Origin: Bacteroidales bacterium
GTDB lineage: Bacteria > Bacteroidota > Bacteroidia > Bacteroidales > VadinHA17
Length of the DNA stretch: 64,000 bases
Direction of reading: 5' to 3'
Assembly: GCA_016715075.1 (NCBI GenBank)
Contig: JADKBK010000005.1
Location: 20,541-84,540 of the forward strand
Shown piece after piece: positions 1 through 64,000 of this stretch. Numbering within the stretch: the stretch's first letter is position 1; each line of letters opens with the position of its first letter. The position numbers and the translations under genes were made by a program. The notes under the pieces are model-generated. The model worked only from the letters and a program-made list of their open reading frames with translations, was not told the origin of the DNA and did not search any database.

Positions 1-2493
1 TATCCCCATTCTCATGTTGATATCGGATATACCAACACGCATGAGAACGTTGAACTGATTCACAAAAGAAACCTGGTTTACGGCGTTGATCTGGCAAGGA
101 AGACTAAAGATTATCCAAAGGATGCAAGATATCTCTGGAATCCCGAGGTGCTGTGGCCTGTTGAAAGGTACCTCAGGAATGCTACTCCTGAGCAGAAACA
201 AACAATTGTCGAAGCTGTTCGCAAAGGCTGGCTGCACCTCGACGCAGGATATGTTCACACAAACACGACTGCTGCAGCCGATGAGGAACTATTTGAGTTT
301 TTCCGCGAGTGTGATAAAATGAGAGAACTTACTGGTAAGAACATTGAGACTCTTGTGCAGGTTGATATACCTGGCATGACCTGGGGCATTGTCCCTGTTG
401 CCGCTGAACTGGGGATTAAGTATTGTCTTGCAATGAATAACGGATCCGACAGGGTAGGCCTTTCCACCGATTTCAGTTTCAAGCCATTCTGGTGGAAGAG
501 TCCCGACGGTAAATCAAAAATACTCTTCTTCCAGCCCGGAAGCTATAATCCGGGTGCGGTTTATAAGGGATATCAGTACTGGCCATTAATGGCAGGTCAT
601 ACCGATAGCGCAACACTCCTTAAGATCGTAAAAACGGATAATCCAAGGGCTTACTTTGTTGATAAATACCTTGAGGACAAGCTGCCAATGCTTGAGAACT
701 CAGATTATTATCCCTACGATATATTTCTGATGACCTGGGCAATGGCCGATAATACTCCTATTGACGCCGATCTGCCTGATGCAGTAAAAAGCTGGAACGA
801 GGATTATGCATACCCTCATCTGGTAATTGCCAGCGCAACACAGATGATGCAGGCCTTTGACAAGAAGTATGGTGATAGACTGCCAGTACTTTCAGGCGAT
901 TTTACAGAATACTGGACAGACGGACTTGGTACTGCAGCAAAGCAGACAGCCATGAACAGGTCATCAAAGGAAAGATTGATACAGGCTGAAACACTCTGGT
1001 CTATGCTGAATCCATCAACCCCTGCCCCAAGAGCAGAGATAAGTGAGGCATGGAGGAATATCATTATGGGAACGGAACATACATGGTGCTTCATGGATCC
1101 TAAACGACAGCCGATCACAAATGATATTCTTAAGGTTAAGTTTGGCTTCTTCCAGAAGGGAGAGGATATAAGCAAATCTGTACTTATCGGATCAATGAAA
1201 AATGTGACAGCTGACAGGAGCAGCGAGATAGGTGTATTCAATACATTATCATGGAGCCGTGGCGGACTTGTATATCTTACATCCGGCCAATCGGGAAATT
1301 ATAATTCTGTTGTTGATTCGCAGGGAAAGAATGTTCCGGCTCAGAAACTTTCAACAGGAGAACTCGTCTTTATGGCCAGTCAGGTTCCTGCCCTGGGCTC
1401 AAAAAAATATATCCTGAAAGAGAGGAAAGTGAAAAATATGGATGGAATCGCTTCCGGGAATGTTCTGAATAATGGAATAGTTAAAATAGTTATTGACCAG
1501 CAGACAGGTGATATAAAGAGCTTTGTAAGCGGTAACTATGAATTTGCCGACAATAACTCAGCCACTCTGATAAACAGTTACAGGTACCTTCATGGAGAGG
1601 ATAATCCTGCTAAAGCAACGACAGCTCAAAAAGTAAGAATATCGGTAAAGGAAAATGGCCCCTTGCTGGGAACTCTGCTTGTAACATCAGAGGCTGAAGG
1701 CTGCCGCAGCCTGACACGTGAGATTACACTTATTTCAGGACAGTCACATCTGGAAATTGTAAATGTTATTGATAAACTTTCAGTAACTGAAAAGGAGGGG
1801 ATTCACTTCGGATTCGGATTTAATATTCCATCACCGGTTACCAGGTTTGACATTCCCTGGGGCATAGTAGAACTTGAAAAAGACCAGCTTTCCGCTGCAA
1901 ACCGCAACTGGATTACCTTTCAGAGGTGGCTTGATATCTCAAACGAAGAGAGGGGCATTACCTTCTGTTCACTCGATGCACCCATGATCGAAAATGGTAC
2001 AATGTCGGCCAATATTCTCGGAGCTGCAACTAATTCCCCAGCATGGATCCATAAGCTGGAGCCTTCCCCTACGATCTATTCATGGGCTTTAAACAATCAC
2101 TGGCATACAAATTTCCCTCTGAGCCAGGAAGGTGTTGTCTCATTCAGGTACCGGATTCTTCCACACAATACAAAATATGATGCTGTCACCGTGAACAGGT
2201 TTGGCCTGGAACAGGCTCAGCCTCTTATTACAACAAGCCTGAAGAAAGAAGCTGTCACTGAACAGCCATTTACAATTGAAGGAAGCAGCAGTATCTATGT
2301 CTCAATAGTTAAATCCGGCAGCGGTAGCGAGCCATCAAAGATCCGCCTGCGTTCAGTTTCGGACAAGACTGAATCTGTAAAGCTTGTATGGGAGAGCCGT
2401 AAACCTTTATCTGTTAAACTTAACGGAGCCGCCGTGTTAGGTGAAATAGAAGTGCCTCCAAAAGGGCTTGTTACTCTAGATGTTGTTTATTGA
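1..2493 (+). CDS. GH38-like alpha-mannosidase, 5-prime end outside the window
   Basis: Frame 1 is open from base 1 (YPHSHVDIGYTNTHENV...). The GH38 N-terminal H-x-H-x-D metal motif therefore lies upstream of the ATG at 148 used by the ORF track. QVDIPGMTWG resembles the GH38 nucleophile segment, and the length and C-terminal tail fit GH38. Confidence 0.75.
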   Translation, partial: YPHSHVDIGYTNTHENVELIHKRNLVYGVDLARKTKDYPKDARYLWNPEVLWPVERYLRNATPEQKQTIVEAVRKGWLHLDAGYVHTNTTAAADEELFEFFRECDKMRELTGKNIETLVQVDIPGMTWGIVPVAAELGIKYCLAMNNGSDRVGLSTDFSFKPFWWKSPDGKSKILFFQPGSYNPGAVYKGYQYWPLMAGHTDSATLLKIVKTDNPRAYFVDKYLEDKLPMLENSDYYPYDIFLMTWAMADNTPIDADLPDAVKSWNEDYAYPHLVIASATQMMQAFDKKYGDRLPVLSGDFTEYWTDGLGTAAKQTAMNRSSKERLIQAETLWSMLNPSTPAPRAEISEAWRNIIMGTEHTWCFMDPKRQPITNDILKVKFGFFQKGEDISKSVLIGSMKNVTADRSSEIGVFNTLSWSRGGLVYLTSGQSGNYNSVVDSQGKNVPAQKLSTGELVFMASQVPALGSKKYILKERKVKNMDGIASGNVLNNGIVKIVIDQQTGDIKSFVSGNYEFADNNSATLINSYRYLHGEDNPAKATTAQKVRISVKENGPLLGTLLVTSEAEGCRSLTREITLISGQSHLEIVNVIDKLSVTEKEGIHFGFGFNIPSPVTRFDIPWGIVELEKDQLSAANRNWITFQRWLDISNEERGITFCSLDAPMIENGTMSANILGAATNSPAWIHKLEPSPTIYSWALNNHWHTNFPLSQEGVVSFRYRILPHNTKYDAVTVNRFGLEQAQPLITTSLKKEAVTEQPFTIEGSSSIYVSIVKSGSGSEPSKIRLRSVSDKTESVKLVWESRKPLSVKLNGAAVLGEIEVPPKGLVTLDVVY

Positions 2494-2509
2494 TTTACTC
2501 CTTTAATTT

Positions 2510-2546
2510 CTTTGCGTCCTTTGCGTTTTATCTTTGCGGTTAAAGG
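2510..2546. repeat. Short box array: 3x CTTTGCG plus GGTTAAAGG tail
   Basis: CTTTGCG occurs at 2510, 2519 and 2532, followed by GGTTAAAGG. The complement of this box (CGCAAAGG/CACAAAGG) forms the array at 13731-13810. This is a one-armed member of the dispersed intergenic family. Confidence 0.5.
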
Positions 2547-2623
2547 AATTTTACCATTGATATTATTAAATCACCAAAAAGCACTATTTTAGTTGTGATT
2601 CATTTCAACCTAAATTAGTAATT

Positions 2624-5296
2624 ATGGTAACACTATCGGTGATTACAAAAATTACATACTCTTCTCTTTTTCTGCTTATTGTATCGGTAAATTTATTGGG
2701 ACAGGCCACTAAAACTGCTACTGATAAAAATAGTGATTACTCATATTTCAGGGGGGGCTCAATGAGTGTTGTTCCTTCCTCGCATCAGGATATTGCATGG
2801 ATGGACAGCATTGGCAAGTGCATCGAGTTTCGCGATGAGAAGATGATTACTCCTGTACTTGCGAGACTAAAGGCCAATAGTGATTTTAAGTTTTCAGTCG
2901 AAGACGGATTAAGTCTCAGGGAATATCTACAGAGGCATCCTGATTCATATGATGAGATCCTGAAGTATACCCGTGAAGGCCGCCTGGAATGGGGAGCCAC
3001 CTACAAGCAACCCTATGAATCTATGTATGATGGTGAGTCACTTATACGGCAGGCTTACCTGGGCAGGAAATGGCTTAAAAAAACACTTCCCGGCTGCGAC
3101 TCTAAGGTTTACTGGAATGAGGATGTCCCCGGACGCTCATTGCAGATGGCACAGATCCTGTCAAAATCTGGAATACCCTATATGCAGTTCAGCAGGCACC
3201 AGCCTGGTATCTACAGATGGTACAGTCCAGATGGAAGTTATATAACCTGCTATACACCGGGGCAATATGATGAGGTTGGCATACCTGTGAGAGAGGCAAA
3301 AACAGACATTGTTCCGCTTACAAAAGCCTTTACATCCATTATGACCGAGTGGAATGATTATTATAAAAAGAGGAAAATAAAGCCTGAATTGCAGTTCCTC
3401 TATTCACATGATTTTGCAACCCCTCCGGATTATGATGCTTTTTTTAATGACTGGAATTCAAAATCACAGAAGCAGGGTAAACCCACGATAAATTATGCTA
3501 CAGCAACCGAATGGTTCGATGCAGTTACAAAAGGCAAACCGGCTTTTGACAAAATACTTGGGGAAAGACCTGATGTATGGCTGTATATTCACGGCCCTTC
3601 ACATCAGAGAGCGCTAAAGGCATCCAGGGAAGGGTCCCGTCTTCTTACAGCTGCCGAGAAATTTGCAACCTTCGATGCTCTTCAGCAGGGATCATTCAGG
3701 GATTATCCCCAGGCATCTTTTACAAAAGCATGGGAAAATGCAATCTATCCCGACCACGGCTGGGGAGGTAAACATGGAGACATGACCGACAGAACATTCC
3801 GGACAGTTTATGAAACTGCAAGAACAATAGCATCGGGTATACTCGAAAAATCCATGAACAACATTGCCGGACGGATTAAACATACCAATGATGCAATCCC
3901 TGTTACTGTTTTCAATACCCTTTCCTGGGAACGGACTGACATTGTTAAATTCACACTCGATGCAGAAGGGAAACCCGAGAACACTTACAGACTGACCGAC
4001 CAGAATGGCCGGGAGATCGCTTATCAGCTTATTGATGAACATCAGATCAAAGGGAACAGGGATGAGGTTATTACATTCCTTTTTGTAGCAGACAATGTTC
4101 CTTCACTTGGCTATAAAACATATTATCTTGAGAATGGCAAGCCTTCACCTGTCTCTGATTCATTCAAAAATAACAACCGGAGCTATGAGAACACCTATTA
4201 TAAAGTTGATTTCTCAGATGGAGGTATTAAATCGCTGTATGATAAAGAATTATCTGTCAATCTGCTGAATACGGATAAGTTCCTCGGAGCGGAGCTGTTC
4301 ACTATGCAATCTGTTGGCAACGGAGCAGGGGAGTTCACCGATGTTCAGCTTCCGACAATGGAAGGATTCGCTAAAATGAGCCAGTTTGGTCAGCAATGGT
4401 CACTGGTTTCAGAAGGAGCTCTGAGGGATGTTTATGAATTCAGAAAGGAGATCAGCAATGTTACAGTTGTGCAACAGTTGATTTTCTATAAAACTATAAA
4501 ACGTATAGATATACACGTTGAACTGAATGGTTTTAACGGAGAGCGCTACCGTGAGTTCAGGCTTGCATTTCCTGTAAATCAGGCAAAATCTGAAGTTGCC
4601 TATGAGGTTCCGATGGGTGTGGTAAGGATTGGTAAGGATGAAATTGCAGGGGCTGCCGGATTCTCAAAGGCTTCACAGATCTATGATACACCGTGTTCCC
4701 AGGTTCACCCGCGTGAAGTTCAGGACTGGTTCTCTGCATCTGATGGCACAACCGGAATAACTATAAGCTCGGATGTGGCAGTTTTCGACTGGATTGATCC
4801 TACCTCAAACCCTGAGGGTTATACTATTCTTCAACCCGTGCTGCTGGCAAGTCGTAAGAGCTGTCATGGAGAAGGTAATTATTATCTTCAGCCTGGCGAT
4901 CATAACTACACATTTTCATTCTATTCTTACGGCGGAGACTGGAAAAACGGTTACCGATACGGCACACAGTCGAATCAGCCTTTGAAGGCAGTTGCTGCTA
5001 AACCGACTAGTGGCGGTACAATGCCAGAAACAATGAGTTTCATTTCCATTGAGAACAAAAATCTTATACTCAGCACAGTTAAAAAATGTGAAGATGACGA
5101 TAATGTGATAGTCAGATGCTACGATATTGAAGGTAAAGACAGTGATGCCAAAATAACTCTTTCCTCTCCAGTTCAGAAAGCTGAACTGACAAACATGATT
5201 GAGGAAGAGGGCAAATTGATTCCGGGAAGCGGCGCTTCGCTTAATCTGAGTGTGGGGCATAACGCAATTGAAACTGTAAAGTTGTTCGTAAAATAG
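2624..5296 (+). CDS. GH38 alpha-mannosidase (secreted)
   Basis: Hydrophobic N-terminus. GH38 motifs SSHQDIAWMD and WNEDVPGRSLQMAQIL are present. It shares long blocks with the 5556..8246 paralogue: ERPDVWLYIHGPSH, IYPDHGWGGK, FTMQSVGNGAGEF, AYEVPMGVV, LASRKSCH. Confidence 0.85.
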   Translation: MVTLSVITKITYSSLFLLIVSVNLLGQATKTATDKNSDYSYFRGGSMSVVPSSHQDIAWMDSIGKCIEFRDEKMITPVLARLKANSDFKFSVEDGLSLREYLQRHPDSYDEILKYTREGRLEWGATYKQPYESMYDGESLIRQAYLGRKWLKKTLPGCDSKVYWNEDVPGRSLQMAQILSKSGIPYMQFSRHQPGIYRWYSPDGSYITCYTPGQYDEVGIPVREAKTDIVPLTKAFTSIMTEWNDYYKKRKIKPELQFLYSHDFATPPDYDAFFNDWNSKSQKQGKPTINYATATEWFDAVTKGKPAFDKILGERPDVWLYIHGPSHQRALKASREGSRLLTAAEKFATFDALQQGSFRDYPQASFTKAWENAIYPDHGWGGKHGDMTDRTFRTVYETARTIASGILEKSMNNIAGRIKHTNDAIPVTVFNTLSWERTDIVKFTLDAEGKPENTYRLTDQNGREIAYQLIDEHQIKGNRDEVITFLFVADNVPSLGYKTYYLENGKPSPVSDSFKNNNRSYENTYYKVDFSDGGIKSLYDKELSVNLLNTDKFLGAELFTMQSVGNGAGEFTDVQLPTMEGFAKMSQFGQQWSLVSEGALRDVYEFRKEISNVTVVQQLIFYKTIKRIDIHVELNGFNGERYREFRLAFPVNQAKSEVAYEVPMGVVRIGKDEIAGAAGFSKASQIYDTPCSQVHPREVQDWFSASDGTTGITISSDVAVFDWIDPTSNPEGYTILQPVLLASRKSCHGEGNYYLQPGDHNYTFSFYSYGGDWKNGYRYGTQSNQPLKAVAAKPTSGGTMPETMSFISIENKNLILSTVKKCEDDDNVIVRCYDIEGKDSDAKITLSSPVQKAELTNMIEEEGKLIPGSGASLNLSVGHNAIETVKLFVK

Positions 5297-5320
5297 ATTA
5301 GTATATTTAACAACTCCGGC

Positions 5321-5465
5321 GCAGTTGAAAAAGTCCTCTGTGGAACTCTGTGATACCTCTGTGCTCTCTGTGTAAGTTTTTAATTTTTAGTTACACAGAG
5401 ATCCACAGAGAATTCACAGAGGCACACAGAGAAAGACAGTTAGAAGCTGCAACTTTTTCAACAGC
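5321..5465. repeat. Composite palindromic element, 4x CTCTGTG facing 4x CACAGAG
   Basis: CTCTGTG at 5336, 5346, 5357, 5366. CACAGAG at 5394, 5404, 5415, 5425. Outer inverted pair gcagttgaaaaagt / actttttcaacagc. A sister copy lies at 22580-22724. Confidence 0.8.
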
Positions 5466-5555
5466 CACTTACCCGAATGGGGAAATGATTTATTTAGTTA
5501 CATCCAAAGAATTGGTGATTTTAAATATATTTCAAAGACCGACTATAAATTTCCT

Positions 5556-8246
5556 ATGAAGAAGATAATAATCACATTAACATTTTCTCTTTTAATTCTT
5601 AATACTTCACATTCCCAGGTAGTAAACGGGGTTTTGAAATGCAAGGATGAGACATTTGGTCTTTTAAAAGAGATCTCAGGATCAGTATGTTCAAAGGGAG
5701 AGATCTTATTATCTATAACAACCCACCAGGATCTTGGCTGGGTAGATGAAGTGGAAAAGTGCATTATTCTGAGAGATACCCTGTGGCTTACACCATATCT
5801 TAAAAGACTTAAGGAAGATCCAGGATTTAAGATGGATATTGAGCAGACATCAATAATTATCGAATACCTGAACCGTCACCCCGATAAAAAAGCCGAGATA
5901 CAGAAAGGCCTTGACGAAGGAAGAATATTGATAGGGGCGACATTTACACAGCCTTATGAAGAGCTTTTCAGCGGCGAAGCACTGATAAGACAGCTCTACC
6001 TGGGCAAGAAATGGCTTTCTGACAATTTTAACGGCTACCAATCTGATACTTACTATAATTCTGATGTTCCGGGACGTACCCTGCAGATGTCTCAGATACT
6101 GGCTAAATCAGGTGTGAAAAATATGTTTGTGAGCCGCCATGAAAAAGGAGTTTATAACTGGTTCAGTCCCGACAACTCATTTGTTACAATGTTCTCATCA
6201 GGGCACTATATTGATTTTTTCAATATCCTCGGACTGGAGAGCGAAGAGGGCATTGCCCGGATGGCAAAAGAGGTTTCGTTCTGGGGCAGCTATTATGATA
6301 CTGATTCTAAAGAAGTAATAATTCCGGCTCTCCTGAATTATGAGTTTATATGGGATCAGAAACCTGTTAAGAACTGTGATCCTTTCATCAGCAGGTGGAA
6401 CAGCATATCATATATTGAAAATCAAAAAGGAGAGAAGATAAAAGTTTCACTTCCTCCCTTCAGATATGGTAATCTGAATACATGTCTGAATACTATCAGA
6501 GATAATTCAAAAAAGATCAGGGATATTTCAGGAGAGCGTCCGGCTGTGTGGTTATACATACATGGGCCATCTCATCATTTCGCTATTTCAGCAAGCAGGA
6601 AAGCAGACATACTCCTTCCTGATGCTGAGAAGTTCGCTGCTATAAACTGTTTGCTTGAGGGCAGTTTCAGGCATTATGATGAGGAAAAATTCAGGGAAGC
6701 CTGGGAAGCAAAGATCTATCCCGATCATGGATGGGGAGGTAAGGGAGGAGAGATAACCGACAGGCTTTTCCTCAGCAAATTTGTCAAGTCGTGTGAAGAT
6801 GCATCCTTCCTGCTGGACAATGCTCTTCAGAGAATTGCTTCGAGGATTGAATTTAAGAAGACCGGTATTCCAGTTGTTGTTTTTAATGGTCTGAACTGGA
6901 AGAGAAATGATCCGGTTAGCTTGATCCTGACATTCAAAAAAGGAGAAGCATTTGGATTAAACCTGTTTGATGCCCTAAGTAAACCCGTAATGAGCCAGCT
7001 GAGTGGGAAGGAGTTTTTTGATGATGGATCATTAAAATCATGTAATGTAACCTTTATAGCTTCAGACATTCCCTCAGTTGGGTACAGCACTTTTTATGCC
7101 GAACCATTGAAAAAAGCAGAGATCAATAAAGCATTATCTTTCAGTCATGATTTTGAAAATCAATTCTTTGCAATACAATTTGGAAAGGGCGGGATTGAAA
7201 AGCTCTTCGACAAACAACTCGGGAAAGAGATTATTGATGCATCAAAGTTCAGGCTGGGTGAGGTCTTCACTATGCAATCTGTAGGCAACGGAGCCGGTGA
7301 ATTTTCTGATGTTCAGCAGCCATCGATGGAGGGTTATGACAAGACAGGGAATTATCTCACACCCTGGGAAAAAATTGCTGATGGTCCTGTTTATTCATCT
7401 TTCAGGTACCGCCAGCCGGTCCGCTATGCTGTAGTTGAAGAGACAGTGATCATTTATAACCAGATAAAAAGAATTGACTTTGAGATAGATATTAAAAACT
7501 GGCAGGGAATTCTTTACAGGGAATTCAGGGCAGCCTTTCCACTGAATATGAGTTCCCCGGAAATTGCATATGAAGTCCCAATGGGTGTTGTGGAAGTAGG
7601 GAAGGACGAGCTGAAAGGTCCGGCCGGAAATAATTATTCTACTGATTGCAGGCTAATTCACCCAAGGACTATGGTTGACTGGGTGAATGCTTCAGGCGAA
7701 GGCTTTGGTGCAACAATAAGTTCAAGCGTCATTGCATTTGATTATCTGGATCCTACAACCAATCCGACTTCAAAAACTCTGATTCAGCCTATCCTTTTTG
7801 CATCAAGGAAAAGCTGCCACTGGGAGGGGAATGATTATATTCAGCTTGGAGACCATCATTTTTCATTCTCCCTGTATATTCAGGAACCAGGATGGAGAAA
7901 CGGATCCCATTCCGGTAAGCAGGGACAAAACATGCTCTATACAGTTCTTGATCCTTTGCGGTCTCAAGACAGAAAACTTCCTGAAAAACAAAGCTTTATA
8001 ACAACTGAAGGCGATCAGTTGCTACTCACCGCCTTTAAGAAAAGCGGTGATGACAACAGCCTTATAATCCGCCTGGCTGAAATGAATGGTAGCAGTCAGA
8101 AGATAGGACTCCACCTGTTTACTCCTTTTCAGAATCTTAAAAAAACCAATATAATTGAAGAGGACGAAAAGGATACCGGACAGAAAGGAATGAACTATAG
8201 TCTTGATATTGGCAAAAACTCAATTGAAACATATAAGTTAAAATAA
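5556..8246 (+). CDS. GH38 alpha-mannosidase (secreted), paralogue of 2624..5296
   Basis: Signal peptide MKKIIITLTFSLLILNTSHSQ. Motifs TTHQDLGWVDE and YNSDVPGRTLQMSQIL are present, plus the same conserved blocks as the neighbouring GH38. Confidence 0.85.
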   Translation: MKKIIITLTFSLLILNTSHSQVVNGVLKCKDETFGLLKEISGSVCSKGEILLSITTHQDLGWVDEVEKCIILRDTLWLTPYLKRLKEDPGFKMDIEQTSIIIEYLNRHPDKKAEIQKGLDEGRILIGATFTQPYEELFSGEALIRQLYLGKKWLSDNFNGYQSDTYYNSDVPGRTLQMSQILAKSGVKNMFVSRHEKGVYNWFSPDNSFVTMFSSGHYIDFFNILGLESEEGIARMAKEVSFWGSYYDTDSKEVIIPALLNYEFIWDQKPVKNCDPFISRWNSISYIENQKGEKIKVSLPPFRYGNLNTCLNTIRDNSKKIRDISGERPAVWLYIHGPSHHFAISASRKADILLPDAEKFAAINCLLEGSFRHYDEEKFREAWEAKIYPDHGWGGKGGEITDRLFLSKFVKSCEDASFLLDNALQRIASRIEFKKTGIPVVVFNGLNWKRNDPVSLILTFKKGEAFGLNLFDALSKPVMSQLSGKEFFDDGSLKSCNVTFIASDIPSVGYSTFYAEPLKKAEINKALSFSHDFENQFFAIQFGKGGIEKLFDKQLGKEIIDASKFRLGEVFTMQSVGNGAGEFSDVQQPSMEGYDKTGNYLTPWEKIADGPVYSSFRYRQPVRYAVVEETVIIYNQIKRIDFEIDIKNWQGILYREFRAAFPLNMSSPEIAYEVPMGVVEVGKDELKGPAGNNYSTDCRLIHPRTMVDWVNASGEGFGATISSSVIAFDYLDPTTNPTSKTLIQPILFASRKSCHWEGNDYIQLGDHHFSFSLYIQEPGWRNGSHSGKQGQNMLYTVLDPLRSQDRKLPEKQSFITTEGDQLLLTAFKKSGDDNSLIIRLAEMNGSSQKIGLHLFTPFQNLKKTNIIEEDEKDTGQKGMNYSLDIGKNSIETYKLK

Positions 8247-8334
8247 TTGATTTTCTTCGTTTACCCCGGCCCCAGGGGGAGCGAAGAAAATCAATTTACT
8301 CCCCTTGGGGTCGGGGTGAATAAATTGATTTTCG
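8245..8334. repeat. Interleaved inverted repeats (A-B-A'-B'-A) able to form mutually exclusive hairpins
   Basis: aattgattttcttcg (8245-8259) is the perfect reverse complement of cgaagaaaatcaatt (8282-8296). ttaccccggccccaggggga (8261-8280) pairs with tccccttggggtcggggtgaa (8300-8320). A third copy, aattgattttcg, lies at 8323-8334. Confidence 0.7.
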
Positions 8335-8374
8335 AGCGTATTTAAATGTAAAACAAAATAGTATAAAGCACAAC

Positions 8375-9640
8375 ATGAGTTCACTTAATAATGAATTAAA
8401 ACAGTACCACGGTTATTTCAGTAAAGAACTACATGACGACATACTTCCTTACTGGATGAAATACGGAGTTGAAAAAAACGGACATGGATTTTACGGAGCT
8501 GTTGATCTGAACGGGAATCCGGTGCTTACTGCTAATAAAACAAGTGTCCTGAATGCAAGGATCTTATGGACATTTTCTGCTGCAGCCATGCTGGAAGGAA
8601 ATGGAGAGTATGCCACTGTTGCAGACAAAGCATATAAAGTAGTTACTGAAGGTGTTGAAGATAAGGTGTTTGGCGGTTATTACATGGAACTGTCATCAGA
8701 TAATAAACTGGCGAACGATATTAAGCATACTTATGCCCAGGCTTTTGTAATATATTCACTCTGCAAATATTATGAGTTCCGACCGCTTGATTCTGTCATG
8801 AAGAAGATCAGGGCATTTTTTGCCCTGCTTGAGGAGAAGGCTAAAGATCCTGCGAATGCAGGTTACAGGGAATCATTTACCCGCGACTGGAAAATTTATG
8901 GTGAAAACAGGATGGCGGACAATAATGAGCCAAAATCAATGAATACACATCTGCATGTTCTGGAAGCCTGGGCAGCTCTCTATAAAGTCTGGAAGGACCC
9001 GCTTGTTGAAAAAAGACTCACTGAAATGATGAATCTGTTTCTTGACAGGATAATTCGTAAGTCAGGTCACTTTGGGATCTTCTTCGATGAAGGTTTCAAT
9101 GAGGCTGCTTCCTCAAAGGGAATATGTTCATTCGGACATGATATTGAAGGTTCATGGTTATTGTGGGAAGCTGCGGAGATATTGGGCAATAAGGAGATAA
9201 TTGAAAAGATGAAGCCTGTGGCTGTAAAAATGGTTGATAATATTGAGAGGGTGGCAGTTGACAAGGACGGCGGTCTTTTTCTGGAGTCAACCCGTTTCGG
9301 AAGCCATGTTAAGACAAATAAGCACTGGTGGCAACAGGCAGAGACGCTTGTAGGTTTTATGAACGCCTTTGAGCTGGCCGGTAATTTAAAGTACTGGAAT
9401 ACTGTAAAGCAGAGTTGGAGTTTTATTGATACCTGCCTCATTGATCACGAAAGAGGTGAATGGTTTACGAAGCTGAACCGTCTCGGTGTTCCATTTCTTA
9501 CAGAACCGGAGGATGATCCGTCACCATACTACAGGAATGACTGGAAAATTGATCCCTGGAAATGTCCATATCACAACGGCAGGGCAATGATGGAGATGAT
9601 GAAGAGAATTGATTTAATGTTGAAAAATCTTCAATTATGA
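8375..9640 (+). CDS. AGE-family epimerase/isomerase (N-acylglucosamine 2-epimerase / cellobiose 2-epimerase / mannose isomerase family)
   Basis: Blocks ILPYWMKYGVEKNGHGFYG, NARILWTFSAA, HDIEGSWLLWEA and YHNGRAMMEM are typical of the (alpha/alpha)6 AGE fold. The stop overlaps the next start (ATGA at 9637-9640). Confidence 0.8.
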   Translation: MSSLNNELKQYHGYFSKELHDDILPYWMKYGVEKNGHGFYGAVDLNGNPVLTANKTSVLNARILWTFSAAAMLEGNGEYATVADKAYKVVTEGVEDKVFGGYYMELSSDNKLANDIKHTYAQAFVIYSLCKYYEFRPLDSVMKKIRAFFALLEEKAKDPANAGYRESFTRDWKIYGENRMADNNEPKSMNTHLHVLEAWAALYKVWKDPLVEKRLTEMMNLFLDRIIRKSGHFGIFFDEGFNEAASSKGICSFGHDIEGSWLLWEAAEILGNKEIIEKMKPVAVKMVDNIERVAVDKDGGLFLESTRFGSHVKTNKHWWQQAETLVGFMNAFELAGNLKYWNTVKQSWSFIDTCLIDHERGEWFTKLNRLGVPFLTEPEDDPSPYYRNDWKIDPWKCPYHNGRAMMEMMKRIDLMLKNLQL

Positions 9641-10539
9641 CATCAGGGGAACGTGTTCTGACTGCTTTAAGAGGCGGTACCCCCGACAGGGTTCCGGTTT
9701 GGGAGTATCTGTTCAGTCTGAAGCTGATGAAGGAGGTGATGGGTTATACCACAGAACTTTATGATGGCACAACTCAGACAAAAATGGCCGCCAGAATGGG
9801 GCTCGATGTTATCTGGGCGCCTATAAACGGTTTTTGTGGCATCGAAGATGTCCCGCACGCTCTGAATGAGTTATATCTTGATGAATGGGGTGTTACATAC
9901 CAGAAGAATGGCTGGCCTATAATTGCTCAGATCAGCACTGCAGTAAAGACAAGGGAAGACTGGCTTCAGTACAAAATACCAGAGGTGAATACTCCGGGAA
10001 GGCTTAAGATCCTGAAGGATGTGATTAAGGCAAACGATTCAGATCTGGCCGTTGCAGCCGGCCTGTTGGGTCCGTTTACAATGATGTCATGGTATCTCAT
10101 GGATTTTGAGACCCTGTCTATGGCAATATTTATGGATCCTGATCTGGTACACGAAATGACAGATGCTTTTGTAACATGGGCATTGGAAGCTGCAGCGCTC
10201 GCATATCAGACCGGTGGTGTTGATGCATTTCATATCTCTGATGACTGGGGAGGCACAGGCGGTTTACTGATCTCACCCGACCATTTCAGGGAGTTTTTTC
10301 TTAAGCCTTTTGAAAGACTTGTATCGGGACTTAAATCTTATGGTGTGCCGGTAATTATGCACAATGACGGCAATTTATGGGAGATACTTGATGATCTGGT
10401 CGGTACAGGTATTGATGCTTACCATCCTGTGGAAAGGGCGGCTACAATGGATCTTGTCACTGTAAAGCAAAAGTATAGTGGGAGGATCTGCCCGATTGGA
10501 AACGTGAATGCACCTTGCACCTTGCACCTTGAACCTTGA
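9637..10539 (+). CDS. URO-D/MtaA-family protein, paralogue 1, C-terminally truncated (possible pseudogene)
   Basis: N-terminus GERVLTALRGGTPDRVPVW and core ISDDWGGTGGLLISPDHFREF fit the uroporphyrinogen decarboxylase-like fold. It aligns with 13896..14918 up to PIGNVN. The last 11 codons then read into the heptamer array, so about 50 C-terminal residues are missing. It has HND where the intact paralogue has HIC. Confidence 0.6.
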   Translation: MTSGERVLTALRGGTPDRVPVWEYLFSLKLMKEVMGYTTELYDGTTQTKMAARMGLDVIWAPINGFCGIEDVPHALNELYLDEWGVTYQKNGWPIIAQISTAVKTREDWLQYKIPEVNTPGRLKILKDVIKANDSDLAVAAGLLGPFTMMSWYLMDFETLSMAIFMDPDLVHEMTDAFVTWALEAAALAYQTGGVDAFHISDDWGGTGGLLISPDHFREFFLKPFERLVSGLKSYGVPVIMHNDGNLWEILDDLVGTGIDAYHPVERAATMDLVTVKQKYSGRICPIGNVNAPCTLHLEP

Positions 10540-10586
10540 ACCTTGAACCTTGAACCTTGAACCTTGAACCCTAACCCCTAACCCCC
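10510..10586. repeat. Heptamer tandem array (3x GCACCTT, 5x GAACCTT, 3 degenerate AACCCYN units)
   Basis: Read directly; period 7. It overlaps the 3-prime end of the truncated URO-D ORF and ends 8 nt before the MFS start codon. Confidence 0.9.
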
Positions 10587-10594
10587 GATCCCTC

Positions 10595-11947
10595 ATGAAC
10601 AAAGTCCTTATACAATGTACAATTGCTTCCGCCCTTGGCGGGTTGTTGTTTGGCTACGATACCGTGATCATTAACGGTGCAATGCTCGATCTGGTAAAGC
10701 ATTTTAACCTGACACCAGCTATCCAGGGCTGGACGGTCAGTTCGGCGCTTGTTGGCTGCATACTTGGAACAATACTGATGGGCAAGCCGGGTGATATATT
10801 TGGAGCTCAGAGATTATTGCAGCTGCTTGCAGTACTGTTTCTTATTTCTGCAGTTGGATGTGGTCTGGCTCCTACTATCAGTGTTTTCATTCTTTTCAGG
10901 TTTATCGGCGGTCTGGCCATAGGAGGTGCATCCGTCATCTGTCCTGTTTATATTTCGGAAATATCTCCGCCGAAACACAGGGGATTGCTTGCTTCAACAT
11001 TTCAGCTCGCAATAGTATTTGGGATATTGTTATCACTTATATCCAACTACCTGCTTCTCAATATCGGAGAAAATAACTGGCGTTGGATGCTTTTCAGCGG
11101 CGCATTGCCTGCCGTGGCATTTTTTGTTATGCTTTTCTTTATCAGGAAAAGTCCGCGCTGGCTGGTGAAAAAAGGCAGGATAGAAGAGGCAAGAAAGAAT
11201 ATTGAAGATCTTTCATCTCATGAAATAGATACTGAACAAACCTTATCGGAAATCAGGGAATCAATAAATATTGAGGATGCAGGAAAAAAAATAAACCTAT
11301 TTAAGAAGCCTTACAGGAAGATTGTCTGGCTAGGGATATTTGTTGGTATTTTTAGTCAGCTTACCGGAATAGGAGTTGTCTTCTATTACTCAGCTCAGAT
11401 TTTCAGTATTGCAGGTTTTTCTCCCGATACCTCCATGCTTCAAAGTGTGATACTAGGTTTGACCAACCTGGTCTTCACATTGATCGCAATGCTTCTCATT
11501 GACAGGGTAGGAAGAAAGAAACTGTTAATAATTGGACAGCTTGGAATGGTGGCTGTGCTGGGATTGTTCGGATACGGATTACTCTCGGGAAATATTACAG
11601 GTTACTGGCTTGTTGTACTGCTGGTTGCGTATATAGCTTTCTTCGCTGCTTCAATGGGGGTGGTGATCTGGGTCATGTTATCTGAAATGTTTCCGAATAT
11701 TATCAGGGCCAGGGGTGCTTCACTCGGGTCATTTGCGAACTGGGGAGTAAGTGCCTCTCTAAACTTCCTCTTTCCGCAGGTAGTCGGATTATTCGGAACA
11801 ACACTGGCTCAGCAGCAGATGGGCATGAGCTATGCTTTCCTGTTTCTCGCCGGGATGACACTCTTAGGATTCTTCTTCCTGAAGAACAAGATTATCGAAA
11901 CCAAAGGGAAATCACTGGAACAGATTGAAAAAGAGGTTCTTTGTTAA
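10595..11947 (+). CDS. MFS sugar porter family transporter
   Basis: GGLLFGYDTVIINGA, RKSPRWLVKKGR (the PESPRWL-like sugar porter signature), IDRVGRKKLL, and about 12 hydrophobic segments. Confidence 0.85.
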   Translation: MNKVLIQCTIASALGGLLFGYDTVIINGAMLDLVKHFNLTPAIQGWTVSSALVGCILGTILMGKPGDIFGAQRLLQLLAVLFLISAVGCGLAPTISVFILFRFIGGLAIGGASVICPVYISEISPPKHRGLLASTFQLAIVFGILLSLISNYLLLNIGENNWRWMLFSGALPAVAFFVMLFFIRKSPRWLVKKGRIEEARKNIEDLSSHEIDTEQTLSEIRESINIEDAGKKINLFKKPYRKIVWLGIFVGIFSQLTGIGVVFYYSAQIFSIAGFSPDTSMLQSVILGLTNLVFTLIAMLLIDRVGRKKLLIIGQLGMVAVLGLFGYGLLSGNITGYWLVVLLVAYIAFFAASMGVVIWVMLSEMFPNIIRARGASLGSFANWGVSASLNFLFPQVVGLFGTTLAQQQMGMSYAFLFLAGMTLLGFFFLKNKIIETKGKSLEQIEKEVLC

Positions 11948-11978
11948 TGCTAAATGAATAAATGCTAAATGCTTAATA
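11944..11978. repeat. Left arm of the four-helix-bundle cassette: 5 boxes T(T/A)AATG
   Basis: Boxes at 11944, 11951, 11959, 11966 and 11973, spaced 7-8 nt. They approximate the reverse complement (TTAATGG) of the CCATTAA array on the other side of the gene. Confidence 0.6.
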
Positions 11979-12051
11979 GAATATTTTATATGTTTTTAAG
12001 GTGAAGTATTAAATACTAATTATCTAATATTATTTATTTAATTATTTTGGT

Positions 12052-12414
12052 ATGAAAGAGAATATTCTAAAGACAAAATCTTATGCATTTGCATTAAATG
12101 TCATTAAACTTTATCAGAAGCTTTCTTCAGAAAAAAAAGAATTTGTCCTTTCAAAGCAAATACTCAGATCAGGTACTTCCATAGGTGCCAACATTGAGGA
12201 AGCTAATCAGGCTGAATCTAAACGAGATTTTATACATAAGCTTGGTATTGCACAAAAGGAGGCTAATGAGACACATTACTGGATTCGATTATTGACAGAT
12301 AGTAATTATATCGTTCAAAGTGTTTCCATAATCTTAAAGGATGATTGTGAGGAATTAATCAAATTGATAACATCATCCATTAAGACCGCAAAAAACAACC
12401 TTGATAATGCTTAA
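12052..12414 (+). CDS. Four-helix-bundle protein (23S rRNA intervening-sequence protein family)
   Basis: 120 aa. SYAFALNVIKLYQKL...ILRSGTSIGANIEEA...SKRDFIHKLGIAQKEANETHYWIRLL is the classic signature of this family. Confidence 0.85.
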   Translation: MKENILKTKSYAFALNVIKLYQKLSSEKKEFVLSKQILRSGTSIGANIEEANQAESKRDFIHKLGIAQKEANETHYWIRLLTDSNYIVQSVSIILKDDCEELIKLITSSIKTAKNNLDNA

Positions 12415-12431
12415 TGAAATAGTGCTGAATT

Positions 12432-12634
12432 CATTAACCATTAACCATTAACCATTAACCATTAACCATTAACCATTAACCATTAACCATTAACCATTAA
12501 CCATTAACCATTAACCATTAACCATTAACCATTAACCATTAACCATTAACCATTAACCATTAACCATTAACCATTAACCATTAACCATTAACCATTAACC
12601 ATTAACCATTAACCATTAACCATTAACCATTAAA
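12432..12634. repeat. Perfect tandem array, 29 x CCATTAA
   Basis: 203 nt with period 7. I could see no interruption across four sequence lines. Confidence 0.95.
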
Positions 12635-12645
12635 ACAAATTACCA

Positions 12646-13720
12646 AAACTAACGGGAGAGATACTTACAATTCTGGCAGGAAAAGGTCAGGGACCAGTTT
12701 GGCGGGTAGCTGTCGGATTACTGGGCTAACTCCCTTATCAAAAGAGGCCTTAAACCGAAGAATTTTATTCTTTCGGATGAGTATATCCAGTGGCACCGTG
12801 ACGGGGCCGCTCACCCCTTATACATTTTCTCTGGCTGTGAGGTAAAAGAATGGTATGAAGGTCATCGTCATTACAAAGAAATAGTTACACCCTGCGGTTC
12901 GGTAAGAGAATGCTGGGAATTCATCCCTACATCATTTTCTGATGCCCCTGTTGAACACTTCATGAAATCGGAAGCGGATATACCGATAATGAAGTTTATA
13001 TATGAAAATACAAGTTTTGAACCTGATTATGACCAGGCATATCTCAGAAAGAAACAGGTGGGTGAACAGGGCCTTGTCCTCTGTTACCTTCCTAAAAGCC
13101 CGTTTATGCATCTGCTGGCTCTTGAAGCTGGGGTCATGACAGTTACAATGGCTGCACTTACTGCCCCTGAAGAGTTTAAAGACCTTCTTGATACAATGAA
13201 AAAGGCCTTTGATCAGGCTGCCAGGATTGCTGTTGATAGTCCGGCTGAAGTACTTATGATCCCGGAGAACCTTTCCTCGGAAATGGTAGGCCCTGAACTG
13301 TTTGAGTTGTATATGTCAGGTTATCAGAAGGAATGGACAAAAAAGATCAGTGAAGCCGGTAAATACTCATTTATACATATTGATGGTACACTTGCCGGTT
13401 TACTGAAAGAGGAAGCCGCAGTAGGATTTACAGTACTTGAAGCCCTTACACCTGATCCGGTTGGAGATATGAAGTGGGAAGATCTTGAGTCATTTACCGG
13501 TGATTCGAAAAGTATCCTCTGGGGAGGCATCCCGGGTTCTTATTTTACTGATTGTGTAAGTGATGATGAATTTGACAGACATGTTAAATACCTGCTGGAG
13601 ATCATGGTCAGCAAACCCCGCTTTGTGCTTGGTGTTGCCGACCAGGTGCCTCCCGATGGATTGGAGCGCCGTGTAAAACGTGTTTCAGAACTTGTAAATA
13701 AATATGGATTTTATCATTAA
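12646..13720 (+). pseudogene. URO-D/MtaA-family protein, paralogue 2, start codon missing and frameshifted near 12715
   Basis: Frame 1 (12634-12729) reads NKLPKLTGEILTILAGKGQGPVWRVAVG with no ATG/GTG/TTG and begins directly after the heptamer array. Homology continues in frame 2 (DYWANSLIKRGL...) into the ORF-track ORF 12962..13720. Removing one G of GG 12715-12716 joins the frames. IHIDG and GVADQVPP replace the HxC...C motif. Confidence 0.55.
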
Positions 13721-13730
13721 TTTTAATTGC

Positions 13731-13810
13731 CACAAAGGCACAAAGGCATAAAGGCATAAAGGCACAAAGGCGCAAAGGCACAAAGGCACAAAGGCATAAA
13801 GGCATAAAAC
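13731..13810. repeat. Octamer tandem array, 10 x CA(C/T)AAAGG
   Basis: Read directly. It is followed by three approximate inverse boxes (TTGATG / CTTGATG / CCTTGATGG) at 13829-13854. Confidence 0.9.
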
Positions 13811-13895
13811 AACACAAGGGTTGTATTATTTGATGGGACTTGATGCCTTGATGGCTGAATAAATAAGAAAGTAATTATTTAAAAAAGAATGAATT

Positions 13896-14918
13896 ATGAA
13901 TGGCTATGAAAGAATAAACGCTGCATTGAAAGGTGAAAAGCCCGATAAGGTGCCGGTTATGCTGCATAATTTTATGCTGGCGGCAAGGGAACATAATATA
14001 ACAATGTCACAGTATCGGGATAATCCGAAACTGATAGCAGAATGTTTTATTGCTTCAATTGAGAAGTATCAATATGATGGTATACTTATCGATATCGATA
14101 CTGTTACACTGGCCGGTGCCGTGGGGGTGCCTGTTGATTTTCCGGTTGATGATCCGGCAAGGTCGCATGAAGGAAATCTGTTAAACCTGGAGGATGTATT
14201 CAAACTCAAACCCGCTAACATTGAAAACTACAGGTATGTCCAGAACTGTCTGGAAGCAGTGCGTATTCTTAAAGAGTATTATAAGGATGAGATATTTATA
14301 AGAGGCAACTGTGACCAGGCTCCTTTTTCACTTGCAAGTATGATGCGGGGAGCACAGACATGGATGCTCGATCTGATGATGGGTACGGGAGAGCAGATCA
14401 ACACTCTGCTTGAATATTGCCTTGATGCAGGTACTCAGTTTATAAAACTTATGTGCCAGACCGGTTGTGATATGGTCTCAAATGGCGATAGTCCTGCCGG
14501 CCCGGAGATGATATCTTCTGACATGTATGTGAAATATGCACTTCCATTTGAAAAAAGACTCGCTGACGCAGCCCACAATGAAGGGGTTAAATATGCCCTC
14601 CATATCTGCGGCAATACAGATGTCATTCTTGAGCATATGCTTACAACAGGAGCTGAAGCAATTGATCTGGATTATAAAACAGATATAAGAAAAATTTATG
14701 ATGCTTTTCATGATAAGACAACTCTTATCGGAACAATTGATCCCAGCGGAGTGCTGGCACTCGGAACACCCGATGATGTAAGAGAAAAAGCTTTGGAATT
14801 GCTGAACCTATACCGCAATTCAAACCGGTTTATCATTAATGCAGGATGTGCCATTCCTCCGACAACACCTTCCGTGAACATCAAAACTTTGATAGAAACT
14901 GCACGTAATTTCAGATAG
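13896..14918 (+). CDS. URO-D/MtaA-family protein, paralogue 3, intact, with MtaA-type HxC...C zinc motif
   Basis: 340 aa. YERINAALKGEKPDKVPVM at the N-terminus. LHICGNT and NAGCAIPPTTP match the His-x-Cys...Cys zinc ligand pattern of methylcobamide:CoM methyltransferase-like members of the URO-D fold. Confidence 0.75.
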   Translation: MNGYERINAALKGEKPDKVPVMLHNFMLAAREHNITMSQYRDNPKLIAECFIASIEKYQYDGILIDIDTVTLAGAVGVPVDFPVDDPARSHEGNLLNLEDVFKLKPANIENYRYVQNCLEAVRILKEYYKDEIFIRGNCDQAPFSLASMMRGAQTWMLDLMMGTGEQINTLLEYCLDAGTQFIKLMCQTGCDMVSNGDSPAGPEMISSDMYVKYALPFEKRLADAAHNEGVKYALHICGNTDVILEHMLTTGAEAIDLDYKTDIRKIYDAFHDKTTLIGTIDPSGVLALGTPDDVREKALELLNLYRNSNRFIINAGCAIPPTTPSVNIKTLIETARNFR

Positions 14919-15081
14919 AATTGATATTGCCAATAAGTGTGTGATATACCTTCGTGAATCTTAAAGAAGCACTTTATGCACCTCAGTGGTTAAAATGAAA
15001 TTTGAACAGCATCAGTACAAAGGATGTCAAAAAACAACAGATAGGGTAGAATAATATTCCTTACATTTAATTTTTAAGAAT

Positions 15082-17490
15082 ATGAACAGGTTGTTTGGAT
15101 CAACTATCAGATTATTCGTCTTCGCAGCATTTTTAGTTTTTTGCTGTTTCAGTGCTGTTAGTAAGGCCGCTGATCCGTCGAATGTAACCGCTTCCTCATC
15201 AGGATGGACAATAACGGCTGATACTAAAGCCGGCACTCTTCTCCTTTCCCATGATAGTCTTGGGGTGGTTCTGAAGGATATAACTCTTAATGTAAGAAAC
15301 AGGAACTATCTCCGACCATTGAAAGAATGGACTGTCGTAAAACAGGTTGATAACAGGCTTGAGCTTAGGACTGAGCATCCGGCTTCATCCTGGACCTTTG
15401 AATTGAATCATGACAATATAATTTTCTCTGCCACAACAGCCGATCTTTTTCTTTCCGCTAAAGCTCCTGCATCTTCTGACAGGGTAGTGGCACGGCTGAT
15501 TGATCCCGCTGGAGTACCTGTTAACTGGAGAGGAACTGAAGAGATCACTGTCTCCTGGAATGGGCAAGACACTCAGAATCCATCATTTCTTCCTTCCAGA
15601 AACCCTGAAGTGATGACCTTTGCCCTCGGGCAGGTATCCTCCTCAAACCTTCACAGCCTGTTTGACCGGAAAATGGATATTGCACTCAATTTCTCAGACC
15701 AGACTACGATGAGCCGTAATATACAGGATCATGATCTGCTTGATCTGGTAATTCCTGTTCCGGGCAGCACCATATTGCGATTGATCCCTGATTACTATAC
15801 AAAGAATCTGGGCCTTCCGTATTATAGCAGGTTTGATGACTCCGTATTTCCTTCTGCTCCTCTGATATGGGGCAGTTGGACGGCGTACTATTATGAAGCC
15901 CGTGAATCAGATATTATCGCAAACACTGACTGGCTTGCGCAAAATCTTAAGCCTTACGGATTTCAGTACGTCCAGCTTGATGACGGGTATGACAGAGGTA
16001 AGGATGAGGGACACTACTGGATCGAAAACTGGAATAAGACACTTTTTCCCCATGGGCCGGGATGGCTTGCGAATTATATAAAATCTAAGGGTTTGCACCC
16101 TGGACTATGGCTGGTTCCGAACTCTTATGCCGGTTTCATAGGTACCCATCCTGAATGGTACCTGTACAACAAATCGGGAAATGTTATCCAGGATTACAAG
16201 ACGCCGGCACTTGATCATACGAATCCTGCAGTTCAGGATTGGCTTGACAAACTATTCACCACACTGAAAGGGTGGGGATTCGAATACTATAAGTTCGACG
16301 GCGAATTCTCGCTTCCCAAATATGTTCCGGATCTGGATACCAGCAGACTTTTTGACAACTCCATCGATCCGCTAACAGCCTACCGTGAACGGTTGAAACT
16401 GATCCGAAAGGTTATTGGACCTGAAACATTTGTTGAGGGTTGTGTTGCCGGCACACCGCTGAACGGGATAGGCTATTTTAATTCCTGCTTCAACGGGGAT
16501 GATATGTATAACAGCTGGAAGGGATCATATGCAGTCTTCAGTTCCATCAATGCAAATGCTTTCCTGAATCATATGGTAATGTATGTCATGCCGGGGGAGG
16601 GAATTGATGTTTCCCCTCTGATGAGCGTGGAAGAATCCAGACAGAAGATGGCGCCAAGGTCAATCCAGGTAGCTCTTACAAGGGAAGATCCATTCACCGG
16701 ATTTGGAACTACTCTTCCTGAGGCACGAACTCTGGTGTCAATTATCTCCCTGACAGGGGTGGCATATCCTCTGACCAGCATTATGCCACGCCTCCCTGAG
16801 GAGAGAGTGTCCCTACTGAAGATGACAATGCCGACTCTGCCGATTATTCCTGTTGACCTTTTCAGCAGAGGCTCAGATATTACCTGGGATAAATTTAAAT
16901 TCACAACTCCCGAGAGTTACATCCATAATTATCCCGAAATTATCGATCTGAAGGTAAATGCAATTTCAGGAATTTATGATGTTGCAGCTTTCACCAACTG
17001 GAGAGGAGAAAAAATTTCAAAGTCACTATCCCTTCCGGACAAGCTTGGGCTGGAAAGTGGAAGATCATATATTATTTTTGATTTTTGGAATCAGAAACTG
17101 ATGGGAATATCAAATGAGATGATTGATGTGGATATTGAACCGCATGATACCCGGGTTCTTCTGATCCATAAGATCCAGGGACAACCGCAGCTGATAGGCA
17201 ACTCCAGGCATATTTCAGGTGTTCATTCCATCATAGATCTGAAATGGAACGCTGCCGAAAAAATGCTAAGAGGGGAATCAGAGACTATCAGCGGAGAGCT
17301 CTATTCTCTTTTTGTCTATGTGCCTGACGGAATGTACCTGGCAAATGTAAAAGCGGTCACAAAAGATAACCGGGAAGTACCGGCGACATCTGTTGTGGCA
17401 GGCAATTTATTAAAGATCAGTCTTGAAGGGCAGGCAGATCCGGTGCAATGGCAGGTTCAGTTCTCTAATGGTTCCAGAAACGGACGATAA
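15082..17490 (+). CDS. Clan GH-D (GH36-like) alpha-galactosidase-like glycoside hydrolase, secreted
   Basis: Signal peptide. YVQLDDGYDRGKDEGHYWIENWNKTLFPHGPGWLANYIKSKGLHPGLWLVP and YYKFDGEF resemble the GH36/GH27 catalytic (beta/alpha)8 core. The family assignment is approximate. Confidence 0.55.
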   Translation: MNRLFGSTIRLFVFAAFLVFCCFSAVSKAADPSNVTASSSGWTITADTKAGTLLLSHDSLGVVLKDITLNVRNRNYLRPLKEWTVVKQVDNRLELRTEHPASSWTFELNHDNIIFSATTADLFLSAKAPASSDRVVARLIDPAGVPVNWRGTEEITVSWNGQDTQNPSFLPSRNPEVMTFALGQVSSSNLHSLFDRKMDIALNFSDQTTMSRNIQDHDLLDLVIPVPGSTILRLIPDYYTKNLGLPYYSRFDDSVFPSAPLIWGSWTAYYYEARESDIIANTDWLAQNLKPYGFQYVQLDDGYDRGKDEGHYWIENWNKTLFPHGPGWLANYIKSKGLHPGLWLVPNSYAGFIGTHPEWYLYNKSGNVIQDYKTPALDHTNPAVQDWLDKLFTTLKGWGFEYYKFDGEFSLPKYVPDLDTSRLFDNSIDPLTAYRERLKLIRKVIGPETFVEGCVAGTPLNGIGYFNSCFNGDDMYNSWKGSYAVFSSINANAFLNHMVMYVMPGEGIDVSPLMSVEESRQKMAPRSIQVALTREDPFTGFGTTLPEARTLVSIISLTGVAYPLTSIMPRLPEERVSLLKMTMPTLPIIPVDLFSRGSDITWDKFKFTTPESYIHNYPEIIDLKVNAISGIYDVAAFTNWRGEKISKSLSLPDKLGLESGRSYIIFDFWNQKLMGISNEMIDVDIEPHDTRVLLIHKIQGQPQLIGNSRHISGVHSIIDLKWNAAEKMLRGESETISGELYSLFVYVPDGMYLANVKAVTKDNREVPATSVVAGNLLKISLEGQADPVQWQVQFSNGSRNGR

Positions 17491-17535
17491 CTGAAGAATA
17501 TTTTCCTCCGACAGGATACTTTAAAATATTAACAA

Positions 17536-20511
17536 ATGAGACTCCTTTTACCCCTAATCATCTCCGTTTTTTACCTAAGCACTATCTCGGGTAATCAGAT
17601 TGAAATTCCATATTCTGTTCCTGCAAAACCATGGCCTGAATCTTTCGGAAACCATAGGGCAGTTCTTCATATCTCAAATCCATCAGAGGTTGTTACACTG
17701 GATATTTTGTGGCGCCGGCATGATCCTGACCCGGATACCAGACGCTTTCTGATCATTAATGCATCAAGCGGCGACACAATTTCAAATATTTTCCGGTATA
17801 AGGTAAATAATGAAGAGTGCCGGATAGCATTCGGTCCTGTGAAAATGGCCGGAACTTACTATTTCTATTATCTGCCTTATGACATACAGGAGGAATGGGG
17901 CTTTTATGGGAAGGATTATCTGAAACGGGAGAGTGATCCTTCAGGAGAATGGCTGCTGAAGAATCATGTTAACAGACCTTCAAGATCAAAGAGTTTTGTT
18001 GCTGCCAGTATTACTGATTTTCAATCCCGCTTCGCATTCGATTCATTTTACCCTATGGAGGTAATAGCTCTTTTATCTGAAAAATCAGTGCTTCTTGAAA
18101 AATACACCAATGACTGGCTTGTATTCCCGGAGGACAGGTCATATCCGATCCGCATGCGCGATGAGATACCACTGAGATGGATACGTCAGGGACCATCAGA
18201 ACAGTTTACCGGTGAAGCACTGAAGAATGAATACTATGCTTTTCAGATCGGGGTATATGCATCAAAGGCCGGTCTTCAAAATCTGAAAGTTGAGTTTACA
18301 TCCCTGCAGGGCGCAAGTGTCAAAATCCCTGCTTCCTCGCTTACCTGTTTCAATACAGGAGGAATAGGACCATATGGTAAACCTTTTGAGAAGCGGGTCG
18401 ATGTAGGCCTCGGAATGGTTCAGCCCCTCTGGATAGGAATTGATATACCAGAGGCTATTCCTGCCGGCACCTATACGGGATCAGTCATAATTAAACCTGA
18501 AAATGCCAGGCCGCAGACTATAAAAATTTCACTTAAAATTGCGGATAAGATCATTGCAGATCGTGGTGATAGTGAACCATGGCGTCATTCACGGTTACGA
18601 TGGCTAAACTCTACTCTGGGTATTGATGATAAGACTGTTAAACCATATAAACCTATTGAATTTCTGGGTAATAACACCTATCGTCTTACTGAAAAAATTC
18701 TAAGAATGGACGATGGAGGAATGCCCGGGTCAATAAATGTATCCGGGACAGAACTTCTTTCAGATCCGATCTCATTCGTTGTTGAATCAGGTAAGGGCTT
18801 TGAGAAATTTACTTTGCCGGAAGATATATCCCTGATTAAAAACAAACCGGGGGCAATTGGAGGATCGTGGAGATGCCATTCTGACGGTTTTGAACTGACC
18901 GGAACAGGAATGGTAGAAGCTGATGGGTACATAAATTATAAAATAAAAATCAGAGCCCTCAGGGACATTTCCCTGAAGGATGTCAGGCTGGAGATTCCAT
19001 TTGCCGGGAACGTTGCACAGTATATAATAGGCATGGGGTTACCGGGAACTGTTGTGCCTGAGGCACATCAGGCACCATGGAGTGGCCCGTTTGACAGTTT
19101 CTGGATGGGTAATACTTATGCAGGTCTATGGTGCGAACTGAGGGGCGGAAGCTATAATGGTCCGCTGCTTAACCTGTACAATCCTGCCCCTCCGGCTTCA
19201 TGGTATAATAATGATAACGGCGGCTTCAGGATAACAAAAAACCAGTCGGGAACAAATGCAGTTGTTTACAGTGGAGCCAGGGAATTAAAATCAGGTGAAA
19301 AACTTGATTTTGAATGGTCAATGCTTATAACACCAGTTAAAAAAATCAATACAGGGAGCCAGTTCACAGACCGGTATTATCATAATGGAGGCAACCCAAT
19401 GCCATCCGATGCCGACCTGTCATGCGGTGTGAAGATAGTCAACCTCCATCATGCCAATAACTATAATCCGCATATCAATTACCCTTTTATTGCAACAGAC
19501 TCAATGAGATGGTTTGTTGATAAGATGCATTCAAAAGGACAGAAGGTAAAGATCTATTACACAATCCGCGAACTCACTAATTACACTACTGAGATCTGGG
19601 CACTTCGCAGCCTTGGCGATGAAATACTCGGTAATGGTGATGGCGGAGGATATACATGGCTCAGGGAACACTTTATTTCCGGTTACAGGCCTCAGTGGTA
19701 TCAGCACTTTCCGGATAAAAGTCCTGATGCATCTATTGTCAATGCACCTGGGGATTCCAGGTGGTATAACTATTATATCGAAGGACTGGCCTGGCTTGTC
19801 AGAAATGTTGATATAGATGGTTTGTACCTCGATGATGTTACTTATGACAGAAGAACTGTCAAGCGGATCAGAAAAGTACTTGACAATGAAAAGCCGGGCT
19901 GTATACTCGAGCTGCATTCCAATACCGGTTTTTCGAAAGGGCCTGCAAATCAGTATGCTGAATATTTCCCGTATATTGATAAGATATGGTTTGGAGAGAG
20001 CTTTTTATATGATAAAATGTCACCCGGGAACTGGCTTGTCGAAACCTCAGGTATCCCTTTCGGACTGATGGGCGATATGCTTCAGGGTGGAGGTAACAGA
20101 TGGAGAGGGATGGTTTATGGTATGACTGTACGTCATCCCTGGACAACAGAAGGGGTGCTTTGTGATCCTCGTCCTGTGTGGAAAATCTGGGATGAATTTG
20201 GAATTGAGTCTTCTGTAATGAAAGGATACTGGCAGAATGACTGTCCGGTCAAAACAGATCGTCCTGATGTTAAAGCTACTATCTATCTGAAAAATGGAGA
20301 ATCCCTTTTATCAGTGGCCAGCTGGGCTGAAGACCCGGTAAAGTTTTTATTGAAATTCGACTGGAAAGTTCTCGGGATAGATCCCTCGAAAGCTGAGCTG
20401 TACGCTCCTTCTGTTGAGAATTTTCAGGAAGAGAGGAGTTTTAGACCTGACGAAACTATCCCTGTGGAACCAGGAAAGGGCTGGATGATTATTGTGAAGG
20501 AGAAAAAGTAA
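17536..20511 (+). CDS. Large secreted putative glycoside hydrolase (GH123/DUF4091-like), family uncertain
   Basis: 991 aa with a signal peptide. The C-terminal TIM-barrel-like region (NLHHANNYNPHINYPF, KVKIYYTIRELT, DIDGLYLDDVTYDR, LELHSNTGF) reminds me of DUF4091/GH123-type proteins. The ORF is clear, but the family call is weak. Confidence 0.4.
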   Translation: MRLLLPLIISVFYLSTISGNQIEIPYSVPAKPWPESFGNHRAVLHISNPSEVVTLDILWRRHDPDPDTRRFLIINASSGDTISNIFRYKVNNEECRIAFGPVKMAGTYYFYYLPYDIQEEWGFYGKDYLKRESDPSGEWLLKNHVNRPSRSKSFVAASITDFQSRFAFDSFYPMEVIALLSEKSVLLEKYTNDWLVFPEDRSYPIRMRDEIPLRWIRQGPSEQFTGEALKNEYYAFQIGVYASKAGLQNLKVEFTSLQGASVKIPASSLTCFNTGGIGPYGKPFEKRVDVGLGMVQPLWIGIDIPEAIPAGTYTGSVIIKPENARPQTIKISLKIADKIIADRGDSEPWRHSRLRWLNSTLGIDDKTVKPYKPIEFLGNNTYRLTEKILRMDDGGMPGSINVSGTELLSDPISFVVESGKGFEKFTLPEDISLIKNKPGAIGGSWRCHSDGFELTGTGMVEADGYINYKIKIRALRDISLKDVRLEIPFAGNVAQYIIGMGLPGTVVPEAHQAPWSGPFDSFWMGNTYAGLWCELRGGSYNGPLLNLYNPAPPASWYNNDNGGFRITKNQSGTNAVVYSGARELKSGEKLDFEWSMLITPVKKINTGSQFTDRYYHNGGNPMPSDADLSCGVKIVNLHHANNYNPHINYPFIATDSMRWFVDKMHSKGQKVKIYYTIRELTNYTTEIWALRSLGDEILGNGDGGGYTWLREHFISGYRPQWYQHFPDKSPDASIVNAPGDSRWYNYYIEGLAWLVRNVDIDGLYLDDVTYDRRTVKRIRKVLDNEKPGCILELHSNTGFSKGPANQYAEYFPYIDKIWFGESFLYDKMSPGNWLVETSGIPFGLMGDMLQGGGNRWRGMVYGMTVRHPWTTEGVLCDPRPVWKIWDEFGIESSVMKGYWQNDCPVKTDRPDVKATIYLKNGESLLSVASWAEDPVKFLLKFDWKVLGIDPSKAELYAPSVENFQEERSFRPDETIPVEPGKGWMIIVKEKK

Positions 20512-20530
20512 CTGTTTTTTTGCTAAAAAA

Positions 20531-20616
20531 CTACGGAGTTACGCGGAGTTATTACAGAGTTCCACTGTTTAGGCCTCCGTGTTTTACTCCGTGCAACACT
20601 GTGCAACTCCGTGGTT
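20531..20616. repeat. Palindromic box element, opposite polarity (3x NCGGAG/ACAGAG facing 4x CTCCGTG/CACTGTG)
   Basis: ctacggag, acgcggag and ttacagag on the left. ctccgtg, ctccgtg, cactgtg and ctccgtgg on the right. Ends in GTGGTTTTA. Confidence 0.7.
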
Positions 20617-20656
20617 TTATACTATATTTGGTTATTAAACTAAAATAAGTCTTAAG

Positions 20657-21412
20657 ATGTCGAATCACAAGAAAACACTTATGTTGCTGGTTGTAACAGC
20701 TCTCACGTTATCATTCGTATATGCCCAGGAAGGAATGATCTCCTTCGGGAAATCCTCATCCTTAGACAGGGCGCTGTTTAAGACAAAGGAGAAAGAAATA
20801 CCTCTTCTCTGGAAGAATGTTAATACTGCACCTGATACCTGGCATCTTGAAAAAGATCTCCTGGTTTGTTCCGGCCATCCTATCGGAGTAATGCGGTCAG
20901 AGAAGCAGTATGAGAATTTCATCCTTCACATAGAGTGGATGCACATGGAACCGGGCGGTAATTCCGGGACCTTTGTATGGAGCAATGCCACTCCTCCTGA
21001 GGGGGGCAATCTGCCTAATGGAGTTGAGGTTCAGATGCTTGAGCTTGAATGGGTCAGACTTAATACTAAAGACGGAGTTGTTCCACCAATAGCATATGTT
21101 CATGGTGAACTTTTTGGAGTTGGCGGAGTTGAAACGGTACCGGATACCCCCAGAGGCACAAGAAGCAAATCAATTGAGAACCGTTGCAAGGGGAAGGGGG
21201 AATGGAATATTTATGATGTCGTTTGTGTTGACGGTGTGGTGAAGCTTTCAGTGAACGGTAAATTTGTGAACGGAATTGCGAAAGCAACGCAGAAAAAAGG
21301 TTATATATGTCTTGAATCGGAAGGAGCGGAGATACATTTCCGGAATATCAGGATTATTGAATTGCCTTCCGGTGTTATTACCCCTGAACAAATAGCAAAT
21401 GAGTTAAAATGA
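20657..21412 (+). CDS. DUF1080 (3-keto-disaccharide hydrolase-like) domain protein, secreted
   Basis: Signal peptide. [35 protein letters not shown] and [22 protein letters not shown] are typical DUF1080 concanavalin-like blocks. Confidence 0.7.
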
Positions 21413-22539
21413 AAGATTCTGACAAAACAACACAGGTTTCCGCCAAAGGGAGGCTCCTTTCGCTTGATGCGCTCAGAGGTTTCGATATGTTATGGATAAT
21501 AGGCGGAAGTGGCGTAATAACCTCTCTTGCAAAATATACAGATGCGGGCTGGCTTAATTCAATTGCAGCACAGATGCAGCATGTAACCTGGAATGGATTT
21601 CATTTCTATGATCTTATCTTTCCACTGTTCATGTTCATCTCAGGAATAGCAATTCCCTACTCTGTTAAATCGGCATTATCAAAAGATCCATCAAAGAGTA
21701 AGCTCTTACTGAGGTTCTTAAAAAGGATGGTCATCCTATTCATCCTGGGATTATTATATAACGGGGTCTTTCAGGATGGTTTCGCCACTGCCAGATATGC
21801 CAGTGTCCTTGCACAGATAGGAATCGCATACTTCTTTGCTGCGGTCATATATACCTTTTCAGGATCAGTAAAGGCAACAATTTTTTGGATAGCAGGCATT
21901 CTGGCCGGGGTATCGGTAATGCAGTTATTTGTACCTGTGCCTGGTTTTGGGCCGGGTGTTTTTACTCCAGAGGGATCAATAAACGGATATATTGACAGGT
22001 TATACCTGCCAGGCAGACTGGCATATTTCAATGGCATTTTTGATGCCCTAGGGATATTATCAGTTGTTTCTGCCATTGGTATAACACTAATGGGAATAAT
22101 TGCCGGAAAGATATTACAGCACCAAACCTTCTCTGAATATCGAAAAACAGGAATTCTTGCCCTTATTGGGGCGGTTTTGATTCCTGCTGCAGTGCTTCTA
22201 TCTCCTTTCTATCCTATCATAAAAGTCTGTTGGACAACAACATATAACCTGCTGGCCGCTGGAATCAGTTTTATTCTGATAGCTCTCTTTTATCTTATAA
22301 TAGATGTCTGGGGTTATCAGAAATGGTCCTATTTCTTCAGGATAATAGGTATAAATTCAATCTTTATTTACCTGTTCGGAAGAATTGTCCCTGTTGGTGA
22401 AATTACCGGCTTTTTTGTTGGCTGGATAACTAAGCCATTGGGAAGCCTTGGAGAGGTGATCGGGGCATTGGTTATTATAGGTGCAGAATGGTTGTTGCTG
22501 TGGTTTATGTACAAAAAAAAGGTGTTTGTTAAGGTCTGA
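21409..22539 (+). CDS. DUF5009 / heparan-alpha-glucosaminide N-acetyltransferase (HGSNAT)-like polytopic membrane protein
   Basis: [18 protein letters not shown] at the N-terminus and about 10 hydrophobic segments. The start overlaps the DUF1080 stop (ATGA 21409-21412). Confidence 0.65.
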
Positions 22540-22579
22540 TTTAACTGATCTCTTTATTTATTACAGATTCTGTATCTTT

Positions 22580-22724
22580 CTCTGTGAAACTCTGTGCTCC
22601 CGATAGTCATCGGGACTCTGTGATCTCTGTGTAAGTTCTTAGCTTAATATTACACAGAGAGCACAGAGAATACACGGAGTAACACAGAGATAGCTGCAGT
22701 TGCAGAATCGAATTTCTCAACAGC
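22580..22724. repeat. Composite palindromic element, sister of 5321-5465
   Basis: CTCTGTG at 22580, 22590, 22616, 22625. CACAGAG/CACGGAG at 22653, 22662, 22673, 22683. Nested hairpin cccgat/atcggg at 22599-22614. Tail tagctgcag...atttctcaacagc. Confidence 0.8.
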
Positions 22725-22776
22725 ATCCCGGAGTTCTTTATTTAAATAAACTATTAATATTCAAATATATATAATC

Positions 22777-24189
22777 ATGAAACACTTTAGAATGATTCTC
22801 TTGCTGTTACCTGTTGTTCTTCTTTTGGCATGCAGTTCACATGAACTACCACAACCATTAAGTCTTAATCCGCAAAATCCACACTATTTCCTTTTCAGGG
22901 GGGAACCGGCTATACTCATTGGTTCAACAGAGCATTATGGCGCTGTTATGAACCTGGACTTTGACTATATCGCATACCTTAATGAAATATCAGGATCAGG
23001 ACTTAATGTAACGCGTACTTTTTCAGGAGCTTATGTTGAACCTGTCGGAGCCTTTGGAATTAAGAAGAACACCCTTGCACCTGCAGCAGAAAGGTATATA
23101 TGCCCTTGGTCAAGGAGTAAAGAGCCTGGATATGCCAACGGTGGCAATAAATTTGACCTTTCGGAGTGGGATGAGACATATTTTAAACGACTTAAGGACT
23201 TTGTAGCAGAAGCAGGAAAGAGAGATATAATAGTTGAACTTGACCTTTTTTCAAATTATTATGATACGGTTCAGTGGAAGCTGTCACCACTGAATATTCT
23301 CAATAATATCAACAGGATAGGCGACATTAAAGATCATAAGGAAGTATTGTCACTTAAGCATGCAGAGCTGCTTAATGTGCAGGAAAACATGGTCAGGAAG
23401 ATTATTCATGAACTTAAGGACTTTGACAACCTTTATTTTGAAGTCTGTAATGAACCTTATTTTGGAGATACACTTGCGTTGAGGCAGTGGGAAGAGCATA
23501 TGACAGAAGTTGTAGCTGAGGCTGAAAAGGATTTTAAATTCAGGCACCTTATTTCCAACAATATTGCCAATAATCATAAGCTTGTAGGAGAGCCCCGTAA
23601 TGGAGTTTCGATTTATAATTTTCATTATGCCAGACCTCCAAAAACAGTTGGTATTAATTACAATCTTAAAGGAGTTATCGGGGATAATGAAACCGGCTTT
23701 GACGGAATTGAGGATTCACAGTACCGTACTGAAGCATGGGACTTTATTCTTGCTGGCGGAGGACTATTTAACCACCTTGATTACTCTTTTACTACTGACA
23801 ATGAGGATGGTAGTTTAAAAATTGAAGAAGGCCAGCCTGGTGGAGGCGGAAAAGTCTTGCGAAGCCAGTTTAAGATACTTGCTGAATTTATGGGGTCGGT
23901 CGATTTTATTAATATGATGCCTGTAAGTAATGATAAAATTCGATTACAGGAAGGTGAAAAAACAACTGTTAATGCCCTCGCCAGAGGTGATGATTATATT
24001 ATTCTCTATCTGCACAGAAAAGATACAGCCAGTCTGAGCTCTGTTATTGAAATTGACCTTCAGGGAGCATCATATAACCTTAACTGGGTGGATACAAAAA
24101 CAGCCGGAGTAACTACTGAAAAACTGATGGATCATCCTGGCGGCATGACCAGTATTGCATCTCCCCTTTTGCCGGAGATATTGCCTTGA
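22777..24189 (+). CDS. Clan GH-A (GH5-like) glycoside hydrolase lipoprotein
   Basis: Lipoprotein signal LLLLACSS. YFEVCNEPYFGD contains the NEP acid/base motif of GH-A TIM barrels. The exact family is uncertain. Confidence 0.5.
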   Translation: MKHFRMILLLLPVVLLLACSSHELPQPLSLNPQNPHYFLFRGEPAILIGSTEHYGAVMNLDFDYIAYLNEISGSGLNVTRTFSGAYVEPVGAFGIKKNTLAPAAERYICPWSRSKEPGYANGGNKFDLSEWDETYFKRLKDFVAEAGKRDIIVELDLFSNYYDTVQWKLSPLNILNNINRIGDIKDHKEVLSLKHAELLNVQENMVRKIIHELKDFDNLYFEVCNEPYFGDTLALRQWEEHMTEVVAEAEKDFKFRHLISNNIANNHKLVGEPRNGVSIYNFHYARPPKTVGINYNLKGVIGDNETGFDGIEDSQYRTEAWDFILAGGGLFNHLDYSFTTDNEDGSLKIEEGQPGGGGKVLRSQFKILAEFMGSVDFINMMPVSNDKIRLQEGEKTTVNALARGDDYIILYLHRKDTASLSSVIEIDLQGASYNLNWVDTKTAGVTTEKLMDHPGGMTSIASPLLPEILP

Positions 24190-24273
24190 AAATTATTAAG
24201 GCAGATTAAAATGTTACAAGTATCCCTTAAATGGAGTCGGGACAGATAAAGTCGTTTCGTTTATTATATTATC

Positions 24274-24828
24274 GTGATTAAGAATAACCCCATACTTGAA
24301 CAATTAATAGTTGGAAGACTTAAAGCGGCTGATCCGGATATGTTTACTGAAATATTTTCAGTCTACTACAAGGACTTGGTATTGTTTGCATATAGCTTTA
24401 CTCATGAAAAAGAGGATTCAGAAGAAATTGTTCAGGATGTTTTTGTAAAACTTTGGGAAGACCATGAAAAGATTAATATCTCGACTTCCATTAAATCGTA
24501 TCTTCTTAAATCCATACAAAATAAGTGCATCGATTGGCACCGTCACAAAAAAGTCATTAATCATCACAGTAATTATATTATCGAAAATTCTCTGCTTTAT
24601 GAATATGATACTGATAATTATATTCTCAGCTCTGAAATGGAACTTATTATTGAAAAGGCACTAGCCAGCCTGCCTGAAAATGTCAAAGAAACATTCGAAA
24701 TGAGCAGGTTTGAAGGAATGAAATATCAAGAGATTGCAGACAAGCTGAATGTATCGGTCAGAACTATAGAAGTACGGATCAGTAAAGCATTGGAGTTGCT
24801 TAGGGAGAGCTTAATTGATTTTTTGTAA
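24274..24828 (+). CDS. ECF-type RNA polymerase sigma-70 factor
   Basis: GTG start. Region 2 (EEIVQDVFVKLWE) and region 4 (YQEIADKLNVSVRTIEVRISKAL) blocks are present. It lies upstream of a FecR-like gene and an STN-domain SusC. Confidence 0.85.
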   Translation: MIKNNPILEQLIVGRLKAADPDMFTEIFSVYYKDLVLFAYSFTHEKEDSEEIVQDVFVKLWEDHEKINISTSIKSYLLKSIQNKCIDWHRHKKVINHHSNYIIENSLLYEYDTDNYILSSEMELIIEKALASLPENVKETFEMSRFEGMKYQEIADKLNVSVRTIEVRISKALELLRESLIDFL

Positions 24829-25064
24829 AGAGTAAGAGTTGTTACACGGAAAGTCCTTAGCATTAGTAAGCCCGTCGTTTGTGTTTTAAGACGCGTCTCA
24901 TTCTCATCTTAATAGTATTCATAAAAAACCGATTAGAAGGTATACTCAATCTGATGAGATCAGGGAGACAGTCTTTTTTGCTGGATTCCCGGAAGTCATT
25001 TTATCTGATTATCCTATTTTCCATTGTGGGTTATAGTTTCTGAAACGTCTTTATTCAGATATTA

Positions 25065-26132
25065 ATGGAAATGGATAGTATAGAAGAAGAAAACAACAGG
25101 ATCTTAATTGTCAGATACCTGTCAGGGGAAGCGAGTCCGGAAGAAGTTACTGAGCTTAATAAATGGCTGGGAGCCTCCGGTGCTAATTTATTATATTTCC
25201 AGCAGGTAAAGAATATCTGGTATAGCTCTAACCGCCATTCTTTAAAAGACTTATCAGATACCAACAAAGCTTTCAAAGAGGTAAATAAAAGAATCACTCT
25301 GAGATCCCCAGGGTTCAATTTTTGGACAACATGGAAAAAGATTGCTGCCATATTAATAATTCCACTTATTTTAGGGAACCTGCTTTACTTTCTTTTTCTT
25401 ACAAATAATAATCCTGGCCGACAGGAACCTGTTTACAATGAGTTGTTTGCAGCATTTGGTACCAGGTCGGCATTAAAACTTTCCGATGGCACATCTGTCT
25501 GGCTCAATTCAGGAAGCAGTATTAAATATCCTGATAAATTCATAGATAAGGATCGCAAAGTCTTCCTCAATGGGGAAGCTTATTTTGAAGTTGAAAGTAA
25601 TCCTGAGAAACCATTTATTGTCGAGACATCATCAATTAAGGTAAGAGCAACGGGTACAAAATTTAATGTATTAGGCTATTCCTCGATTAATGAGAATGAA
25701 GTGACACTTGTTTCAGGGAAAGTTGAAGTTGGTCTTCCATGCAGCAATGATAAATTTAAGAGTACCAACATGGAAATAAACCAGCATTTGACATTTGATA
25801 AGAACACCGGAGCGGTTACTATTGTAAATGAAGATACCTATAAATATATATCATGGAAAGAGGGGAAGCTTGTATTCCGGAACGAACCTTTAACTGAGGT
25901 TGCAAAAAAAATAAGTCAGGTCTTCAACATTGATATTGAAATTAGGGGGAAAGAGATTGAGAATTACTCCTACAGGGCTACTTTTCAGGACGAGTCACTG
26001 GCAGAGATCCTGAAATTATTAAAGATATCTTCGCCAATAAATTATTATGAAATAAAGCGTAATCCTCTACCGGACGGTTCATTCCCCAGGAAAAAGGTTA
26101 TAATCTATCCTGCCGGGAAAAAAGGAATTTGA
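25065..26132 (+). CDS. FecR-family anti-sigma factor
   Basis: N-terminal YLSGEASPEE motif, a single TM segment (AAILIIPLILGNLLYFLFL), and C-terminal FecR blocks (LSDGTSVWLNSGS, GEAYFEV, KFNV). Confidence 0.85.
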   Translation: MEMDSIEEENNRILIVRYLSGEASPEEVTELNKWLGASGANLLYFQQVKNIWYSSNRHSLKDLSDTNKAFKEVNKRITLRSPGFNFWTTWKKIAAILIIPLILGNLLYFLFLTNNNPGRQEPVYNELFAAFGTRSALKLSDGTSVWLNSGSSIKYPDKFIDKDRKVFLNGEAYFEVESNPEKPFIVETSSIKVRATGTKFNVLGYSSINENEVTLVSGKVEVGLPCSNDKFKSTNMEINQHLTFDKNTGAVTIVNEDTYKYISWKEGKLVFRNEPLTEVAKKISQVFNIDIEIRGKEIENYSYRATFQDESLAEILKLLKISSPINYYEIKRNPLPDGSFPRKKVIIYPAGKKGI

Positions 26133-26324
26133 AAAGATAAGCTTAATTAATACAAACCCTATTATAAACCTAAACCAGTTGCCTATGTAAATTCCTGAAA
26201 ATGACCATAACCCTCTAAAAAAAAGGAAAAGTGCGCTAACACTTTTCCCCGATGTCAGAGGATAATAAACCGATTCCTGGCTGTTATTCAAAAATCTTAT
26301 TATTTACCCTAACACTTCAAAAAT

Positions 26325-29300
26325 ATGAAAAAAAATCTGGATTACTATGGTCTTATCAGACCAAAAAGTAATTGGCACAAAATCCTTCTAACCATGAAAA
26401 TTTCAGCTTTTCTTATGTTTTGCAGTTTGGTGAACATTTTTGCTGCCCCATCTTACTCTCAATCAACAAAGATTTCGCTCAATTTCAAAGATGCAACTAT
26501 AGAAGAAGTTCTTAACAAAATTGAGGATGAAAGTGAGTTCTATTTTCTGTACAATCAAAAACTTGTTGATGTAACCCGCAAAGTGAATGTTGAAGCAGAT
26601 AAGGAACCTATTGGTGATATTCTGGCTGATATCTTCAGGAATGATATTAGATTTATCGTCTATGACAGGCAGATAATACTCACGAAAAACGATTCAGAGC
26701 CCATTTCATTGGCTCCGCAGCAACAGAGGATATCCGGAACTGTGACAGATAAGCAGGGGTCTCCTCTTCCTGGTGTAAACGTAGTTGTGACCGGAACAGC
26801 ACAGGGTACGATAACCGATATAGCCGGCAGTTATAGTATTGATGTGCCAAAAGGATCCCAAAGTCTTACATTCACATTTGTCGGAATGCAATCCCAGGAA
26901 GTAGTCATAGGGTCATTGACCCAGATCAATATTGCAATGATTGAGTCTGCGATTGGTCTCGATGAAGTTGTTGTAACCGCCCTTGGAATAAAACGTGAAG
27001 TAAAAGCTCTTGGTTTTGCTGCACAGAAAATTGGAGAACAAGACTTGTCAGCATCCAGGGAAACAAGCATTACCAATTATCTGACAGCTAAAGTTGCCGG
27101 GGTACAGGTTTTGAAAACAGCTAGTGGAACAGGTGGTTCTACCAATGTTGTTATCCGTGGTAATAAATCTTTTACTGGGAGCAACCAGCCTCTCTATGTA
27201 GTAGATGGGATGCCTATTTATAATAACTCAAATGATAATAAGTATAACGCTGTTGCCTCAGCCGGTATTGATTATGGTGATGGTATTGGCGGCATTAATC
27301 CACAGGATGTAGAATCGATGAACGTTTTGAAAGGTCCTGCAGCAACAGCGCTTTATGGTTCACGAGGGTCCAATGGTGTAGTAGTTATTACCACAAAATC
27401 GGGAAAAGGTGCAAAGAAAGGTATTGGTGTAGAAGTTAATTCAGGCGTGACATTTGAGAAATTATACCTGGTACCTAACTACCAGAACCAATTTGGTTCC
27501 GGATACGGTGATGAAGGTTATGCTGATCAGGGCTGGGGTACCGAAATCAACGGAGTTTTCTATCTCTGGCCGGATAACGGTCAGTTAGATAGCTGGGGTG
27601 CTCCTTTGGACGGAAAAACAATGATACCCAATTGGTGGACAATGCCTTCACCACTTACATCATCACAAATTTGGGATTGTCCTATAAATGATGTAATTCC
27701 TCTTGTTCCACAACCGAAGAATAATGTAAGGAATTTCTTTAATACAGGTGTTACCTATTCAAATAACCTTGCTGTAACCTCATCAAACGACAAGAGCTCG
27801 ATGAGATTATCAGTGGGGAGTATTAAAACTCAGGGTATTGTCCCCAATGAAGAGATATCAAATAGATCGGTCAGTTTCAATGGGAGTACAAGGGTGAACG
27901 ATATACTTTCCTTTGAGGCCAAGGTAAACTATATTCGTACTGAAGGTGATCAGCGTCCGCTAACCGGATATAGTGAAGCAAATCCCATGTATAATTTAAT
28001 AAGCATGCCCAGAAGTACTCCACTTGATTTTGTAAAACAACAATATGAAATCACAAGGACCAATATTCGCTACCCTGGCATTAACTATAATCCATATTAT
28101 ATGGTCAATGAGATAAAAAACAATGACTTTAAAGACAGGGTAATCGGATCAGCTTCCACAACTCTGAAATTGAGGAGTTGGTTGAGTTTAATGGGCAGAG
28201 TCGGTGTTGATTTTTACAGCCAGATGAAGCAGAATACATGGCCTCAGGATCCAAGTTCCAAGAATTATAATTCCCGGCTGGGTCAATTGACACAGGAAAT
28301 TAGCCGGATGCGTGATTTTAATGCAGATGTTATGCTTACAGCTGACAGGAAGATTACCGAAAACATTAATCTGAACGGATTAGTAGGTGCCAGCATTCGT
28401 ACCTTCAGGGATGATAATCTGTCGGTGGATGGCAGAGGATTTAAGGCAAAAGATGTTTATGATATATCAAATTTTACAGATGTCCGTACCGGTTCCTATC
28501 TGAGTGAAAAAGAGATGCAGTCGGTATTTTTTACAGGGCAGATCGCTTATAAAAACTACTTATTCTTAGATGTTACTGGTCGTAACGACTGGTCTTCTGC
28601 TCTTGGTGTCGATAATCAGTCCTTCTTTTATCCATCTGTAAGTACCGGTTTTATCTTTACTGATGCTTTTAACATTAAGAGCAATATTTTAAGTTATGGC
28701 AAAGTGCGTGCTTCCTGGGCACAGTCAGGAAATGACTCCAGACCTTATATGACACGTGAAGGCTATAACCTGTTTACAACCGGTTGGAATGGTTTATCCT
28801 ATGCTTCCAAGAATAGTACTTTGCCATTATACAATTTGAAAAACGAGCTTACGGAATCGATTGAATTTGGTGCTGACCTCAGATTTCTGCAAAACAGAAT
28901 AAGCCTTGATTTGACATATTACGACGGGAAAACCTCGAATCAAATCTTAGAGTTAGGTATTTCCAGCGCTTCAGGTTATGGTTCGCAGGTTCTGAATGCC
29001 GGTGAGGTAAGAAACAGCGGTATTGAGGCTACTTTGGGAATTACCCCTGTTAAATTGACCGATTTCCGGTGGGACATTAATTTCAATTATGCAGCTAACC
29101 ATTCCAAAGTAGTCACTCTTGATGGTAAAATCCAGACTTATCCCCTTATCGAAAGTTCCGGAGGTGAACCGGGGCTTGCCAATATTGAAGCAAGAGTGGG
29201 TGAAGCTTATGGAAATATTATAGGTTACGCATATCAAAGGGCTCCTGACGGGCAGAAAATTGTTGATGGCTCAGGATCATATGTTCGTGAAAGTAAATTG

Positions 29301-29942
29301 TCGGTTCTTGGCAACATAACACCAAAATGGATTGGTGGTTTAAATAACACATTCTCTTATAAAGGATTTGCATTAAACGTACTCCTCGATTTTAAAGAAG
29401 GTGGTAAAATTATCTCAGCTACGAAATATGAAATGACAAGGAAAGGATTGGGAGCCTGGACAGTGGAAGGAAGAAGGCCAAAGGCCAGATATGAAGAGGG
29501 TGATGTTATTCCTACAGGATCAACAATTGGCGACCCAATGCCATATACCGGTGTTTTGGATGGAGTTGTTGAAATAAAGGATGCAAGTGGTAATGTAACC
29601 GGATACGAAAAGAATACGAAAGCAGTGCCAGGTATGATATACTGGGGCAATAGAGCATGGAATGGAATTGCCGAAGAATTTGTTGAAGATGGCAGTTATA
29701 TCTCCCTGAGAGAGGCCATGCTTAGCTATACTTTTCAACCTGCACTCCTGGCAAAAACACCAATCAGCGGTTTGACAATATCAGTATTTGGCCGGAATTT
29801 GCTATATCTTCAAAATGGGATGGATTATATTGGCGTATCTCCGGAATCTGCTCCTAACACCGCAGGTGGCGCTTCAGGAATGGAGTCTTTGACTATTCCT
29901 TCAACCCGTACTTATGGCTTTAATGTTAGGATAACATTTTAA
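26325..29942 (+). CDS. susC: SusC/RagA-type TonB-dependent receptor with N-terminal STN signalling domain
   Basis: 1205 aa. STN block (ISLNFKDATIEEVLNKIEDESEFYFLY), carboxypeptidase-regulatory-like block (ISGTVTDKQGSPLPGVNVVV), plug (NVLKGPAATALYGSRGSNGVVVITTK), and a C-terminal beta-barrel ending in F. Confidence 0.9.
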   Translation: MKKNLDYYGLIRPKSNWHKILLTMKISAFLMFCSLVNIFAAPSYSQSTKISLNFKDATIEEVLNKIEDESEFYFLYNQKLVDVTRKVNVEADKEPIGDILADIFRNDIRFIVYDRQIILTKNDSEPISLAPQQQRISGTVTDKQGSPLPGVNVVVTGTAQGTITDIAGSYSIDVPKGSQSLTFTFVGMQSQEVVIGSLTQINIAMIESAIGLDEVVVTALGIKREVKALGFAAQKIGEQDLSASRETSITNYLTAKVAGVQVLKTASGTGGSTNVVIRGNKSFTGSNQPLYVVDGMPIYNNSNDNKYNAVASAGIDYGDGIGGINPQDVESMNVLKGPAATALYGSRGSNGVVVITTKSGKGAKKGIGVEVNSGVTFEKLYLVPNYQNQFGSGYGDEGYADQGWGTEINGVFYLWPDNGQLDSWGAPLDGKTMIPNWWTMPSPLTSSQIWDCPINDVIPLVPQPKNNVRNFFNTGVTYSNNLAVTSSNDKSSMRLSVGSIKTQGIVPNEEISNRSVSFNGSTRVNDILSFEAKVNYIRTEGDQRPLTGYSEANPMYNLISMPRSTPLDFVKQQYEITRTNIRYPGINYNPYYMVNEIKNNDFKDRVIGSASTTLKLRSWLSLMGRVGVDFYSQMKQNTWPQDPSSKNYNSRLGQLTQEISRMRDFNADVMLTADRKITENINLNGLVGASIRTFRDDNLSVDGRGFKAKDVYDISNFTDVRTGSYLSEKEMQSVFFTGQIAYKNYLFLDVTGRNDWSSALGVDNQSFFYPSVSTGFIFTDAFNIKSNILSYGKVRASWAQSGNDSRPYMTREGYNLFTTGWNGLSYASKNSTLPLYNLKNELTESIEFGADLRFLQNRISLDLTYYDGKTSNQILELGISSASGYGSQVLNAGEVRNSGIEATLGITPVKLTDFRWDINFNYAANHSKVVTLDGKIQTYPLIESSGGEPGLANIEARVGEAYGNIIGYAYQRAPDGQKIVDGSGSYVRESKLSVLGNITPKWIGGLNNTFSYKGFALNVLLDFKEGGKIISATKYEMTRKGLGAWTVEGRRPKARYEEGDVIPTGSTIGDPMPYTGVLDGVVEIKDASGNVTGYEKNTKAVPGMIYWGNRAWNGIAEEFVEDGSYISLREAMLSYTFQPALLAKTPISGLTISVFGRNLLYLQNGMDYIGVSPESAPNTAGGASGMESLTIPSTRTYGFNVRITF

Positions 29943-29962
29943 TACTTTAAATTATTGAAAAT

Positions 29963-31636
29963 ATGAAAAATTATTTAAAAATAATAGCTGCATTTTCATT
30001 GGTGTTTCTGATGAACAACTCCTGCACCAAAGATTTTGATCAGATGAACATATCAAGAAGCCTTGTTACTCAGGAAATTGTTGACATTAAAATGATTTTT
30101 ACAAAAGTACTGGCCGATGCAGTAGTAAACGGCGAAAATGGTTTTGGTGGTGTCTATAGTGGTATGGCGGCTGCAAATGCCTGGAATCCTTTTCAGACAG
30201 GTGAAAACAATGGTGTATGGGATGCTACTTATGGCAATTTTGGCCCTAACTTAAGTGATATTGTTGATATTTGTACAAAAAGGGCAAATGCAGAAGACCT
30301 TGTAAATTATAAAGCTATTGCACGGATACTTAAGGTTTGGGCATTTGCAAGATGTACGGATACCTATGGCGACATTCCTTATTTTGAATCGTGCCTTCCT
30401 GTCGAAAAAGCTGTCACAACTCCAAAGTACGACCTGCAGAAGGATATATATAATGATTTCTTTAAAGAACTGAAGGAAGCTGTCGCTGAACTGGATGCTG
30501 ATAAACCCGGTTATGGAAGCGCCGATATACTGTATAATGGCGACATTAATAAATGGAAAAAGTTTGCCAATTCATTAAGGCTCCGTTTGGCATTACGTCT
30601 TCGTTATGTGGATGCAGCAACAGCGACTGCCCAAATGGCTGACCTGACTGAGGCTGATTTGATTACATCAAGAGATGACGATGCTTTTATTGCCAATATT
30701 ACTGATTATCCTGAGCATAAAAACAGCCTGTATACCGATCTTGCTGCCAGACAGGCAACTGTTGTTAAGGCAAATGTTGGGAAAACACTACTAGATATAC
30801 TAAATGATAACAGCGACCCACGTTTACGGGTATTTTCAGATACGGTAAAAGGATATTATCCGCAAGTTCCTGACTATCATTACTTAAAGTACAGGGGAAT
30901 GCCTTTACTCACTGGTGCTAATCCGGAAGAAGGTTATGCATATGGCAATAATACTGTTTGTAAATGGACTGACCTGTTTTGGGTTGAGATTCGGAAATTT
31001 TATTTATTTAAAGCTTCTGAAACCTATTTTAATCTTGCCGAAGCTGCCTTGTTTAACATAAAAGCGGGAGATGCTCAGTCATATTATAAAAAAGGAATAG
31101 AGCTGGCTATGGCTGATACCAAACAGATGTACGATGATGCTGTACCTCAGCTGAAGGATGTAGTTGCGTTTTTCAATTCCGGAAAAACTCAGGAAGAGAT
31201 CGATGCCGCCCTTGCAAGTGATATTGCCCAAACAGAGATAACACAAGCTCAAATTGATGATTTTCTTAACATTGCCCCGGTAGTGACACTGACCGGCACT
31301 GACGAACAAAAACTGGAACAGATTATTAATCAGAAAATGATTGGCATGTTCCCAATGGAGCACGAAGGTTGGTGTGATCAGAGGAGGACCGGATATCCAA
31401 GAATACTGGTCGGGCAGGATAATGGTCCGCTACAGGGACATATCCCTCGCCGGATGCCGTGGCCAGGATCAGAAAAACTTATTAATACGGAACAGTACGA
31501 TATTGCATTGGCTGCCATTGGTGGTGCGGGTAAAGATGAACGAACCACCAATATCTGGTGGGAAGCCAATCCCGATCCATTCAAAGAGCATCCTGGTACA
31601 GTCGAAACACGTTCCTCTCCATGGGTTTCACAGTAG
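29963..31636 (+). CDS. susD: SusD/RagB-family nutrient-binding outer-membrane lipoprotein
   Basis: Lipoprotein signal (FLMNNSC). It sits immediately downstream of SusC. TPR-like helical content; RLRLALRLRY and the W/Y-rich C-terminus are typical of SusD-like_2 proteins. Confidence 0.8.
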   Translation: MKNYLKIIAAFSLVFLMNNSCTKDFDQMNISRSLVTQEIVDIKMIFTKVLADAVVNGENGFGGVYSGMAAANAWNPFQTGENNGVWDATYGNFGPNLSDIVDICTKRANAEDLVNYKAIARILKVWAFARCTDTYGDIPYFESCLPVEKAVTTPKYDLQKDIYNDFFKELKEAVAELDADKPGYGSADILYNGDINKWKKFANSLRLRLALRLRYVDAATATAQMADLTEADLITSRDDDAFIANITDYPEHKNSLYTDLAARQATVVKANVGKTLLDILNDNSDPRLRVFSDTVKGYYPQVPDYHYLKYRGMPLLTGANPEEGYAYGNNTVCKWTDLFWVEIRKFYLFKASETYFNLAEAALFNIKAGDAQSYYKKGIELAMADTKQMYDDAVPQLKDVVAFFNSGKTQEEIDAALASDIAQTEITQAQIDDFLNIAPVVTLTGTDEQKLEQIINQKMIGMFPMEHEGWCDQRRTGYPRILVGQDNGPLQGHIPRRMPWPGSEKLINTEQYDIALAAIGGAGKDERTTNIWWEANPDPFKEHPGTVETRSSPWVSQ

Positions 31637-31723
31637 ATATTCATAAGAAAGATTGAATGGTGTGAACCCTTATGGTTATGAAAGTAAGTTCTTTTTAGGT
31701 GAGTGGTGATCATATGTGTTTGA

Positions 31724-31757
31724 GCCCATAGAGGTGACACTTCTATGGGCTTTTTTT
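31724..31757 (+). terminator. Rho-independent terminator after susD
   Basis: gcccataga (31724-31732) pairs with tctatgggc (31742-31750), followed by T7 (31751-31757). Confidence 0.7.
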
Positions 31758-31864
31758 AAATCTTTGATTTATTTGCTTTATTATTGCCTTTGAGAATAAA
31801 TGTTGTAAATTCTCACTTCAAATAACTGCATGTTATATCGACATAATTCATTAACAGTGTAATA

Positions 31865-33865
31865 TTGTATCCAATGACCAAAAATTACATTCATTCTCTA
31901 AAAACAATTCTGCTGATTCTGTTATTCGTCAGAACGGGAGATGTCAGTGCCATTATTGGAATGGATCCTGTGATTGTTAAAAAGAATAACCCAGATTGTA
32001 TTTATAACTCTGTTGACAGACCAGGGGGGGATGAACCTCTAAAATCCATGAACAATCAAAACAGGAATGTACAAGGGCAAACATTTATAATTAACACCTG
32101 CATTACTGATTTGATTCAATTCAAAGAGTTAGTAAAAGCCGCAAGTCGGTTAAAAAAATTTGGTACTGTAAGGATTAACGTCAGTACGCTTGCAGATAAG
32201 GGCTTTCATGAGATCCCGGAAGGAGGTAATCCGTGGAATGAGTATGCCAGCAATCTGGGTGCATTGTATAAATTTTTTCCCGATCCTAAGATTGCACCTT
32301 TTATCCCTGCTGATTTTGTATTGAAAAACAGAAAATTACTACTTGATAAAACTAAAATATTACGTGAAAATGGTATGGAGGCAGCTTTTTTTGCAAATGA
32401 ACCTGCTTTTCTGCCTTCTGCTTTTTTTGATTCGTATCCGCAACTGCGAGGCCCCAGAGTTGATCATCCAAGAAGAAGTAATTTCCCATGCTTTGCACCC
32501 TGCCTGAGTGTTCTGGAAACAGAGAATATCTATTCAAATATGATGTCTGAAATGCTGAAAAATGCACCAGAGGTAAAAACGATTTATTTCAAAACAAATG
32601 ATGCCGGCTCAGGCAATTGCTGGTCCGACTGGTTATATACCGGTCCTAATGGGCCTGGGCATTGTAAAGGGGAAACAACAGGAGAAAGGATCAGTGAGTT
32701 GATGAGTGCATTTCAGGCTGGCGCTGCAAAGGCAGGCAGTAAATTAGATGTTTATCTTTCATATAGTCAGGGTTCTTCAAATTTTTCAGATGAAGAAAGA
32801 ACCGATATAGAAAGCCGCTTACCTGAAAATTGTTACTTCAAAAGCAATCCTGACAATAAGATGATATCAATAGGCAGTGACATTGGATTTCTCTATCCGG
32901 TGAAAGGAATCTGTAATGTTCTTTCAGTATTGGACGATCTGCATAAGATCGATAAAAAATCATCCCAGACTATCTTTATCAGTTTTAGCTCATTTTATGA
33001 CAGAGGTTATGAAAGTTTTAAAGTCGAAGATCTTATATTACGAATGCTGGAAGATCACCTTCTTGACAGTGCGGTGAATGATGAGCCAATACTTCAAAAA
33101 CTTCATAAATATAGCGTCGGGTGGACTGATGATAAAAATGGAGACAACTTATATAATGCCCTCATAGAATTGGATGAAGCATTCAATTATAAAAACTCCA
33201 ATCTAAGAAAATTATACGGCATATACTGGGCTGTTTCCTCCAGAATGATTAACCGTCCGCTGGTTGTAGCCCCTCAGCGACTCTCGAAGCAGGAAGAATC
33301 ATACTTCCTTCCATATATTTTCAATGTATCGGAGGAGGAAGCACGGATGGATTACCTGGATATTCACGGAGGGAGATGGACAACTTTACCGGATTCGGTC
33401 AGGATTTATGTAGGAAAAATCAGGGATGTTTGTCTTAAGCTTGAAGCCATCCCTGCATCTGCTCCAAAATATGATTTCCTCAGGGAAATGGCTCTGGCCT
33501 TAAGGGTCCATGCCAGCCTTATGCAAAGCTGTGGTAATTTTACCGAGGCACAGGAAATACGCGACAGAAACTCAACTAAGCTAAATGGTCCGGTACACAG
33601 ACCAGATAAAGAAAGCAACTGGACCGGCGATCCCGATTTGCAAAAATTCAATACAATAATGAGGGATGAATTGGATAATACGGTTGAATTGGAAAGCATT
33701 TTAAAGAGAGGTGGAATTAATGTTCTTTGCCTGGCAAAAGACAACGCTCACGAAGATTGCTTTTTATTAAATCCGGACATTATCGGACAATTAAAGAAAA
33801 AGCGTATGATCATGATCGATCACTGGCGCGATATTGAAGATTATCTCACTTCTCCATTTAAATAA
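31865..33865 (+). CDS. Secreted protein of unknown function (666 aa), possible novel glycan-active enzyme
   Basis: Long clean ORF. TTG start at 31865 per the ORF track, with an alternative ATG at 31874. Hydrophobic N-terminus. I recognise no family. The segment HPRRSNFPCFAPCL...NDAGSGNCWSDW loosely recalls DUF4838-type TIM barrels. Confidence 0.55.
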   Translation: MYPMTKNYIHSLKTILLILLFVRTGDVSAIIGMDPVIVKKNNPDCIYNSVDRPGGDEPLKSMNNQNRNVQGQTFIINTCITDLIQFKELVKAASRLKKFGTVRINVSTLADKGFHEIPEGGNPWNEYASNLGALYKFFPDPKIAPFIPADFVLKNRKLLLDKTKILRENGMEAAFFANEPAFLPSAFFDSYPQLRGPRVDHPRRSNFPCFAPCLSVLETENIYSNMMSEMLKNAPEVKTIYFKTNDAGSGNCWSDWLYTGPNGPGHCKGETTGERISELMSAFQAGAAKAGSKLDVYLSYSQGSSNFSDEERTDIESRLPENCYFKSNPDNKMISIGSDIGFLYPVKGICNVLSVLDDLHKIDKKSSQTIFISFSSFYDRGYESFKVEDLILRMLEDHLLDSAVNDEPILQKLHKYSVGWTDDKNGDNLYNALIELDEAFNYKNSNLRKLYGIYWAVSSRMINRPLVVAPQRLSKQEESYFLPYIFNVSEEEARMDYLDIHGGRWTTLPDSVRIYVGKIRDVCLKLEAIPASAPKYDFLREMALALRVHASLMQSCGNFTEAQEIRDRNSTKLNGPVHRPDKESNWTGDPDLQKFNTIMRDELDNTVELESILKRGGINVLCLAKDNAHEDCFLLNPDIIGQLKKKRMIMIDHWRDIEDYLTSPFK

Positions 33866-33877
33866 TTAAAACAGTTT

Positions 33878-34699
33878 ATGATGAAGACTTTAATCAGGAT
33901 TCTATTTGTTTTTGGAATTGTTCTGCTGGGTATTAATATTTTCGGACTGTTTAAATCAATGAGAAATCCTGCTGTCTATTCAGAGGAGCTTACTCTGCGA
34001 AACAGAATTAACGATATTTCGATAAAATATCCTGAAATAAAGGATCTGCTCAAAAGAAAAGAGTCAGAAAGCAATAAGGATTTTGCCATAAGGATAAATC
34101 AGATTGTTAAGGATGGTTTTATTCACTACTGGAAAGCTGAGGGTACAGATAAATATCACCTGCGGATTCCGGTCTGGGAAAATTACCTGTTGTATATTGC
34201 CTCATATGTAAATCCAGAGAGGTATGAACGTTATGAGTTCAGCAATTATAAGAAGAACCTTGAAAGAGGAGTGGGCTTGTGCTCAACTCACTCTACAATA
34301 GTCAAAGGAGTCCTGCTGGATAACAAAATCAAAGCTGAATTGCTTGATGTAGGAAAACATCATGTTGTGGTGAGAGCGGAGCTTGATGACTCCACAGTAT
34401 ATATCCTTGATCCTGATTTTGGTATAGTAGTTCCTTTCGATACCGCTGCCATCTCAGCAAATCCTGAATTGGTAAGAGCTCCATACAGCAAACTGGCAGA
34501 TCAGTATTACTCCGATGCAAAGGAGCCTTATACAACCGATATCCTTGTTGATATTTTTGGCAGGAAAAAATATGTCTACTCGGTGGAGAACTGGTTTGAA
34601 CCTTTCTCTTACCTGGCCATCTGGATTATTCCTTTATTATTGATATTACCTTATTTATTGAACCTGTTTTCTGTAAGGAAGATACAGACACCTGAATAA
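33878..34699 (+). CDS. Membrane-anchored protein with a transglutaminase-like Cys-His-Asp core
   Basis: TM segments at both ends. GVGLCSTHS ... GKHHVVVRAEL ... VYILDPDFG follows the order and spacing of the C/H/D triad in transglutaminase-like cysteine peptidase folds. Confidence 0.4.
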   Translation: MMKTLIRILFVFGIVLLGINIFGLFKSMRNPAVYSEELTLRNRINDISIKYPEIKDLLKRKESESNKDFAIRINQIVKDGFIHYWKAEGTDKYHLRIPVWENYLLYIASYVNPERYERYEFSNYKKNLERGVGLCSTHSTIVKGVLLDNKIKAELLDVGKHHVVVRAELDDSTVYILDPDFGIVVPFDTAAISANPELVRAPYSKLADQYYSDAKEPYTTDILVDIFGRKKYVYSVENWFEPFSYLAIWIIPLLLILPYLLNLFSVRKIQTPE

Positions 34700-34742
34700 C
34701 TGGATGGCGGTTAAAAATCACAAAACCTGGTGTTTTATTGCT

Positions 34743-34767
34743 AAAATGCAGTAATAGCTGCATTTTT
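34743..34767 (+). terminator. Hairpin plus T-run (also a tail module of the dispersed repeat family)
   Basis: aaaatgcag (34743-34751) pairs perfectly with ctgcatttt (34758-34766), with loop taatag. It is followed by tgaacgg, resembling the TTGAACAGC tail. Confidence 0.55.
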
Positions 34768-34853
34768 GAACGGTATAAGTCCTGAATATTTTTATATTGC
34801 ATTATATATAAGGTTCTTCCGGAATATCTTCCTAACACTAATAATTATCAGGT

Positions 34854-36200
34854 ATGAGACGAAGAGATTTTGTTTCAAAAGCACTTCTGGCAGGAGGTGC
34901 ACTAAGCCTCGGGATTGGTTGCAAGCGCAGGATCGAACCTGTTAATAGTGTTGACAGTAAGCCGCAGGTAATATTAAAAAGTGCCCCCGGACAGTCTATT
35001 AGGGAACCTGAAAGAGAGATCCCTGTTCTTGCAGAGACTGATGTCCTTGTAATCGGAGGTGGCCCAGCCGGTACAGCAGCTGCCATAGCTGCAAGTCGCA
35101 CAGGTGCTGAAACCTACCTCGTTGAAAGGTATAATCATCTGGGTGGACTGTGGACCGGTGGCCTTGTTCTGCCCCTTCTCTCCACCCATGCAGTGGACAA
35201 GCAGAAAAGAAACAAACAGGTAATATTCGGTATAGGAGGTGAAATGTCTCAGCGACTGGCTGATCTTGGGATGTCAATAAATGTAGAAAATCCTACAGTT
35301 GATCCTGAGGCTGCCAAGTACATTCTTGAGGAGATGATCCGTGAATCAGGAGTAAAAATGCTCTACCACACATGGGGAGCAAATGTGATCATGGATGGCA
35401 ATGCGATAAAAGGAGTGTTTGTGGAGAGTAAATCAGGAAGGATGGCTATTCTGGCAAAGGTTGTAATTGACTGTACCGGTGATGGAGACATATTCAATCT
35501 GGCCGGCGAAAATTACGATGTTATGAATTATGCAATCGGACTTGTACACAGGTTGGGCAATGTAGACCGTATTGATACAAAGAAACCCGGTTATATAAAG
35601 ATGGAAGTTGGACAGCCAACGCCTCTTCCCAGTGTCAATTGGGTAAATATGTGGGGTAAAGAAAATCAGGATGCTCTTGATGTTAATAACCTTTCGCAAC
35701 TGCAAATGGACTATCGGAGAGAAATATGGGAGAGTGTGCAGAAAATAAAAAAAACACCGGGACATGAGGAAGTATTTCTTCTGGATACGGCCTCACAGCT
35801 TGGAGTCAGGATGTCAAGGATTCTGGAAGGTGAGTATAAGCTGACTCTCAAGGATACAATGACATTCAGATCATTTGACGACGTCATTGGAATCAGCGGG
35901 GCATGGACGTCAATTCTTTATAAAGGAAAGAAAGTACCCAAAGATGAACGGCCTTTATGGCAGATACCTTATCGCTCATTGCTGCCTGTGAAAACAGATA
36001 ACCTTCTCGTCGCCGGTCGTTGTTTCTGTTTTGAAAAGGAGCTCGTTGAAGACACAAGGATAATCGGCACCTGCCTTATAACAGGACACGGAGCAGGTGT
36101 AGCCGCCGGGTTGGCAGTGAAGGATAACACAATAGTAAGAAATATTGATATTAAAAGACTAAAAGAAACTCTCAGGCAACAGGGAGCCTGGCTGGGATGA
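34854..36200 (+). CDS. TAT-exported FAD-dependent oxidoreductase (FAD_oxidored-type), probable lipoprotein
   Basis: MRRRDFVSKALLAGGALSLGIGC combines a twin-arginine motif with a lipobox-like Cys. DVLVIGGGPAGTAAAIAASRTGAETYLVERYNHLGG is a dinucleotide-binding GxGxxG motif. Confidence 0.75.
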   Translation: MRRRDFVSKALLAGGALSLGIGCKRRIEPVNSVDSKPQVILKSAPGQSIREPEREIPVLAETDVLVIGGGPAGTAAAIAASRTGAETYLVERYNHLGGLWTGGLVLPLLSTHAVDKQKRNKQVIFGIGGEMSQRLADLGMSINVENPTVDPEAAKYILEEMIRESGVKMLYHTWGANVIMDGNAIKGVFVESKSGRMAILAKVVIDCTGDGDIFNLAGENYDVMNYAIGLVHRLGNVDRIDTKKPGYIKMEVGQPTPLPSVNWVNMWGKENQDALDVNNLSQLQMDYRREIWESVQKIKKTPGHEEVFLLDTASQLGVRMSRILEGEYKLTLKDTMTFRSFDDVIGISGAWTSILYKGKKVPKDERPLWQIPYRSLLPVKTDNLLVAGRCFCFEKELVEDTRIIGTCLITGHGAGVAAGLAVKDNTIVRNIDIKRLKETLRQQGAWLG

Positions 36201-37366
36201 GAAAAATCTTCAGGTTGGAAAATGTGCGTCCGTTATCTGCAATACTTGCTATAGCTCTTGCTGTTCCTGTATCCCTGAATCTTTTTACAGGATTTTCTTC
36301 CTGGCTTAGTCCGTATATAATGTTAAATTCAGTTTTCTCGCTTAAATCTTTTGTTGGATTAAACCTGCTTGCATCTTTCGTTCTTGTGGCAGTTTTATTT
36401 CGAAAAAGATGGTTTTGCCGCTATCTCTGTCCTCTGGGCTGGAGTTGCGATATGGTATCGGATCTTAGTCGTAATAAGTCGTTTACATATAAGCGCTTAC
36501 CTGATTTTGGCAAATGGATAGCTCTCCTTTCCCTTTCAGCTGCCATAGTTGGTTTTCCATTGTTTATTATTTTCGATCCGCTGGCGATCTTCAATGGTTT
36601 TTTTTCAATCTTTTCAGGAAAGTTAAACTTCATTGCTTTACTATCTTTATCAGGTCTGCCAGTTCTGCTCCTTATCCATCTGATTTTTCCGGGAATATGG
36701 TGCGCAAAGCTTTGCCCACTGGGCGGACTGCAATTGATATTTGCAGATTTAAAAACCCGGTCAGGACTTTTGTTTAACAGTAAAAAATCAGGATCTCCGT
36801 CACATGATCCTGGCAGAAGATATTTACTGATGTCCGGATTGGGGTTATTGGCTGGAGCCGCAATTCCAGGATTCCTTAAACCATTTGCAGGAAAGAGTAT
36901 CAGGCCACCAGGTGCTGTTGAACCGATATTATTCAACACTCTGTGCTGCCGATGCGGCAATTGCATTAAGGCCTGTCCGACAGATATTATTATTCCCCAT
37001 GCTGATTTTAACAATATTCTTTCTTGGATGACACCTGAGATCAGTTTCAAATCAGGATATTGCCTTGAAACATGTAATTTATGCAGCAGAGTATGCCCCA
37101 GCGGGGCTATAACCCTCTTTAATGTTGAAGCTAAAAATCAGCTGTTTATCGGCTCTGCAGAGGTTCATCTGGCAAATTGCCTTCTTGTAAACAATAAAGA
37201 ATGTGTCAGATGCAGGGAATCATGTAAATTCGATGCAATATCGTTTGTATCACAGGAGAGTATTTTGAAAGTAAAGCCGGAGGTTAACATCAGGAAGTGT
37301 GTAGGTTGCGGAGCCTGCGCAGTAATTTGTCCCGTCAGCTGTATAGCAATCAACCCCATTCAGTAA
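36197..37366 (+). CDS. NapH/YccM-like membrane polyferredoxin (4Fe-4S binding protein)
   Basis: The N-terminal TM region carries CRYLCPLGW and WCAKLCPLGG. The C-terminal part carries CCRCGNCIKACP, CNLCSRVCP, CVRCRESC and CVGCGACAVICP. The start overlaps the FAD gene stop (ATGA 36197-36200). Confidence 0.7.
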   Translation: MRKIFRLENVRPLSAILAIALAVPVSLNLFTGFSSWLSPYIMLNSVFSLKSFVGLNLLASFVLVAVLFRKRWFCRYLCPLGWSCDMVSDLSRNKSFTYKRLPDFGKWIALLSLSAAIVGFPLFIIFDPLAIFNGFFSIFSGKLNFIALLSLSGLPVLLLIHLIFPGIWCAKLCPLGGLQLIFADLKTRSGLLFNSKKSGSPSHDPGRRYLLMSGLGLLAGAAIPGFLKPFAGKSIRPPGAVEPILFNTLCCRCGNCIKACPTDIIIPHADFNNILSWMTPEISFKSGYCLETCNLCSRVCPSGAITLFNVEAKNQLFIGSAEVHLANCLLVNNKECVRCRESCKFDAISFVSQESILKVKPEVNIRKCVGCGACAVICPVSCIAINPIQ

Positions 37367-39577
37367 ACCCGGATCTCATCCATAAAGAGCCATACCGGAT
37401 ATCCAACGCCATAATGCCAGGCCGGACCTATTCCAACATTCCCGAGGTGTATTTTGACATACCTTGCCCTGGTCTTTTGCAAAGCCTTTACCTCATAGCT
37501 TGCATATTTCACCTCGGGTGAGCGGTCTTCCGGAATATCGACTTTTCCAAGAAGTGTAAAATTTATGTTATCGGTTGAGATATAACAGGTCATGCTTTTT
37601 GGAAGCAGTATCCATGATCCGAGTTTATGAAGGAAATCTGCTTCAATGGTCTCTATATCCTCAATCTCATTCAGATCTATAATTACCTCCCCGTCATTCT
37701 TTTCCCAGCCGACCCAGCTTTCGTTGAAGGTAGCACCTCCAAGAAGGCCATCAGTCAGTGCCACGTCTGCTATTTTATCATATGGCTTGTTCGGAGGTAA
37801 TGTATATGATACAGAAGCATTTGCAGCAAGGCTTTTTCTTGGATTCGGAATGTTGCGTTTGAGATAAAGATCACAGTATTCTTCTACTGTATTATTCCTT
37901 TCATTCAGAGCTGTTACTCCAAGAATCTGAGCTCTTTTTCTGAATAATTCAAGCTCATCTTTTATTCTCTTTGCATTCGTCATATCACCTGTACGGGCTA
38001 TCTCCAGTTCTGCAAACTGTATCGATAACCGTTGCTGCCAAACCCTTTTCAGAAAGACACTGTCGTATGAGACAGCCTGCTCTGCTTTATCAAACAGATC
38101 CCTGTAAATTTTTATCATATTAGGATTTAACATCCCGTTCTTATGTGTGATAGGAGTGTCGTAGATCCATAATCCGATCTTACTGCCAACCAAAGCACCT
38201 TCCTGGAGGTTCATGTATTTATAGAGAAAAGGAGCGGCATTACCGTAGTAACCCGCCAGGAACGACTGTACTACCGAATCAACATTGCAGTTCACATTCC
38301 ATAGAAGCTTAGATACAACATAGCTTCTCAGTTCAGAGAAATCACCTCCCTTGCTGCCGGCTATCTGAGAAAAATGCATATTGACATTGTTCTCTTTGAA
38401 CAACTTCATGTTAGCCTGGAGAATATGGAAATTGGGAAAAGGCGAAATATAATTGTCAAAGTTGATGCCGTAATCCCATACAAAAATATTATCCGAGATA
38501 GCAGACCATCCCTCAAGAGCCTTCATAAAGTGTTGTCCTGAAGGATTGTCTGTTAGCGGCACCTCTCTGTAACAATCAATATCACAAAGCATTATATTTA
38601 CATTAGGCAAAGGCTTGATGTTCTTTGGCGGATTCATTGAATACAGGTATGCCAGGGTTGAAAACTCCTTGTCGGGGAACCTGGCAGCAAGCTTGTTCAA
38701 AAAATATATTATGCTTCCTGAAGGTCCGCCTTCAGCTTCATCTGTCTTTTTTACAGTTCTCACACTGACAGTTTGTAAAGTTACCGTCATTCTGACTTAC
38801 TGAGATCATTTTCATTCCTGGATTGGCCCTGAAGATAGAGTCAATCCTTTTAGATACAGTCTCGAAAACATCAGGATTTGTAAGGCACCATTGGCTTGCT
38901 GACCCGGGACGTCGCATTCCGTTAATGTACGAATAATATTCAGGGTGGGTTTTTCCAAGTTTCTCCGAGGGGAGCAATCTGTCAAAAGTATGTACCCAGT
39001 AAGAGGCGGCGAACAGTTCTCCAGGTTCCTCAAGCCTGTGCCATACTTTATAAAAAGAATCTTCAGCTATGCTGTAGGCCTGTGTCTGCCTGTAACGAAA
39101 GCTGGGATTTTCAATAATGTTAATGAACGACGGGAGATGCAGTTCAGATCTCTTTGGAAATTCACCAGAATTGGCAGCATAATACCTGATACCAAAATAA
39201 TTCTCAAGCAGGGTAACTATACCATTTATGGTTCCGGAACCGTTGCTTCCTGTAATCCTGAAAACAGAACTGTCCGAAGAGAGAATGAATCCATCCTCAG
39301 TTATTCCGTAAGAACTGACAACTGAGCCAGAAAGTGGAAGACTCTTAATAATGATGTCACCCTTTTTAACCTTTGCCCAGGGATCTGCCAAAGGTAATTC
39401 AGTCCCGGTAATTTTCTTAATTGATAAGTTTAGAAGCTCAGCTGCCTGATATTCTGTTTTGCTGATCTTATCAACAACGATTCTTCCTGTGGCCCTGCCG
39501 TTTTTTACAATTTCAATCTGTCCAGAAACAGGGGGCACAAGTAAAAATATAATAAATAAGAGCAGGATTTTTTTCAT
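37360..39577 (-). pseudogene. DUF4838-domain protein (GH20-like fold plus C-terminal F5/8 type C domain), split by a frameshift in a homopolymer
   Basis: ORFs 38738..39577 (ends ...CQCENCKKDR*) and 37360..38790 (...VKKTDEAEGGPSGS...) overlap. Removing one A from the A6 run (T6 at 38747-38752 on the plus strand) gives CQCENCKKTDEAEGGPSGS, the usual DUF4838 junction. The C-terminus ARYVKIHL...WLFMDEIRVY looks like a discoidin domain. Confidence 0.7.
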
Positions 39578-40473
39578 TATGAAGTGGCGATACGCATCAC
39601 TCTGCTGACAGCATCGTCAATCTGTTCCCTGCTTTCGAGTCCAAGGGTCATACAATGTACGTTGCCGCTTTTTATCACGTAATTAAGTGATTTCTCACGC
39701 TGATCATCCTGGATCAGTTCACCCATGCCAAACACCTTCATCCCGATAACACCTTTCCCGTTTTTGCGTGCTGTCTCCAGAACCTTCATCACCTGGTCGG
39801 GTGTACCATCCATTTTTGGGCCCTTGTGGTTGATCCTTGCAAGCAGCACATCAACCCATGGATTATTTGCAGCTTCAACCATGGCTTCCATGTTGTGACA
39901 GGATATTCCGACCGTTTTGATAATTCCCTTTTCTTTTGCCTTCGACAAGTCATCCATGTATTTCCTGTACTCTGTTGACCACTCTCCGTTCATCATACAA
40001 TGCAAAAGCAAAATATCAAAGTATTCAGTTCCTATCTCTTTTCTGAAGCGGTCGAGGCTTTTCTGGAACGGTTCAACTTTATACCATCCCTCCTGGTCAT
40101 ATGTCATTACTTTTGTAAGAATTGTAACTTTATCACGTGGGATTACCTTAAGTGCTTCACCTACATAAGTATGGGAGCCGTACATGTCGGCAGTATCAAA
40201 AAACTTAATCCCTTTGTCGTAGGCATATTGTGATAATTCTACGAATTTTTTGGTGCCTAGCCTTGTCTGGTTAGATGCCTTGGCCCATCCTCCCGATCCG
40301 GTACCTATGGCAACACGCGGAACCATAAGGCCGGTATTGCCCAGTTTCACCTTATCGATTGTAGCTCCTGCAGGAGTAAAATCTAAGCTTTTAAGCCCTG
40401 AAGAAAAGGCAGCTATTCCTGCAAGTCCGGCTACACTTTTCTGTATAAATTCGCGACGGTTTGTCTTTTTCAT
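39577..40473 (-). CDS. Aldo/keto reductase with twin-arginine signal peptide
   Basis: MKKTNRREFIQKSVAGLAGIAAFSSG is a TAT-type leader. AKR blocks: FFDTADMYGSH, DILLLHC, GISCHN. The stop overlaps the start of the DUF4838 gene (TAATG). Confidence 0.8.
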   Translation of the reverse strand: MKKTNRREFIQKSVAGLAGIAAFSSGLKSLDFTPAGATIDKVKLGNTGLMVPRVAIGTGSGGWAKASNQTRLGTKKFVELSQYAYDKGIKFFDTADMYGSHTYVGEALKVIPRDKVTILTKVMTYDQEGWYKVEPFQKSLDRFRKEIGTEYFDILLLHCMMNGEWSTEYRKYMDDLSKAKEKGIIKTVGISCHNMEAMVEAANNPWVDVLLARINHKGPKMDGTPDQVMKVLETARKNGKGVIGMKVFGMGELIQDDQREKSLNYVIKSGNVHCMTLGLESREQIDDAVSRVMRIATS

Positions 40474-40752
40474 ATTTAATATTTTACTGCTGAAACTTGA
40501 ATTAAAGAAACTAATACATACATTATTGCCCTTACAATAAATTCCGGACTTTGTAAAGATATACTATTGTTTATATATTGAAAACAGTTATGCAGATGGT
40601 TTTGTTGTGAATTTCCATGTTTACTTTTGATCCCGATATCATGTCTGCCTTCAAAAATCAGTACCCGGTAGAAATCCCTAACAGACATTGCCAATATTAT
40701 TGATAATCCGCCTGCATTGAATTAACTTCGCTAACACATAAACATCATAAAT

Positions 40753-42750
40753 ATGAATCCAGGAATAAATAAATTGCGAAACTTATCGCTCTGCACCATC
40801 TTTTTGATGGTAAATCTGATTGCTTTTTCAAACGATACACTTAGGGTAAGTTCACCATCGGGTAAAATATTTGTGAAAGTATGGATGGGCAAACAGTTGA
40901 CTTATACAATTTCATACGATAATAAAACCATACTGAAGCCTTCATCTATAGATCTCCTTATGGAAAATAGCCGGGCTTTGTCGTTAAATAATGCTATCAG
41001 ATCCTCCTCGGTGAAAAAGTTCAGTGAACAGATCATCTCACCCGTACCTGAGAAGCGCAGGATCATTCCGGATGTGTATAATCTTCTGTCGATTGGATTC
41101 AGACAACCCTTCAAAGTTGAGTTCAGGGTTTATGATGATGGGGTAGCTTACAGAATTTCAACTCTGTACAAAGATTCTGTTTATATAAATAATGAAGTGG
41201 CGGAATTCTCTTTTCCCGGAACCCCTTCAATCTATATTCCGCTTGTTCAGAAGCGGGAAGATGCAGATATCTTCCATACGAGCTTTGAAGAGGAGTATCC
41301 ATTAAGGAAAATGGATGCTCTTTTGGATGGTATGATAGGTTATACACCTGTTCTTGTTGCTCCTGAATCTGATCCCAAAATTGGTATAACTGAGTCTGAC
41401 CTGGAAGATTATCCGGGAATGTTCTTAGGAGGAACCGGTACTTCAAAATTAAAGGGAGTATTTGCCGGTTATCCTCTGGAAGAACAAGTGTCAGGTGATA
41501 CATATAAACAGTTAAAGGTCACAAAGCGGGCATCTTATATTGCGAGAACAAAAGGAACAAGAAGTTTACCATGGAGGGTTCTTCTGATAGCAGGGGAGGA
41601 TAAGGATCTGCCTGGCAATGATATAGTCTACCGGCTCGGTGCCCCTTCAAGGATTGCGGATGCTTCATGGGTCAAACCCGGAAATCTGACGGATGAATGG
41701 ATCATCGATCTCAATCTTTTTAATGTTCCGTTCAGGGCAGGACTAAATACGGCATCCTACAAATACTATATCGATTTTGCCAAAAGGTTCGGATTTGACC
41801 GTGTAATGATGGATGCAGGCTGGAGCGATAATGATGATCTTTTCAAGGTAATTCCTGCAATCAGTATGGATACCCTGACTGCTTATGCAAAAGAGAAAGG
41901 GATTAAAATATGTATGTGGACGCTTGCTATGACGCTTGACAGACAGCTGGAAGGTGCTCTTGAACAGTTCAATAAATGGGGAATTGATTTTATCATGACC
42001 GATTTTATGGACCGTGATGATCAGAAGACTGTCAATTTTTATCAGCGGGTTGCAAAGGCATGTGCCGACCATAAGATTATGATTATGTATCATGGTGCAT
42101 TCGCTCCGAAAGGATTTAACAGGACCTGGCCCAATGCTGTCGGAAGAGAAGGACTGCTAGGTTCCGAATATAATATGTGGAGTACCAGAGTCAACCCGGG
42201 GCATGATGTAATGCTTGCTTTTACACGCATGCTGGCCGGAGGATTTGATTATGAACCAGGGATGTTTAATAACGCCACAAAGAATGGGACAAGGCCGGTA
42301 GCGGGAATAGTTACCAGTCCCGGTACACGTTCCCACCAGCTCGCCATGTTTATTGTATATGACAGTCCCATGCAGATCTTTGCAGGAAATCCTTCAGATG
42401 GCATGCGTGAGCCTGAATTCATGGAGCTTCTGGGCAATCTGCCTACACTGTGGGATGAGACCATAATACCAGATGCAAAGGTGGCAGAATATATTGTCAG
42501 TGCCAGGAAGAAAGGTAACGACTGGTTCATAGGCGGAATGTGTGATTGGACTCCAAGGGACGTCACGGTAAAATTTGATTTTCTTGATGCTGGCATTTAC
42601 AGGGCAACTATCTGTAAAGATGGTATAAATGCAGACCGATATGCCTCTGATTATGTAATTCAGAAAAATGTCATAATTAAAAATAATGACGCAATGAAAA
42701 TACATCTCGCACCAGGTGGTGGCTTCCTGATTCGCCTTGAAAAACAGTAA
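40753..42750 (+). CDS. GH97 glycoside hydrolase (alpha-glucosidase/alpha-galactosidase family)
   Basis: Signal peptide. The N-terminal block LRVSSPSGKIFVKVWMGKQLTYTISYDNKTIL and the catalytic barrel blocks (FGFDRVMMDAGW, WGIDFIMTDFMDRDDQ, MYHGAFAPKG, GREG, GFDYEPG) are typical of GH97. Confidence 0.8.
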   Translation: MNPGINKLRNLSLCTIFLMVNLIAFSNDTLRVSSPSGKIFVKVWMGKQLTYTISYDNKTILKPSSIDLLMENSRALSLNNAIRSSSVKKFSEQIISPVPEKRRIIPDVYNLLSIGFRQPFKVEFRVYDDGVAYRISTLYKDSVYINNEVAEFSFPGTPSIYIPLVQKREDADIFHTSFEEEYPLRKMDALLDGMIGYTPVLVAPESDPKIGITESDLEDYPGMFLGGTGTSKLKGVFAGYPLEEQVSGDTYKQLKVTKRASYIARTKGTRSLPWRVLLIAGEDKDLPGNDIVYRLGAPSRIADASWVKPGNLTDEWIIDLNLFNVPFRAGLNTASYKYYIDFAKRFGFDRVMMDAGWSDNDDLFKVIPAISMDTLTAYAKEKGIKICMWTLAMTLDRQLEGALEQFNKWGIDFIMTDFMDRDDQKTVNFYQRVAKACADHKIMIMYHGAFAPKGFNRTWPNAVGREGLLGSEYNMWSTRVNPGHDVMLAFTRMLAGGFDYEPGMFNNATKNGTRPVAGIVTSPGTRSHQLAMFIVYDSPMQIFAGNPSDGMREPEFMELLGNLPTLWDETIIPDAKVAEYIVSARKKGNDWFIGGMCDWTPRDVTVKFDFLDAGIYRATICKDGINADRYASDYVIQKNVIIKNNDAMKIHLAPGGGFLIRLEKQ

Positions 42751-42909
42751 TTTCTGTCTTTTTGATGAAATGAATATCTGGCCTTTCTTTGATGTCTATT
42801 CCCATTACTATCGAGTGCTCTATAACAGAAACAGAGAAAATAACTCTAAGGACCAGGGTATATGCGATATCATATAAGTAAAAGCAATGCTGGCAGTTGT
42901 ATTTATGAA

Positions 42910-43380
42910 CTAAACATTTAATAGCTTCTCTATATCGAATTTCTTCATTTTCAGGAAAGCTTCAGTTACCCTGCCTGATCTTGCCGGATCGCTCATCAAT
43001 TTTGAGAGTATCGAGGGGATAACCTGCCATGAGAGACCGAATTTATCCTTAAGCCATCCGCACTGGCTCTCTTCACCACCTTCTGTCAGCCTGTTCCAGT
43101 AATAGTCAATTTCTTCCTGATTGTCGCAGAATACCTGAAGTGATACAGCTTCATTGAATTTGAAGATGGGACCTCCGTTAAGTGCAATAAATGACTGATC
43201 ATTAATAGAGAAACCTACGGTCATTGCTGTACCCTCCTTCTGACCATGGATTTCGAAACCTTCCTTGCCATATCTGCTTATACTCTCAATTTTTGAGTTT
43301 TTAAATACAGAGGTGTAAAAAACTGCGGCTTCTTCAGCCTGATTATCAAACCAGAGACATATTGTGAAATGATCTTTCAT
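42910..43380 (-). CDS. VOC-superfamily protein (3-demethylubiquinone-9 3-methyltransferase-like/PhnB-like domain)
   Basis: ITICLWFDNQAEEAAVFYTSVFKNSKI ... CGWLKDKFGLSWQV is the typical pattern of this small glyoxalase-fold family. Confidence 0.65.
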   Translation of the reverse strand: MKDHFTICLWFDNQAEEAAVFYTSVFKNSKIESISRYGKEGFEIHGQKEGTAMTVGFSINDQSFIALNGGPIFKFNEAVSLQVFCDNQEEIDYYWNRLTEGGEESQCGWLKDKFGLSWQVIPSILSKLMSDPARSGRVTEAFLKMKKFDIEKLLNV

Positions 43381-43399
43381 TATTCAGATATAAAAATTA

Positions 43400-43828
43400 T
43401 TATTTTCTTGACTCGGTAAATTTCTTGAAATTATCCATTATAGATTGCCATCCAGTGCGCTGCATTTCAATTGAATTAGTCTTTTCAGCTTCAAAGGTCT
43501 CAATGATATCTGTTTTTTTCCCTTTTTCAGAAAATGTAATTTTAACCTTTCTGCCATCTCCTAAAGTATAGTCAATTTGTTTATTTACTATTACATTGTT
43601 ATATACTCCTTCAAAATCAAATCCCATACTACCGTCCCGGGCTTCCATCCTTATATTGAACTTACCATCCTTTCTGAGGTCATTCACTGCCCTGGGAGAA
43701 TGCCAGTCATCAGAGGCGTTATTCCAACCGGTTATACTTTCTGGAGTGGTCCAGTGTTTCCATACAGTCTCCACAGGTGCATTTACTGTTGCACGAACTG
43801 TTATTAGCGTTTTTTGATTGTTACCCAT
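43400..43828 (-). CDS. SRPBCC-superfamily protein (AHSA1/START-like)
   Basis: ITVRATVNAPVETVWKHWTTPESITGWN and later beta-rich blocks, 142 aa. Confidence 0.7.
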   Translation of the reverse strand: MGNNQKTLITVRATVNAPVETVWKHWTTPESITGWNNASDDWHSPRAVNDLRKDGKFNIRMEARDGSMGFDFEGVYNNVIVNKQIDYTLGDGRKVKITFSEKGKKTDIIETFEAEKTNSIEMQRTGWQSIMDNFKKFTESRK

Positions 43829-43953
43829 GATTTGAGTTTTATGATTTAGTAGCCATGAAGTTGAGATATGTGTTGCCTCTTTCCAGGTTATTCAGTTTTT
43901 TGATCTGTAGAAGAATAACAAACAGCGGTTAAATTTGTTTGTGAATTTCCTGT

Positions 43954-44664
43954 TTAGCCAGATAAGTTGGTCCGTCTCGTATTATAACTCCTTAGCAGTT
44001 GTGATCTTGTTTTCGAACCCCCATGCGACGGGAGAAAGATTCTGCTGTTTGTTTCTAGCAAAAGGCCCCAGCTGTTTATGAGTTGACTGATATTGTTTGC
44101 ATAAGGGGGAAAAACACCGCCCGGGAAAAAACCGAACATTGTATCGCCGACAATAGCTATTTCATCATCTACTATGATACTCAGAGAGCCTGGACTGTGT
44201 CCGGGAGTATGCATTATGTATGCATCAAATCCAAAAATCTTAAGATCCAATTTCTTGTCAATCAGAATATCAGAAAGGCAGGGATCACATTTCAGCCGGT
44301 TCGAGAATTTTAATGCAAAATTATTGACAATAAACCTGCTGAAAGCATTTGTCCCTTTAGGAGTGCAGATGTCACCGGTTTGCAGATAATAATCTTCGGC
44401 ATAGTGCAGAATGATGGGGCATCCGAATTTGTTTTTAATCTTTCCTGCATTTCCTGCATGGTCAAAATGGGAATGTGTCAGGATAAGATAATCAATCCGG
44501 TCAATTTTATTGTCCCTGATTTTTTTCTCAAGCTTGTTCCATTTATTTGCAGGACTCGTATCAATAAGGATATTCTCAGATCCATTTGTCAGAAGGAATA
44601 CATTGCTTCTGCCCGACAGCATCCTTAGAATTTTAATGCCGCTCCTTGTTTTCCAGGACTTCAT
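43954..44664 (-). CDS. MBL-fold metallo-hydrolase
   Basis: LILTHSHFDHAGN (HxHxDH motif), followed by HTPGHSPGS and a later H. Confidence 0.8.
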   Translation of the reverse strand: MKSWKTRSGIKILRMLSGRSNVFLLTNGSENILIDTSPANKWNKLEKKIRDNKIDRIDYLILTHSHFDHAGNAGKIKNKFGCPIILHYAEDYYLQTGDICTPKGTNAFSRFIVNNFALKFSNRLKCDPCLSDILIDKKLDLKIFGFDAYIMHTPGHSPGSLSIIVDDEIAIVGDTMFGFFPGGVFPPYANNISQLINSWGLLLETNSRIFLPSHGGSKTRSQLLRSYNTRRTNLSG

Positions 44665-45014
44665 ATTGTTCTGTTATCAATCAGTTTAAAGATCAGGAAA
44701 GCAGTTAATCCTCCGGCTATCGATGCCGCAATATCAATAAAATCGATATGTCCCGATGAGACTGATTGTTTAATTTCAAAGAGGAGAGAGGCAAGAGTCA
44801 CAATGGAGATTATTAGAACAGGAAATCTTACTGGTCGTATCATCAATAATAATGAGAAACCGGCAACATAAAAATAACTCGGAAGAAAACCTTCTATACC
44901 AAAATCGTTGATTTGGTTTGACACGATAAAGTCACGGTAAACGGACTTGCCAAGAAAGCCAAGAGCTACTGCCAGGAAACCGGCTGATCCATATAGCAAA
45001 TTCTTTTTTGGCAA
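44661..45014 (-). CDS. Small integral membrane protein, unknown function
   Basis: 117 aa with 3-4 hydrophobic segments. Its stop overlaps the MBL gene start by 4 nt. Confidence 0.4.
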   Translation of the reverse strand: MPKKNLLYGSAGFLAVALGFLGKSVYRDFIVSNQINDFGIEGFLPSYFYVAGFSLLLMIRPVRFPVLIISIVTLASLLFEIKQSVSSGHIDFIDIAASIAGGLTAFLIFKLIDNRTI

Positions 45015-45057
45015 TTTCTCTGGGTAATCTATACTCCCGGACCCGGGGATCAGTATT

Positions 45058-45501
45058 TTATTCTGTCACTTTTTCTATTTCAATCTCTGCCTTATAGGCA
45101 CGCGGAAGGACAATATTTTTGATATTAGGGTAGGGGGTTACTGCCTTGAGAGTGAATTTATATTCCCCGATAATTGTATCGGTGGTAAATGCAGGGTAAG
45201 TATTTAAGCTAAAGAAGACAGGATTTTCGTCCGTTTTAACGAATTTAAATTTTGCCTCGGCATTTCCCTGCCAGATACATTGAACTCCTTCCGGGCATCG
45301 CGAATCACCCACAATGGATTCGAAACAAATATAAGTTTGAGCCTGGAGATCACCTGCACAGTCTCCCTCTGAAATAATAATTGCATTATTAAGTACAAAT
45401 TCGCTGGTAACATCCATATTCTCATAGGTAGGGAAATTGCTGGTTTTCTCACATGAGAATATAAAAGCTGATATCGATGCAATGATAATTAACTTTTTCA
45501 T
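45058..45501 (-). CDS. Lipoprotein of unknown function
   Basis: MKKLIIIASISAFIFSC lipobox. 147 aa, Cys-containing beta-rich sequence. Confidence 0.45.
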   Translation of the reverse strand: MKKLIIIASISAFIFSCEKTSNFPTYENMDVTSEFVLNNAIIISEGDCAGDLQAQTYICFESIVGDSRCPEGVQCIWQGNAEAKFKFVKTDENPVFFSLNTYPAFTTDTIIGEYKFTLKAVTPYPNIKNIVLPRAYKAEIEIEKVTE

Positions 45502-45625
45502 AGGGTAAATTTATTATTATTTCAATAAATCCTTTCTACATCTCCAACAAAAATTATTCCAAAAAAGATCATTGAAAGCAGGGATGTTTTTTCTAGTGTA
45601 ATGGTTTCAGAAAGAACTTTTTCAG

Positions 45626-46372
45626 CTAAGGTTCATAAATCATTTTTTTTGTCATTCCTCCATCAATTGTAATATTGGTGCCATTAATGAAATTGTTTCC
45701 TTCAGCAGTAATGTAAAGACAGGCACTGGCTACATCCTCTGGTTTACCAACCCTTCCGGAAAGATGCTGCAGATGATCAGCTTCCTTAATAAGGCTGTAA
45801 TTTCCAGTCTCTATCCAGCCAGGGCTGATACAGTTCACCTGGATCAGGTCACAAGAGAATGATGCTGCCATTGAGTGGGTTAGTGCCACTAATCCTCCTT
45901 TTGCAGCTGCATAAGCTTCCGAGTTTGGTTCTGACATAAATGCTCTTGTTGATGAGATATTTACTATAGAGCCGCCACCATGCATTTTCATTATTTTTGC
46001 TGCCTCCCTTGAACAGAGGAAAGCACTGCGGAGATTGGTGTTGATTACTTTATCCCACTCATCAACCGACAGGTCATAGGGCGATTCCCATTTTGATATT
46101 CCGGTATTATTAATCAGGATATCAATAGTACCGAACATCTCTGCTGTTTTTCTGACCATTTCAGTAATTTCATCCGGAGATGTTACATCAGTTTTAATAA
46201 ATATTGCATTGCCTCCATCAGATACTATCAGCTTTTCCGTCTCTTGGCCAGATGCTGTATCTTTCTCAGCGATCACAACAAGGGCTCCTTTTGCTGCATA
46301 GGTTTGAGCAATACAACGACCAATGCCTTTACCTGAACCTGTAACTATAACAACTTTCCCTTCAAATTCCAT
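45626..46372 (-). CDS. SDR-family oxidoreductase (FabG-like)
   Basis: TGSGKGIGR (TGxxxGxG), NNTG, and the S...YAAAK catalytic tetrad region. 248 aa. Confidence 0.9.
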   Translation of the reverse strand: MEFEGKVVIVTGSGKGIGRCIAQTYAAKGALVVIAEKDTASGQETEKLIVSDGGNAIFIKTDVTSPDEITEMVRKTAEMFGTIDILINNTGISKWESPYDLSVDEWDKVINTNLRSAFLCSREAAKIMKMHGGGSIVNISSTRAFMSEPNSEAYAAAKGGLVALTHSMAASFSCDLIQVNCISPGWIETGNYSLIKEADHLQHLSGRVGKPEDVASACLYITAEGNNFINGTNITIDGGMTKKMIYEP

Positions 46373-46515
46373 TTTGGTTTCGTTTGATTCATACTACAAA
46401 ATCCGTAAGAGTAAATTTAGTGATTTCTGCCGGTTTGGAATTGGAAGAAACTCCGGAATATATCAGAATTGAAATGTATCTGAATTGTTAAATTTTCGGG
46501 CATGAACTTTTATTT

Positions 46516-46586
46516 TACCATGGATTACTCGGAGATTTTTTTTACCACGGATTACATGGAGGACACGGAGTAAGCACGGAAAAAAA
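46516..46586. repeat. Left arm of the GxxExxY cassette (CGGAG/CACGGA boxes)
   Basis: ttaccatggattactcggag and tttaccacggattacatggaggacacggagtaagcacgga. accacggatta (46544-46554) is the exact reverse complement of taatccgtggt (46816-46826). Confidence 0.7.
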
Positions 46587-46658
46587 CCCTGAATCAATTT
46601 ATGCCCGGAAAAATAAAAAATCGTAATTCTATTAGTCGTCTCGCTAAAAACTAATAAT

Positions 46659-46797
46659 ATGGAACTACTGTACAGGGAATGAACTGGTACAATCGTGGAC
46701 TGTGCTGTTAACGTTCATAGATTTTTAGGGCCCGGGCTTCTGGAATCAGCGTATGAAGAGTGACTTCAATATAAGTTATACGAATATGTATTAAAAA
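46659..46797 (+). pseudogene. Remnant of a GxxExxY-family protein gene (N-terminal ~45 codons, two in-frame TGA)
   Basis: MELLYRE*TGTIVDCAVNVHRFLGPGLLESAYEE*LQYKLYEYVLK contains the family-defining G-LL-E-SA-Y motif. The ~80 C-terminal residues are absent and the reading frame runs into the right repeat arm. Confidence 0.65.
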
Positions 46798-46798
46798 C

Positions 46799-46840
46799 TT
46801 TCCGTGCTCTCCGTGTAATCCGTGGTTAAATAAAAGAATT
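46799..46840. repeat. Right arm plus conserved tail of the GxxExxY cassette
   Basis: ttccgtg, ctctccgtg, taatccgtggttaaataaaagaatt. The tail is near-identical to ccagtggctaaataaaagaat at 61707-61727. Confidence 0.7.
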
Positions 46841-46841
46841 A

Positions 46842-47270
46842 CTATAAGAATTCACTTTTTAATTTATGATTGCATTTCAGGCAAGTATCCCTGTGTATAC
46901 TCAGATTTGCCCCGCAGTTAGGACAACTCCATTTCATTACCTCATTGGCAAGGAAGGACTCCATTCCGTTTTCCCCTATCGTTTCAAGGTTCCCTATCAG
47001 GCTTGTATGGTATCTTGTCCTGTATCTTTTATCCAGCTGCTTCATCCTCGTGCAAGGGAATTTCTGGCAATCAATGCATAATTTTGACTCTGTTTTTGCC
47101 AGGTTCTCACAGTTCTTAATTCTGCAGCTCATCCTTGATTTCGGAATATTCAGATCTGCATGGCGACATCCGTGACATCTGTTTTTATCTCTTAAATAAG
47201 CTAAACATGTTCCGCAGTTTATTCCGCAGGGTGCTATCAGCTCCTCTGTAAACTTAATCAGCTGTTCCAT
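46842..47270 (-). CDS. Cys-rich DUF3795-like protein
   Basis: CGINCGTCLAYL..NRCHGC, plus further CxxC pairs (CIDCQKFPC, CPNCG, CLKC). 142 aa. Confidence 0.5.
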   Translation of the reverse strand: MEQLIKFTEELIAPCGINCGTCLAYLRDKNRCHGCRHADLNIPKSRMSCRIKNCENLAKTESKLCIDCQKFPCTRMKQLDKRYRTRYHTSLIGNLETIGENGMESFLANEVMKWSCPNCGANLSIHRDTCLKCNHKLKSEFL

Positions 47271-47758
47271 CAGAGTCGCGCTTGCATGTTAACAAGATCA
47301 TCTATTTCTGATAGATGCAGTTTCAGATGTCTTACGAAATCTATTACCATATCCCGGAGGGTTATATTATGTTCAGGACCGGCAATCCATTCATTTTCCA
47401 GTTTGCTGTCATCAATGTTTCCAATCACATGACAGAGATGGAGCAGGGAATATTTCCAGAGCTGGACCATATTTGTCCATTCTTCATTCTGGTAATCCTG
47501 TATTACTATCCACCGGTCATTATTACCATTTGATGCATAATTCGGATATACAAGAGGAGAAGGGAGGTTCTGGAGATGTACTATCCGGTGGATATTATTC
47601 GATGTTGAATCGATCATGTGACCCAGTATCTGTTTGATTGTCCGGTTCTGTGAATTCCTGCGGTGAGTGATTACCTCTTCAGGCAGTGACACCAGAGCAT
47701 ATTCCCGGCTCTGAACCAGGGAGATTATTTCATTAATTATTGCTGTGTGTTTTGACAT
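47270..47758 (-). CDS. DinB-superfamily (four-helix, His-rich) protein
   Basis: ILGHMIDSTSNNIHRIVHL and a C-terminal H (FVRHLKLH) fit the DinB/YfiT-like metal triad pattern. Weak call. Confidence 0.4.
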   Translation of the reverse strand: MSKHTAIINEIISLVQSREYALVSLPEEVITHRRNSQNRTIKQILGHMIDSTSNNIHRIVHLQNLPSPLVYPNYASNGNNDRWIVIQDYQNEEWTNMVQLWKYSLLHLCHVIGNIDDSKLENEWIAGPEHNITLRDMVIDFVRHLKLHLSEIDDLVNMQARL

Positions 47759-47828
47759 GTTTCAGATTAAAGTTGTTAATATTCGGGGATTGTGTGGATT
47801 ATAGCAGTATTGTTTGGTTATAATTGTT

Positions 47829-49172
47829 TTACAGGTTAAGATCTTTTATATACCTGTAAACAGTTGCCCTGCTGATACCAAGTTTCTTGGCAGCAATAGT
47901 CGGGTTGAAGTTGTATCGGATCAGACACTCCCTGACATATTCAAGTATGCGATCATTAAGTGTCATTTCGTCGGTTTTCATAATTTCAGCTGAGGAGACA
48001 GGTCTGAAATTAATATGGGCGGCGTCTATCTTATCATCATCGCATAGTATTGTGGCGAGTTCAATAGTGGTTTTGAGTTCCCTGATATTACCGGGCCAGG
48101 GATAAGATAGTAGTTTTTTAACGGCTGCTTCAGTAAAAACAGCTTTTGTCTTTTGATTCTCCTGTCTGAAAGTATCCGCAAAATGTTTTGACAGCAGGAT
48201 AATATCATTTCCTCTTTCTCTGAGCGGAGCAAGGTGAATGGGAAACCCCATTATCCTGTAAAAGAGATCCGACCGGAAGAGGCCCTTCTTAACTTCATCA
48301 GAGAGATCTTTATTTGTTGCTGTAATAACTCTTACATCTATCTTAATATCCTTTTTACCGCCAAGCCGTCTGACCTCTCTCTCCTGAAGGACCCTAAGCA
48401 GCCTGGTCTGCATATGAAGTTCCATATCAGCAATCTCATCGAGGAATATTGTACCTGTGTCTGCCTCCTCAAAAAGGCCGGATTTTCGTTCAGAGGCACC
48501 GGTAAATGCCCCTTTTTCATATCCGAAGAGTTCACTTTCAATCAACTCCTTGGGAATAGCTCCCATATTTACTGCTACGAATGGATTATTTTTTCTGTTT
48601 GAATGATAATGAATTGCTTTGGCGACCAGCTCCTTTCCCGTGCCTGTCTCTCCTGTAATTGAAACTGTGATATTTGAACCGGCAGCTTTCTCCATCAGAC
48701 TGAAAGTCTCCTTCACTCTGCCGCTCGAGCCTAAAATTACATTGGAAAAGTCATATTTTCTTTCGACCTCTTTCCTCAGTCTGTTATTCTCCTCCCTGAG
48801 AAAAAGATTTTGGCGCAACAATATTACTGAATGCCACAAGCGGTCTGCCGTATTCTCATCCTTAACAATATAATCATAAGCCCCGTCCTTTAGAAGCTCA
48901 ATTGCTGTATTTATGTCCTTTTGTCCCGAGATAATTATAACAGCACCTCCCTGGCCGCTGGCAATTAGTTTTTCAAATAATTCCCTGCCCGACATATCAG
49001 GAAGGTTATAATCTATAGTAATAATATCAGGATTTTTGTAAAGGTTATTGAGACAATCGGTCCCATTGGAAAATGACTCAACCTGAAAATCAGGATTCAG
49101 GGTAAGATGGTAATAAAGGAATTCAGAATAGAGAGGGTCATCCTCAACAAGGAAAATTGTGAATTGCCCCAT
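47829..49172 (-). CDS. Sigma-54-dependent response regulator (NtrC family: REC + AAA+ + Fis-type HTH)
   Basis: REC domain (LVEDDP...ITIDYNLPDMSG). AAA+ domain with GETGTGKE Walker A, GAFTGA-like EKGAFTGA, and DEIADM Walker B. C-terminal HTH AAKKLGISRATVYRYIK. Confidence 0.9.
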   Translation of the reverse strand: MGQFTIFLVEDDPLYSEFLYYHLTLNPDFQVESFSNGTDCLNNLYKNPDIITIDYNLPDMSGRELFEKLIASGQGGAVIIISGQKDINTAIELLKDGAYDYIVKDENTADRLWHSVILLRQNLFLREENNRLRKEVERKYDFSNVILGSSGRVKETFSLMEKAAGSNITVSITGETGTGKELVAKAIHYHSNRKNNPFVAVNMGAIPKELIESELFGYEKGAFTGASERKSGLFEEADTGTIFLDEIADMELHMQTRLLRVLQEREVRRLGGKKDIKIDVRVITATNKDLSDEVKKGLFRSDLFYRIMGFPIHLAPLRERGNDIILLSKHFADTFRQENQKTKAVFTEAAVKKLLSYPWPGNIRELKTTIELATILCDDDKIDAAHINFRPVSSAEIMKTDEMTLNDRILEYVRECLIRYNFNPTIAAKKLGISRATVYRYIKDLNL

Positions 49173-49413
49173 TGATCGTTTTACCTTATTTCAAGTATAA
49201 AGTTAACCAATTCATATCTATTTATACCTGTTGTAATATTTTTTTAATGACAGAAATTCCTTCTTTGTTTTAAGATCATCGCAGTTTAACTTGTTGTCAG
49301 GCCTAATCCTGTTCTGTTAGAAGTGTATAGTTCTGAGACAAATTATCTCATGTTTGTACAATCAGGTAAAACCTTTTGTTTTTAAATAGCACATAATGAA
49401 TCTGTTATGATAA

Positions 49414-49429
49414 TGGCACGGTAGTAGTA
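49414..49429 (+). promoter_or_regulatory. Candidate sigma-54 (-24/-12) promoter for the LruC-domain gene
   Basis: TGGCACG gtag TAGT. The -24 half matches the TGGCACG consensus exactly. The -12 half (TAGT versus TTGC) is a poor match. It lies about 40 nt upstream of ATG 49471 and is divergent from the sigma-54 activator gene. Confidence 0.3.
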
Positions 49430-49470
49430 TAATAGATAATTGTAAAAAAAATAGTCTAAATAAAAATAAA

Positions 49471-51525
49471 ATGAAAACAGACATAATCAAAAAGAATTTA
49501 GTTGAATTTCTTCTTATTGGATCCCTTCCTTTCCTTGGTTCCTGTAATAAGAGTTTTGACAACCTTTCTTCAAAAAACACAAATGTGCTGAATATGGATG
49601 TCAGTCCGACTTTTAAATTCAGAACTACCAAGTTGGTAAAGCTGGAAATAGCAGCTCTGGATAACGTCGGAGGAGCTGTACCCGGAATCAGATTTGACGT
49701 ATATACTTCTAATCCTGACAAGGGTGGACTGTTGATAATGAGCGGGGTAACAGACAAAAACGGAATTCTCGCAACTGAGCTAAAGTTACCGGCTGATGCA
49801 GATTCGCTGTCAGTGGGCACAAAGTCTATAGGGTTCTTAACGTTACAGGAAATTCCTATAGAAGCAGGTACTGCAGGTTGTGTCTTCGGTGGGAAGCTGG
49901 TTAATTCGGGGCTCAAAGGTCAGGAAGTAAAAACTGCGATGTCTCTTGGTAAAGGAACTACTGTTTTTCAGCCATTAGGTCCATACACTACTTTAGGAGT
50001 TCCTACTGAACTTGTCAAGCCTGATGATATTATTGATGTTTCCTTTCTGACAGATTTAAATAACCTGCTTCCTGAAAAGATATCTCTTCCTTCAACCCAT
50101 CCCCAGTATTTCTTTGATTCAAATCAGTCTGATATAATCCTTAATTCTGCATCAGACTTATGGATGACGTTTGTCAGTGAAGGATCAGGAACGTCTAATA
50201 CCCTGGCTTTTTACAAATTCAGGGAAGGCAAACCACCTGTTCTGGCCACTGATATCGATACACTTTTTATAGTATTCCCGAATATCAGATTTTCCGGCCA
50301 TAACGGAGGTCTTGTTTCGGGAAATAAAGTTTTCCTCGGATCCTTTCCTAAGGGAACAGGTATAGGCTTTGCCATGATAACGAATGGATGGAATGGCAAG
50401 TCACTTTCTAAAGGGATTAACACGTTCTATACCGACAAGATGCTGAATCCGGAGAAAGATGTTGCCCTGAGAAATCACGCAGTGCTTCTTAATGATTCCG
50501 GGAGAGGAAGATACCTGCTTTCATTCGAGGAGAAAATCCGTAACTCTGGCGGAGGAGCTGATGATGATTTCAATGACGCAATATTCTATGTGACCGCAAA
50601 CCCTGTCAAGGCAGTGAATCCTGAAAATGTTATTGTTACGGAATATGCAACACACGATGCAGATAATGATGGTATTACTGATGTTTTTGATGATTATCCT
50701 AAAGATCCGGAGAAAGCTTTCAACAACTACTATCCTTCCAAAGGGAGTGTTGGTACACTGGCTTTTGAAGATTCATGGCCTGAAAGTGGCGATTATGACC
50801 TTAATGATATGGTTCTCGATTATAACTTCAACAGGATAACCAATGCTAATAATATGGTTGTCTCGGTAGAAGCAAGTGTTATAGTTAAGGCTCTGGGCGC
50901 CAATTATCACAGCGGATTCGGTTTACAGTTGCCGGTAGGTCCTGAGTATATTTCAGGGGTGAAAGGTAATGATGTAAGGAGATCTCTGTCCGGTGAAAAC
51001 CCTAATGGCACTGAGGCAGGTCAGTCAAAAGCCACTGTTTTATTTTTCGATGATGCATTCAATGAATTACCTTATCCAGGTGGTAAGATAATTGGAGTGA
51101 ATACAACAATGGACGCTGAATATGTTACTCCGGATACAATGGTGGTCACCATTGATCTTACCAAGCCGCTTAATATGAGTGATCTGGGTGTTCCTCCCTA
51201 TAATTCATTTATAATGATTGGCGGCGACAGATCGAGAGAAGAGCATCTAATAGATAATAGTCCCACGGACCTTGCTGATCCATCACTTTTTACTACCGGT
51301 GCAGACGACAGCAAACCTGGTTCCGGCCGTTATTATGTTACAGCACAGAATTTGCCTTTCGCAATTGATATTGCCGGCCCTTTCGATTACCCTGTAGAAA
51401 AAGTTTCAATAACGAAGGCCCATCTGAAATTCTTTGAATGGGCACAGTCAGGCGGTACTTTGTATCTCGACTGGTACAAAACAGCGGCAGGTTACAGGGA
51501 TGATCAAAATATTTATACACACTAA
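49471..51525 (+). CDS. LruC-domain (DUF4842) protein, secreted/lipoprotein
   Basis: Lipobox-like LPFLGSC. DDDFNDAIFYV and SGDYDLNDMVLDYNFN are the LruC-domain signature blocks. DADNDGITDVFDDYPKDPE is a thrombospondin type-3-like calcium-binding motif. Confidence 0.7.
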   Translation: MKTDIIKKNLVEFLLIGSLPFLGSCNKSFDNLSSKNTNVLNMDVSPTFKFRTTKLVKLEIAALDNVGGAVPGIRFDVYTSNPDKGGLLIMSGVTDKNGILATELKLPADADSLSVGTKSIGFLTLQEIPIEAGTAGCVFGGKLVNSGLKGQEVKTAMSLGKGTTVFQPLGPYTTLGVPTELVKPDDIIDVSFLTDLNNLLPEKISLPSTHPQYFFDSNQSDIILNSASDLWMTFVSEGSGTSNTLAFYKFREGKPPVLATDIDTLFIVFPNIRFSGHNGGLVSGNKVFLGSFPKGTGIGFAMITNGWNGKSLSKGINTFYTDKMLNPEKDVALRNHAVLLNDSGRGRYLLSFEEKIRNSGGGADDDFNDAIFYVTANPVKAVNPENVIVTEYATHDADNDGITDVFDDYPKDPEKAFNNYYPSKGSVGTLAFEDSWPESGDYDLNDMVLDYNFNRITNANNMVVSVEASVIVKALGANYHSGFGLQLPVGPEYISGVKGNDVRRSLSGENPNGTEAGQSKATVLFFDDAFNELPYPGGKIIGVNTTMDAEYVTPDTMVVTIDLTKPLNMSDLGVPPYNSFIMIGGDRSREEHLIDNSPTDLADPSLFTTGADDSKPGSGRYYVTAQNLPFAIDIAGPFDYPVEKVSITKAHLKFFEWAQSGGTLYLDWYKTAAGYRDDQNIYTH

Positions 51526-51548
51526 GAGTCTTTTGTCCGGTTTACCTG

Positions 51549-51595
51549 GCTTCACAGTCTGTCTGTAAAACGACACGGCTGTGAAGTTTTTTTTT
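51549..51595 (+). terminator. Rho-independent terminator after the LruC-domain gene
   Basis: gcttcacag (51549-51557) pairs with ctgtgaag (51579-51586), followed by T9 (51587-51595). Confidence 0.6.
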
Positions 51596-51659
51596 AAGAC
51601 AATTCAGGGATTCATTATATTTGAAATGGTTTTAACATTCTACCATCAATAATAATCCG

Positions 51660-53372
51660 ATGAAAGTATTCATAAAGTGCATGATGACAATTTCTGTCCT
51701 GTCATTGATAATTTTCTCCGGGACTCGCTCTTTATACGCTATCCAGGATCCTTCCAGACCATCAAAAACGCAATATCTGTGGCATGAGCAGGAGAGGATA
51801 ATGTTCGTATGTCTGGATCCATGTACATGGCAGGGTAGGGAATATGACAACCATACGACTCCGCTATCGGGAATAAACCCTGCGAGGTTGAATACTGACC
51901 AGTGGTGTGAGACAGCAAAATCATGGGGAGCCAGGGAAATCCTCTATGTGGCGAAACATACGGGTGGATTCTGCTGGTGGCAGACACAGACGTCGGAATA
52001 TAGTATACGTAATACCCCGTATAAAGGGGGCAGGGGAGATGTGCTCAGAGAGCTTTCAGAATCATGCAGAAAATATGGGCTTAATCTTGGCATATATGTT
52101 TACCCTGGTGATGATACCTGGGGTGCCGGAATAGGCAGCGGAGGAAGGACAGCCGATCCGTCAAGGCAGGAGGGTTATAACAGGGTTTTCAGGCAGCAGC
52201 TGACCGAAGTCCTGTCAGAATACGGCCATATTACCGAAGTGTGGTTCGACGGCAGCTGCATAATTGATGTAAATGATATTCTTGATAAATACGCCTCAGG
52301 TTCTGTAATCCTTCAGGGTCCCAAAGCCAGCCTGCGATGGCCGGGCACAGAGTCTGGGAAATTGTTTTATCCGGCATGGAATACATTGAAGAAAAGCGCT
52401 CTTGATTCAGGTATATCGACCCAGTACGACGATGATCCGGATGGGGACGCCTGGGCCCCGCTGGAAGCAGATGTAACGCTCTACAACCATAACTGGTTCT
52501 GGTCGCCTGAGAATGAGAAAAAGAGGCGCAGCCTTGGTGAGCTGATGGGTATCTATTATAAATCAGCAGGATACGGAGGTGTATTATTGCTCAACTCCAC
52601 CCCTGATACCACAGGTTTAATCCCTTCAGCAGATGTAAAACTGTATTCCGAATTCGGGAAAGAGATTAGCCGCAGGTTTGATACACCACTGACTTCTATA
52701 AGAGATACAGCAGGTGTTGATCTTGAAATCAGGATGAATACTCCTGTCAGGGTCAACCATGTGATACTTATGGAAGACTACAGGGAGGGGCATCATATCA
52801 GGGAATATCAGATTGAGGGACTTCAGGGAAGTGAATGGAAATTACTTGCTCAGGGAAGTGCCGTAGGAAGAATGAAGATAGAACCGTTTCAGACCGTCGA
52901 AGTCTCAGCAGTGCGTCTTAAAATAAAGAAATATTCAGCCAGGCCTCTGATACGCTCTTTTGCTGTATACAATGTAGCTGATTATAATTACAGTCCTGAT
53001 CCTTATACTGAAAATGAATGGAAGCAATGTGGCTCCTGGGATACTAAATCGTTCAAAAACAAAACGGGAAGGATTACAATTGATCTCAGTCGATTTATTA
53101 CCAAACCCGGACAATATGAGGTAGTTTTTACATCATCTGTTGTTATAACGGGGATGAAGGTCACAAATGCAGAGATCTTCTTTGATAATGACAAACTCAC
53201 TCAGCAGTCATTTCTTAAACGTATTAATGATTCAAATGGCTTTTACATTAACCGGACAGCCCAGGTAGCTGAAGGGAGCAGTTCCATCCTGGAGGTTGAG
53301 ATGAGCTCCGATAATGCCGTCTTTCAGAACAGGGGCGAGATTAAGATCAGGGAGAGAGGCGCTGGAGACTGA
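51660..53372 (+). CDS. GH29-like alpha-L-fucosidase with C-terminal F5/8 type C-like domain
   Basis: Signal peptide. FNPARLNTDQWCETAKSWGAREILYVAKHTGGFCWWQT, RGDVLRELSESCRKYGLNLGIYV and ITEVWFDGS follow the GH29 pattern. The C-terminal REYQIEGLQGSEWKLL...VRLKI looks discoidin-like. Confidence 0.7.
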   Translation: MKVFIKCMMTISVLSLIIFSGTRSLYAIQDPSRPSKTQYLWHEQERIMFVCLDPCTWQGREYDNHTTPLSGINPARLNTDQWCETAKSWGAREILYVAKHTGGFCWWQTQTSEYSIRNTPYKGGRGDVLRELSESCRKYGLNLGIYVYPGDDTWGAGIGSGGRTADPSRQEGYNRVFRQQLTEVLSEYGHITEVWFDGSCIIDVNDILDKYASGSVILQGPKASLRWPGTESGKLFYPAWNTLKKSALDSGISTQYDDDPDGDAWAPLEADVTLYNHNWFWSPENEKKRRSLGELMGIYYKSAGYGGVLLLNSTPDTTGLIPSADVKLYSEFGKEISRRFDTPLTSIRDTAGVDLEIRMNTPVRVNHVILMEDYREGHHIREYQIEGLQGSEWKLLAQGSAVGRMKIEPFQTVEVSAVRLKIKKYSARPLIRSFAVYNVADYNYSPDPYTENEWKQCGSWDTKSFKNKTGRITIDLSRFITKPGQYEVVFTSSVVITGMKVTNAEIFFDNDKLTQQSFLKRINDSNGFYINRTAQVAEGSSSILEVEMSSDNAVFQNRGEIKIRERGAGD

Positions 53373-53396
53373 GAAGTTTTGGAGGATTTGAGAGAA

Positions 53397-53478
53397 GAGA
53401 TATGAGATATGAGATGAGTGAGATGAGATATGAGATATGAGATATGAGATATGAGATGTGAGATGTGAGATGTGAGGG
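53397..53478. repeat. Heptamer tandem array, about 12 x GAGAT(A/G)T with two irregular units
   Basis: Read directly. It is followed by a single inverse unit (gatatctcc, 53478-53486). It lies between the GH29 stop and the CDF start. Confidence 0.9.
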
Positions 53479-53501
53479 ATATCTCCATTGTGGGAGAAAA
53501 A

Positions 53502-54455
53502 ATGAACTTACTGCTTATTGCGATTGTTGAAGTATTTGAAAATATGGGAATGGAGAATTCACATCATCAAGGTTTGACAGGATCTCAGACTAAAGTGAAT
53601 AATGCTTATATAATAGGCATTTCACTGAACTTTATTTTTGTTGTTATAGAGGCGACTGTCGGGCTTGTTGTAAATTCTCTGTCATTGCTTTCGGATGCCG
53701 GACACAATCTGGCAGACGTAGTGGCTCTGGCACTATCATTACTTGCTTTCAGGCTGATGAAGATCAGATCAAATGAAAAATATACTTATGGCTATCGCAA
53801 AACATCAATTCTTGTAGCTCTTTTAAATACAATGTTCCTGCTGGTTTCAATCGGAGCGATAATGTATGAAGCTGTTCACCGGATTTTTAATCCTAATCCG
53901 ACATCAGGCAGCACAATAGCCATTGTAGCAGCTGTTGGTATAGTGATCAACAGCGTAACTGCACTGATGTTTCTGAGCAACAAGGATAAAGACATAAATA
54001 TCAAAAGCGCATACCTCCATTTAATGAATGATGCCCTCATTTCAGCGGGAATCGTAGCCGGTGGCATCATTATTTATTTCACAAACTGGTTCTGGATTGA
54101 CAGCACAATAAGTATTGTAGTTGTAATAGTTATCCTCATCAGTGCCTGGAAGCTGCTCAGATCGAGTCTGCGATTGTCTCTGGACGGTGTCCCAGGATAT
54201 ATCAGCATGGAGGATATAATAGCCACTGCCACCGGAATTGAAGGAGTGAAGGGGATACATCATATTCATATCTGGGCAATCAGCACTACGGAAAATGCAC
54301 TGACTGCACATCTGGTCATGCAGCCTTATACAAACAGCGAGGATGAACAAAGAATAAAAAATGATCTGAAACATCAGCTCGAAATAAAAAATATCCATCA
54401 TGTTACCCTTGAAACCGAAAAAGGTGATATTGATTGTGAAACTATCACCTGTTGA
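53502..54455 (+). CDS. Cation diffusion facilitator (CzcD-like) metal efflux transporter
   Basis: LLSDAGHNLADV and HLMNDAL (HxxxD motifs of TM2/TM5), six TM segments, and a C-terminal cytoplasmic domain (HHIHIWAIS). I prefer ATG 53502 or 53544 over the repeat-embedded GTG 53472 of the ORF track. Confidence 0.85.
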   Translation: MNLLLIAIVEVFENMGMENSHHQGLTGSQTKVNNAYIIGISLNFIFVVIEATVGLVVNSLSLLSDAGHNLADVVALALSLLAFRLMKIRSNEKYTYGYRKTSILVALLNTMFLLVSIGAIMYEAVHRIFNPNPTSGSTIAIVAAVGIVINSVTALMFLSNKDKDINIKSAYLHLMNDALISAGIVAGGIIIYFTNWFWIDSTISIVVVIVILISAWKLLRSSLRLSLDGVPGYISMEDIIATATGIEGVKGIHHIHIWAISTTENALTAHLVMQPYTNSEDEQRIKNDLKHQLEIKNIHHVTLETEKGDIDCETITC

Positions 54456-54541
54456 ATTATTTTCGGACTATTCTGTGAATCGCATTGGCATATTATTTAC
54501 TTTCATACAATTTCTTTACTTTTCATGTAAATTTCAATGTT

Positions 54542-55855
54542 ATGAAAAAGACATTTAACAGACTTTATATGAGTCTTCTTATAATTTTGATCTGCAATAT
54601 CATGTCGGGTCAGCAGGCGAATAATAATGGTTCTGCCGGTGGGAAGCAGTTCCGGGCATCTGTAGTTAAGATAAATATAACCCCCGGTAATTCTCAGAAT
54701 CTCCTTGGTTACAGCGCCAGAAAGTCCACCGGAGTTCATGACTCTATTTATCATAGAATTGTAGCCCTTGATGATGGCACAAATCAGTTTTTTCTTGTTT
54801 CGACGGAAATTTGCATTATCTCGCCAACCGAGTATGACAAGGTAGCTGCAGAGATAAACAGACAGCTTGGTATCAGCCCGATGAATCTATGGTGGACTGC
54901 AACCCATACACATTCTGCTCCGGAGTGTGGAAAGGCGGGACTGGATAAGGTTTTCATGGGTGAACGTTATCAGCATGAAGTTGATTCTTTTTATACAGCG
55001 TTTGTTGAGCAAAAGCTGATTGACGGAATAAAGCAAGCTAAGAAACAGCTGGCAGCTGCAAGGCTCGGAGTTGGTTGGGGCTTTTCCCAGGCAAACATTA
55101 ACCGACGGGCTGTGGATATTGACGGAGAAGCCTCTCTCGGGCTCAATCCTGACGGTCCTGTTGACAGAAGAATTGGTCTTCTGAGGATTGAAAAGGAAGA
55201 CGGTACAGTAATGGCTTTGATAGCCAATTACCCTATACATGGTACTGTATTGGGAGGAGAGAACCTTCTGATCAGTGGGGATGCACCCGGAATTGTTTCG
55301 GCTTACGTGGAGGAGAAGATAGGTGCTCCACTGATCTTTATAAATGGCGCTGCAGGAAATCTTGCACCGATATATAGTGTTTATCCAAGTCCTGAATCGG
55401 GGCATCTGGGCGAGTTCCGTGTTTTGCTCGGAGATAAAATCCTTGATGCAAACCGGAAGATTTCTTCCGCAACCAGGGTGGTTTCACTTAGTTCAGGAGC
55501 AATAACTGTTGAAACTCCCAGAAAAGCCGGTCTTGGATGGCCAGCCCATTTTGCAAACTATACCCGGACAACAAATACCGGCGTTAACATGGTAAGGCTT
55601 CCGATTCGCTTCCTTCGGATAAATGACGATATTGCCATCTGGAGTGCACCAGTGGAGTTATTCTGTGAGATCTCAAATGAAATACGTGAACGTTCACCAT
55701 TTCCATATACCTTTTATTTTGGCTATACTAATGGGTGGCTGGGATACCTTTTAACCGCAAAGGAATTTTTAATGTTGTATTATGAAATTAAATGTGATTT
55801 TCACCGGTTTTATTCTGGTTACATTTTTTACAGGTATTTATTCGCAAAAGAGTAA
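54542..55855 (+). CDS. Neutral/alkaline ceramidase N-terminal-domain-like hydrolase, secreted; atypical 3-prime end
   Basis: Signal peptide from ATG 54542 (MKKTFNRLYMSLLIILICNIMSGQ). Blocks KINITPG...LLGYSARKSTGVHDSIYHRIVALDDG and TATHTHSAPE are present. The last ~25 codons overlap the next gene by 74 nt and look unrelated to the family. Confidence 0.55.
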   Translation: MKKTFNRLYMSLLIILICNIMSGQQANNNGSAGGKQFRASVVKINITPGNSQNLLGYSARKSTGVHDSIYHRIVALDDGTNQFFLVSTEICIISPTEYDKVAAEINRQLGISPMNLWWTATHTHSAPECGKAGLDKVFMGERYQHEVDSFYTAFVEQKLIDGIKQAKKQLAAARLGVGWGFSQANINRRAVDIDGEASLGLNPDGPVDRRIGLLRIEKEDGTVMALIANYPIHGTVLGGENLLISGDAPGIVSAYVEEKIGAPLIFINGAAGNLAPIYSVYPSPESGHLGEFRVLLGDKILDANRKISSATRVVSLSSGAITVETPRKAGLGWPAHFANYTRTTNTGVNMVRLPIRFLRINDDIAIWSAPVELFCEISNEIRERSPFPYTFYFGYTNGWLGYLLTAKEFLMLYYEIKCDFHRFYSGYIFYRYLFAKE

Positions 55856-57032
55856 GTCAAATCCGGATAAAAGCAGGGAATATGAAGTAGCAGTTTATTA
55901 TTTCCCGAATTATCATCCTGATAGTATCAATTCAAGGTGGCATGGGAAAGGCTGGACTGAATGGGACGTGGTTAAAGCTGCCAGACCTAGATTTGCAGGT
56001 CATGAACAGCCAAAAGTGCCGGTATGGGGATATTTTAATGAAGCAAACCCTGAATGGGCTGCCAAGGAAATTGACCTCGCTGCTGACAATGGTATTGATT
56101 GTTTTATCTATGATTGGTACTGGTATTCCAACACCGGGCAATATTTGCAGGAGGGATTAGAAGAAGGTTTCCTGAAAGCACCTAATCGCAACAGGTTGAA
56201 ATTTGCGTTAATGTGGGCAAACCATGACTGGTTGAATATTCAGCCGGCCACTTACGACAATAACCGTGTAAAACTTACAGAAGGAGAAGTTTCTCAGGCT
56301 CTTTGGGATACCATCTCTACATATATTGTTGAAAAGTACTTTACGCAACCCAATTATTGGCTGATAGATGGCAAGCCTTATTTTTCAATATATGAAATTA
56401 TTACATTCATAAATGGATTAGGCGGTATTGAGGAAGCCGAAAAAGCAATTCAGCTTCTTGATGCGAAAGCGAAGAAGGCGGGTTTTCCAGGTGTGCATTT
56501 CAATATTATGAGCTGGATGGTAAATGATGAACTGGTCAAGACCATAACTGGACCGGATGCACCCCTGAACGCCAAAGCTATGGTAAAAGCTCTGGCCCCT
56601 GAAAGCGTATCAACCTATTGCTACATACACCATTATACCAACGTAAATAGTGACGGTTTTCCAACTGTCCCCGTGGAAAAAGCATTTGAGTCAGCGAAAG
56701 AGTATTGGAAAGAATTCACTTCGGCATATCCGGATGTTTTATACACTCCGAATGTATCAATGGGGTGGGATGCAAGCCCCCGTTGTATGCAGAGTGATAA
56801 ATTTGAGAAGAAAGATTATCCTTGGACCCCTGTTTTTACCGGAAATACCCCTGCATCATTTCAGAAGCAATTAACTGAGGCTAAATCATTTTTAGACAAG
56901 TATAATCCCCGGCATAAGATTTTGGTTATTAATTCCTGGAATGAATGGACTGAAGGCAGTTATTTACTGCCGGAGAAGAAATACGGAGACGGTTATCTGA
57001 AGGCTATAAAAGCAGTTTTTGGCAAGTATTAG
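55782..57032 (+). CDS. GH99-like / WbsX-family domain protein, secreted
   Basis: Signal peptide. VAVYYFPNYHPDSINSRWHGKGWTEWDVVKAARPRFAGHEQPKVPVWGYFNE, IDCFIYDWYWY and a C-terminal NSWNEWTEGSYL are characteristic of this family. Confidence 0.65.
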   Translation: MKLNVIFTGFILVTFFTGIYSQKSKSNPDKSREYEVAVYYFPNYHPDSINSRWHGKGWTEWDVVKAARPRFAGHEQPKVPVWGYFNEANPEWAAKEIDLAADNGIDCFIYDWYWYSNTGQYLQEGLEEGFLKAPNRNRLKFALMWANHDWLNIQPATYDNNRVKLTEGEVSQALWDTISTYIVEKYFTQPNYWLIDGKPYFSIYEIITFINGLGGIEEAEKAIQLLDAKAKKAGFPGVHFNIMSWMVNDELVKTITGPDAPLNAKAMVKALAPESVSTYCYIHHYTNVNSDGFPTVPVEKAFESAKEYWKEFTSAYPDVLYTPNVSMGWDASPRCMQSDKFEKKDYPWTPVFTGNTPASFQKQLTEAKSFLDKYNPRHKILVINSWNEWTEGSYLLPEKKYGDGYLKAIKAVFGKY

Positions 57033-57068
57033 TATCTATTCCTTTTAAATTTTTAAAAAAGTTACAAA

Positions 57069-58538
57069 ATGAGGGAAAAAAACAGCTGTGAGTTTTACTG
57101 GCTGCTCATGCCTGCTTTGGTGGCAAGTATAATATTTGTTAATGTTCAGTGCCGGAGAGTAAATGGTACTGCCGTATCAGTATATTCATCATCACAGGAT
57201 GGCGACAGGCTGGCAATCAAGGATGATTTGAGATTTACCGCAGAAAAAAAATCCATTCTTCCTGAAATAAATATTGATGATAGCATGCATTTTCAGACAA
57301 TTGACGGCTTCGGCGCATCTTTTAACGAAGCAGGAATGATCTGTCTTAATTCTCTTGATTCTGAAACGCAGAATTCCGTTTTCAAAATGTTATTTGATCC
57401 GGATTCAGGTGCCGGTTACACACTGATGAAATCTCCGATAGCAGCCTGTGATTTCGCCTCTGCAGGTCCATGGTACAGTTACAACGATACACCGGATGAC
57501 ACCCTTATGGAACATTTTACAATTGAAAGAGATCTGGGACCAAATGGTCTGATCACTTTTATCAAAAAGGCATCCGCTTACGGGAAGTTCCAAATCGAAT
57601 CTCCGATGGACTTTGCACCCGATTGGATGTACTATGGGATGCAAAAAAAGGAAGAAAAGAATATCAAACCCCAATACTATGCTGCTTTGGCAGATTATTA
57701 TATCAAATATTTGCAGTCCTATGCCTACAACGGCGTGAGTGTTGACTATCTGGTTCTTTTTAACGAGTCGGTATGTGATACTTGTCCTGATCATGGCTAC
57801 TCGAGCGTTACTTATAAAGAAATGAGAGATATTTTAAAATATTTCCTCATCCCCTGTTTACAAAAAAGCAAGCTGGATACCAGGATTATCCTGGGTGAAA
57901 CCTGTTTCCGTTACAGCGGAATAGAGGCATTTCCTGTAGTATTGGATGATGCTGAAACAAATAAATATATTAATAAGCTTGCCGTTCATGGTTACGACTG
58001 GGACAAGTACAGCTCCCTTACTGATCTGCATGAAAAGTATCCTGACTTTCCAATCTGGATGACAGAGATCTGTTATGTTAAAATGCCTGTATATGAGTTT
58101 TCAGATGGCGAATATTGGGGAAACATGATAATAAATGATTTGAAGAACTATGTTTCGGGCTGGATTTACTGGAACATGATCCTTGATCAGGAAGGCGGTC
58201 CATGGTTAACTTCACCTGAGCACGGAGATCCTGATAACAATCACCAGCATCCTGTGGTTATTATTGACCGGAATACAAAAGAAGTTACTTATACAGGCCT
58301 GTATTACTATCTGGCCCACTTCAGTAAATTCGTCAGACCCGGTGCGCACCGTATTGATTGTACAGGCGGGTCATCGCAGTTTAATTTCGTTGGTTTTCAG
58401 AATAAAGATGGCAGCATTGTACTTAATGTGATTAACAATGGTGATGAAACCGACTGCAAGATATCCTGGAGAAATAAAATGGTAATTCAAAAATTTAAGG
58501 CTCATTCAATAACAACCTTAAAGTGGCAGGGAGTTTAA
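57069..58538 (+). CDS. GH30 glycoside hydrolase (glucosylceramidase / beta-glycosidase family)
   Basis: FQTIDGFGASFNEAG, LVLFNES (acid/base region), IWMTEIC (nucleophile region), and a C-terminal beta-sandwich. Confidence 0.75.
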   Translation: MREKNSCEFYWLLMPALVASIIFVNVQCRRVNGTAVSVYSSSQDGDRLAIKDDLRFTAEKKSILPEINIDDSMHFQTIDGFGASFNEAGMICLNSLDSETQNSVFKMLFDPDSGAGYTLMKSPIAACDFASAGPWYSYNDTPDDTLMEHFTIERDLGPNGLITFIKKASAYGKFQIESPMDFAPDWMYYGMQKKEEKNIKPQYYAALADYYIKYLQSYAYNGVSVDYLVLFNESVCDTCPDHGYSSVTYKEMRDILKYFLIPCLQKSKLDTRIILGETCFRYSGIEAFPVVLDDAETNKYINKLAVHGYDWDKYSSLTDLHEKYPDFPIWMTEICYVKMPVYEFSDGEYWGNMIINDLKNYVSGWIYWNMILDQEGGPWLTSPEHGDPDNNHQHPVVIIDRNTKEVTYTGLYYYLAHFSKFVRPGAHRIDCTGGSSQFNFVGFQNKDGSIVLNVINNGDETDCKISWRNKMVIQKFKAHSITTLKWQGV

Positions 58539-58615
58539 TTGTTAAATCCTGTTTGCAACTCTTATTAATGTGTGACAAATTCCTGAATGGATTCGAGCCG
58601 GTCCAAAAATCAGGT

Positions 58616-59903
58616 CTATTCTCCTCCAATCCTGTAAAGGTATTTTTGTGTTCTCATTATCATTGAGTTCCTTAATATTGCCGGTGTTGCCCATATCCCT
58701 GAATCCATTGTGTTCTGAGAGATAACTTCATATTGACGGCCGGCCTTTAACACAAGCACTTCACCCTTTACTGAAAAAAACCAGATATTACCGTCAATAT
58801 ATACCGGTGAAGCATTATAATGGGCGGTCACACGCCTTGACCATATTTCTTCTCCGGTGCCAGCATCAATACACATCATGATATTTCTGGTTGTGACTGT
58901 ATATATCAGACCATCTTTAATCAGAGGCGAAAGCATCTGGTTATCGGATGTTTCATCTTTCTTCTTCCAGATGATATTTGTACCTGCTATATCACCTGCA
59001 CCATCAGGATTAACTGCCAGCAGATCAGTATACGGTTTGCCATCTTCAGCAACATTAAATCCGGTGTACCAGTATAGTACTCCATTTTCTGTGAATGGCA
59101 TTGCTATTGTGGTTTCAGCTCCATCCACAATTCTCCATATTTCCTTACCGGTAATCGGATCTAAGGCCTGACAAATGGCGGATCCATTGGATATCAGCAT
59201 ATCACGCCCTTTTACGTTTATTATTATCGGAGTAATAAATGCCGGTTTTCCATAAGTCGGCAGGTGTTCATATGGCTCCAGTGGTCTCTCTCTTTTCCAT
59301 ACAACATCTCCCGTACTTTTATTAAGAGCCGTAATATACCTGTTATCTATTCCTTCAAAATGAAGGATGACCAGGTTCTTATAAATTATTGGAGACGAGC
59401 CTGCAGCATGCACCTGGTTGCACTTCAACCCGGTCTGCTTCCATATAACCGATCCGTCTGATGTATTAATACAGGCTGTCCCTATGCTTCCGTAATGAAC
59501 GTACACAAAACCTTTTTCGATACATGGAGTCGGAGTGGCATATGTTTACAGTATGACGCCCTTCTACTTCCTCAGGAGTAAAAACCTTTATATCATAAAT
59601 TATTTTTCCTGATTTATAGTCAGCACAGACTGCATATACTTCTTTACCATCTGCTTTTGCTGTTGTTATCCAAATCTGGTCCTCAAATACTACAGGTGAT
59701 GAATAGCCATTATCATGAATCTCAGTTTTCCACTTTATGGCTGATTCATCCCATTTCAGGGGGATATTACCCTTTTCTGCGATACCGTTCAAATTGGCAC
59801 CTCTGAATCCAGTCCAGTTCTGAGCCAGGCGTTCTGGCTGCTTACATCCAAAAAGTGAGGCAATAAAGAAAAGAGTGAGCAGGGGGCGAGTGTTGGAGTT
59901 CAT
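58616..59903 (-). pseudogene. PQQ-like beta-propeller repeat lipoprotein, split by a 1-nt frameshift near 59543
   Basis: ORFs 59466..59903 (lipobox LFGC, NWTGFRGANLNG...) and 58616..59506 overlap. Deleting the single base at 59543 gives ...GRHTVNYATPTPCIEKGFVYVHYGSIGTACI..., a continuous propeller sequence. Confidence 0.7.
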
Positions 59904-60087
59904 ATAATTCTTCGGTTTTATCCAGTAAAGGCGAATATATAAAATTTGGGTAAACCTTTATTAATCAAATCAAATATAGCTCAAATAACAGTATGAGAAC
60001 TATTATCTTTGTGATAAAGCATACACTTCACAACGTAACGTTGGAGAATTCGAAGAAAGCTGTGAAGAGGAATATAATACAAATGAT

Positions 60088-61368
60088 ATGGAATTACTTG
60101 TTGTCGGGATACTGATTTTACTTAATGGTTTTTTTGCACTCTCCGAAATTGCTCTTATATCAAGTAAGAAGTCAAGACTTGAACAGATGAAGATCGACAG
60201 GAAACGGGGTGCCAAAACTGCTTTGAAACTACTCGAAAAATCAGAGAATTTTCTTTCAGCGGTTCAGGTTGGGATAACTTTGATAGGGATTGTAACAGGT
60301 GTATATGGAGGATTGAATATTGCTGAAGATATAGCCCCTCTCTTTCAAAAAATCGATTTCCTGGAATCCTCAGCTAATGAAATCGCTCTTGGTGTAACGA
60401 TTGTGATAATAACTTATTTTTCAATTGTTTTGGGTGAACTGGTGCCAAAAACAATTGCATTAAGCAATCCTGAGAAAATTGCTGTCAAAATTGCCCCGGT
60501 TATTTTATATTTCAGCAAATTATTCTATCCCTTCGTTAAACTACTATCTCTGTCAACAAATCTGTTTAACAATCTGATCGGGATAGAAAAAAAGACTGAA
60601 CGCTTAACTGAGGCGGAATTAAGGCAGATGATTAAAATTGCTTCTCATCAGGGAGTGATAGAAAAGGAACAAAACCTGATTCATGAAAAAGTATTCTACT
60701 TTGCAGATAAAAAAGCAAAGCATATTATGACTCATCGGGTTGATGTCGAATGGGTAGATTTGAAAGGAACTGAGGAAGATGTAAGATCTGTTGTCCTGGG
60801 ATCACGGCACAGTAAAATAATTTGCTGTAACGATGGACTGGATAATTTTGTCGGAATACTCTCTGTAAAGGATTATCTTTTTGCCTTCAATGCCGGAGAA
60901 GCAATAAAGATTCCTGATTTAATAATTCCTCCCTTAATTGTACCTGAGAATGCCCCGGCCCGAAGAGTTCTGAAACTATTCAGACTGAAGCAATCATATT
61001 TTTGCATAGTGGTGAACGAATATGGCACATTCGAGGGAATAATCACTTTGCATGATATAATGGAAAATTTAATCGGAGAGATGCCTGAGGAAGGAGAATC
61101 AGATGAGCCGGATATTTTTATCAGGAATGATAAATCGGTTTTGGTAAGTGGAGATGCACCGGTTGAAGTACTTGACGGAATAATTGAGGGCTTTGTAATT
61201 GATTTTGGAAAAATCGACTATTCAACAGTAGCCGGATTTGTTTTTGACAGCATTGGGAAAATTCCTCAGGTTGGGGATAAATTTGAGTATTCAGGATATA
61301 CAATTGAAATCGTAGATATTGACGGGAACAGGATCGATAAGGTGCTTGTATATAAAAATAAGGATTAA
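60088..61368 (+). CDS. CNNM/TlyC-family hemolysin-like protein (DUF21 + CBS pair + CorC_HlyC)
   Basis: N-terminal TM DUF21 region (LNGFFALSEIALIS), a CBS region, and the C-terminal transporter-associated block GFVFDSIGKIPQVGDKFEYSGYTIEIVDIDGNRIDKV. Confidence 0.85.
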   Translation: MELLVVGILILLNGFFALSEIALISSKKSRLEQMKIDRKRGAKTALKLLEKSENFLSAVQVGITLIGIVTGVYGGLNIAEDIAPLFQKIDFLESSANEIALGVTIVIITYFSIVLGELVPKTIALSNPEKIAVKIAPVILYFSKLFYPFVKLLSLSTNLFNNLIGIEKKTERLTEAELRQMIKIASHQGVIEKEQNLIHEKVFYFADKKAKHIMTHRVDVEWVDLKGTEEDVRSVVLGSRHSKIICCNDGLDNFVGILSVKDYLFAFNAGEAIKIPDLIIPPLIVPENAPARRVLKLFRLKQSYFCIVVNEYGTFEGIITLHDIMENLIGEMPEEGESDEPDIFIRNDKSVLVSGDAPVEVLDGIIEGFVIDFGKIDYSTVAGFVFDSIGKIPQVGDKFEYSGYTIEIVDIDGNRIDKVLVYKNKD

Positions 61369-61736
61369 AAAACAGTTATCATTTCTTATTTTCACATAAA
61401 TGGGAATATGACCTTTGGAAGAAATATTTCTGAACTCTATCTTTGGCATTCATTTTGACAATTATTTATGAATAATATTTCTTGGTAATTATTCAGATTT
61501 GTTAAAGGTTGAATTAAAAAATCTGGCAGTGAGAACATTTTATCGGATTAATTCAATTAAATTGGAAAGATATTATCGGAATAAAAACAGAGCAAAAGCC
61601 TAACGTCAGTGGTTACATGAAAATGAATGCAATTAAATCTCTGCTTTTTTTGAAATTGAGATCCGGTTACCCGGACCGGGATGGCAATATTCTTTTTTCG
61701 AAAGAACCAGTGGCTAAATAAAAGAATGACACTAAT

Positions 61737-62132
61737 ATGAATAAGGTTATATTATTGGCATTAATGTGTTTAGTCATTTCATGCGGTACATCGAAAAAAT
61801 CCTCTCCTTTTCCTAAAGAAGATGAATTATACAGCACAAGAAAATATATCGGTGATTTTCTGGATTATCGCCACACCGGACCAGAGGTAGTTGGAGGCAA
61901 AGATCTTATCTGGATTAAAACTACGATTTACAGCACTTTTGGCAGGATATCTGCATACGGTAAGACATGTGAATTTGCTATCGGTGATAAAATTTATTTA
62001 AAGTCGACCTCCGCCTCCCCTGGAAATTATGGATACTGGGAATATCAGATTGAGAATGATTATTTGGTTACTTACAAGGTAAGCGAATTTAAATTCGAAA
62101 ATAACGTTTTTAAGCGGTCAAGGTCTTTCTGA
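61737..62132 (+). CDS. Small lipoprotein of unknown function
   Basis: MNKVILLALMCLVISC lipobox. 131 aa. Confidence 0.45.
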   Translation: MNKVILLALMCLVISCGTSKKSSPFPKEDELYSTRKYIGDFLDYRHTGPEVVGGKDLIWIKTTIYSTFGRISAYGKTCEFAIGDKIYLKSTSASPGNYGYWEYQIENDYLVTYKVSEFKFENNVFKRSRSF

Positions 62133-62263
62133 TTAACGCTTAAAATCAGTAATTGCCATACTGGCTATGATGTTTATTTTGCCATGTCTCACTTACACTC
62201 ACCCTCACTCGGTCTTTTGTCCCTCTTCCTCAAAAATGTCTATATTTGCGGTTTTTATAAAAG

Positions 62264-63586
62264 GTGGATATAACTGAGAGGCTTACAAGCCGGACGATTT
62301 TTCGTTTCTGGAGTCCGCTTGCACTTACCTGGCTGATGATGGCACTTGAGCAGCCGATCCTCATCGCATTTATCGCCCGGTTGAATGATGCAAAATTCAA
62401 TCTTGCTGCCTTTGGCATCGCAGGATCGTTCGCCATGATCATTGAATCTCCCATAATAATGCTGATGAGCGCTTCCACAGCCCTTGTCACAGGACGACAC
62501 TCCTATAAGAAGCTGAAAAAATTTACCGATATTCTGAACGCGGTAATCACTACTATGCAGATTATTATGCTGATTCCTCCGGTATTCAGATTTATTGTTA
62601 TCGGTCTCATGGAAGTGCCTGAGGATATTGCCAGACTTGCCCATATTGCCCTTCTTGTTTTTCTTCCCTGGGCTGCGTCAATTGGATACAGGCGGTTCTA
62701 CCAGGGCATCCTTATCAGGAATAATCTTACAAGACGTGTAACCTATGGGACACTCGTGAGGCTGTCTGTAATTGTGATAACAGGATTGCTTCTTTATACT
62801 GCAGGGGTGAAAGGAGCATACGTAGGAGCCGGAGCAATGTCACTGGCAGTCTTATGTGAAGCGATAGCCACCAGGCTTATGGTTTCAAAAACCCTTAAGA
62901 CACTGCTTCTTAAGGAAGATAAGGAGAATGGAAATCTTAAATTAAGATCAATTGCAAGGTTCTATTATCCTCTCGCTCTGACCTCAGTATTATCTCTGGG
63001 TGTTCATCCCTTTGTTACATTTTTCCTTGGCAGGAGCTATATGGCTGTGGAGTCGCTGGCTGTCCTTCCTGTTGTGAGTTCGCTGGTATTTATTTTCAGA
63101 AGCCTGGGATTATCATATCAGGAGGCGAATATTGCACTGATAGGAAAGGAAAAGCAGAATTACTGGATTTTAAGAGATTTTGCAGTATACCTTGGTTTGC
63201 TGGTTACTGTTATGATTACAGTGCTGGCTTTCACCCCTCTTGCTGATTTCTGGTTTATAAACATCTCCGGCCTGAGTAAAGAGCTTGCCGATTTGTCATA
63301 TCTTCCGTTAAAAATAATGATCCTCCTGCCGGCGCTTACCGTGTATCTTAACTTCCAGAGATCGTGTCTTATAATAAACGGTAACACAGGCCCGATGTCA
63401 ATCTCAACAGCAATTGAGCTTATCAGTATTATTGCGGTTTTACTTGTGTGTGTGGTATTTCTGAACCTTGTCGGTGTGGTCGCTGCTTCTATTGCTTATG
63501 TTGCAGGTAAAGGCATATCGAACATTTACCTTGCAAAAAAACAGGTGGATGTAGTAGATGGATGGAATTTGAAAAAACAGGTGTAA
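62264..63586 (+). CDS. MATE/MOP-superfamily-like polytopic membrane transporter
   Basis: GTG start. About 12 hydrophobic segments. The N-terminal FWSPLALTWLMMALEQPIL block resembles MATE-like families. Weak family call. Confidence 0.45.
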   Translation: MDITERLTSRTIFRFWSPLALTWLMMALEQPILIAFIARLNDAKFNLAAFGIAGSFAMIIESPIIMLMSASTALVTGRHSYKKLKKFTDILNAVITTMQIIMLIPPVFRFIVIGLMEVPEDIARLAHIALLVFLPWAASIGYRRFYQGILIRNNLTRRVTYGTLVRLSVIVITGLLLYTAGVKGAYVGAGAMSLAVLCEAIATRLMVSKTLKTLLLKEDKENGNLKLRSIARFYYPLALTSVLSLGVHPFVTFFLGRSYMAVESLAVLPVVSSLVFIFRSLGLSYQEANIALIGKEKQNYWILRDFAVYLGLLVTVMITVLAFTPLADFWFINISGLSKELADLSYLPLKIMILLPALTVYLNFQRSCLIINGNTGPMSISTAIELISIIAVLLVCVVFLNLVGVVAASIAYVAGKGISNIYLAKKQVDVVDGWNLKKQV

Positions 63587-63648
63587 TATCCAGTCCTTCT
63601 TTTCATCCAGTCTCTGACTATCACTCTTTATGGCCATGAAGGGAAGAT

Positions 63649-64000
63649 CTATATTTTAAATCTTACAAGTAACTGAAATGAATGATGGATCTCTTTGGTA
63701 TCCACAGAAAATAAAGTAGCTCCGGAATCGAGCAAGACTTTTTTTGTATATGAGGCACGTCCCTGATTATATCTTAACCCTATATCTATATTTTTAATAA
63801 TGTTATAATTAATACCTATCAGTCCGGATATCTCTGTTTTATTTCCGGATACCGGAATATCGAATGAATTGCTTTTATGTTTATACTTCTCTTTCACCAG
63901 GTAACTGATCCCTGGTCCGGCTGATACAAATAACCTTTTTGATATATAGAAATCAATCAGAATGGGCAATTCGATATAGTTGAACTGGAATTTACCCTCG
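63649..64000 (-). CDS. Outer-membrane beta-barrel (porin-family) protein, N-terminus outside the window
   Basis: The frame stays open to base 64000 (EGKFQFNYIELPILIDFY...). It has an alternating beta-strand pattern and a terminal aromatic (LLVRFKI). Confidence 0.5.
   Translation of the reverse strand, partial: EGKFQFNYIELPILIDFYISKRLFVSAGPGISYLVKEKYKHKSNSFDIPVSGNKTEISGLIGINYNIIKNIDIGLRYNQGRASYTKKVLLDSGATLFSVDTKEIHHSFQLLVRFKI

Follow-up and report, generated by a model that had tools for sequence, protein, structure and literature searches.

REP elements are palindromes of 20-40 bp that are tagged by GTAG or CGTC (PMC3733652). Intervening sequences (IVSs) of 23S rRNA can carry an internal ORF for an S23p/four-helix-bundle protein, as they do, for example, in Coxiella and Leptospira (PMC4990558). 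Direct repeats of the heptamer TAACTGA occupy intergenic positions in Beggiatoaceae, Cyanobacteria and Bacteroidetes (PMC4679880). The GxxExxY proteins are listed as a family of unknown function, for which multiple inter-phylum transfers are reported (PMC3424549). Our analysis concerns a 145-nt palindrome at positions 5321-5465 of the window, by which we mean the whole 64-kb stretch of DNA that was analysed. The palindrome belongs to a family of box arrays that is apparently undescribed, and its relationship to this family, as a gene-less relative of the ends of cassettes that carry a GxxExxY gene, is well supported.

The palindrome is composed of four CTCTGTG boxes (starting at 5336, 5346, 5357 and 5366; left arm 5336-5372, spacers gaa/atac/ct) that face four CACAGAG boxes (starting at 5394, 5404, 5415 and 5425; right arm 5394-5431, spacers atc/aatt/gca). 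The arms are separated by an AT-rich loop of 21 nt (taagtttttaatttttagtta, 5373-5393), which contains no ORF, so that the element is gene-less. All eight boxes are of a single variant and together they span 5336-5431 with a period of 9-11 nt. The tails of the element are gcagttgaaaaagt (5321-5334) and agctgcaactttttcaacagc (5445-5465), and its outer stem consists of 11 bp between 5324-5334 and 5452-5462 (GTTGAAAAAGT / ACTTTTTCAAC). Re-reading the sequence thus finds the facing boxes, the AT-rich centre and the tails exactly as an earlier note on this DNA had given them. The element, to which no strand is assigned, is flanked by two GH38 genes, with 25 nt between it and the stop codon of the first (2624-5296) and 90 nt between it and the start codon of the second (5556-8246). 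We classify it as a type A box-array palindrome on the basis of the sequence reading, the heptamer count and the fold. The CTCTGTG/CACAGAG heptamer is present 17 times in the window, compared to 5.7 +/- 2.3 times (maximum 13) in shuffled sequences, and 15 of these 17 occurrences fall in two type A palindromes. The long imperfect hairpin that had been proposed from the sequence is reproduced by RNA folding of 5315-5470, which gives one long bulged hairpin of -70.1 kcal/mol (z = -9.8) that is equalled by none of 200 shuffles. The eight boxes are all perfect, whereas complementarity is lacking in each of the three spacer pairs that mirror one another (ct/atc, atac/aatt and gaa/gca), which implies that it is the boxes that are kept and not merely a stem.

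A degenerate scan of the window identified six family loci comprising about 11 arms, all of them intergenic, in agreement with the earlier description of a dispersed family with at least ten pieces. The second type A copy, at 22580-22724 (no strand assigned), is recognised from its boxes, its fold and the homology of its loop and tail, and had already been picked out as a recurrence of the 5321 design. It again has 4+4 boxes, one of which is CACGGAG (CTCTGTG at 22580, 22590, 22616 and 22625; CACAGAG or CACGGAG at 22653, 22662, 22673 and 22683), and its left arm contains a nested, GC-rich mini-hairpin of 18 nt (22598-22615). The similarity of the two copies goes beyond the boxes, since the loop (TAAGTT...TTA) is homologous and so is the tail on the right (AGCTGCA...TCAACAGC). 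The RNA fold of 22570-22730 has an energy of -71.1 kcal/mol (z = -8.4). Both type A copies are located between co-directional genes, 25-40 nt past a stop codon.

In type A elements the CTCTGTG-type boxes come first. Type B elements are the mirror of this arrangement, with CACGGAG-like boxes first and CTCCGTG-like boxes second, and cannot be converted into type A by reverse complementation. The loci at 20531-20616 and 46507-46836 are of type B, which is the canonical topology. Both loci named in the earlier note (which placed the second at 46516-46840) exist, and both fold, but the note was wrong in assigning them the same design as the 5321 palindrome. The 20531-20616 locus is a gene-less hairpin with no strand assigned (ACGGAG/GCGGAG/ACAGAG, a short loop, then CTCCGTG/CTCCGTG/CACTGTG/CTCCGTG followed by GTTTTA); it folds with an energy of -36 kcal/mol (z = -4.1) and is positioned between a GH123 gene (17536-20511) and a gene at 20657-21412. 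The 46507-46836 locus, on the forward strand, is a 330-nt cassette with decayed cargo, the arms of which are 85-90% complementary (fold z = -5.9). Its left arm is duplicated (46507-46535 and 46536-46581; boxes CATGGAT/CTCGGAG/CACGGAT/CATGGAG/CACGGAG/CACGGAA) and its right arm (46800-46836) reads TTCCGTG/CTCCGTG/ATCCGTG followed by GTTAAA. The other two loci are also on the forward strand. At 2510-2543, ahead of the GH38 gene 2624-5296, three CTTTGCG boxes followed by GTTAA form a single arm, whilst 13729-13810 is occupied by a one-sided, expanded array in which about 10 units of GCACAAAG / GCATAAAG repeat every 8 nt and leave no spacers. Four different box variants occur within these 64 kb. 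One-sided expansion is also shown by tandem box runs in other genomes, such as that at locus L020.

The earlier note overlooked a decayed GxxExxY gene within 46516-46840, and it is this remnant that reveals the nature of the family. The remnant occupies 46659-46763 on the forward strand and reads MELLYRE, a stop, TGTIVDCAVNVHRFLGPGLLESAYEE and a further stop. It represents the decayed N-terminus of a GxxExxY (PD-(D/E)XK) protein, interrupted by in-frame stops and with the C-terminal two thirds deleted, and is detected both by tblastn (E = 1.8e-5) and by the TIGR04256 model (E = 1.9e-8, 34.7 bits). A motif search of the window for GxxExxY returned this remnant only and no intact gene.

To examine the link from the side of the gene we took an unbiased sample of 80 GxxExxY genes from metagenomes by protein pattern alone, 75 of which had enough flanking sequence; the sample represents only the subfamily that is 52-70% identical to the query. 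A generalised box array was defined as at least two CRCNRAG boxes, or their complement, with a period of 8-14 nt and within 150 nt of the gene. The box regular expression fixes positions 1, 3 and 7, and invariance at these positions is thus partly by construction. An array is present no more than 150 nt from the gene in 71 of the 75 cases, as against 4 of 40 control windows 500 nt away, and GxxExxY genes are therefore near-obligately associated with such arrays. The canonical order (CRCNRAG)x3 - gene - (CTYNGYG)x3, mostly with 3+3 boxes, is seen for 51 of the 75 genes and in none of the 40 controls. These cassettes have a median length of 484 nt, with the arms at a median of 29 nt ahead of the start codon and 16 nt past the stop codon, and between 0 and 129 nt separate the last box from the start codon. 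The cassettes are foreign in base composition, the G+C content of the gene being below that of the flanks at 65 of 69 loci (0.49 vs 0.56, p = 4e-12). A textbook example is found in cultured Bacteroides finegoldii, between radA and the gene for a FAD-dependent protein.

Across loci the cassette boxes take the form of CACAGAG, CGCAGAG, CACGGAG, CACGAAG, CGCAAAG and other variants. The outermost box is preceded by TTNAC (outer end TTNAC-C), in which N is A in about a third of the arms, and of 303 boxes 164 are directly followed by G, so that GAGG or AAGG results. The period of the cassette arms is mainly 9 nt (130 of 201 intervals), with smaller numbers of intervals of 10 (41), 8 (14), 11 (10) and 12 nt (6), and the helical phasing that had been ascribed to the boxes is consequently not a family property. 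Inspection of 186 ORFs beside arrays brought out no other cargo that obviously recurs. Similar flanks may also surround the genes of four-helix-bundle/IVS proteins. The arrays themselves give rise to spurious ORFs whose peptides contain runs like HRGHRE or SVSSV, the contigs of loci L330 and L147 end or wrap within arrays, and many GxxExxY genes are on contigs of only about 1 kb.

Cassette ends can be defined by at least three CRCNRAG-type boxes at a period of 8-12 nt, in two facing arrays with one variant per element, and the 5321 element fits this description with its 4+4 perfect boxes at 9-11 nt. It has neither the canonical order of an R-array followed by an F-array with outer ends TTNAC-C / G-GTNAA, nor a GxxExxY gene between or beside the arrays. 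In both the 5321 and the 22580 copies the order is instead the reverse of that in the canonical cassette, such that the ends that are outermost in a cassette face the loop (CTCTGTG-TAAGTT...TTA-CACAGAG). The same topology, F-loop-R, is formed at the junctions between cassettes that lie in tandem (loci L154 and L147).

The box arrays are widely distributed. When one genome per species was scanned for three exact CTCTGTG boxes, at least 120 loci were returned, and the groups represented among the matches listed are Acidobacteriota, Planctomycetota, Bacteroidota, Chloroflexota, Verrucomicrobiota, Cyanobacteria, Gemmatimonadota and several proteobacterial classes. Most of the arrays form facing pairs, of which there are 110 among the matches listed (81 type B and 29 type A), with interiors that are mostly 10-250 nt long. 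A GxxExxY gene or remnant is present at just 3 of 120 of these listed loci, nearly all of them being gene-less hairpins or single arms, and gene-less copies thus outnumber gene-bearing ones. A profile search of 43 hairpin interiors detected GxxExxY in only two (intact in L097 and as a remnant in L105) and in none of 43 controls; since the interiors are nearly free of GxxExxY remnants, most gene-less copies are not recently decayed cassettes. Type A copies with 4+4 boxes were also found in Acidobacteriota (Pyrinomonadaceae) and in another Bacteroidales MAG (L028), the latter having the same TAAGTT...TTA loop as the window copies. The three-exact-box scan likewise returned at least 120 loci from IMG/VR contigs, and among the matches listed none of 120 viral loci has a GxxExxY gene or remnant. 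Individual phage-like contigs, recognisable by structural and HNH genes, contain up to about 10 arrays, which are located in intergenic gaps. BLAST searches of plasmids with the 5321 element and of GenBank phages with GxxExxY gave no match.

The pattern of sequence conservation bears on what is being maintained in these arrays. For box positions 2 and 5, 94-95% of comparisons between the two arms of one cassette show agreement, whereas between elements the agreement at these positions is 50-58%. Agreement between the arms of one cassette is only 58% at box position 4 and 60% in the spacers. Gene-less palindromes follow the same pattern, with agreement of 65-75% at position 4 and 44-59% in the spacers. 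Complementarity above chance is seen at outer-flank positions and in some spacers, and acidobacterial type A copies exhibit compensatory spacer changes (caac/gttg vs aaaa/tttt). Because the central box position is free to vary, and pairing alone does not predict this, sequence-specific recognition of CRC-N-RAG is a simpler reading than mere pairing. The earlier suggestion that the boxes resemble protein-binding sites fits these data, in which the boxes are kept and the spacers and position 4 drift.

GxxExxY (PF13366/TIGR04256) is a 125-aa PD-(D/E)XK nuclease family with at least 8000 relatives at E < 1e-10 in one search. Residues E27, D67, E77 and K79 are invariant and form a putative PD-(D/E)XK catalytic set. 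The AlphaFold model is confident (pLDDT 92.8), and the nearest solved folds to it, all of them weak matches with E of at least 1e-3, are those of the Cas4 protein SSO0001, lambda exonuclease, a tRNA-splicing endonuclease and Hjc. A search of solved structures by sequence found no match to GxxExxY, and PADLOC reported only faint Cas4 similarity. The box class tracks the protein tree loosely, with 31 of 51 nearest neighbours in agreement where, by our own estimate, about 16 would be expected. No convincing co-variation was found between any protein column and the box variant; the best mutual information, 0.44-0.48 compared with a permutation 95% level of 0.41-0.43, is confounded by phylogeny.

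The window comes from a Bacteroidales MAG that is related to Prolixibacteraceae/Mariniphaga. Orthologous loci in relatives were compared, a check that the earlier note had proposed. The site of the 22580 element is without an array in two relatives, being occupied by an unrelated 129-nt spacer with no box array in contig L330 (87% identical in the neighbouring protein) and by a gap of just 17 nt in the contig of P0249. As the 22580 element is missing from these close relatives even though the gene order is the same, it is dispensable there. The flanks of the element-free sites are too diverged to fix insertion boundaries or a target-site duplication. The 5321 site in an 80% relative (L201) holds a different member of the family, a type B element with CGCAAAG boxes; the second GH38 gene is missing in most relatives, and synteny at 5321 thus differs. 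Other members have been kept. The right arm of the 20531 hairpin and the sequence downstream of it match the start of contig L330 over the stretch compared, and a similar single arm occupies the same position as the 2510 arm in the relative L203, these relatives being 85-87% identical in the neighbouring protein. These differences and agreements between orthologous sites indicate element turnover, with elements being gained, replaced and sometimes kept.

We are now in a position to compare the box arrays with described systems. They resemble MITEs in that they are small (about 85-330 bp in this window), intergenic and multi-copy, have terminal inverted repeats of the same kind as those of a gene-carrying parent, are far commoner as gene-less copies, differ in occupancy between close relatives, and also occur in phage-like contigs. 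The 5321 element itself has the terminal inverted repeats, small size, noncoding character and multiple copies expected of a MITE. Unlike MITEs, however, the box arrays have a parent with no known transposase, just a 125-aa PD-(D/E)XK nuclease, their ends are tandem 7-nt boxes rather than one continuous inverted repeat, and both head-to-head and tail-to-tail arrangements occur. The gene-bearing cassettes resemble 23S IVSs in being short selfish cassettes (~430-480 nt) with one small ORF and with terminal inverted repeats that would form a long stem in the transcript, in having a G+C content below that of the host and a sporadic, horizontally transferred distribution, and in that their mobility and origin are unexplained. 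They differ in that the box cassettes lie between protein-coding genes, whereas IVSs are found in 23S helices 9, 25 or 45, in that the cargo is a PD-(D/E)XK nuclease rather than S23p, and in having periodic box arrays with internal loops in place of a near-perfect 28-bp stem. For the 5321 element an IVS identity can be rejected because it lies between two GH38 genes and a search with Rfam detects no rRNA in any part of the window.

The REP/BIME elements and their RAYT genes are similar to the box arrays as high-copy extragenic palindromes that are found singly or in facing pairs and have a dedicated gene flanked by its own repeats, and a further parallel is that roles in mRNA stability and termination have been proposed for them (PMC3733652). 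REPs are single hairpins whose mobilisation depends on a tyrosine (HUH) enzyme of the IS200/IS605 type, whilst the box arrays have neither the tag nor a RAYT, have arms made up of 3-4 heptamers, and are associated with a gene of unrelated nuclease fold. We therefore reject a REP/BIME identity for the 5321 element, which has no GTAG/CGTC tag at its arm ends, 37-nt arms that are heptamer arrays, and a total length of 145 nt. The TAACTGA repeats are likewise short heptamer arrays (2-6 copies) in intergenic regions, often near start codons, with a patchy cross-phylum spread that suggests horizontal transfer and with a function that is unexplained. However, those repeats are described as tandem and direct, inversion being very rare (a single indirect set in 170; PMC4679880), whereas the boxes described here use a different heptamer, are set apart by spacers of 1-5 nt, form two facing arrays and are linked to a specific gene family.

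Integron attC sites have RYYYAAC ... GTTRRRY core sites and are located near an integrase or in a cassette array. The outer consensus TTNAC-C generally misfits RYYYAAC, and the neighbours that we examined with Pfam are glycoside hydrolases with no integrase among them, so an attC identity is rejected. An intrinsic terminator is also rejected, since 5200-5620 contains no terminator-like site (a short GC-rich stem with a T-run), in line with the earlier view that the palindrome is more elaborate than such a terminator. Rfam (release 15) gave no match for the whole window at gathering thresholds, and a permissive local scan produced nothing but noise from microRNA hairpins below threshold and a TwoAYGGAY match of 19.6 bits, for which the threshold is 43. 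The only Rfam hit among 20 related loci was 5_ureB_sRNA (L191:982-1267), which is outside the cassette arrays of that locus. We found no description of these arrays in open-access papers or on bioRxiv, whilst an earlier account elsewhere is possible. The absence of Rfam matches, REP-type tags and a literature description is consistent with the earlier note, which did not recognise the element as a named REP/BIME/MITE family.

The excess of gene-less copies, the foreign composition of the cassettes, the turnover at orthologous sites, the occurrence of arrays in phage-like contigs and the conservation of the boxes point to selfish DNA with sequence-specific recognition. From this standpoint, the 5321 element is most likely selfish, mobile-element-like DNA and not a regulator built by the host, and we consider it probable that it belongs, as a MITE-like copy without a gene, to a family of box arrays that spans many phyla and normally brackets GxxExxY genes. 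The full-length form would be an element of ~480 bp, usually with three CRCNRAG boxes, the 125-aa GxxExxY gene and a mirror array of CTYNGYG boxes. The outer ends of two four-box arms meet over the 21-nt loop in the 5321 copy, as they do at the junction of tandem cassettes. The boxes are candidate sites of sequence-specific recognition, and the most plausible protein to recognise them, in trans, is the GxxExxY nuclease. The elements may spread or persist as selfish DNA. The nuclease might initiate copying from one array to another, with the arrays providing the homology; alternatively, some cut-and-rejoin reaction might be involved. A read-through transcript of the surrounding sugar-utilisation genes would fold into a long bulged hairpin at the element, which could be either tolerated or processed like a 23S rRNA intervening sequence. 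A more far-reaching proposal, which we put forward as tentative, is that the GxxExxY cassettes are an unrecognised class of minimal selfish element whose nuclease recognises CRCNRAG arrays and uses them to copy itself, and in trans thousands of gene-less hairpins, from one intergenic site to another in most phyla and in phages. We know of no stand-alone PD-(D/E)XK hydrolase that catalyses transposition, and the presence of four box variants in one window that has no intact GxxExxY gene counts against the nuclease reading. Likewise, the arrays in phage-like contigs that have no GxxExxY gene, together with the absence of the gene from GenBank phages, leave room for a host factor or a role at the RNA level.

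Alternatively, the palindrome might be kept as a host-level RNA element, for instance as a processing site for RNase III or another enzyme, as a block against 3' exonucleases, or as a terminator of non-canonical type between the neighbouring glycoside-hydrolase genes, along the lines proposed for REP/BIME elements, with a merely historical link to GxxExxY. We regard this as rather unlikely, although it accommodates the very high stability of the 5321, 22580 and 20531 folds, the intergenic position of all six window loci with the type A copies between co-directional genes, the retention of the 20531 right arm and the 2510 arm at orthologous sites in relatives, and the above-chance complementarity of outer flanks and spacers, including the compensatory acidobacterial spacers. 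The cutting of 23S IVS stems by RNase III offers an analogy (PMC4990558). Such a role is difficult to reconcile with spacers and box centres that are often unpaired where the box letters are kept, with single arms and one-sided expanded arrays that are unable to fold, with the lack of a T-run terminator signature, with the absence of the element from the 22580 site of close relatives that share the gene order, and with the occurrence of both topologies and several box variants. It is more doubtful still that the arrays are sites for a conserved host protein, such as a post-transcriptional regulator, or for the translation apparatus (Shine-Dalgarno-like RAGG vs anti-SD-like CCTY), and that GxxExxY genes and phages exploit them. 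The wide range of distances between the last box and the start codon (0 to 129 nt) speaks against this reading, several variants per genome are hard to reconcile with one conserved factor, and neither the facing arrays nor the association with a single gene family in 71 of 75 cases is explained. Bacteroidota, moreover, make little use of Shine-Dalgarno pairing, and their boxes precede A or T. What commends the reading is that phage-like contigs carry arrays without GxxExxY, often just upstream of genes, that the G following 164 of 303 boxes creates GAGG or AAGG, that the innermost box lies at Shine-Dalgarno distance in several cassettes (for example AAAGGAG-8 nt-ATG in L154), and that the TAACTGA heptamers, which are proposed regulator sites, provide a precedent (PMC4679880). 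Finally, one-sided expansion by slippage clearly occurs (13729-13810 with its period of 8, and the tandem runs of L020), as would be seen if the palindrome were a low-complexity product of chance or slippage with no family identity. This explanation is refuted by the excess of boxes (17 vs 5.7 expected, 15 of them in two loci), by the homology of two copies in loop and tail, by the recurrence of the same design in other phyla and by the specific association of the arrays with GxxExxY genes.

GxxExxY (PF13366) is a large family without an assigned function whose genes nearly always lie within a specific DNA signature that can be recognised. The same signature is found, across phyla, in a very large number of hairpins that contain no gene, and it is present in phage-like contigs as well. 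This signature provides the family with a testable candidate role, that of a nuclease acting on its own flanking arrays, and for genome annotation the box arrays amount to a palindromic repeat of a new kind. Should the proposed mobility be true, the cassette would represent a minimal mobile unit whose enzyme is unusual and a possible model for the movement of cassettes of the 23S IVS type, and the GxxExxY reading, if true, would account mechanistically for the movement of IVS-like cassettes, which has long lacked an explanation.

Five of the six array loci of the window lie in the intergenic gaps of a densely packed run of carbohydrate genes (148-24189), all on one strand, whose Pfam content comprises two GH38 genes, GH123, a GH5-like gene and a 3-keto-disaccharide hydrolase. 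Comparison with orthologous loci places GlcNAc 2-epimerase-like and MFS sugar-transporter-like genes after these.

The arrays vary in structure from copy to copy. The one-sided array at 13729-13810 consists of about 10 units of GCACAAAG/GCATAAAG with a period of 8 and no spacers, and from its sequence looks like a single arm expanded by slippage. The decayed GxxExxY nuclease cassette carries its left arm twice (46507-46581, two copies of TTTTACCAYGGATTAC...), and its single right arm pairs with each of them. In the type A palindrome at 22580, the left arm has an 18-nt GC-rich mini-hairpin (22598-22615; CCCGATAGTCATCGGG plus flanking bases) inserted into its second spacer; this hairpin is absent from both the 5321 copy and the type A locus of another Bacteroidales MAG (L028).

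A degenerate box array (CACAAGG/CGCAAAG...CTTTGCG) is also present in L201, a relative with a different element at the 5321 site, where it lies between genes, in the gap that precedes the GH38 orthologue (L201:2474-3501). It adjoins a small ORF (...LGFTVLRFDNRFVFQEPEYLKNEIRKVFNK) that is decayed and endonuclease-like; we take this ORF to be DUF559/Vsr-like in appearance, and GC-rich hairpins of the form CCCCTCCTTTNAAGGAGGGG stand on either side of it. The ORF and its hairpins may represent a second type of mini nuclease cassette, one that has hairpin ends of its own.

Numerous box arrays also occupy the gaps between genes in two phage-like IMG/VR contigs (L269:400-13800 and L244:9500-13400), among genes for a head closure protein, an HNH endonuclease and a ParB-like protein; neither has a GxxExxY gene. 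These arrays include runs of two or three F-arms in which every arm has the tail AGAGAAAATCTTTTAAA, as well as loops that are complementary to this tail.

Metagenome contigs terminate or wrap within box arrays. The first bases of L330, an 87% relative (L330:1-40), fall inside an arm of the 20531 type, and L147, a tandem-cassette contig of 1075 nt, ends with a repeat of its own beginning. Many of the GxxExxY genes are carried on contigs of ~1 kb, and box arrays may break short-read assemblies.

Among the metagenome GxxExxY cassettes (L122-L200; for example L154, L170 and L146), the innermost R box is often also Shine-Dalgarno-like (AAAGGAG, AAGGA or GAAGGG), lying 5-8 nt upstream of the ATG. 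Since the F boxes complement this R box, the stem formed by R and F boxes could, judging from sequence complementarity, make the nuclease gene's ribosome-binding site inaccessible.

Follow-up and report, generated by a model that had tools for sequence, protein, structure and literature searches.

URO-D-family paralogues in a Bacteroidales mannoside-utilisation locus: candidate sugar demethylases with a proposed link to a corrinoid system encoded elsewhere

The 64-kb stretch of Bacteroidales DNA analysed here (the window) carries three genes of the URO-D family (URODA, URODB and URODC) within a string of mannoside-utilisation genes. We propose that they represent three conserved clades of UroD-superfamily methyltransferases, which in anaerobic Bacteroidota would act as substrate-specific 'spokes', distributed over glycan loci, that demethylate imported sugars and feed a central corrinoid hub, and we give this reading a probability of about 0.55. 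It draws on the fold, the conservation of the metal sites, synteny and the corrinoid protein (CP) genes observed beside orthologues; from these we infer the substrate, the direction of transfer and the roles of the individual paralogues. The hub, encoded elsewhere, would comprise a CP, a pterin-binding methyl-corrinoid:THF methyltransferase, MTHFR and a MetH-type reactivation domain.

All three proteins exceed the PF01208 gathering score of 23.9 bits (URODA, 300 aa, 90.9 bits; URODB, longest ATG ORF of 252 aa, 46.2 bits; URODC, 340 aa, 219.5 bits), and a pairwise identity of ~21–23 % makes them distant paralogues. Neither they nor the neighbouring AGE-family enzyme carry a signal peptide. The sequence-only reading of this DNA implied that they are not bona fide HemE proteins, and the HemE model TIGR01464 agrees: URODC scored 92.5 bits, URODA 30.4 bits and URODB gave no match, all so far under the equivalog cut-off of 302.95 bits that a HemE identity is ruled out for each. 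They share the Pfam family and the fold with HemE, but carry metal-site residues where the aligned decarboxylase has Gly and His, and the haem-synthesis context is absent. The best-scoring named relatives are the MtaA/CmuA models, although the NCBIfam membership thresholds are not reached (TIGR01463, cut-off 235.4 bits: URODC 161.4, URODA 60.7, URODB 27.8; for URODC also the MtaA equivalog, 142.5 against 400 bits, and the MtbA equivalog, 142.7 against 600 bits). By sequence, URODC aligns to the MtaA structure 4ay7 with E = 3e-21, metal site included. Structure prediction, which had been proposed with the earlier reading, returned an AF2 model of URODC (pLDDT 84.7) with a TM score of 0.86 to 4ay7, and the AF2 models of URODC and of one URODA orthologue match both UROD and MtaA structures. 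On sequence and predicted structure, the nearest characterised relative of URODC is thus MtaA, the methylcobamide:coenzyme M methyltransferase of Methanosarcina (4ay7/4ay8), with which it shares the (beta/alpha)8 fold and the His-x-Cys...Cys site, and URODC is a candidate corrinoid-dependent methyltransferase. It differs from MtaA in being only ~22 % identical and below the cut-offs given above, and in being a bacterial protein whose gene shares a glycan locus with that of a sugar porter, in a host where the coenzyme M pathway is not expected; it would probably act on the methyl-donor side rather than unload methyl groups to a thiol.

The surrounding genes are listed in Table 1. Top PDB matches of the AGE enzyme are cellobiose 2-epimerases (9l8i and 3wkf, E ~1e-75), while those of the sugar porter are XylE and GlcP (E ~4e-72). 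Genes for an ECF sigma factor, a FecR anti-sigma factor and SusC- and SusD-like proteins follow the glycoside hydrolase genes on the same strand, which identifies the region as a Bacteroidota polysaccharide-utilisation locus (PUL); the window holds the SusC/SusD pair, regulator and CAZymes by which a PUL is recognised.

Table 1. Genes and repeat arrays of the window, by position
Feature	Position	Strand	Evidence
GH38-like α-mannosidase, clipped by the window start, frame open from base 1	1..2493	+	Pfam Glyco_hydro_38C, Alpha-mann_mid
GH38 α-mannosidase with signal peptide (hydrophobic N-terminus)	2624..5296	+	Pfam GH38N, GH38C, GH38C2
GH38 α-mannosidase with signal peptide	5556..8246	+	Pfam, N-terminus
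AGE-family enzyme, cellobiose-2-epimerase-like, cytoplasmic	8375..9640	+	PF07221, E = 1.4e-43
URODA (paralogue 1), His-x-Asp URO-D paralogue, truncated	9637..10539	+	Pfam, relatives, L003 alignment
Heptamer tandem array ACCTTGA x8.4, at the deletion junction; supplies the URODA stop codon	10512..10570	.	
MFS sugar porter, XylE/GlcP-like monosaccharide:H+ symporter	10595..11947	+	PF00083, E = 5e-104
Four-helix-bundle protein (23S_rRNA_IVP / TIGR02436), insertion relative to L003	12052..12414	+	
Perfect heptamer array CATTAAC x28.9	12432..12633	.	
URODB (paralogue 2), His-x-Asp...Asp pseudogene; longest ATG ORF 12962-13720	12650..13720	+	Relatives
Octamer tandem array CACAAAGG x9.8, URODB-URODC spacer	13731..13808	.	
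URODC (paralogue 3), intact MtaA-like URO-D	13896..14918	+	PF01208, 4ay7 match, AF2 model
GH36/melibiase-like secreted glycosidase; downstream neighbour conserved in close relatives	15082..17490	+	Pfam, synteny
GH123-like secreted glycosidase	17536..20511	+	PF19543, E = 0; in 15/81 loci
DUF1080 (3-keto-disaccharide hydrolase family), 376-aa protein without Pfam match, GH5-like enzyme	20657..24189	+	
ECF sigma factor, FecR anti-sigma factor, SusC-like, SusD-like	24274..31636	+	

The earlier description of three URO-D paralogues among mannoside genes holds as far as family membership goes, but URODA and URODB are both inactivated in the window, and the phrase therefore overstates what this locus can do. 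In relatives, which keep the gene order of the window, the intact proteins measure 355 (URODA), 367 (URODB) and 340 aa (URODC). URODA covers only positions 2–295 of the 346-position profile, and its ORF stops within a heptamer array; DNA alignment to the closest relative (locus L003) revealed a ~250-bp deletion that removed the last ~55 residues, taking with the 3′ end the second metal-site motif, STDHS, and the family-invariant residues D326 and H327. URODA is here C-terminally truncated and probably inactive. Of URODB, whose intact counterparts in relatives encode 367–372 aa, the 3′ two-thirds are left: its ATG is lost, it carries indels of 1, 2, 22 and 2 nt, and a TAG stop occurs in frame at 12707-12709, so that, judged by its sequence, it is a pseudogene in this genome. 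URODC is the sole full-length paralogue and the only one that could still work in the window.

Beyond the window, the arrangement is widely shared. Our synteny set comprised 81 URODC loci (80 relatives and the window), drawn from numerous families and including a few other phyla, and it revealed AGE as the most constant partner of URODC (53/81), followed by the porter, which was found in 47/81 and usually lies immediately upstream of URODC or of URODB-URODC, and by GH38 (42–45 of 81). Loci with all three genes intact and in the order of the window occur on metagenome contigs as well as in L003. The co-localisation of URO-D genes with CAZymes remarked on in the sequence-only reading is thus conserved in many genomes.

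Every metal-site motif quoted in that reading is present in the sequence (LHICGNT and AGCAIPP in URODC; MHNDGN, IHIDGT and GVADQVPP in the other two). In URODC, the site is His236-Cys238...Cys318, aligned to the His-x-Cys...Cys zinc motifs of 4ay7, and it is kept in 118/119 close homologues and in 97–102 of 103 representatives of 50 % clusters. The sites of URODA (H/D/D/H, kept in 118/118 family members) and URODB (H/D/D, 10/10) are of the His-x-Asp...Asp type, and the feature typical of MtaA/CmuA is accordingly found in URODC only. UroD-superfamily proteins serve as the substrate-specific methyltransferases (MT-I) of corrinoid systems, some of them with zinc (PMC13222342). Within the superfamily, sites made of His and carboxylates have been assigned to O-demethylating enzymes and His-Cys-Cys sites to enzymes acting on S- or Se-methyl groups (PMC10418091). 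The earlier suggestion that the Asp variants use a different metal or chemistry can therefore be made more specific, as theirs is the reported O-demethylating pattern, and URODA and URODB would fit that type.

By the same analogy, the His-Cys-Cys site of URODC argues against a role in O-demethylation and hence against our reading. URODC might instead act on an S- or Se-methyl compound (5-methylthioribose, methylthioxylose or, as proposed for Mlp, methyl selenide) and share no more than transport or regulation with its glycan context; the selenide activity of ClMlp2 (PMC10418091) and an identity to MtaA near the value reported for Mlps are in keeping with this. We nevertheless consider such a substrate improbable: in the 81-locus survey, the conserved neighbours include no sulfur, selenium or methionine-salvage genes, and the genes that constantly accompany URODC encode an aldose 2-epimerase-like enzyme, a hexose/pentose-type porter and α-mannosidases. 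The type 1 mlp clusters (Mlp1-3; Kountz & Balskus, PMC10418091) likewise combine several MtaA-like paralogues, a CP link and His-Cys-Cys members; however, they occur mostly in Firmicutes, contain CP and Ram/RACE inside the cluster and are associated with sulfur or selenium genes. The window locus, in contrast, has carboxylate-site paralogues (two of three with Asp), a glycan context and neither CP nor RACE, and it falls outside type 1, as it lacks the defining set of Mlp2, Mlp3, CP and RACE.

The 64-kb window is devoid of genes for a corrinoid protein (an absence noted at the outset), an MT-II or an activator, and this, together with the loss of URODA and URODB, also counts against our explanation. 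The methyl-transfer idea was judged weaker on that account; elsewhere, however, a CP gene (B12-binding_2 + B12-binding) adjoins orthologues in loci L012, L017, L023, L032, L036, L061, L084, L166 and L167. L032 and L036 share the order AGE-MFS-URODB-URODC-CP-activation domain. L023 reads URODC-CP-Pterin_bind-MTHFR-activation-URO-D, and in L084 a porter (83 % identical) and URODC (74 %) are followed by AraC and, after it, CP-Pterin_bind-MTHFR; these two are the loci with Pterin_bind and MTHFR beside the orthologue. L061 places URODC with three further URO-D genes, RACo and CP within a rhamnose/fucose-type sugar cluster. On the URODA side, the Prevotella MAG locus L166 has the order URODA-GH38-URO-D-URO-D-CP-activation-MFS, and in L167 the URODA orthologue lies near CP and an activation domain. 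That domain is Met_synt_B12-like (MetH-type) in L023, L032, L036, L166 and L167. The hub itself is a conserved operon that usually stands alone, in which CP is accompanied by PterinMT in 60/80 loci, MTHFR in 48/80 and the activation domain in 30/80. Of 80 URODC loci, just 6–7 have corrinoid genes at a distance of 10 kb or less, and among 80 hub loci just 8 have a URO-D gene that close; the link is thus recurrent, yet not constant.

The absence of corrinoid genes from most loci, the window included, would also be expected if the paralogues were independent of corrinoids, acting as HemE-like decarboxylases, metal-dependent sugar isomerases or direct MetE-like methyltransferases, with the nearby corrinoid genes a coincidence; the URO-D/MetE fold does support cofactor-free and direct-transfer chemistry, and the models match UROD and MetE. 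We regard this as very improbable. The HemE scores (92.5, 30.4 and none against 303) speak against it, as does the position of CP, activation domain, RACo and pterin-binding methyltransferase genes directly adjacent and on the same strand in unrelated lineages and in both the URODC and the URODA clades, where a random 20-kb stretch would hold a CP gene in ~1 % of cases (a rough estimate, inferred rather than computed).

Under the hub-and-spoke explanation, secreted GH38 and other glycosidases would free monosaccharides in the periplasm, and the XylE-like porter would import a methylated hexose, most probably of the manno or gluco configuration. In the cytoplasm, the URO-D metal site may bind the methyl-bearing heteroatom while a Co(I) CP accepts the methyl group, which would then pass to THF, and the AGE enzyme/epimerase would convert the demethylated sugar for glycolysis. 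URODC, tied to the porter and the epimerase, would be the core enzyme, with a putative role on the methyl-donor side acting on the imported sugar. A literature search returned no characterised precedent for Co(I) cleavage of aliphatic (sugar) methyl ethers and no published description of such a system. We suggest tentatively, and at somewhat less than even odds, that anaerobic Bacteroidota and some Planctomycetota, Ignavibacteriota and Spirochaetota possess a hub-and-spoke cobalamin network in which each PUL spoke is specific for a different methylated monosaccharide; the URODC substrate within such a network would be methyl-mannose or methyl-glucose, taken up by its own porter.

The glycans of plants, algae, fungi and bacteria commonly contain O-methylated sugars, among them 4-O-methyl-glucuronic acid, 2-O-methyl-fucose and -xylose, 3-O- and 6-O-methyl-mannose and 6-O-methyl-galactose. 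Our literature search found no description of how their methyl groups are handled anaerobically and a single characterised means of sugar methyl ether removal, the O2-dependent P450 of marine Bacteroidetes. This 6-O-methyl-D-galactose demethylase of porphyran PULs is a functional analogue, likewise PUL-embedded, that strips the methyl ether from a sugar and thereby opens the monosaccharide to catabolism, but it has an unrelated fold, requires O2 and yields formaldehyde (PMC10033563), and the system proposed here would be its anaerobic, methyl-conserving counterpart. If real, the hub-and-spoke network suggested above would provide the first enzyme system for O2-independent demethylation of carbohydrate methyl ethers and a path, not seen before, by which methyl groups of glycans enter C1 metabolism in sediments, peat and guts. 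Demethylation of sugars through a CP would account for the 'uroporphyrinogen decarboxylase' annotations in PULs of the surveyed haem-independent anaerobes, give glycan degradation a cobalamin requirement and tie polysaccharide breakdown to the methyl-THF, and possibly methanethiol, pools of anoxic soils, sediments and guts.

The O-demethylase systems of acetogens and Desulfitobacterium and the chloromethane systems (MT-I OdmB/VdmB/MtvB/CdmB) follow a logic common to L023, L084 and L061, namely a UroD-superfamily MT-I, a ~220-aa CP, a THF-methylating MT-II and a reactivation component (PMC13222342). Their substrates are aryl methyl ethers and methyl halides, and similarity to CdmB, the one solved MT-I, is very weak (E = 0.001). 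The systems also differ in that the MT-I genes considered here are scattered over PULs that encode sugar transporters and glycosidases, RACo is less frequent at the hub than a MetH-type activation domain, and the organisms concerned are fermentative Bacteroidota, not acetogens.

The paralogues could also divide the work in the manner of MtaB/MtaC/MtaA of methanogens, with URODA and URODB as the sugar O-demethylases (MT-I) and URODC as an MT-II that transfers the methyl group from CP to a thiol or sulfide, giving for example methanethiol or methionine. We consider this rather unlikely, although several observations point to it. MtaA, the closest characterised relative of URODC, is itself a methyl-corrinoid:thiol methyltransferase, and His-Cys-Cys is the reported S/Se type (PMC10418091). 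In self-contained operons that lack a pterin-binding MT-II, a carboxylate-type URO-D is joined by another URO-D type as well as by CP and an activation domain, the other URO-D being of the His-Cys-Cys type in L032/L036 and L166 and of the HCN-/FCC-type in L167, and 19 of the 44 URODC loci with full flanks carry an extra URO-D with a non-His-Cys-Cys site. In the other direction, one would expect the hub to include an enzyme for general unloading, but 72/80 hub loci have no URO-D gene nearby. URODC is moreover the lone URO-D in 25/44 full-flank loci, still attached to the porter and AGE, and in L023 and L084 it adjoins a hub that already holds a pterin-binding MT-II.

The URO-D genes lie in a single long gene string that belongs to a Bacteroidota polysaccharide-utilisation locus (PUL) (table). 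Pfam matches bear out the setting described in the sequence-only reading, i.e. URO-D genes among GH38 mannosidases, an AGE-family enzyme and a sugar porter, and every motif cited there was found in the window. Both complete GH38s and the GH36-like and GH123-like proteins carry signal peptides, while the AGE and URO-D proteins carry none. The AGE protein is nearest to cellobiose 2-epimerases (E value about 1e-75) and the porter to XylE and GlcP.

Features of the window and gene arrangements in related loci (CP, corrinoid protein)
Locus	Feature	Position	Strand	Remark
Window	GH38-like gene		+	cut by window start
Window	GH38 alpha-mannosidase	2624-5296	+	
Window	GH38 alpha-mannosidase	5556-8246	+	
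Window	AGE-family enzyme	8375-9640	+	
Window	URODA (paralogue 1)	9637-10539	+	
Window	Sugar_tr MFS porter	10595-11947	+	
Window	four-helix-bundle gene	12052-12414	+	PF05635 / TIGR02436, '23S rRNA intervening sequence protein'
Window	URODB (paralogue 2)	12962-13720	+	ATG ORF
Window	URODC (paralogue 3)	13896-14918	+	
Window	GH36-like, GH123-like, DUF1080, unannotated protein without Pfam match, GH5-like		+	follow URODC
Window	ECF sigma factor, FecR, SusC, SusD		+	follow GH5-like gene
Window	FAD-dependent oxidoreductase (PF12831), then 389-aa multi-[4Fe-4S] protein	34854-37366		downstream of SusC/SusD
Window	DUF4838 / GH20b-like gene	37360-39577	-	overlapping ORFs 37360-38790, 38738-39577
Window	7-8-nt-unit tandem arrays	10512-10570, 12432-12633, 13731-13808, 53385-53476		intergenic spacers of the operon
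L003	tandem arrays	7150-7296, 9879-9954		same spacers as window, different arrays
L032, L036	AGE-MFS-URODB-URODC-CP-MetH-type activation domain			Lentimicrobiaceae
L023	URODC-CP-Pterin_bind methyltransferase-MTHFR-activation domain-another URO-D			peat Bacteroidales
L061	MFS-URODC, three more URO-D, RACo, CP	7750-20310		Prolixibacteraceae
L084	GH172-URO-D-GH20-MFS-URODC, AraC, CP-Pterin_bind-MTHFR			from CP-centred look-up
L166	URODA-GH38-URO-D-URO-D-CP-activation domain-MFS			Prevotella MAG, URODA orthologue
L167	URODA-URO-D-CP-activation-URO-D-CobW-MFS			URODA orthologue
L167	CobW/COG0523-type metallochaperone gene	14946-15875		inside URO-D/CP operon
L083	copy of central corrinoid operon	13805-20669		adjoins CE15 and GH115 genes

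All three proteins are Pfam URO-D members, with pairwise identities of only 21-23 %. None reaches the HemE equivalog cut-off, and a role in haem synthesis was rejected on these scores and on gene context. URODC scores best against the MtaA and CmuA models, yet below their cut-offs; its more distant relatives, from Blautia and Pirellulaceae, carry only generic product names. Aligned with MtaA of Methanosarcina mazei (4ay7; E value 3e-21), its LHICGN and GCAI motifs fall on the zinc-site motifs, and superposition of its AlphaFold model (pLDDT 84.7) on that structure gives a TM score of 0.86. The model of a URODA orthologue is likewise a URO-D barrel (pLDDT 90.8, TM 0.70-0.75). The clade-invariant sites are H236/C238/C318 in URODC, H242/D244/D326/H327 in URODA and H254/D256/D342 in URODB. 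In the UroD superfamily, His-Cys-Cys has been associated with S- or Se-methyl enzymes and replacement of Cys by carboxylates with O-methyl enzymes (Kountz and Balskus, PMC10418091). The predicted URODA and URODB sites thus fit the O-type, while the role of URODC is less certain because its His-Cys-Cys is the reported S/Se pattern.

The three paralogues recognised in the sequence-only reading are all present; however, URODA is truncated, URODB carries lesions and only URODC is full length. URODA aligns to the Pfam profile, 346 positions long, over positions 2-295 only, and its ORF stops within an (ACCTTGA)n array; the 120 homologues that match it best have about 351-366 aa. Alignment with the closest relative locus, L003 (a MAG), revealed a deletion of ~250 bp in which the last 165 nt of the gene are lost, including the segment holding the family-invariant STDHS motif, along with part of the spacer. 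In URODB, whose relatives are 367-372 aa, the start codon is changed from ATG to AAA, indels of 1, 2, 22 and 2 nt are present, and an in-frame TAG (12707-12709) precedes a frame open from 12710; directly upstream lie the inserted four-helix-bundle gene and a perfect array of 29 CATTAAC copies. A single gene split in two does not account for URODA and URODB, as each has a His-x-Asp-Gly motif and intact orthologues (355 and 367 aa, respectively) in different clades.

The lesions might conceivably be assembly or sequencing artefacts at the repeat arrays: no sequence record contains the URODA or URODC product exactly as encoded here, no independent assembly of the strain was found, and a 99 % identical contig (P0001) begins just 160 nt upstream of URODC and so does not reach the lesions. 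Several independent changes at the URODB 5′ end argue instead for real decay, and from the alignments this end looks genuinely decayed. Two of the window's tandem arrays flank the URODA and URODB lesions. In six other loci (L014, L019, L024, L070, L075 and L076), a member of the four-helix-bundle family again directly precedes URODC, suggesting that it is a small insert, either mobile or regulatory. Damage in the window extends beyond URODA and URODB: the DUF4838 / GH20b-like gene is also split, by a frameshift or sequencing error.

Elsewhere the arrangement is intact. In L003 and in metagenome contigs, all three URO-D genes are undamaged and ordered as in the window (GH38 ×3, AGE, URODA, MFS, URODB, URODC, GH36-like, GH123-like, DUF1080). 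Scanning one genome per GTDB species for URODC returned 273 loci with relatives, of which the best 80 were analysed; these belong to Bacteroidales, Prolixibacteraceae, Rikenellaceae and Lentimicrobiaceae, with a few in Ignavibacteriales, Planctomycetota, Spirochaetota and Rhodothermales. Counting neighbours no more than 10 kb from URODC in these 80 loci plus the window, we found orthologues of AGE in 53/81, the porter in 47/81, GH38 in 42-45/81, URODB and GH123-like genes in 15/81 each and URODA in 5-6/81, the commonest order being AGE, MFS, (optionally URODB), URODC. The CAZyme co-localisation, whose absence from other genomes was named in the sequence-only reading as a ground for refutation, is therefore conserved, and the association is real.

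A B12-binding homology probe and a DxHxxG...SxL...GG pattern detected no corrinoid protein in the 64-kb window, in agreement with the sequence-only reading. The same searches returned matches in six URODC loci, which Pfam identified as B12-binding_2 plus B12-binding proteins of about 222 aa. Corrinoid genes also lie beside URODA orthologues (table), and in L084 the porter and URODC are 83 % and 74 % identical to those of the window. No cobalamin riboswitch was found in the window, L023, L032, L084 or L166. The 222-aa protein is highly conserved and abundant in Bacteroidales metagenomes; in 80 metagenome loci centred on it, it is followed by a pterin-binding methyltransferase (60), MTHFR (48) and an activation domain (30). 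Only 8 of these 80 loci have a URO-D gene within 10 kb; conversely, of the best 80 of the 273 URODC loci, only 6-7 have corrinoid genes that close to URODC. The most economical interpretation is that a single central methyl-corrinoid-to-THF module is fed by URO-D methyltransferases dispersed in glycan loci, paralleling acetogens, which have many substrate-side methyltransferase (MT-I) genes for different substrates (PMC13222342).

All functional claims made here are predictions from comparative genomics. In the proposed pathway, periplasmic glycosidases would set free a methylated hexose, which the porter would take up; the metal site of a URO-D enzyme would present the methyl-bearing heteroatom, Co(I) of the corrinoid protein would take the methyl group and pass it to THF, and the freed sugar would be converted by AGE. 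The identity of the sugar is a guess from the GH38 and epimerase context. URODC could instead be an MtaA-like unloading enzyme or act on a methylthio-sugar. We prefer to place URODC on the methyl-donor side, acting on the imported sugar. First, in 25 of the 44 loci whose flanks are complete it has no other URO-D gene beside it, yet remains coupled to the porter and AGE. Second, the corrinoid operons adjoining URODC in L023 and L084 already contain a THF-methylating methyltransferase (MT-II). Third, the Cys2His zinc sites of alcohol dehydrogenase stabilise aliphatic alkoxides and the Cys-rich zinc site of MtaB activates methanol.

No account of UroD-superfamily, MtaA or corrinoid enzymes that act on methylated sugars or are encoded within PULs turned up in full-text literature searches. 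The nearest known systems are demethylases of aryl ethers and methyl halides (PMC13222342), the Mlp clusters, for which a role in methyl-sulfur or methyl-selenium metabolism has been proposed (PMC10418091), and the oxygen-dependent P450 route for 6-O-methyl-galactose (PMC10033563). The parts list is already familiar; the novelty lies in the setting, in the architecture and in the probable class of substrate.

Several loci point to variations. L061, which encodes RhaT, a rhamnose mutarotase (RhaM), an aldo-keto reductase, an amidohydrolase, a zinc dehydrogenase and a PhyH dioxygenase, resembles a version of the same scheme for deoxy-hexoses (methyl-rhamnose or methyl-fucose). The CobW gene of L167 is consistent with a need for metal insertion into these methyltransferases. 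In L083, the neighbouring CE15 glucuronoyl esterase and GH115 alpha-glucuronidase both act on 4-O-methyl-glucuronoxylan, hinting at another methylated-sugar substrate. Finally, seven Prolixibacteraceae loci (L044, L047, L049, L050, L052, L054 and L056) encode, some 4-8 kb downstream of URODC, a PFL-like glycyl-radical enzyme (718 aa) and its radical-SAM activase alongside GH78-like and NPCBM proteins, a set that may provide a second anaerobic sugar-processing step.

What the first reader, a model, noticed from the sequence alone, without database searches (positions are those of the whole stretch)
11944..12634. Four-helix-bundle gene sits in the loop of an inverted short-box cassette
The 120-aa four-helix-bundle protein gene (12052-12414) is flanked on both sides by box arrays. 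On the left are five T(T/A)AATG boxes (11944-11978), overlapping the MFS stop codon. On the right are 29 perfect CCATTAA units (12432-12634).

TTAATGG is the reverse complement of CCATTAA, so the gene lies between inverted box arrays. This is the same architecture as the empty palindromes at 5321 and 22580 and the GxxExxY cassette at 46516.

It is established that this family was first found inside rRNA intervening sequences, that is, as a passenger of an inserted element. My inference is that the box arrays are the ends of a small insertion cassette whose cargo is this gene. No recombinase is visible, so the mobility mechanism is unknown.
Basis: partly seen in the sequence, partly recalled or inferred. 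Interest (0 to 1): 0.65.

Follow-up and report, generated by a model that had tools for sequence, protein, structure and literature searches.

The report
Small gene enclosed by inverted heptamer arms
A 120-residue four-helix-bundle gene and the inverted 7-base repeat arrays on either side of it form one insertable unit, built like the protein-coding intervening sequences of 23S rRNA but sitting between two genes of a sugar operon; the same layout surrounds most relatives of this gene in three bacterial phyla.

Summary
The gene at 12052-12414 is a PF05635/TIGR02436 four-helix-bundle (FHB, "S23p") gene. Five T(T/A)AAT(G/A) boxes lie upstream, over the MFS stop codon. Downstream lie TCATTAA plus 28 perfect CCATTAA units.

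- More left-type boxes directly follow the FHB stop codon, so the gene is also flanked by a direct repeat.
- The long right array is a lineage-specific expansion: 10, 19, 28 and 42 perfect units in four assemblies.
- In this copy the arms pair only weakly.

The cassette reading is supported. In 79 FHB loci from Bacteroidota, Acidobacteriota and Campylobacterota, 68 have locus-specific inverted arms, against 3 of 178 control ORFs. The arms are about 31 nt of period-7 TGRWWAN boxes and abut the start and stop codons. Close relatives have an empty MFS|URO-D junction without FHB and without these boxes. The loci fall into at least 28 genomic contexts, and FHB dN/dS is 0.04-0.11.

The layout matches the Coxiella 23S rRNA intervening sequence: S23p ORF in the loop, a 28-bp terminal stem, variable heptamers, RNase III excision. 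I read it as an IVS-type element lodged in an operon. RNA processing and the way it moves are inferred, not shown.

The parts
10595..11947 (+). Host flank: sugar-porter MFS transporter gene. Its stop codon TAA (11945-11947) lies inside the first left-arm box.
   Evidence: PF00083 E 5e-104, TIGR00879; sequence.
11941..11978 (+). Left arm: five T(T/A)AAT(G/A) boxes at spacings of 7/8/7/7 nt (TTAATGC, TAAATGA, TAAATGC, TAAATGC, TTAATAG).
   Evidence: By my hand alignment of the sequences shown, 34 of 39 bases are identical to the L093 orthologue, although dS of the adjacent gene is 1.46. Complementary to the right array beyond chance.
11979..12051 (+). AT-rich spacer between the left arm and the FHB start codon. 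It is lineage-specific: the corresponding gap is only 8 nt in L013 (the same lineage as L093), and the family median is 7 nt.
   Evidence: No enrichment of sigma-70-like promoters.
12052..12414 (+). Four-helix-bundle (23S rRNA IVS protein / S23p) gene, 120 aa, predicted pI 8.9, under purifying selection.
   Evidence: dN/dS 0.04-0.11 against orthologues.
12401..12431 (+). Left-type boxes in the same orientation as the left arm, covering the last FHB codons, the stop codon and 17 nt beyond. They are a direct repeat of the left arm. Relatives L001/L002 have a longer version followed by a 36-nt unique loop.
   Evidence: (D2, 80% over 30 nt).
12431..12634 (+). Right arm: TCATTAA plus 28 perfect CCATTAA units, in inverted orientation to the left boxes. 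In relatives it runs up to the start codon of the next gene.
   Evidence: Perfect CCATTAA counts are 10 (L002), 19 (L001), 42 (L005) and at least 17 up to the contig end (L006). L093 has 18 GCATTAA plus 4 CCATTAA.
12635..13720 (+). Host flank: URO-D-like (MtaA/CmuA-type) gene, 367 aa in relatives. In the window it has no start codon and is frameshifted in two garbled patches.

Best explanation
The FHB gene and its flanking heptamer boxes are one unit: a gene-in-a-hairpin element of the same kind as the S23p-encoding intervening sequences (IVS) of 23S rRNA. Here it is lodged between two cistrons of a sugar-utilisation operon instead of in an rRNA helix.

Shown:
- In this FHB clade the ORF is enclosed by terminal inverted repeats of about 31 nt, made of four to five 7-nt TGRWWAN boxes. 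The repeats end about 7 nt before the ATG and start about 3 nt after the stop.
- The unit fills the whole gap between two co-oriented genes.
- Arms and gene are present or absent together in close relatives.
- The box type follows the FHB phylogeny.
- The 82 loci analysed fall into at least 28 genomic contexts in three phyla.
- The protein is under strong purifying selection.
- In the window's lineage the right arm has been amplified (10 to 42 perfect units between assemblies), most simply by replication slippage, which also produces other heptamer arrays in this genome. The amplified variant (CCATTAA rather than GCATTAA) mismatches the left boxes, so the closing stem of this particular copy is weak.

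Inferred:
- The element has no promoter of its own and is transcribed by read-through of the operon.
- The arms pair in the transcript and enclose the ORF. As shown experimentally for the Coxiella rRNA IVS, the stem is a substrate for RNase III, which would release or insulate the FHB message while leaving the flanking cistrons usable.
- Recombination between the left-type boxes on both sides of the gene can delete the cargo and leave an empty box palindrome.
- The FHB protein, a relative of the RNA-binding DGR factor Avd, probably acts on the element's own repeats.
- How new copies are inserted is unknown.
For: Architecture in the window.

Conserved and covarying in diverged orthologous loci:
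- L093/L008 (FHB 82% identical): TTAATGC-type left boxes with (GCATTAA)n on the right.
- L010 (76% identical): (GGTTAAT)x4 on the left with CCATTAA/GCATTCA on the right.
- Predicted duplex energies are -31.9 and -35.2 kcal/mol, z -6.4 and -4.9.

Family-wide:
- 68 of 79 loci have inverted flanks above the 99th percentile of shuffles. The median score is 17.5, against 8.5 when paired with another locus's flank and 7.5 when shuffled.
- Control ORFs: 3 of 178.
- Arm geometry: median arm 31 nt, gaps of 7 and 3 nt.
- Where the flanks are periodic the period is always 7, and the box logo is TG[A/G][T/A][A/T]A.
- 66 of 75 genes are co-oriented with both neighbours, with median gaps of 35 and 42 nt.
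- The whole L016 element folds with a roughly 31-bp closing stem, z -4.9.

Unit gain or loss: the junction is empty in L094/L095/L098 and L097.

Mobility over time: at least 28 contexts; box type tracks the FHB tree.

Selection: dN/dS 0.04-0.11.

No sigma-70-like promoter excess and no intrinsic terminator between the MFS gene and the URO-D-like gene.

Known parallel (PMC4990558): the Coxiella IVS is 428 nt, carries the S23p ORF in the loop, has a 28-bp terminal inverted-repeat stem, and is excised by RNase III, as shown in vitro with cut sites mapped by 5'- and 3'-RACE. It has three to four tandem heptamers (GACAGAT) before the ORF, and their number differs between strains. Summing the medians with a roughly 357-nt ORF gives about 430 nt for the elements found here.
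Against: - In the window copy itself the closing stem is marginal. The predicted duplex is -19.6 kcal/mol, built of 4-6 bp helices with mismatches. The whole-element fold has z -1.8, and its centroid has no closing stem.
- The test for selection at the RNA level is weak. Among stem mismatches, sense-strand G-U-compatible ones number 85, against 58 A-C (p 0.03), and most mismatches (254) are transversions. Concerted evolution of the arms at the DNA level could explain the complementarity.
- No expression or processing data exist for any operon-borne copy.
- In Coxiella the ORF is decaying and apparently not translated, whereas here it is strongly conserved, so the biology may differ.
- 11 of 79 loci show no significant arms.
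- No target-site duplication or mobility enzyme was found.
Confidence: 0.6

Rival explanations
1. A mobile cassette that works at the DNA level. The arms are terminal inverted repeats or hairpin-forming recombination sites. An enzyme encoded elsewhere recognises them, as with a MITE carrying cargo, a REP/RAYT-like system or an attC-like site. Any RNA pairing is incidental.
For: - Arms and gene are gained and lost as a block.
- At least 28 contexts.
- Box type follows the gene tree.
- The order of box variants is mirrored between the arms, as in true terminal inverted repeats.
- The unrelated GxxExxY (PD-(D/E)XK nuclease family) genes carry a conserved terminal inverted repeat, GAACGCRGATGACGCRGATT, at unrelated sites such as nuoJ|nuoK.
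- Mismatch types give only weak support for RNA-level selection.
Against: - No transposase, integrase or reverse transcriptase among the genes called within 10 kb either side.
- I saw no target-site duplication by eye in the flanks printed.
- Co-orientation with both neighbours in 66 of 75 loci, and placement exactly between stop and start codons, fit dependence on the host transcript better than free DNA transposition.
- The arm sequence differs between lineages, which is awkward for a single sequence-specific transposase.
Confidence: 0.22
2. A domesticated regulator with its operator arrays. FHB is a resident protein of the operon that binds the heptamer boxes, as DNA or RNA, on both sides of its gene. 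It controls itself and the URO-D-like gene downstream.
For: - Strong purifying selection.
- In this lineage FHB always sits directly upstream of a URO-D-like gene, even where the upstream neighbour differs: MFS, GH38 or the epimerase.
- By my hand alignment the left arm is 34/39 identical between lineages whose synonymous sites are saturated.
- The box core TGRWWA is shared across lineages.
- The homologue Avd binds nucleic acid in DGRs (own knowledge; the homology is noted in PMC10053308).
Against: - The same clade of elements sits in at least 28 functionally unrelated contexts, such as etfB|etfA, a PRTase|truA junction and the formiminotransferase junction.
- L094, L097 and related loci keep the operon without it.
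- This reading is not exclusive of the main explanation.
Confidence: 0.12
3. Coincidence of generic slippage arrays. This genome fills intergenic gaps with heptamer arrays, and the FHB gene merely happens to lie between two of them.
For: - Arrays without cargo lie at 10512-10585, 13731-13808 and 53385-53476.
- AACCTTG and AACCATT units are 5/7 identical.
- Empty junctions in relatives are also built of heptamer boxes.
- Copy number is hypervariable.
This reading probably does explain the expansion to 28 units.
Against: - The left-right complementarity and the direct repeat are far beyond the window background.
- The TTAATG-type boxes occur only where FHB is present.
- Inverted arms surround FHB in taxa that have no such arrays elsewhere (68 of 79 loci against 3 of 178 controls).
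Confidence: 0.05

Closest known systems
S23p-encoding intervening sequences (IVS) of 23S rRNA (Coxiella burnetii, Leptospira; PMC4990558)
   Same: Same protein family in the loop. Same overall size (about 430 nt against 428 nt). Terminal inverted repeats form a roughly 28-31 bp stem around the ORF. Tandem heptamer repeats precede the ORF, and their number varies between strains. The ORF is in the sense orientation of the host transcript. The IVS has long been suspected to be a selfish or mobile element with no identified mobility enzyme.
   Different: The host site is an intercistronic spacer of protein-coding operons, not helix 25 or 45 of 23S rRNA. Rfam finds no rRNA in the window or in 20 related loci. 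The ORF is under strong purifying selection here, whereas it is decaying and untranslated in Coxiella. RNase III excision has not been tested for these copies. In the window the right arm is expanded to 28 units and the stem is weak.
Avd, the accessory protein of diversity-generating retroelements (DGR)
   Same: Homologous four-helix-bundle fold and family (PF05635, with PF22296 co-hits; homology noted in PMC10053308). Basic protein.
   Different: No reverse transcriptase among the Pfam assignments of the genes called within 10 kb either side. Template and variable repeats were not searched for. The gene stands alone between metabolic genes.
Co-transcribed terminal-inverted-repeat elements such as Neisseria Correia elements, ERIC and other MITEs (own knowledge)
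   Same: Short elements bounded by terminal inverted repeats, sitting in intergenic or intercistronic positions. They are transcribed with the neighbouring genes and form hairpins. Correia elements are cut by RNase III. Gene-less versions exist here too, as box palindromes.
   Different: Those elements carry no ORF. Their terminal repeats are unique sequences, not arrays of 7-nt boxes. They have target-site duplications, which I did not see here.
STRR heptanucleotide repeats of heterocystous cyanobacteria (own knowledge)
   Same: Tandem 7-nt units in intergenic regions, hypervariable in copy number.
   Different: STRR are described as dispersed direct arrays, not as inverted arms around a specific gene family. 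The host phylum is different.
Integron gene cassettes with attC sites (own knowledge)
   Same: A small promoterless ORF joined to an imperfect inverted-repeat site and expressed from an upstream promoter.
   Different: No integrase. These are single insertions inside ordinary operons rather than cassette arrays, and the repeats lie on both sides of the gene.

Membership tests
PF05635 / TIGR02436 four-helix-bundle (23S rRNA IVS protein, S23p) family | Significant match to the family profiles over the full length | tested here: met
   PF05635 E 2e-29 (residues 4-107 of 120; profile positions 3-105 of 106). TIGR02436 E 8e-33, 112.9 bits against a cut-off of 24. PDB 2rld E 3e-35.
23S rRNA intervening sequence (IVS) element | Located inside a 23S rRNA gene (helix 25 or 45) | tested here: not met
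   The element lies between an MFS gene and a URO-D-like gene. No Rfam family, rRNA included, matches in the window or in 20 related loci.
23S rRNA intervening sequence (IVS) element | Terminal inverted repeats that form a long stem enclosing the ORF | tested here: inconclusive
   Met in relatives: L016 has a roughly 31-bp stem, z -4.9; L093 and L010 duplexes are -32 and -35 kcal/mol; 68 of 79 loci qualify. Weak in the window copy: -19.6 kcal/mol, whole-element z -1.8, and no closing stem in the centroid.
23S rRNA intervening sequence (IVS) element | Tandem heptamer repeats next to the ORF, varying in number between strains (described for Coxiella) | tested here: met
   Period-7 boxes on both sides. 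10, 19, 28 and 42 perfect units in four assemblies. The Coxiella description is in PMC4990558.
23S rRNA intervening sequence (IVS) element | Excision from the host transcript by RNase III | not testable with these tools
   Needs RNA-seq or RACE in wild type and an rnc mutant.
Diversity-generating retroelement (Avd component) | Adjacent reverse transcriptase and template/variable repeat pair | tested here: not met
   The genes called within 10 kb either side are GH38, GlcNAc 2-epimerase, URO-D, MFS, melibiase, GH123 and a 3-keto-disaccharide hydrolase, plus several with no Pfam hit. None is a reverse transcriptase. Template and variable repeats were not searched for.
Transposon or MITE bounded by terminal inverted repeats | Terminal inverted repeats plus a target-site duplication, with a transposase in cis or in trans | tested here: inconclusive
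   Inverted arms are present. I saw no target-site duplication by eye in the flanks printed. No transposase within 10 kb either side. A trans-acting enzyme cannot be excluded.
Integron cassette | An attC site and an integron integrase, with cassettes in an array | tested here: not met
   Each FHB unit examined stands singly between ordinary operon genes, and no integrase-family Pfam hit appears among the called neighbours.

The most novel reading that the evidence does not exclude
FHB elements and GxxExxY elements are two branches of a widespread, undescribed class of hairpin-loop gene cassettes that encode no recombinase. Each is a small ORF enclosed by inverted arrays of short boxes that are the cargo protein's own recognition sites. 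They insert between cistrons (and, for FHB, into rRNA helices), ride on host transcription and are processed out as RNA. When they decay they leave the gene-less box palindromes that litter these genomes, giving a route to REP-like repeats. The window would then show the whole series: an intact cargo (12052), a decaying cargo (46509-46830) and empty palindromes (5336, 20530, 22580).
Probability: 0.3. Interest if true: 0.85.

Novelty: new variant of a known kind. Interest (0 to 1): 0.7.

Why it matters
PF05635 is a very large family: my search returned 7,997 proteins at E <= 1e-5 among the 8,000 candidates scored. Its function is unknown. Outside DGRs it is known mainly from a 30-year-old puzzle, the ORF-bearing intervening sequences of 23S rRNA.

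If the operon-borne copies are the same hairpin-enclosed element, the rRNA IVS becomes a special case of a general intercistronic element. Its biology then becomes testable in cultivable Bacteroidota:
- Does RNase III cut the arms?
- Does FHB bind the heptamer boxes?
- How is the unit gained and lost?

There are practical consequences too:
- It would explain why FHB and GxxExxY genes turn up inside cas, nuo, etf and other operons (PMC3936711 reports one between cmr3 and cmr2).
- Their flanks break short-read assemblies: contigs L006 and L007 end inside the array.
- Spurious low-complexity ORFs are called on the arrays; for example the 69-aa ORF at 13608-13817 reads through the CACAAAGG array.

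My searches of the held literature found no description of this architecture outside rRNA. I cannot exclude that it is described in papers not held.

Tried and rejected
- Rfam at gathering thresholds on the window and on 20 FHB loci gave no match, so no curated RNA family covers the arms and none of those loci is an rRNA IVS.
- The sigma-70 promoter and intrinsic-terminator scan of 11700-12900 gave promoter counts at shuffle level and no terminators. The scan does not cover Bacteroidota-type promoters, so it only weakly supports read-through.
- The G-U versus A-C mismatch asymmetry, meant to separate RNA-level from DNA-level constraint, gave 85 against 58 (p 0.03). That is too weak to decide.
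- Folding the whole window element gave no convincing closing stem, so the RNA-stem model rests on the relatives, not on this copy.
- A viral-contig scan with a GxxExxY protein found nothing.
- The literature search on STRR and 'S23 ribosomal protein' was swamped by unrelated acronyms. Searches on GxxExxY/PDDEXK_3 and on PF05635 found only incidental mentions.
- I first suspected that the right array was just one of the genome's generic intergenic heptamer arrays and the left 'array' chance. Searches overturned that for the arms, although generic slippage remains the best account of the expansion to 28 units.
- I considered a DGR context and an integron context and rejected both on gene content.
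Full report
**What is in the window**

The ORF at 12052-12414 (+) encodes a 120-aa protein. It matches PF05635 (23S rRNA intervening sequence protein, E 2e-29), TIGR02436 'four helix bundle protein' (E 8e-33) and the solved structure 2rld (E 3e-35).

It lies between a sugar-porter MFS gene (10595-11947) and a URO-D/MtaA-like gene. The surrounding locus encodes GH38, GlcNAc 2-epimerase, melibiase and GH123.

Downstream of the gene lie TCATTAA plus 28 perfect CCATTAA units (12431-12633); TRF reports 28.9 copies at 100%. Upstream, starting on the MFS stop codon, are five boxes: TTAATGC, TAAATGA, TAAATGC, TAAATGC and TTAATAG.

The left boxes are imperfect reverse complements of the right unit, with 5-6 of 7 bases matching. 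The relation is still far beyond the window background: the Smith-Waterman score is 14. Only two neighbouring, overlapping windows out of 12,612 others reach it, both in the ACCTTGA array and in direct orientation, and none of 2,580 AT-rich windows does.

The left arm is directly repeated across the FHB stop codon: 11941-11970 against 12401-12430, 24 of 30 bases, with a background maximum of 20. The true layout is therefore left boxes, gene, left boxes, right array.

**Strain comparison**

Two assemblies named 'Bacteroidales bacterium' (GCA_016709425.1 and GCA_964268325.1) are 98-99% identical to the window over 20 kb. In both, the FHB stop is followed by six to seven left-type boxes, a 36-nt unique loop, and a more degenerate right array that runs up to the ATG of an intact 367-aa URO-D-like gene.

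Perfect CCATTAA counts are 10, 19, 28 (window) and 42, the last in a 93%-identical lineage. Two short-read contigs end inside the array.

The window lacks the loop and the start of the URO-D gene. It also has two garbled patches in an otherwise identical alignment, and a 253-nt deletion at another array. All three anomalies touch tandem arrays. I cannot tell real repeat-mediated rearrangement from assembly error.

**Diverged orthologues show that the arms belong to the gene**

- In a lineage with 82% identical FHB (L008/L013/L093), the left boxes are of the TTAATGC type and the right array is (GCATTAA)n.
- In a lineage with 76% identity (L010), FHB sits behind a GH38 gene. The left arm is (GGTTAAT)x4, and the right array mixes CCATTAA with GCATTCA. 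The post-stop boxes include GTGAATG, the complement of CATTCAC.

The last FHB codons and the stop codon are themselves a box: GAT AAT GCT TAA in one lineage, AAT AAT GGT TAA in the other. Left and right therefore covary between lineages. Predicted arm duplexes are -31.9 and -35.2 kcal/mol (z -6.4 and -4.9), against -19.6 (z -4.2) in the window.

By my hand alignment of the sequences, the left arm is 34/39 identical between the window and L093, although dS of the adjacent gene is 1.46. FHB itself has dN/dS of 0.04-0.11.

**Family-wide test**

A scan of one genome per species with the FHB protein returned 80 loci at 54-82% identity, from Bacteroidota, Acidobacteriota (Pyrinomonadaceae) and Campylobacterota. 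The loci were chosen on protein similarity alone.

- 68 of 79 have 120-nt flanks that are inverted repeats above the 99th percentile of shuffles. The median score is 17.5, against 8.5 when the downstream flank of another locus is substituted and 7.5 when it is shuffled. Only 12 exceed the threshold in direct orientation.
- Of 178 other ORFs in the same loci, 3 exceed it.
- The arms have a median length of 31 nt. They end 7 nt before the ATG and begin 3 nt after the stop.
- Where the flanks are periodic the period is always 7: 23 and 28 of 79 arms, against 1 of 315 control segments. The boxes share a loose core, TG[A/G][T/A][A/T]A.
- 66 of 75 genes are co-oriented with both neighbours, at median gaps of 35 and 42 nt, so the arms fill the intercistronic space.
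- Box types differ by lineage (TGGTAAA, TGATAAT, TGGACAA, TGAGAAT, TGGTTAA, TGAATTG, TGAAAAG and others), follow the FHB tree, and appear in mirrored order in the two arms.
- The 82 loci analysed fall into at least 28 distinct genomic contexts, for example etfB|etfA, a PRTase|truA junction and the junction before a formiminotransferase gene.
- A complete element (L016) folds with a roughly 31-bp closing stem around the ORF, z -4.9.

**Empty sites**

A metagenome scan with the MFS protein found five close relatives of the operon, with MFS 84-87% identical and URO-D 82-86% identical.

- In four of them (L094, L095, L098, L097) the MFS stop is followed after 68-90 nt by the URO-D start. There is no FHB and there are no TTAATG/CATTAA boxes; the short spacer is built of unrelated heptamers.
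- In L096 the site holds a different insert of about 500 nt that looks like a MITE.

On the MFS tree the empty L094 is sister to the filled L093, with the window outside them. Either the whole unit was lost in L094 or it was gained twice at the same junction. In both cases gene and arms go together.

L093 also has a gene-less TTAATG/CATTAA palindrome one gene downstream. That is exactly where the L010/L014 lineage carries FHB. This is what recombination between the left-type boxes flanking the gene would leave behind.

**The known parallel**

Warrier et al. (PMC4990558) describe the Coxiella burnetii 23S rRNA intervening sequence as a 428-nt selfish element.

- The S23p ORF lies in the loop of a stem-loop closed by a 28-bp terminal inverted repeat.
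- Three to four tandem heptamers (GACAGAT) lie just upstream of the ORF, and their number differs between strains.
- The paper also cites the older proposal that the IVS is a mobile element whose ORF serves mobility.

Summing the medians measured here (31 + 7 + about 357 + 3 + 31) gives about 430 nt.

The operon-borne units thus share protein family, size, terminal stem, heptamer composition and sense orientation with the rRNA IVS. The host site differs. No rRNA is present, so the element is not an rRNA IVS in the strict sense.

**How it most likely works**

Shown: the architecture, its specificity for this gene family, block-wise presence or absence, many insertion contexts, purifying selection, and copy-number instability of the arm.

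Inferred:
- The unit is transcribed by read-through. There is no room for a promoter in most loci, and no sigma-70-like promoter excess or terminator in the window; Bacteroidota promoters were not modelled.
- The arms pair in the transcript, and RNase III processes the stem as it does in rRNA.
- FHB acts on its own repeats, by analogy with its DGR homologue Avd.

Weak points:
- The pairing in the window copy is marginal.
- The excess of G-U-compatible mismatches is small (85 against 58).
- Complementarity could be kept up by DNA-level processes.
- No insertion mechanism is visible. There is no transposase, integrase or reverse transcriptase within 10 kb either side, and I saw no target duplication.

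**The expansion in this lineage**

The genome also carries cargo-free heptamer and octamer arrays directly upstream of other start codons, at 10512-10585, 13731-13808 and 53385-53476. Relatives have still others.

General slippage acting on the right arm best explains the 10-42 units. The amplified CCATTAA variant, a minority unit in L093, mismatches the TTAATGC-type left boxes. That is why this copy pairs poorly.

**The second cargo family**

- The window's 46683-46796 is a truncated GxxExxY gene (TIGR04256 positions 3-36, E 1e-9) between inverted CACGGAG-type boxes.
- Full GxxExxY genes elsewhere are flanked by a conserved inverted repeat, GAACGCRGATGACGCRGATT. This holds at unrelated sites: nuoJ|nuoK, beside a tRNA gene, and amidohydrolase|CN-hydrolase.
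- L090 carries a GxxExxY unit and an FHB unit on either side of one gene.
- The gene-less CTCYGTG/CACRGAG palindromes at 5336, 20530 and 22580 look like the same structures without cargo.

**Novelty**

My searches of the held literature found the family mentioned as an rRNA IVS ORF, as an Avd relative and as an occasional resident of cas loci. PMC3936711 notes one between cmr3 and cmr2. None describes inverted heptamer arms around operon-borne copies.

I therefore rate this a new variant of a known kind, the IVS-type S23p element outside rRNA. The description may exist in literature that is not held.

Noticed in passing
window 10509-10510 (compare L002 8206-8458): 253 nt present in the near-identical strain are missing. 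The gap removes the last ~55 codons of the URO-D-like gene at 9637-10539 and the (TAATCAG)n and (CACCCAG)n arrays. The junction falls inside the CACCTTG/AACCTTG array.
   Followed up: partly
window 12635-12720 and 12815-12850: Two dense patches of substitutions and indels in an alignment to L002 that is otherwise 100% identical. The 367-aa URO-D-like gene loses its start codon and reading frame. Together with the deletion above, all anomalies sit next to tandem arrays, so they may be real rearrangements or assembly errors.
   Followed up: partly
window 10512-10585, 13731-13808, 53385-53476: Direct tandem arrays with no gene in them, lying in the gaps just upstream of gene starts: ACCTTGA x8.4 plus CCCTAAC x2.4; CACAAAGG x9.8; GATATGA x13. 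The first two, like the CCATTAA array, are C/A-rich on the sense strand. AACCTTG and AACCATT units share 5 of 7 bases. Relatives carry other unit types at the same junctions.
   Followed up: partly
window 13731-13853: The CACAAAGG array is followed, after a short spacer, by inverted CCTTGATG boxes. This is another palindrome with lopsided arms and no gene, lying between the two URO-D-like genes.
   Followed up: no
window 5336-5431, 20530-20615, 22580-22690: Gene-less inverted-box palindromes of the CTCYGTG/CACRGAG type, with three to four boxes per arm and short loops.
   Followed up: partly
window 46509-46830: A truncated, frameshifted GxxExxY gene (TIGR04256 positions 3-36) in the loop between inverted CACGGAG-type boxes. 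It looks like a decaying cargo.
   Followed up: yes
L187 1160-1645; L173 1180-1650; L177 1060-1640; L090 1510-2060: Full GxxExxY genes at unrelated sites share a conserved inverted terminal repeat, GAACGCRGATGACGCRGATT. The sites are nuoJ|nuoK, beside a tRNA gene, and amidohydrolase|CN-hydrolase. In L187 and L090 the right repeat lies inside the last codons of the ORF.
   Followed up: partly
L090 1636-2058 and 3001-3354: One CN-hydrolase gene is flanked by a GxxExxY unit upstream and an FHB unit downstream, each with its own box type.
   Followed up: no
L096 3440-3900: A different insert of about 500 nt, with GC-rich hairpins and terminal inverted repeats, occupies the same MFS|URO-D junction that holds FHB in the window. 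The junction seems to be a repeated landing site.
   Followed up: no
L093 6050-6100: A gene-less TTAATG/CATTAA palindrome lies between the two URO-D-like genes, at the position where L010 and L014 carry the FHB gene.
   Followed up: partly
L036, L041, L043, L051 (Tannerella / Bacteroides), upstream of FHB: Long left arms of eight or more GTGAAAA/GTGAAGA boxes show that arm expansion is not confined to the window's lineage. Tannerella forsythia ATCC 43037 is cultivable, so it is a candidate for experiments.
   Followed up: no
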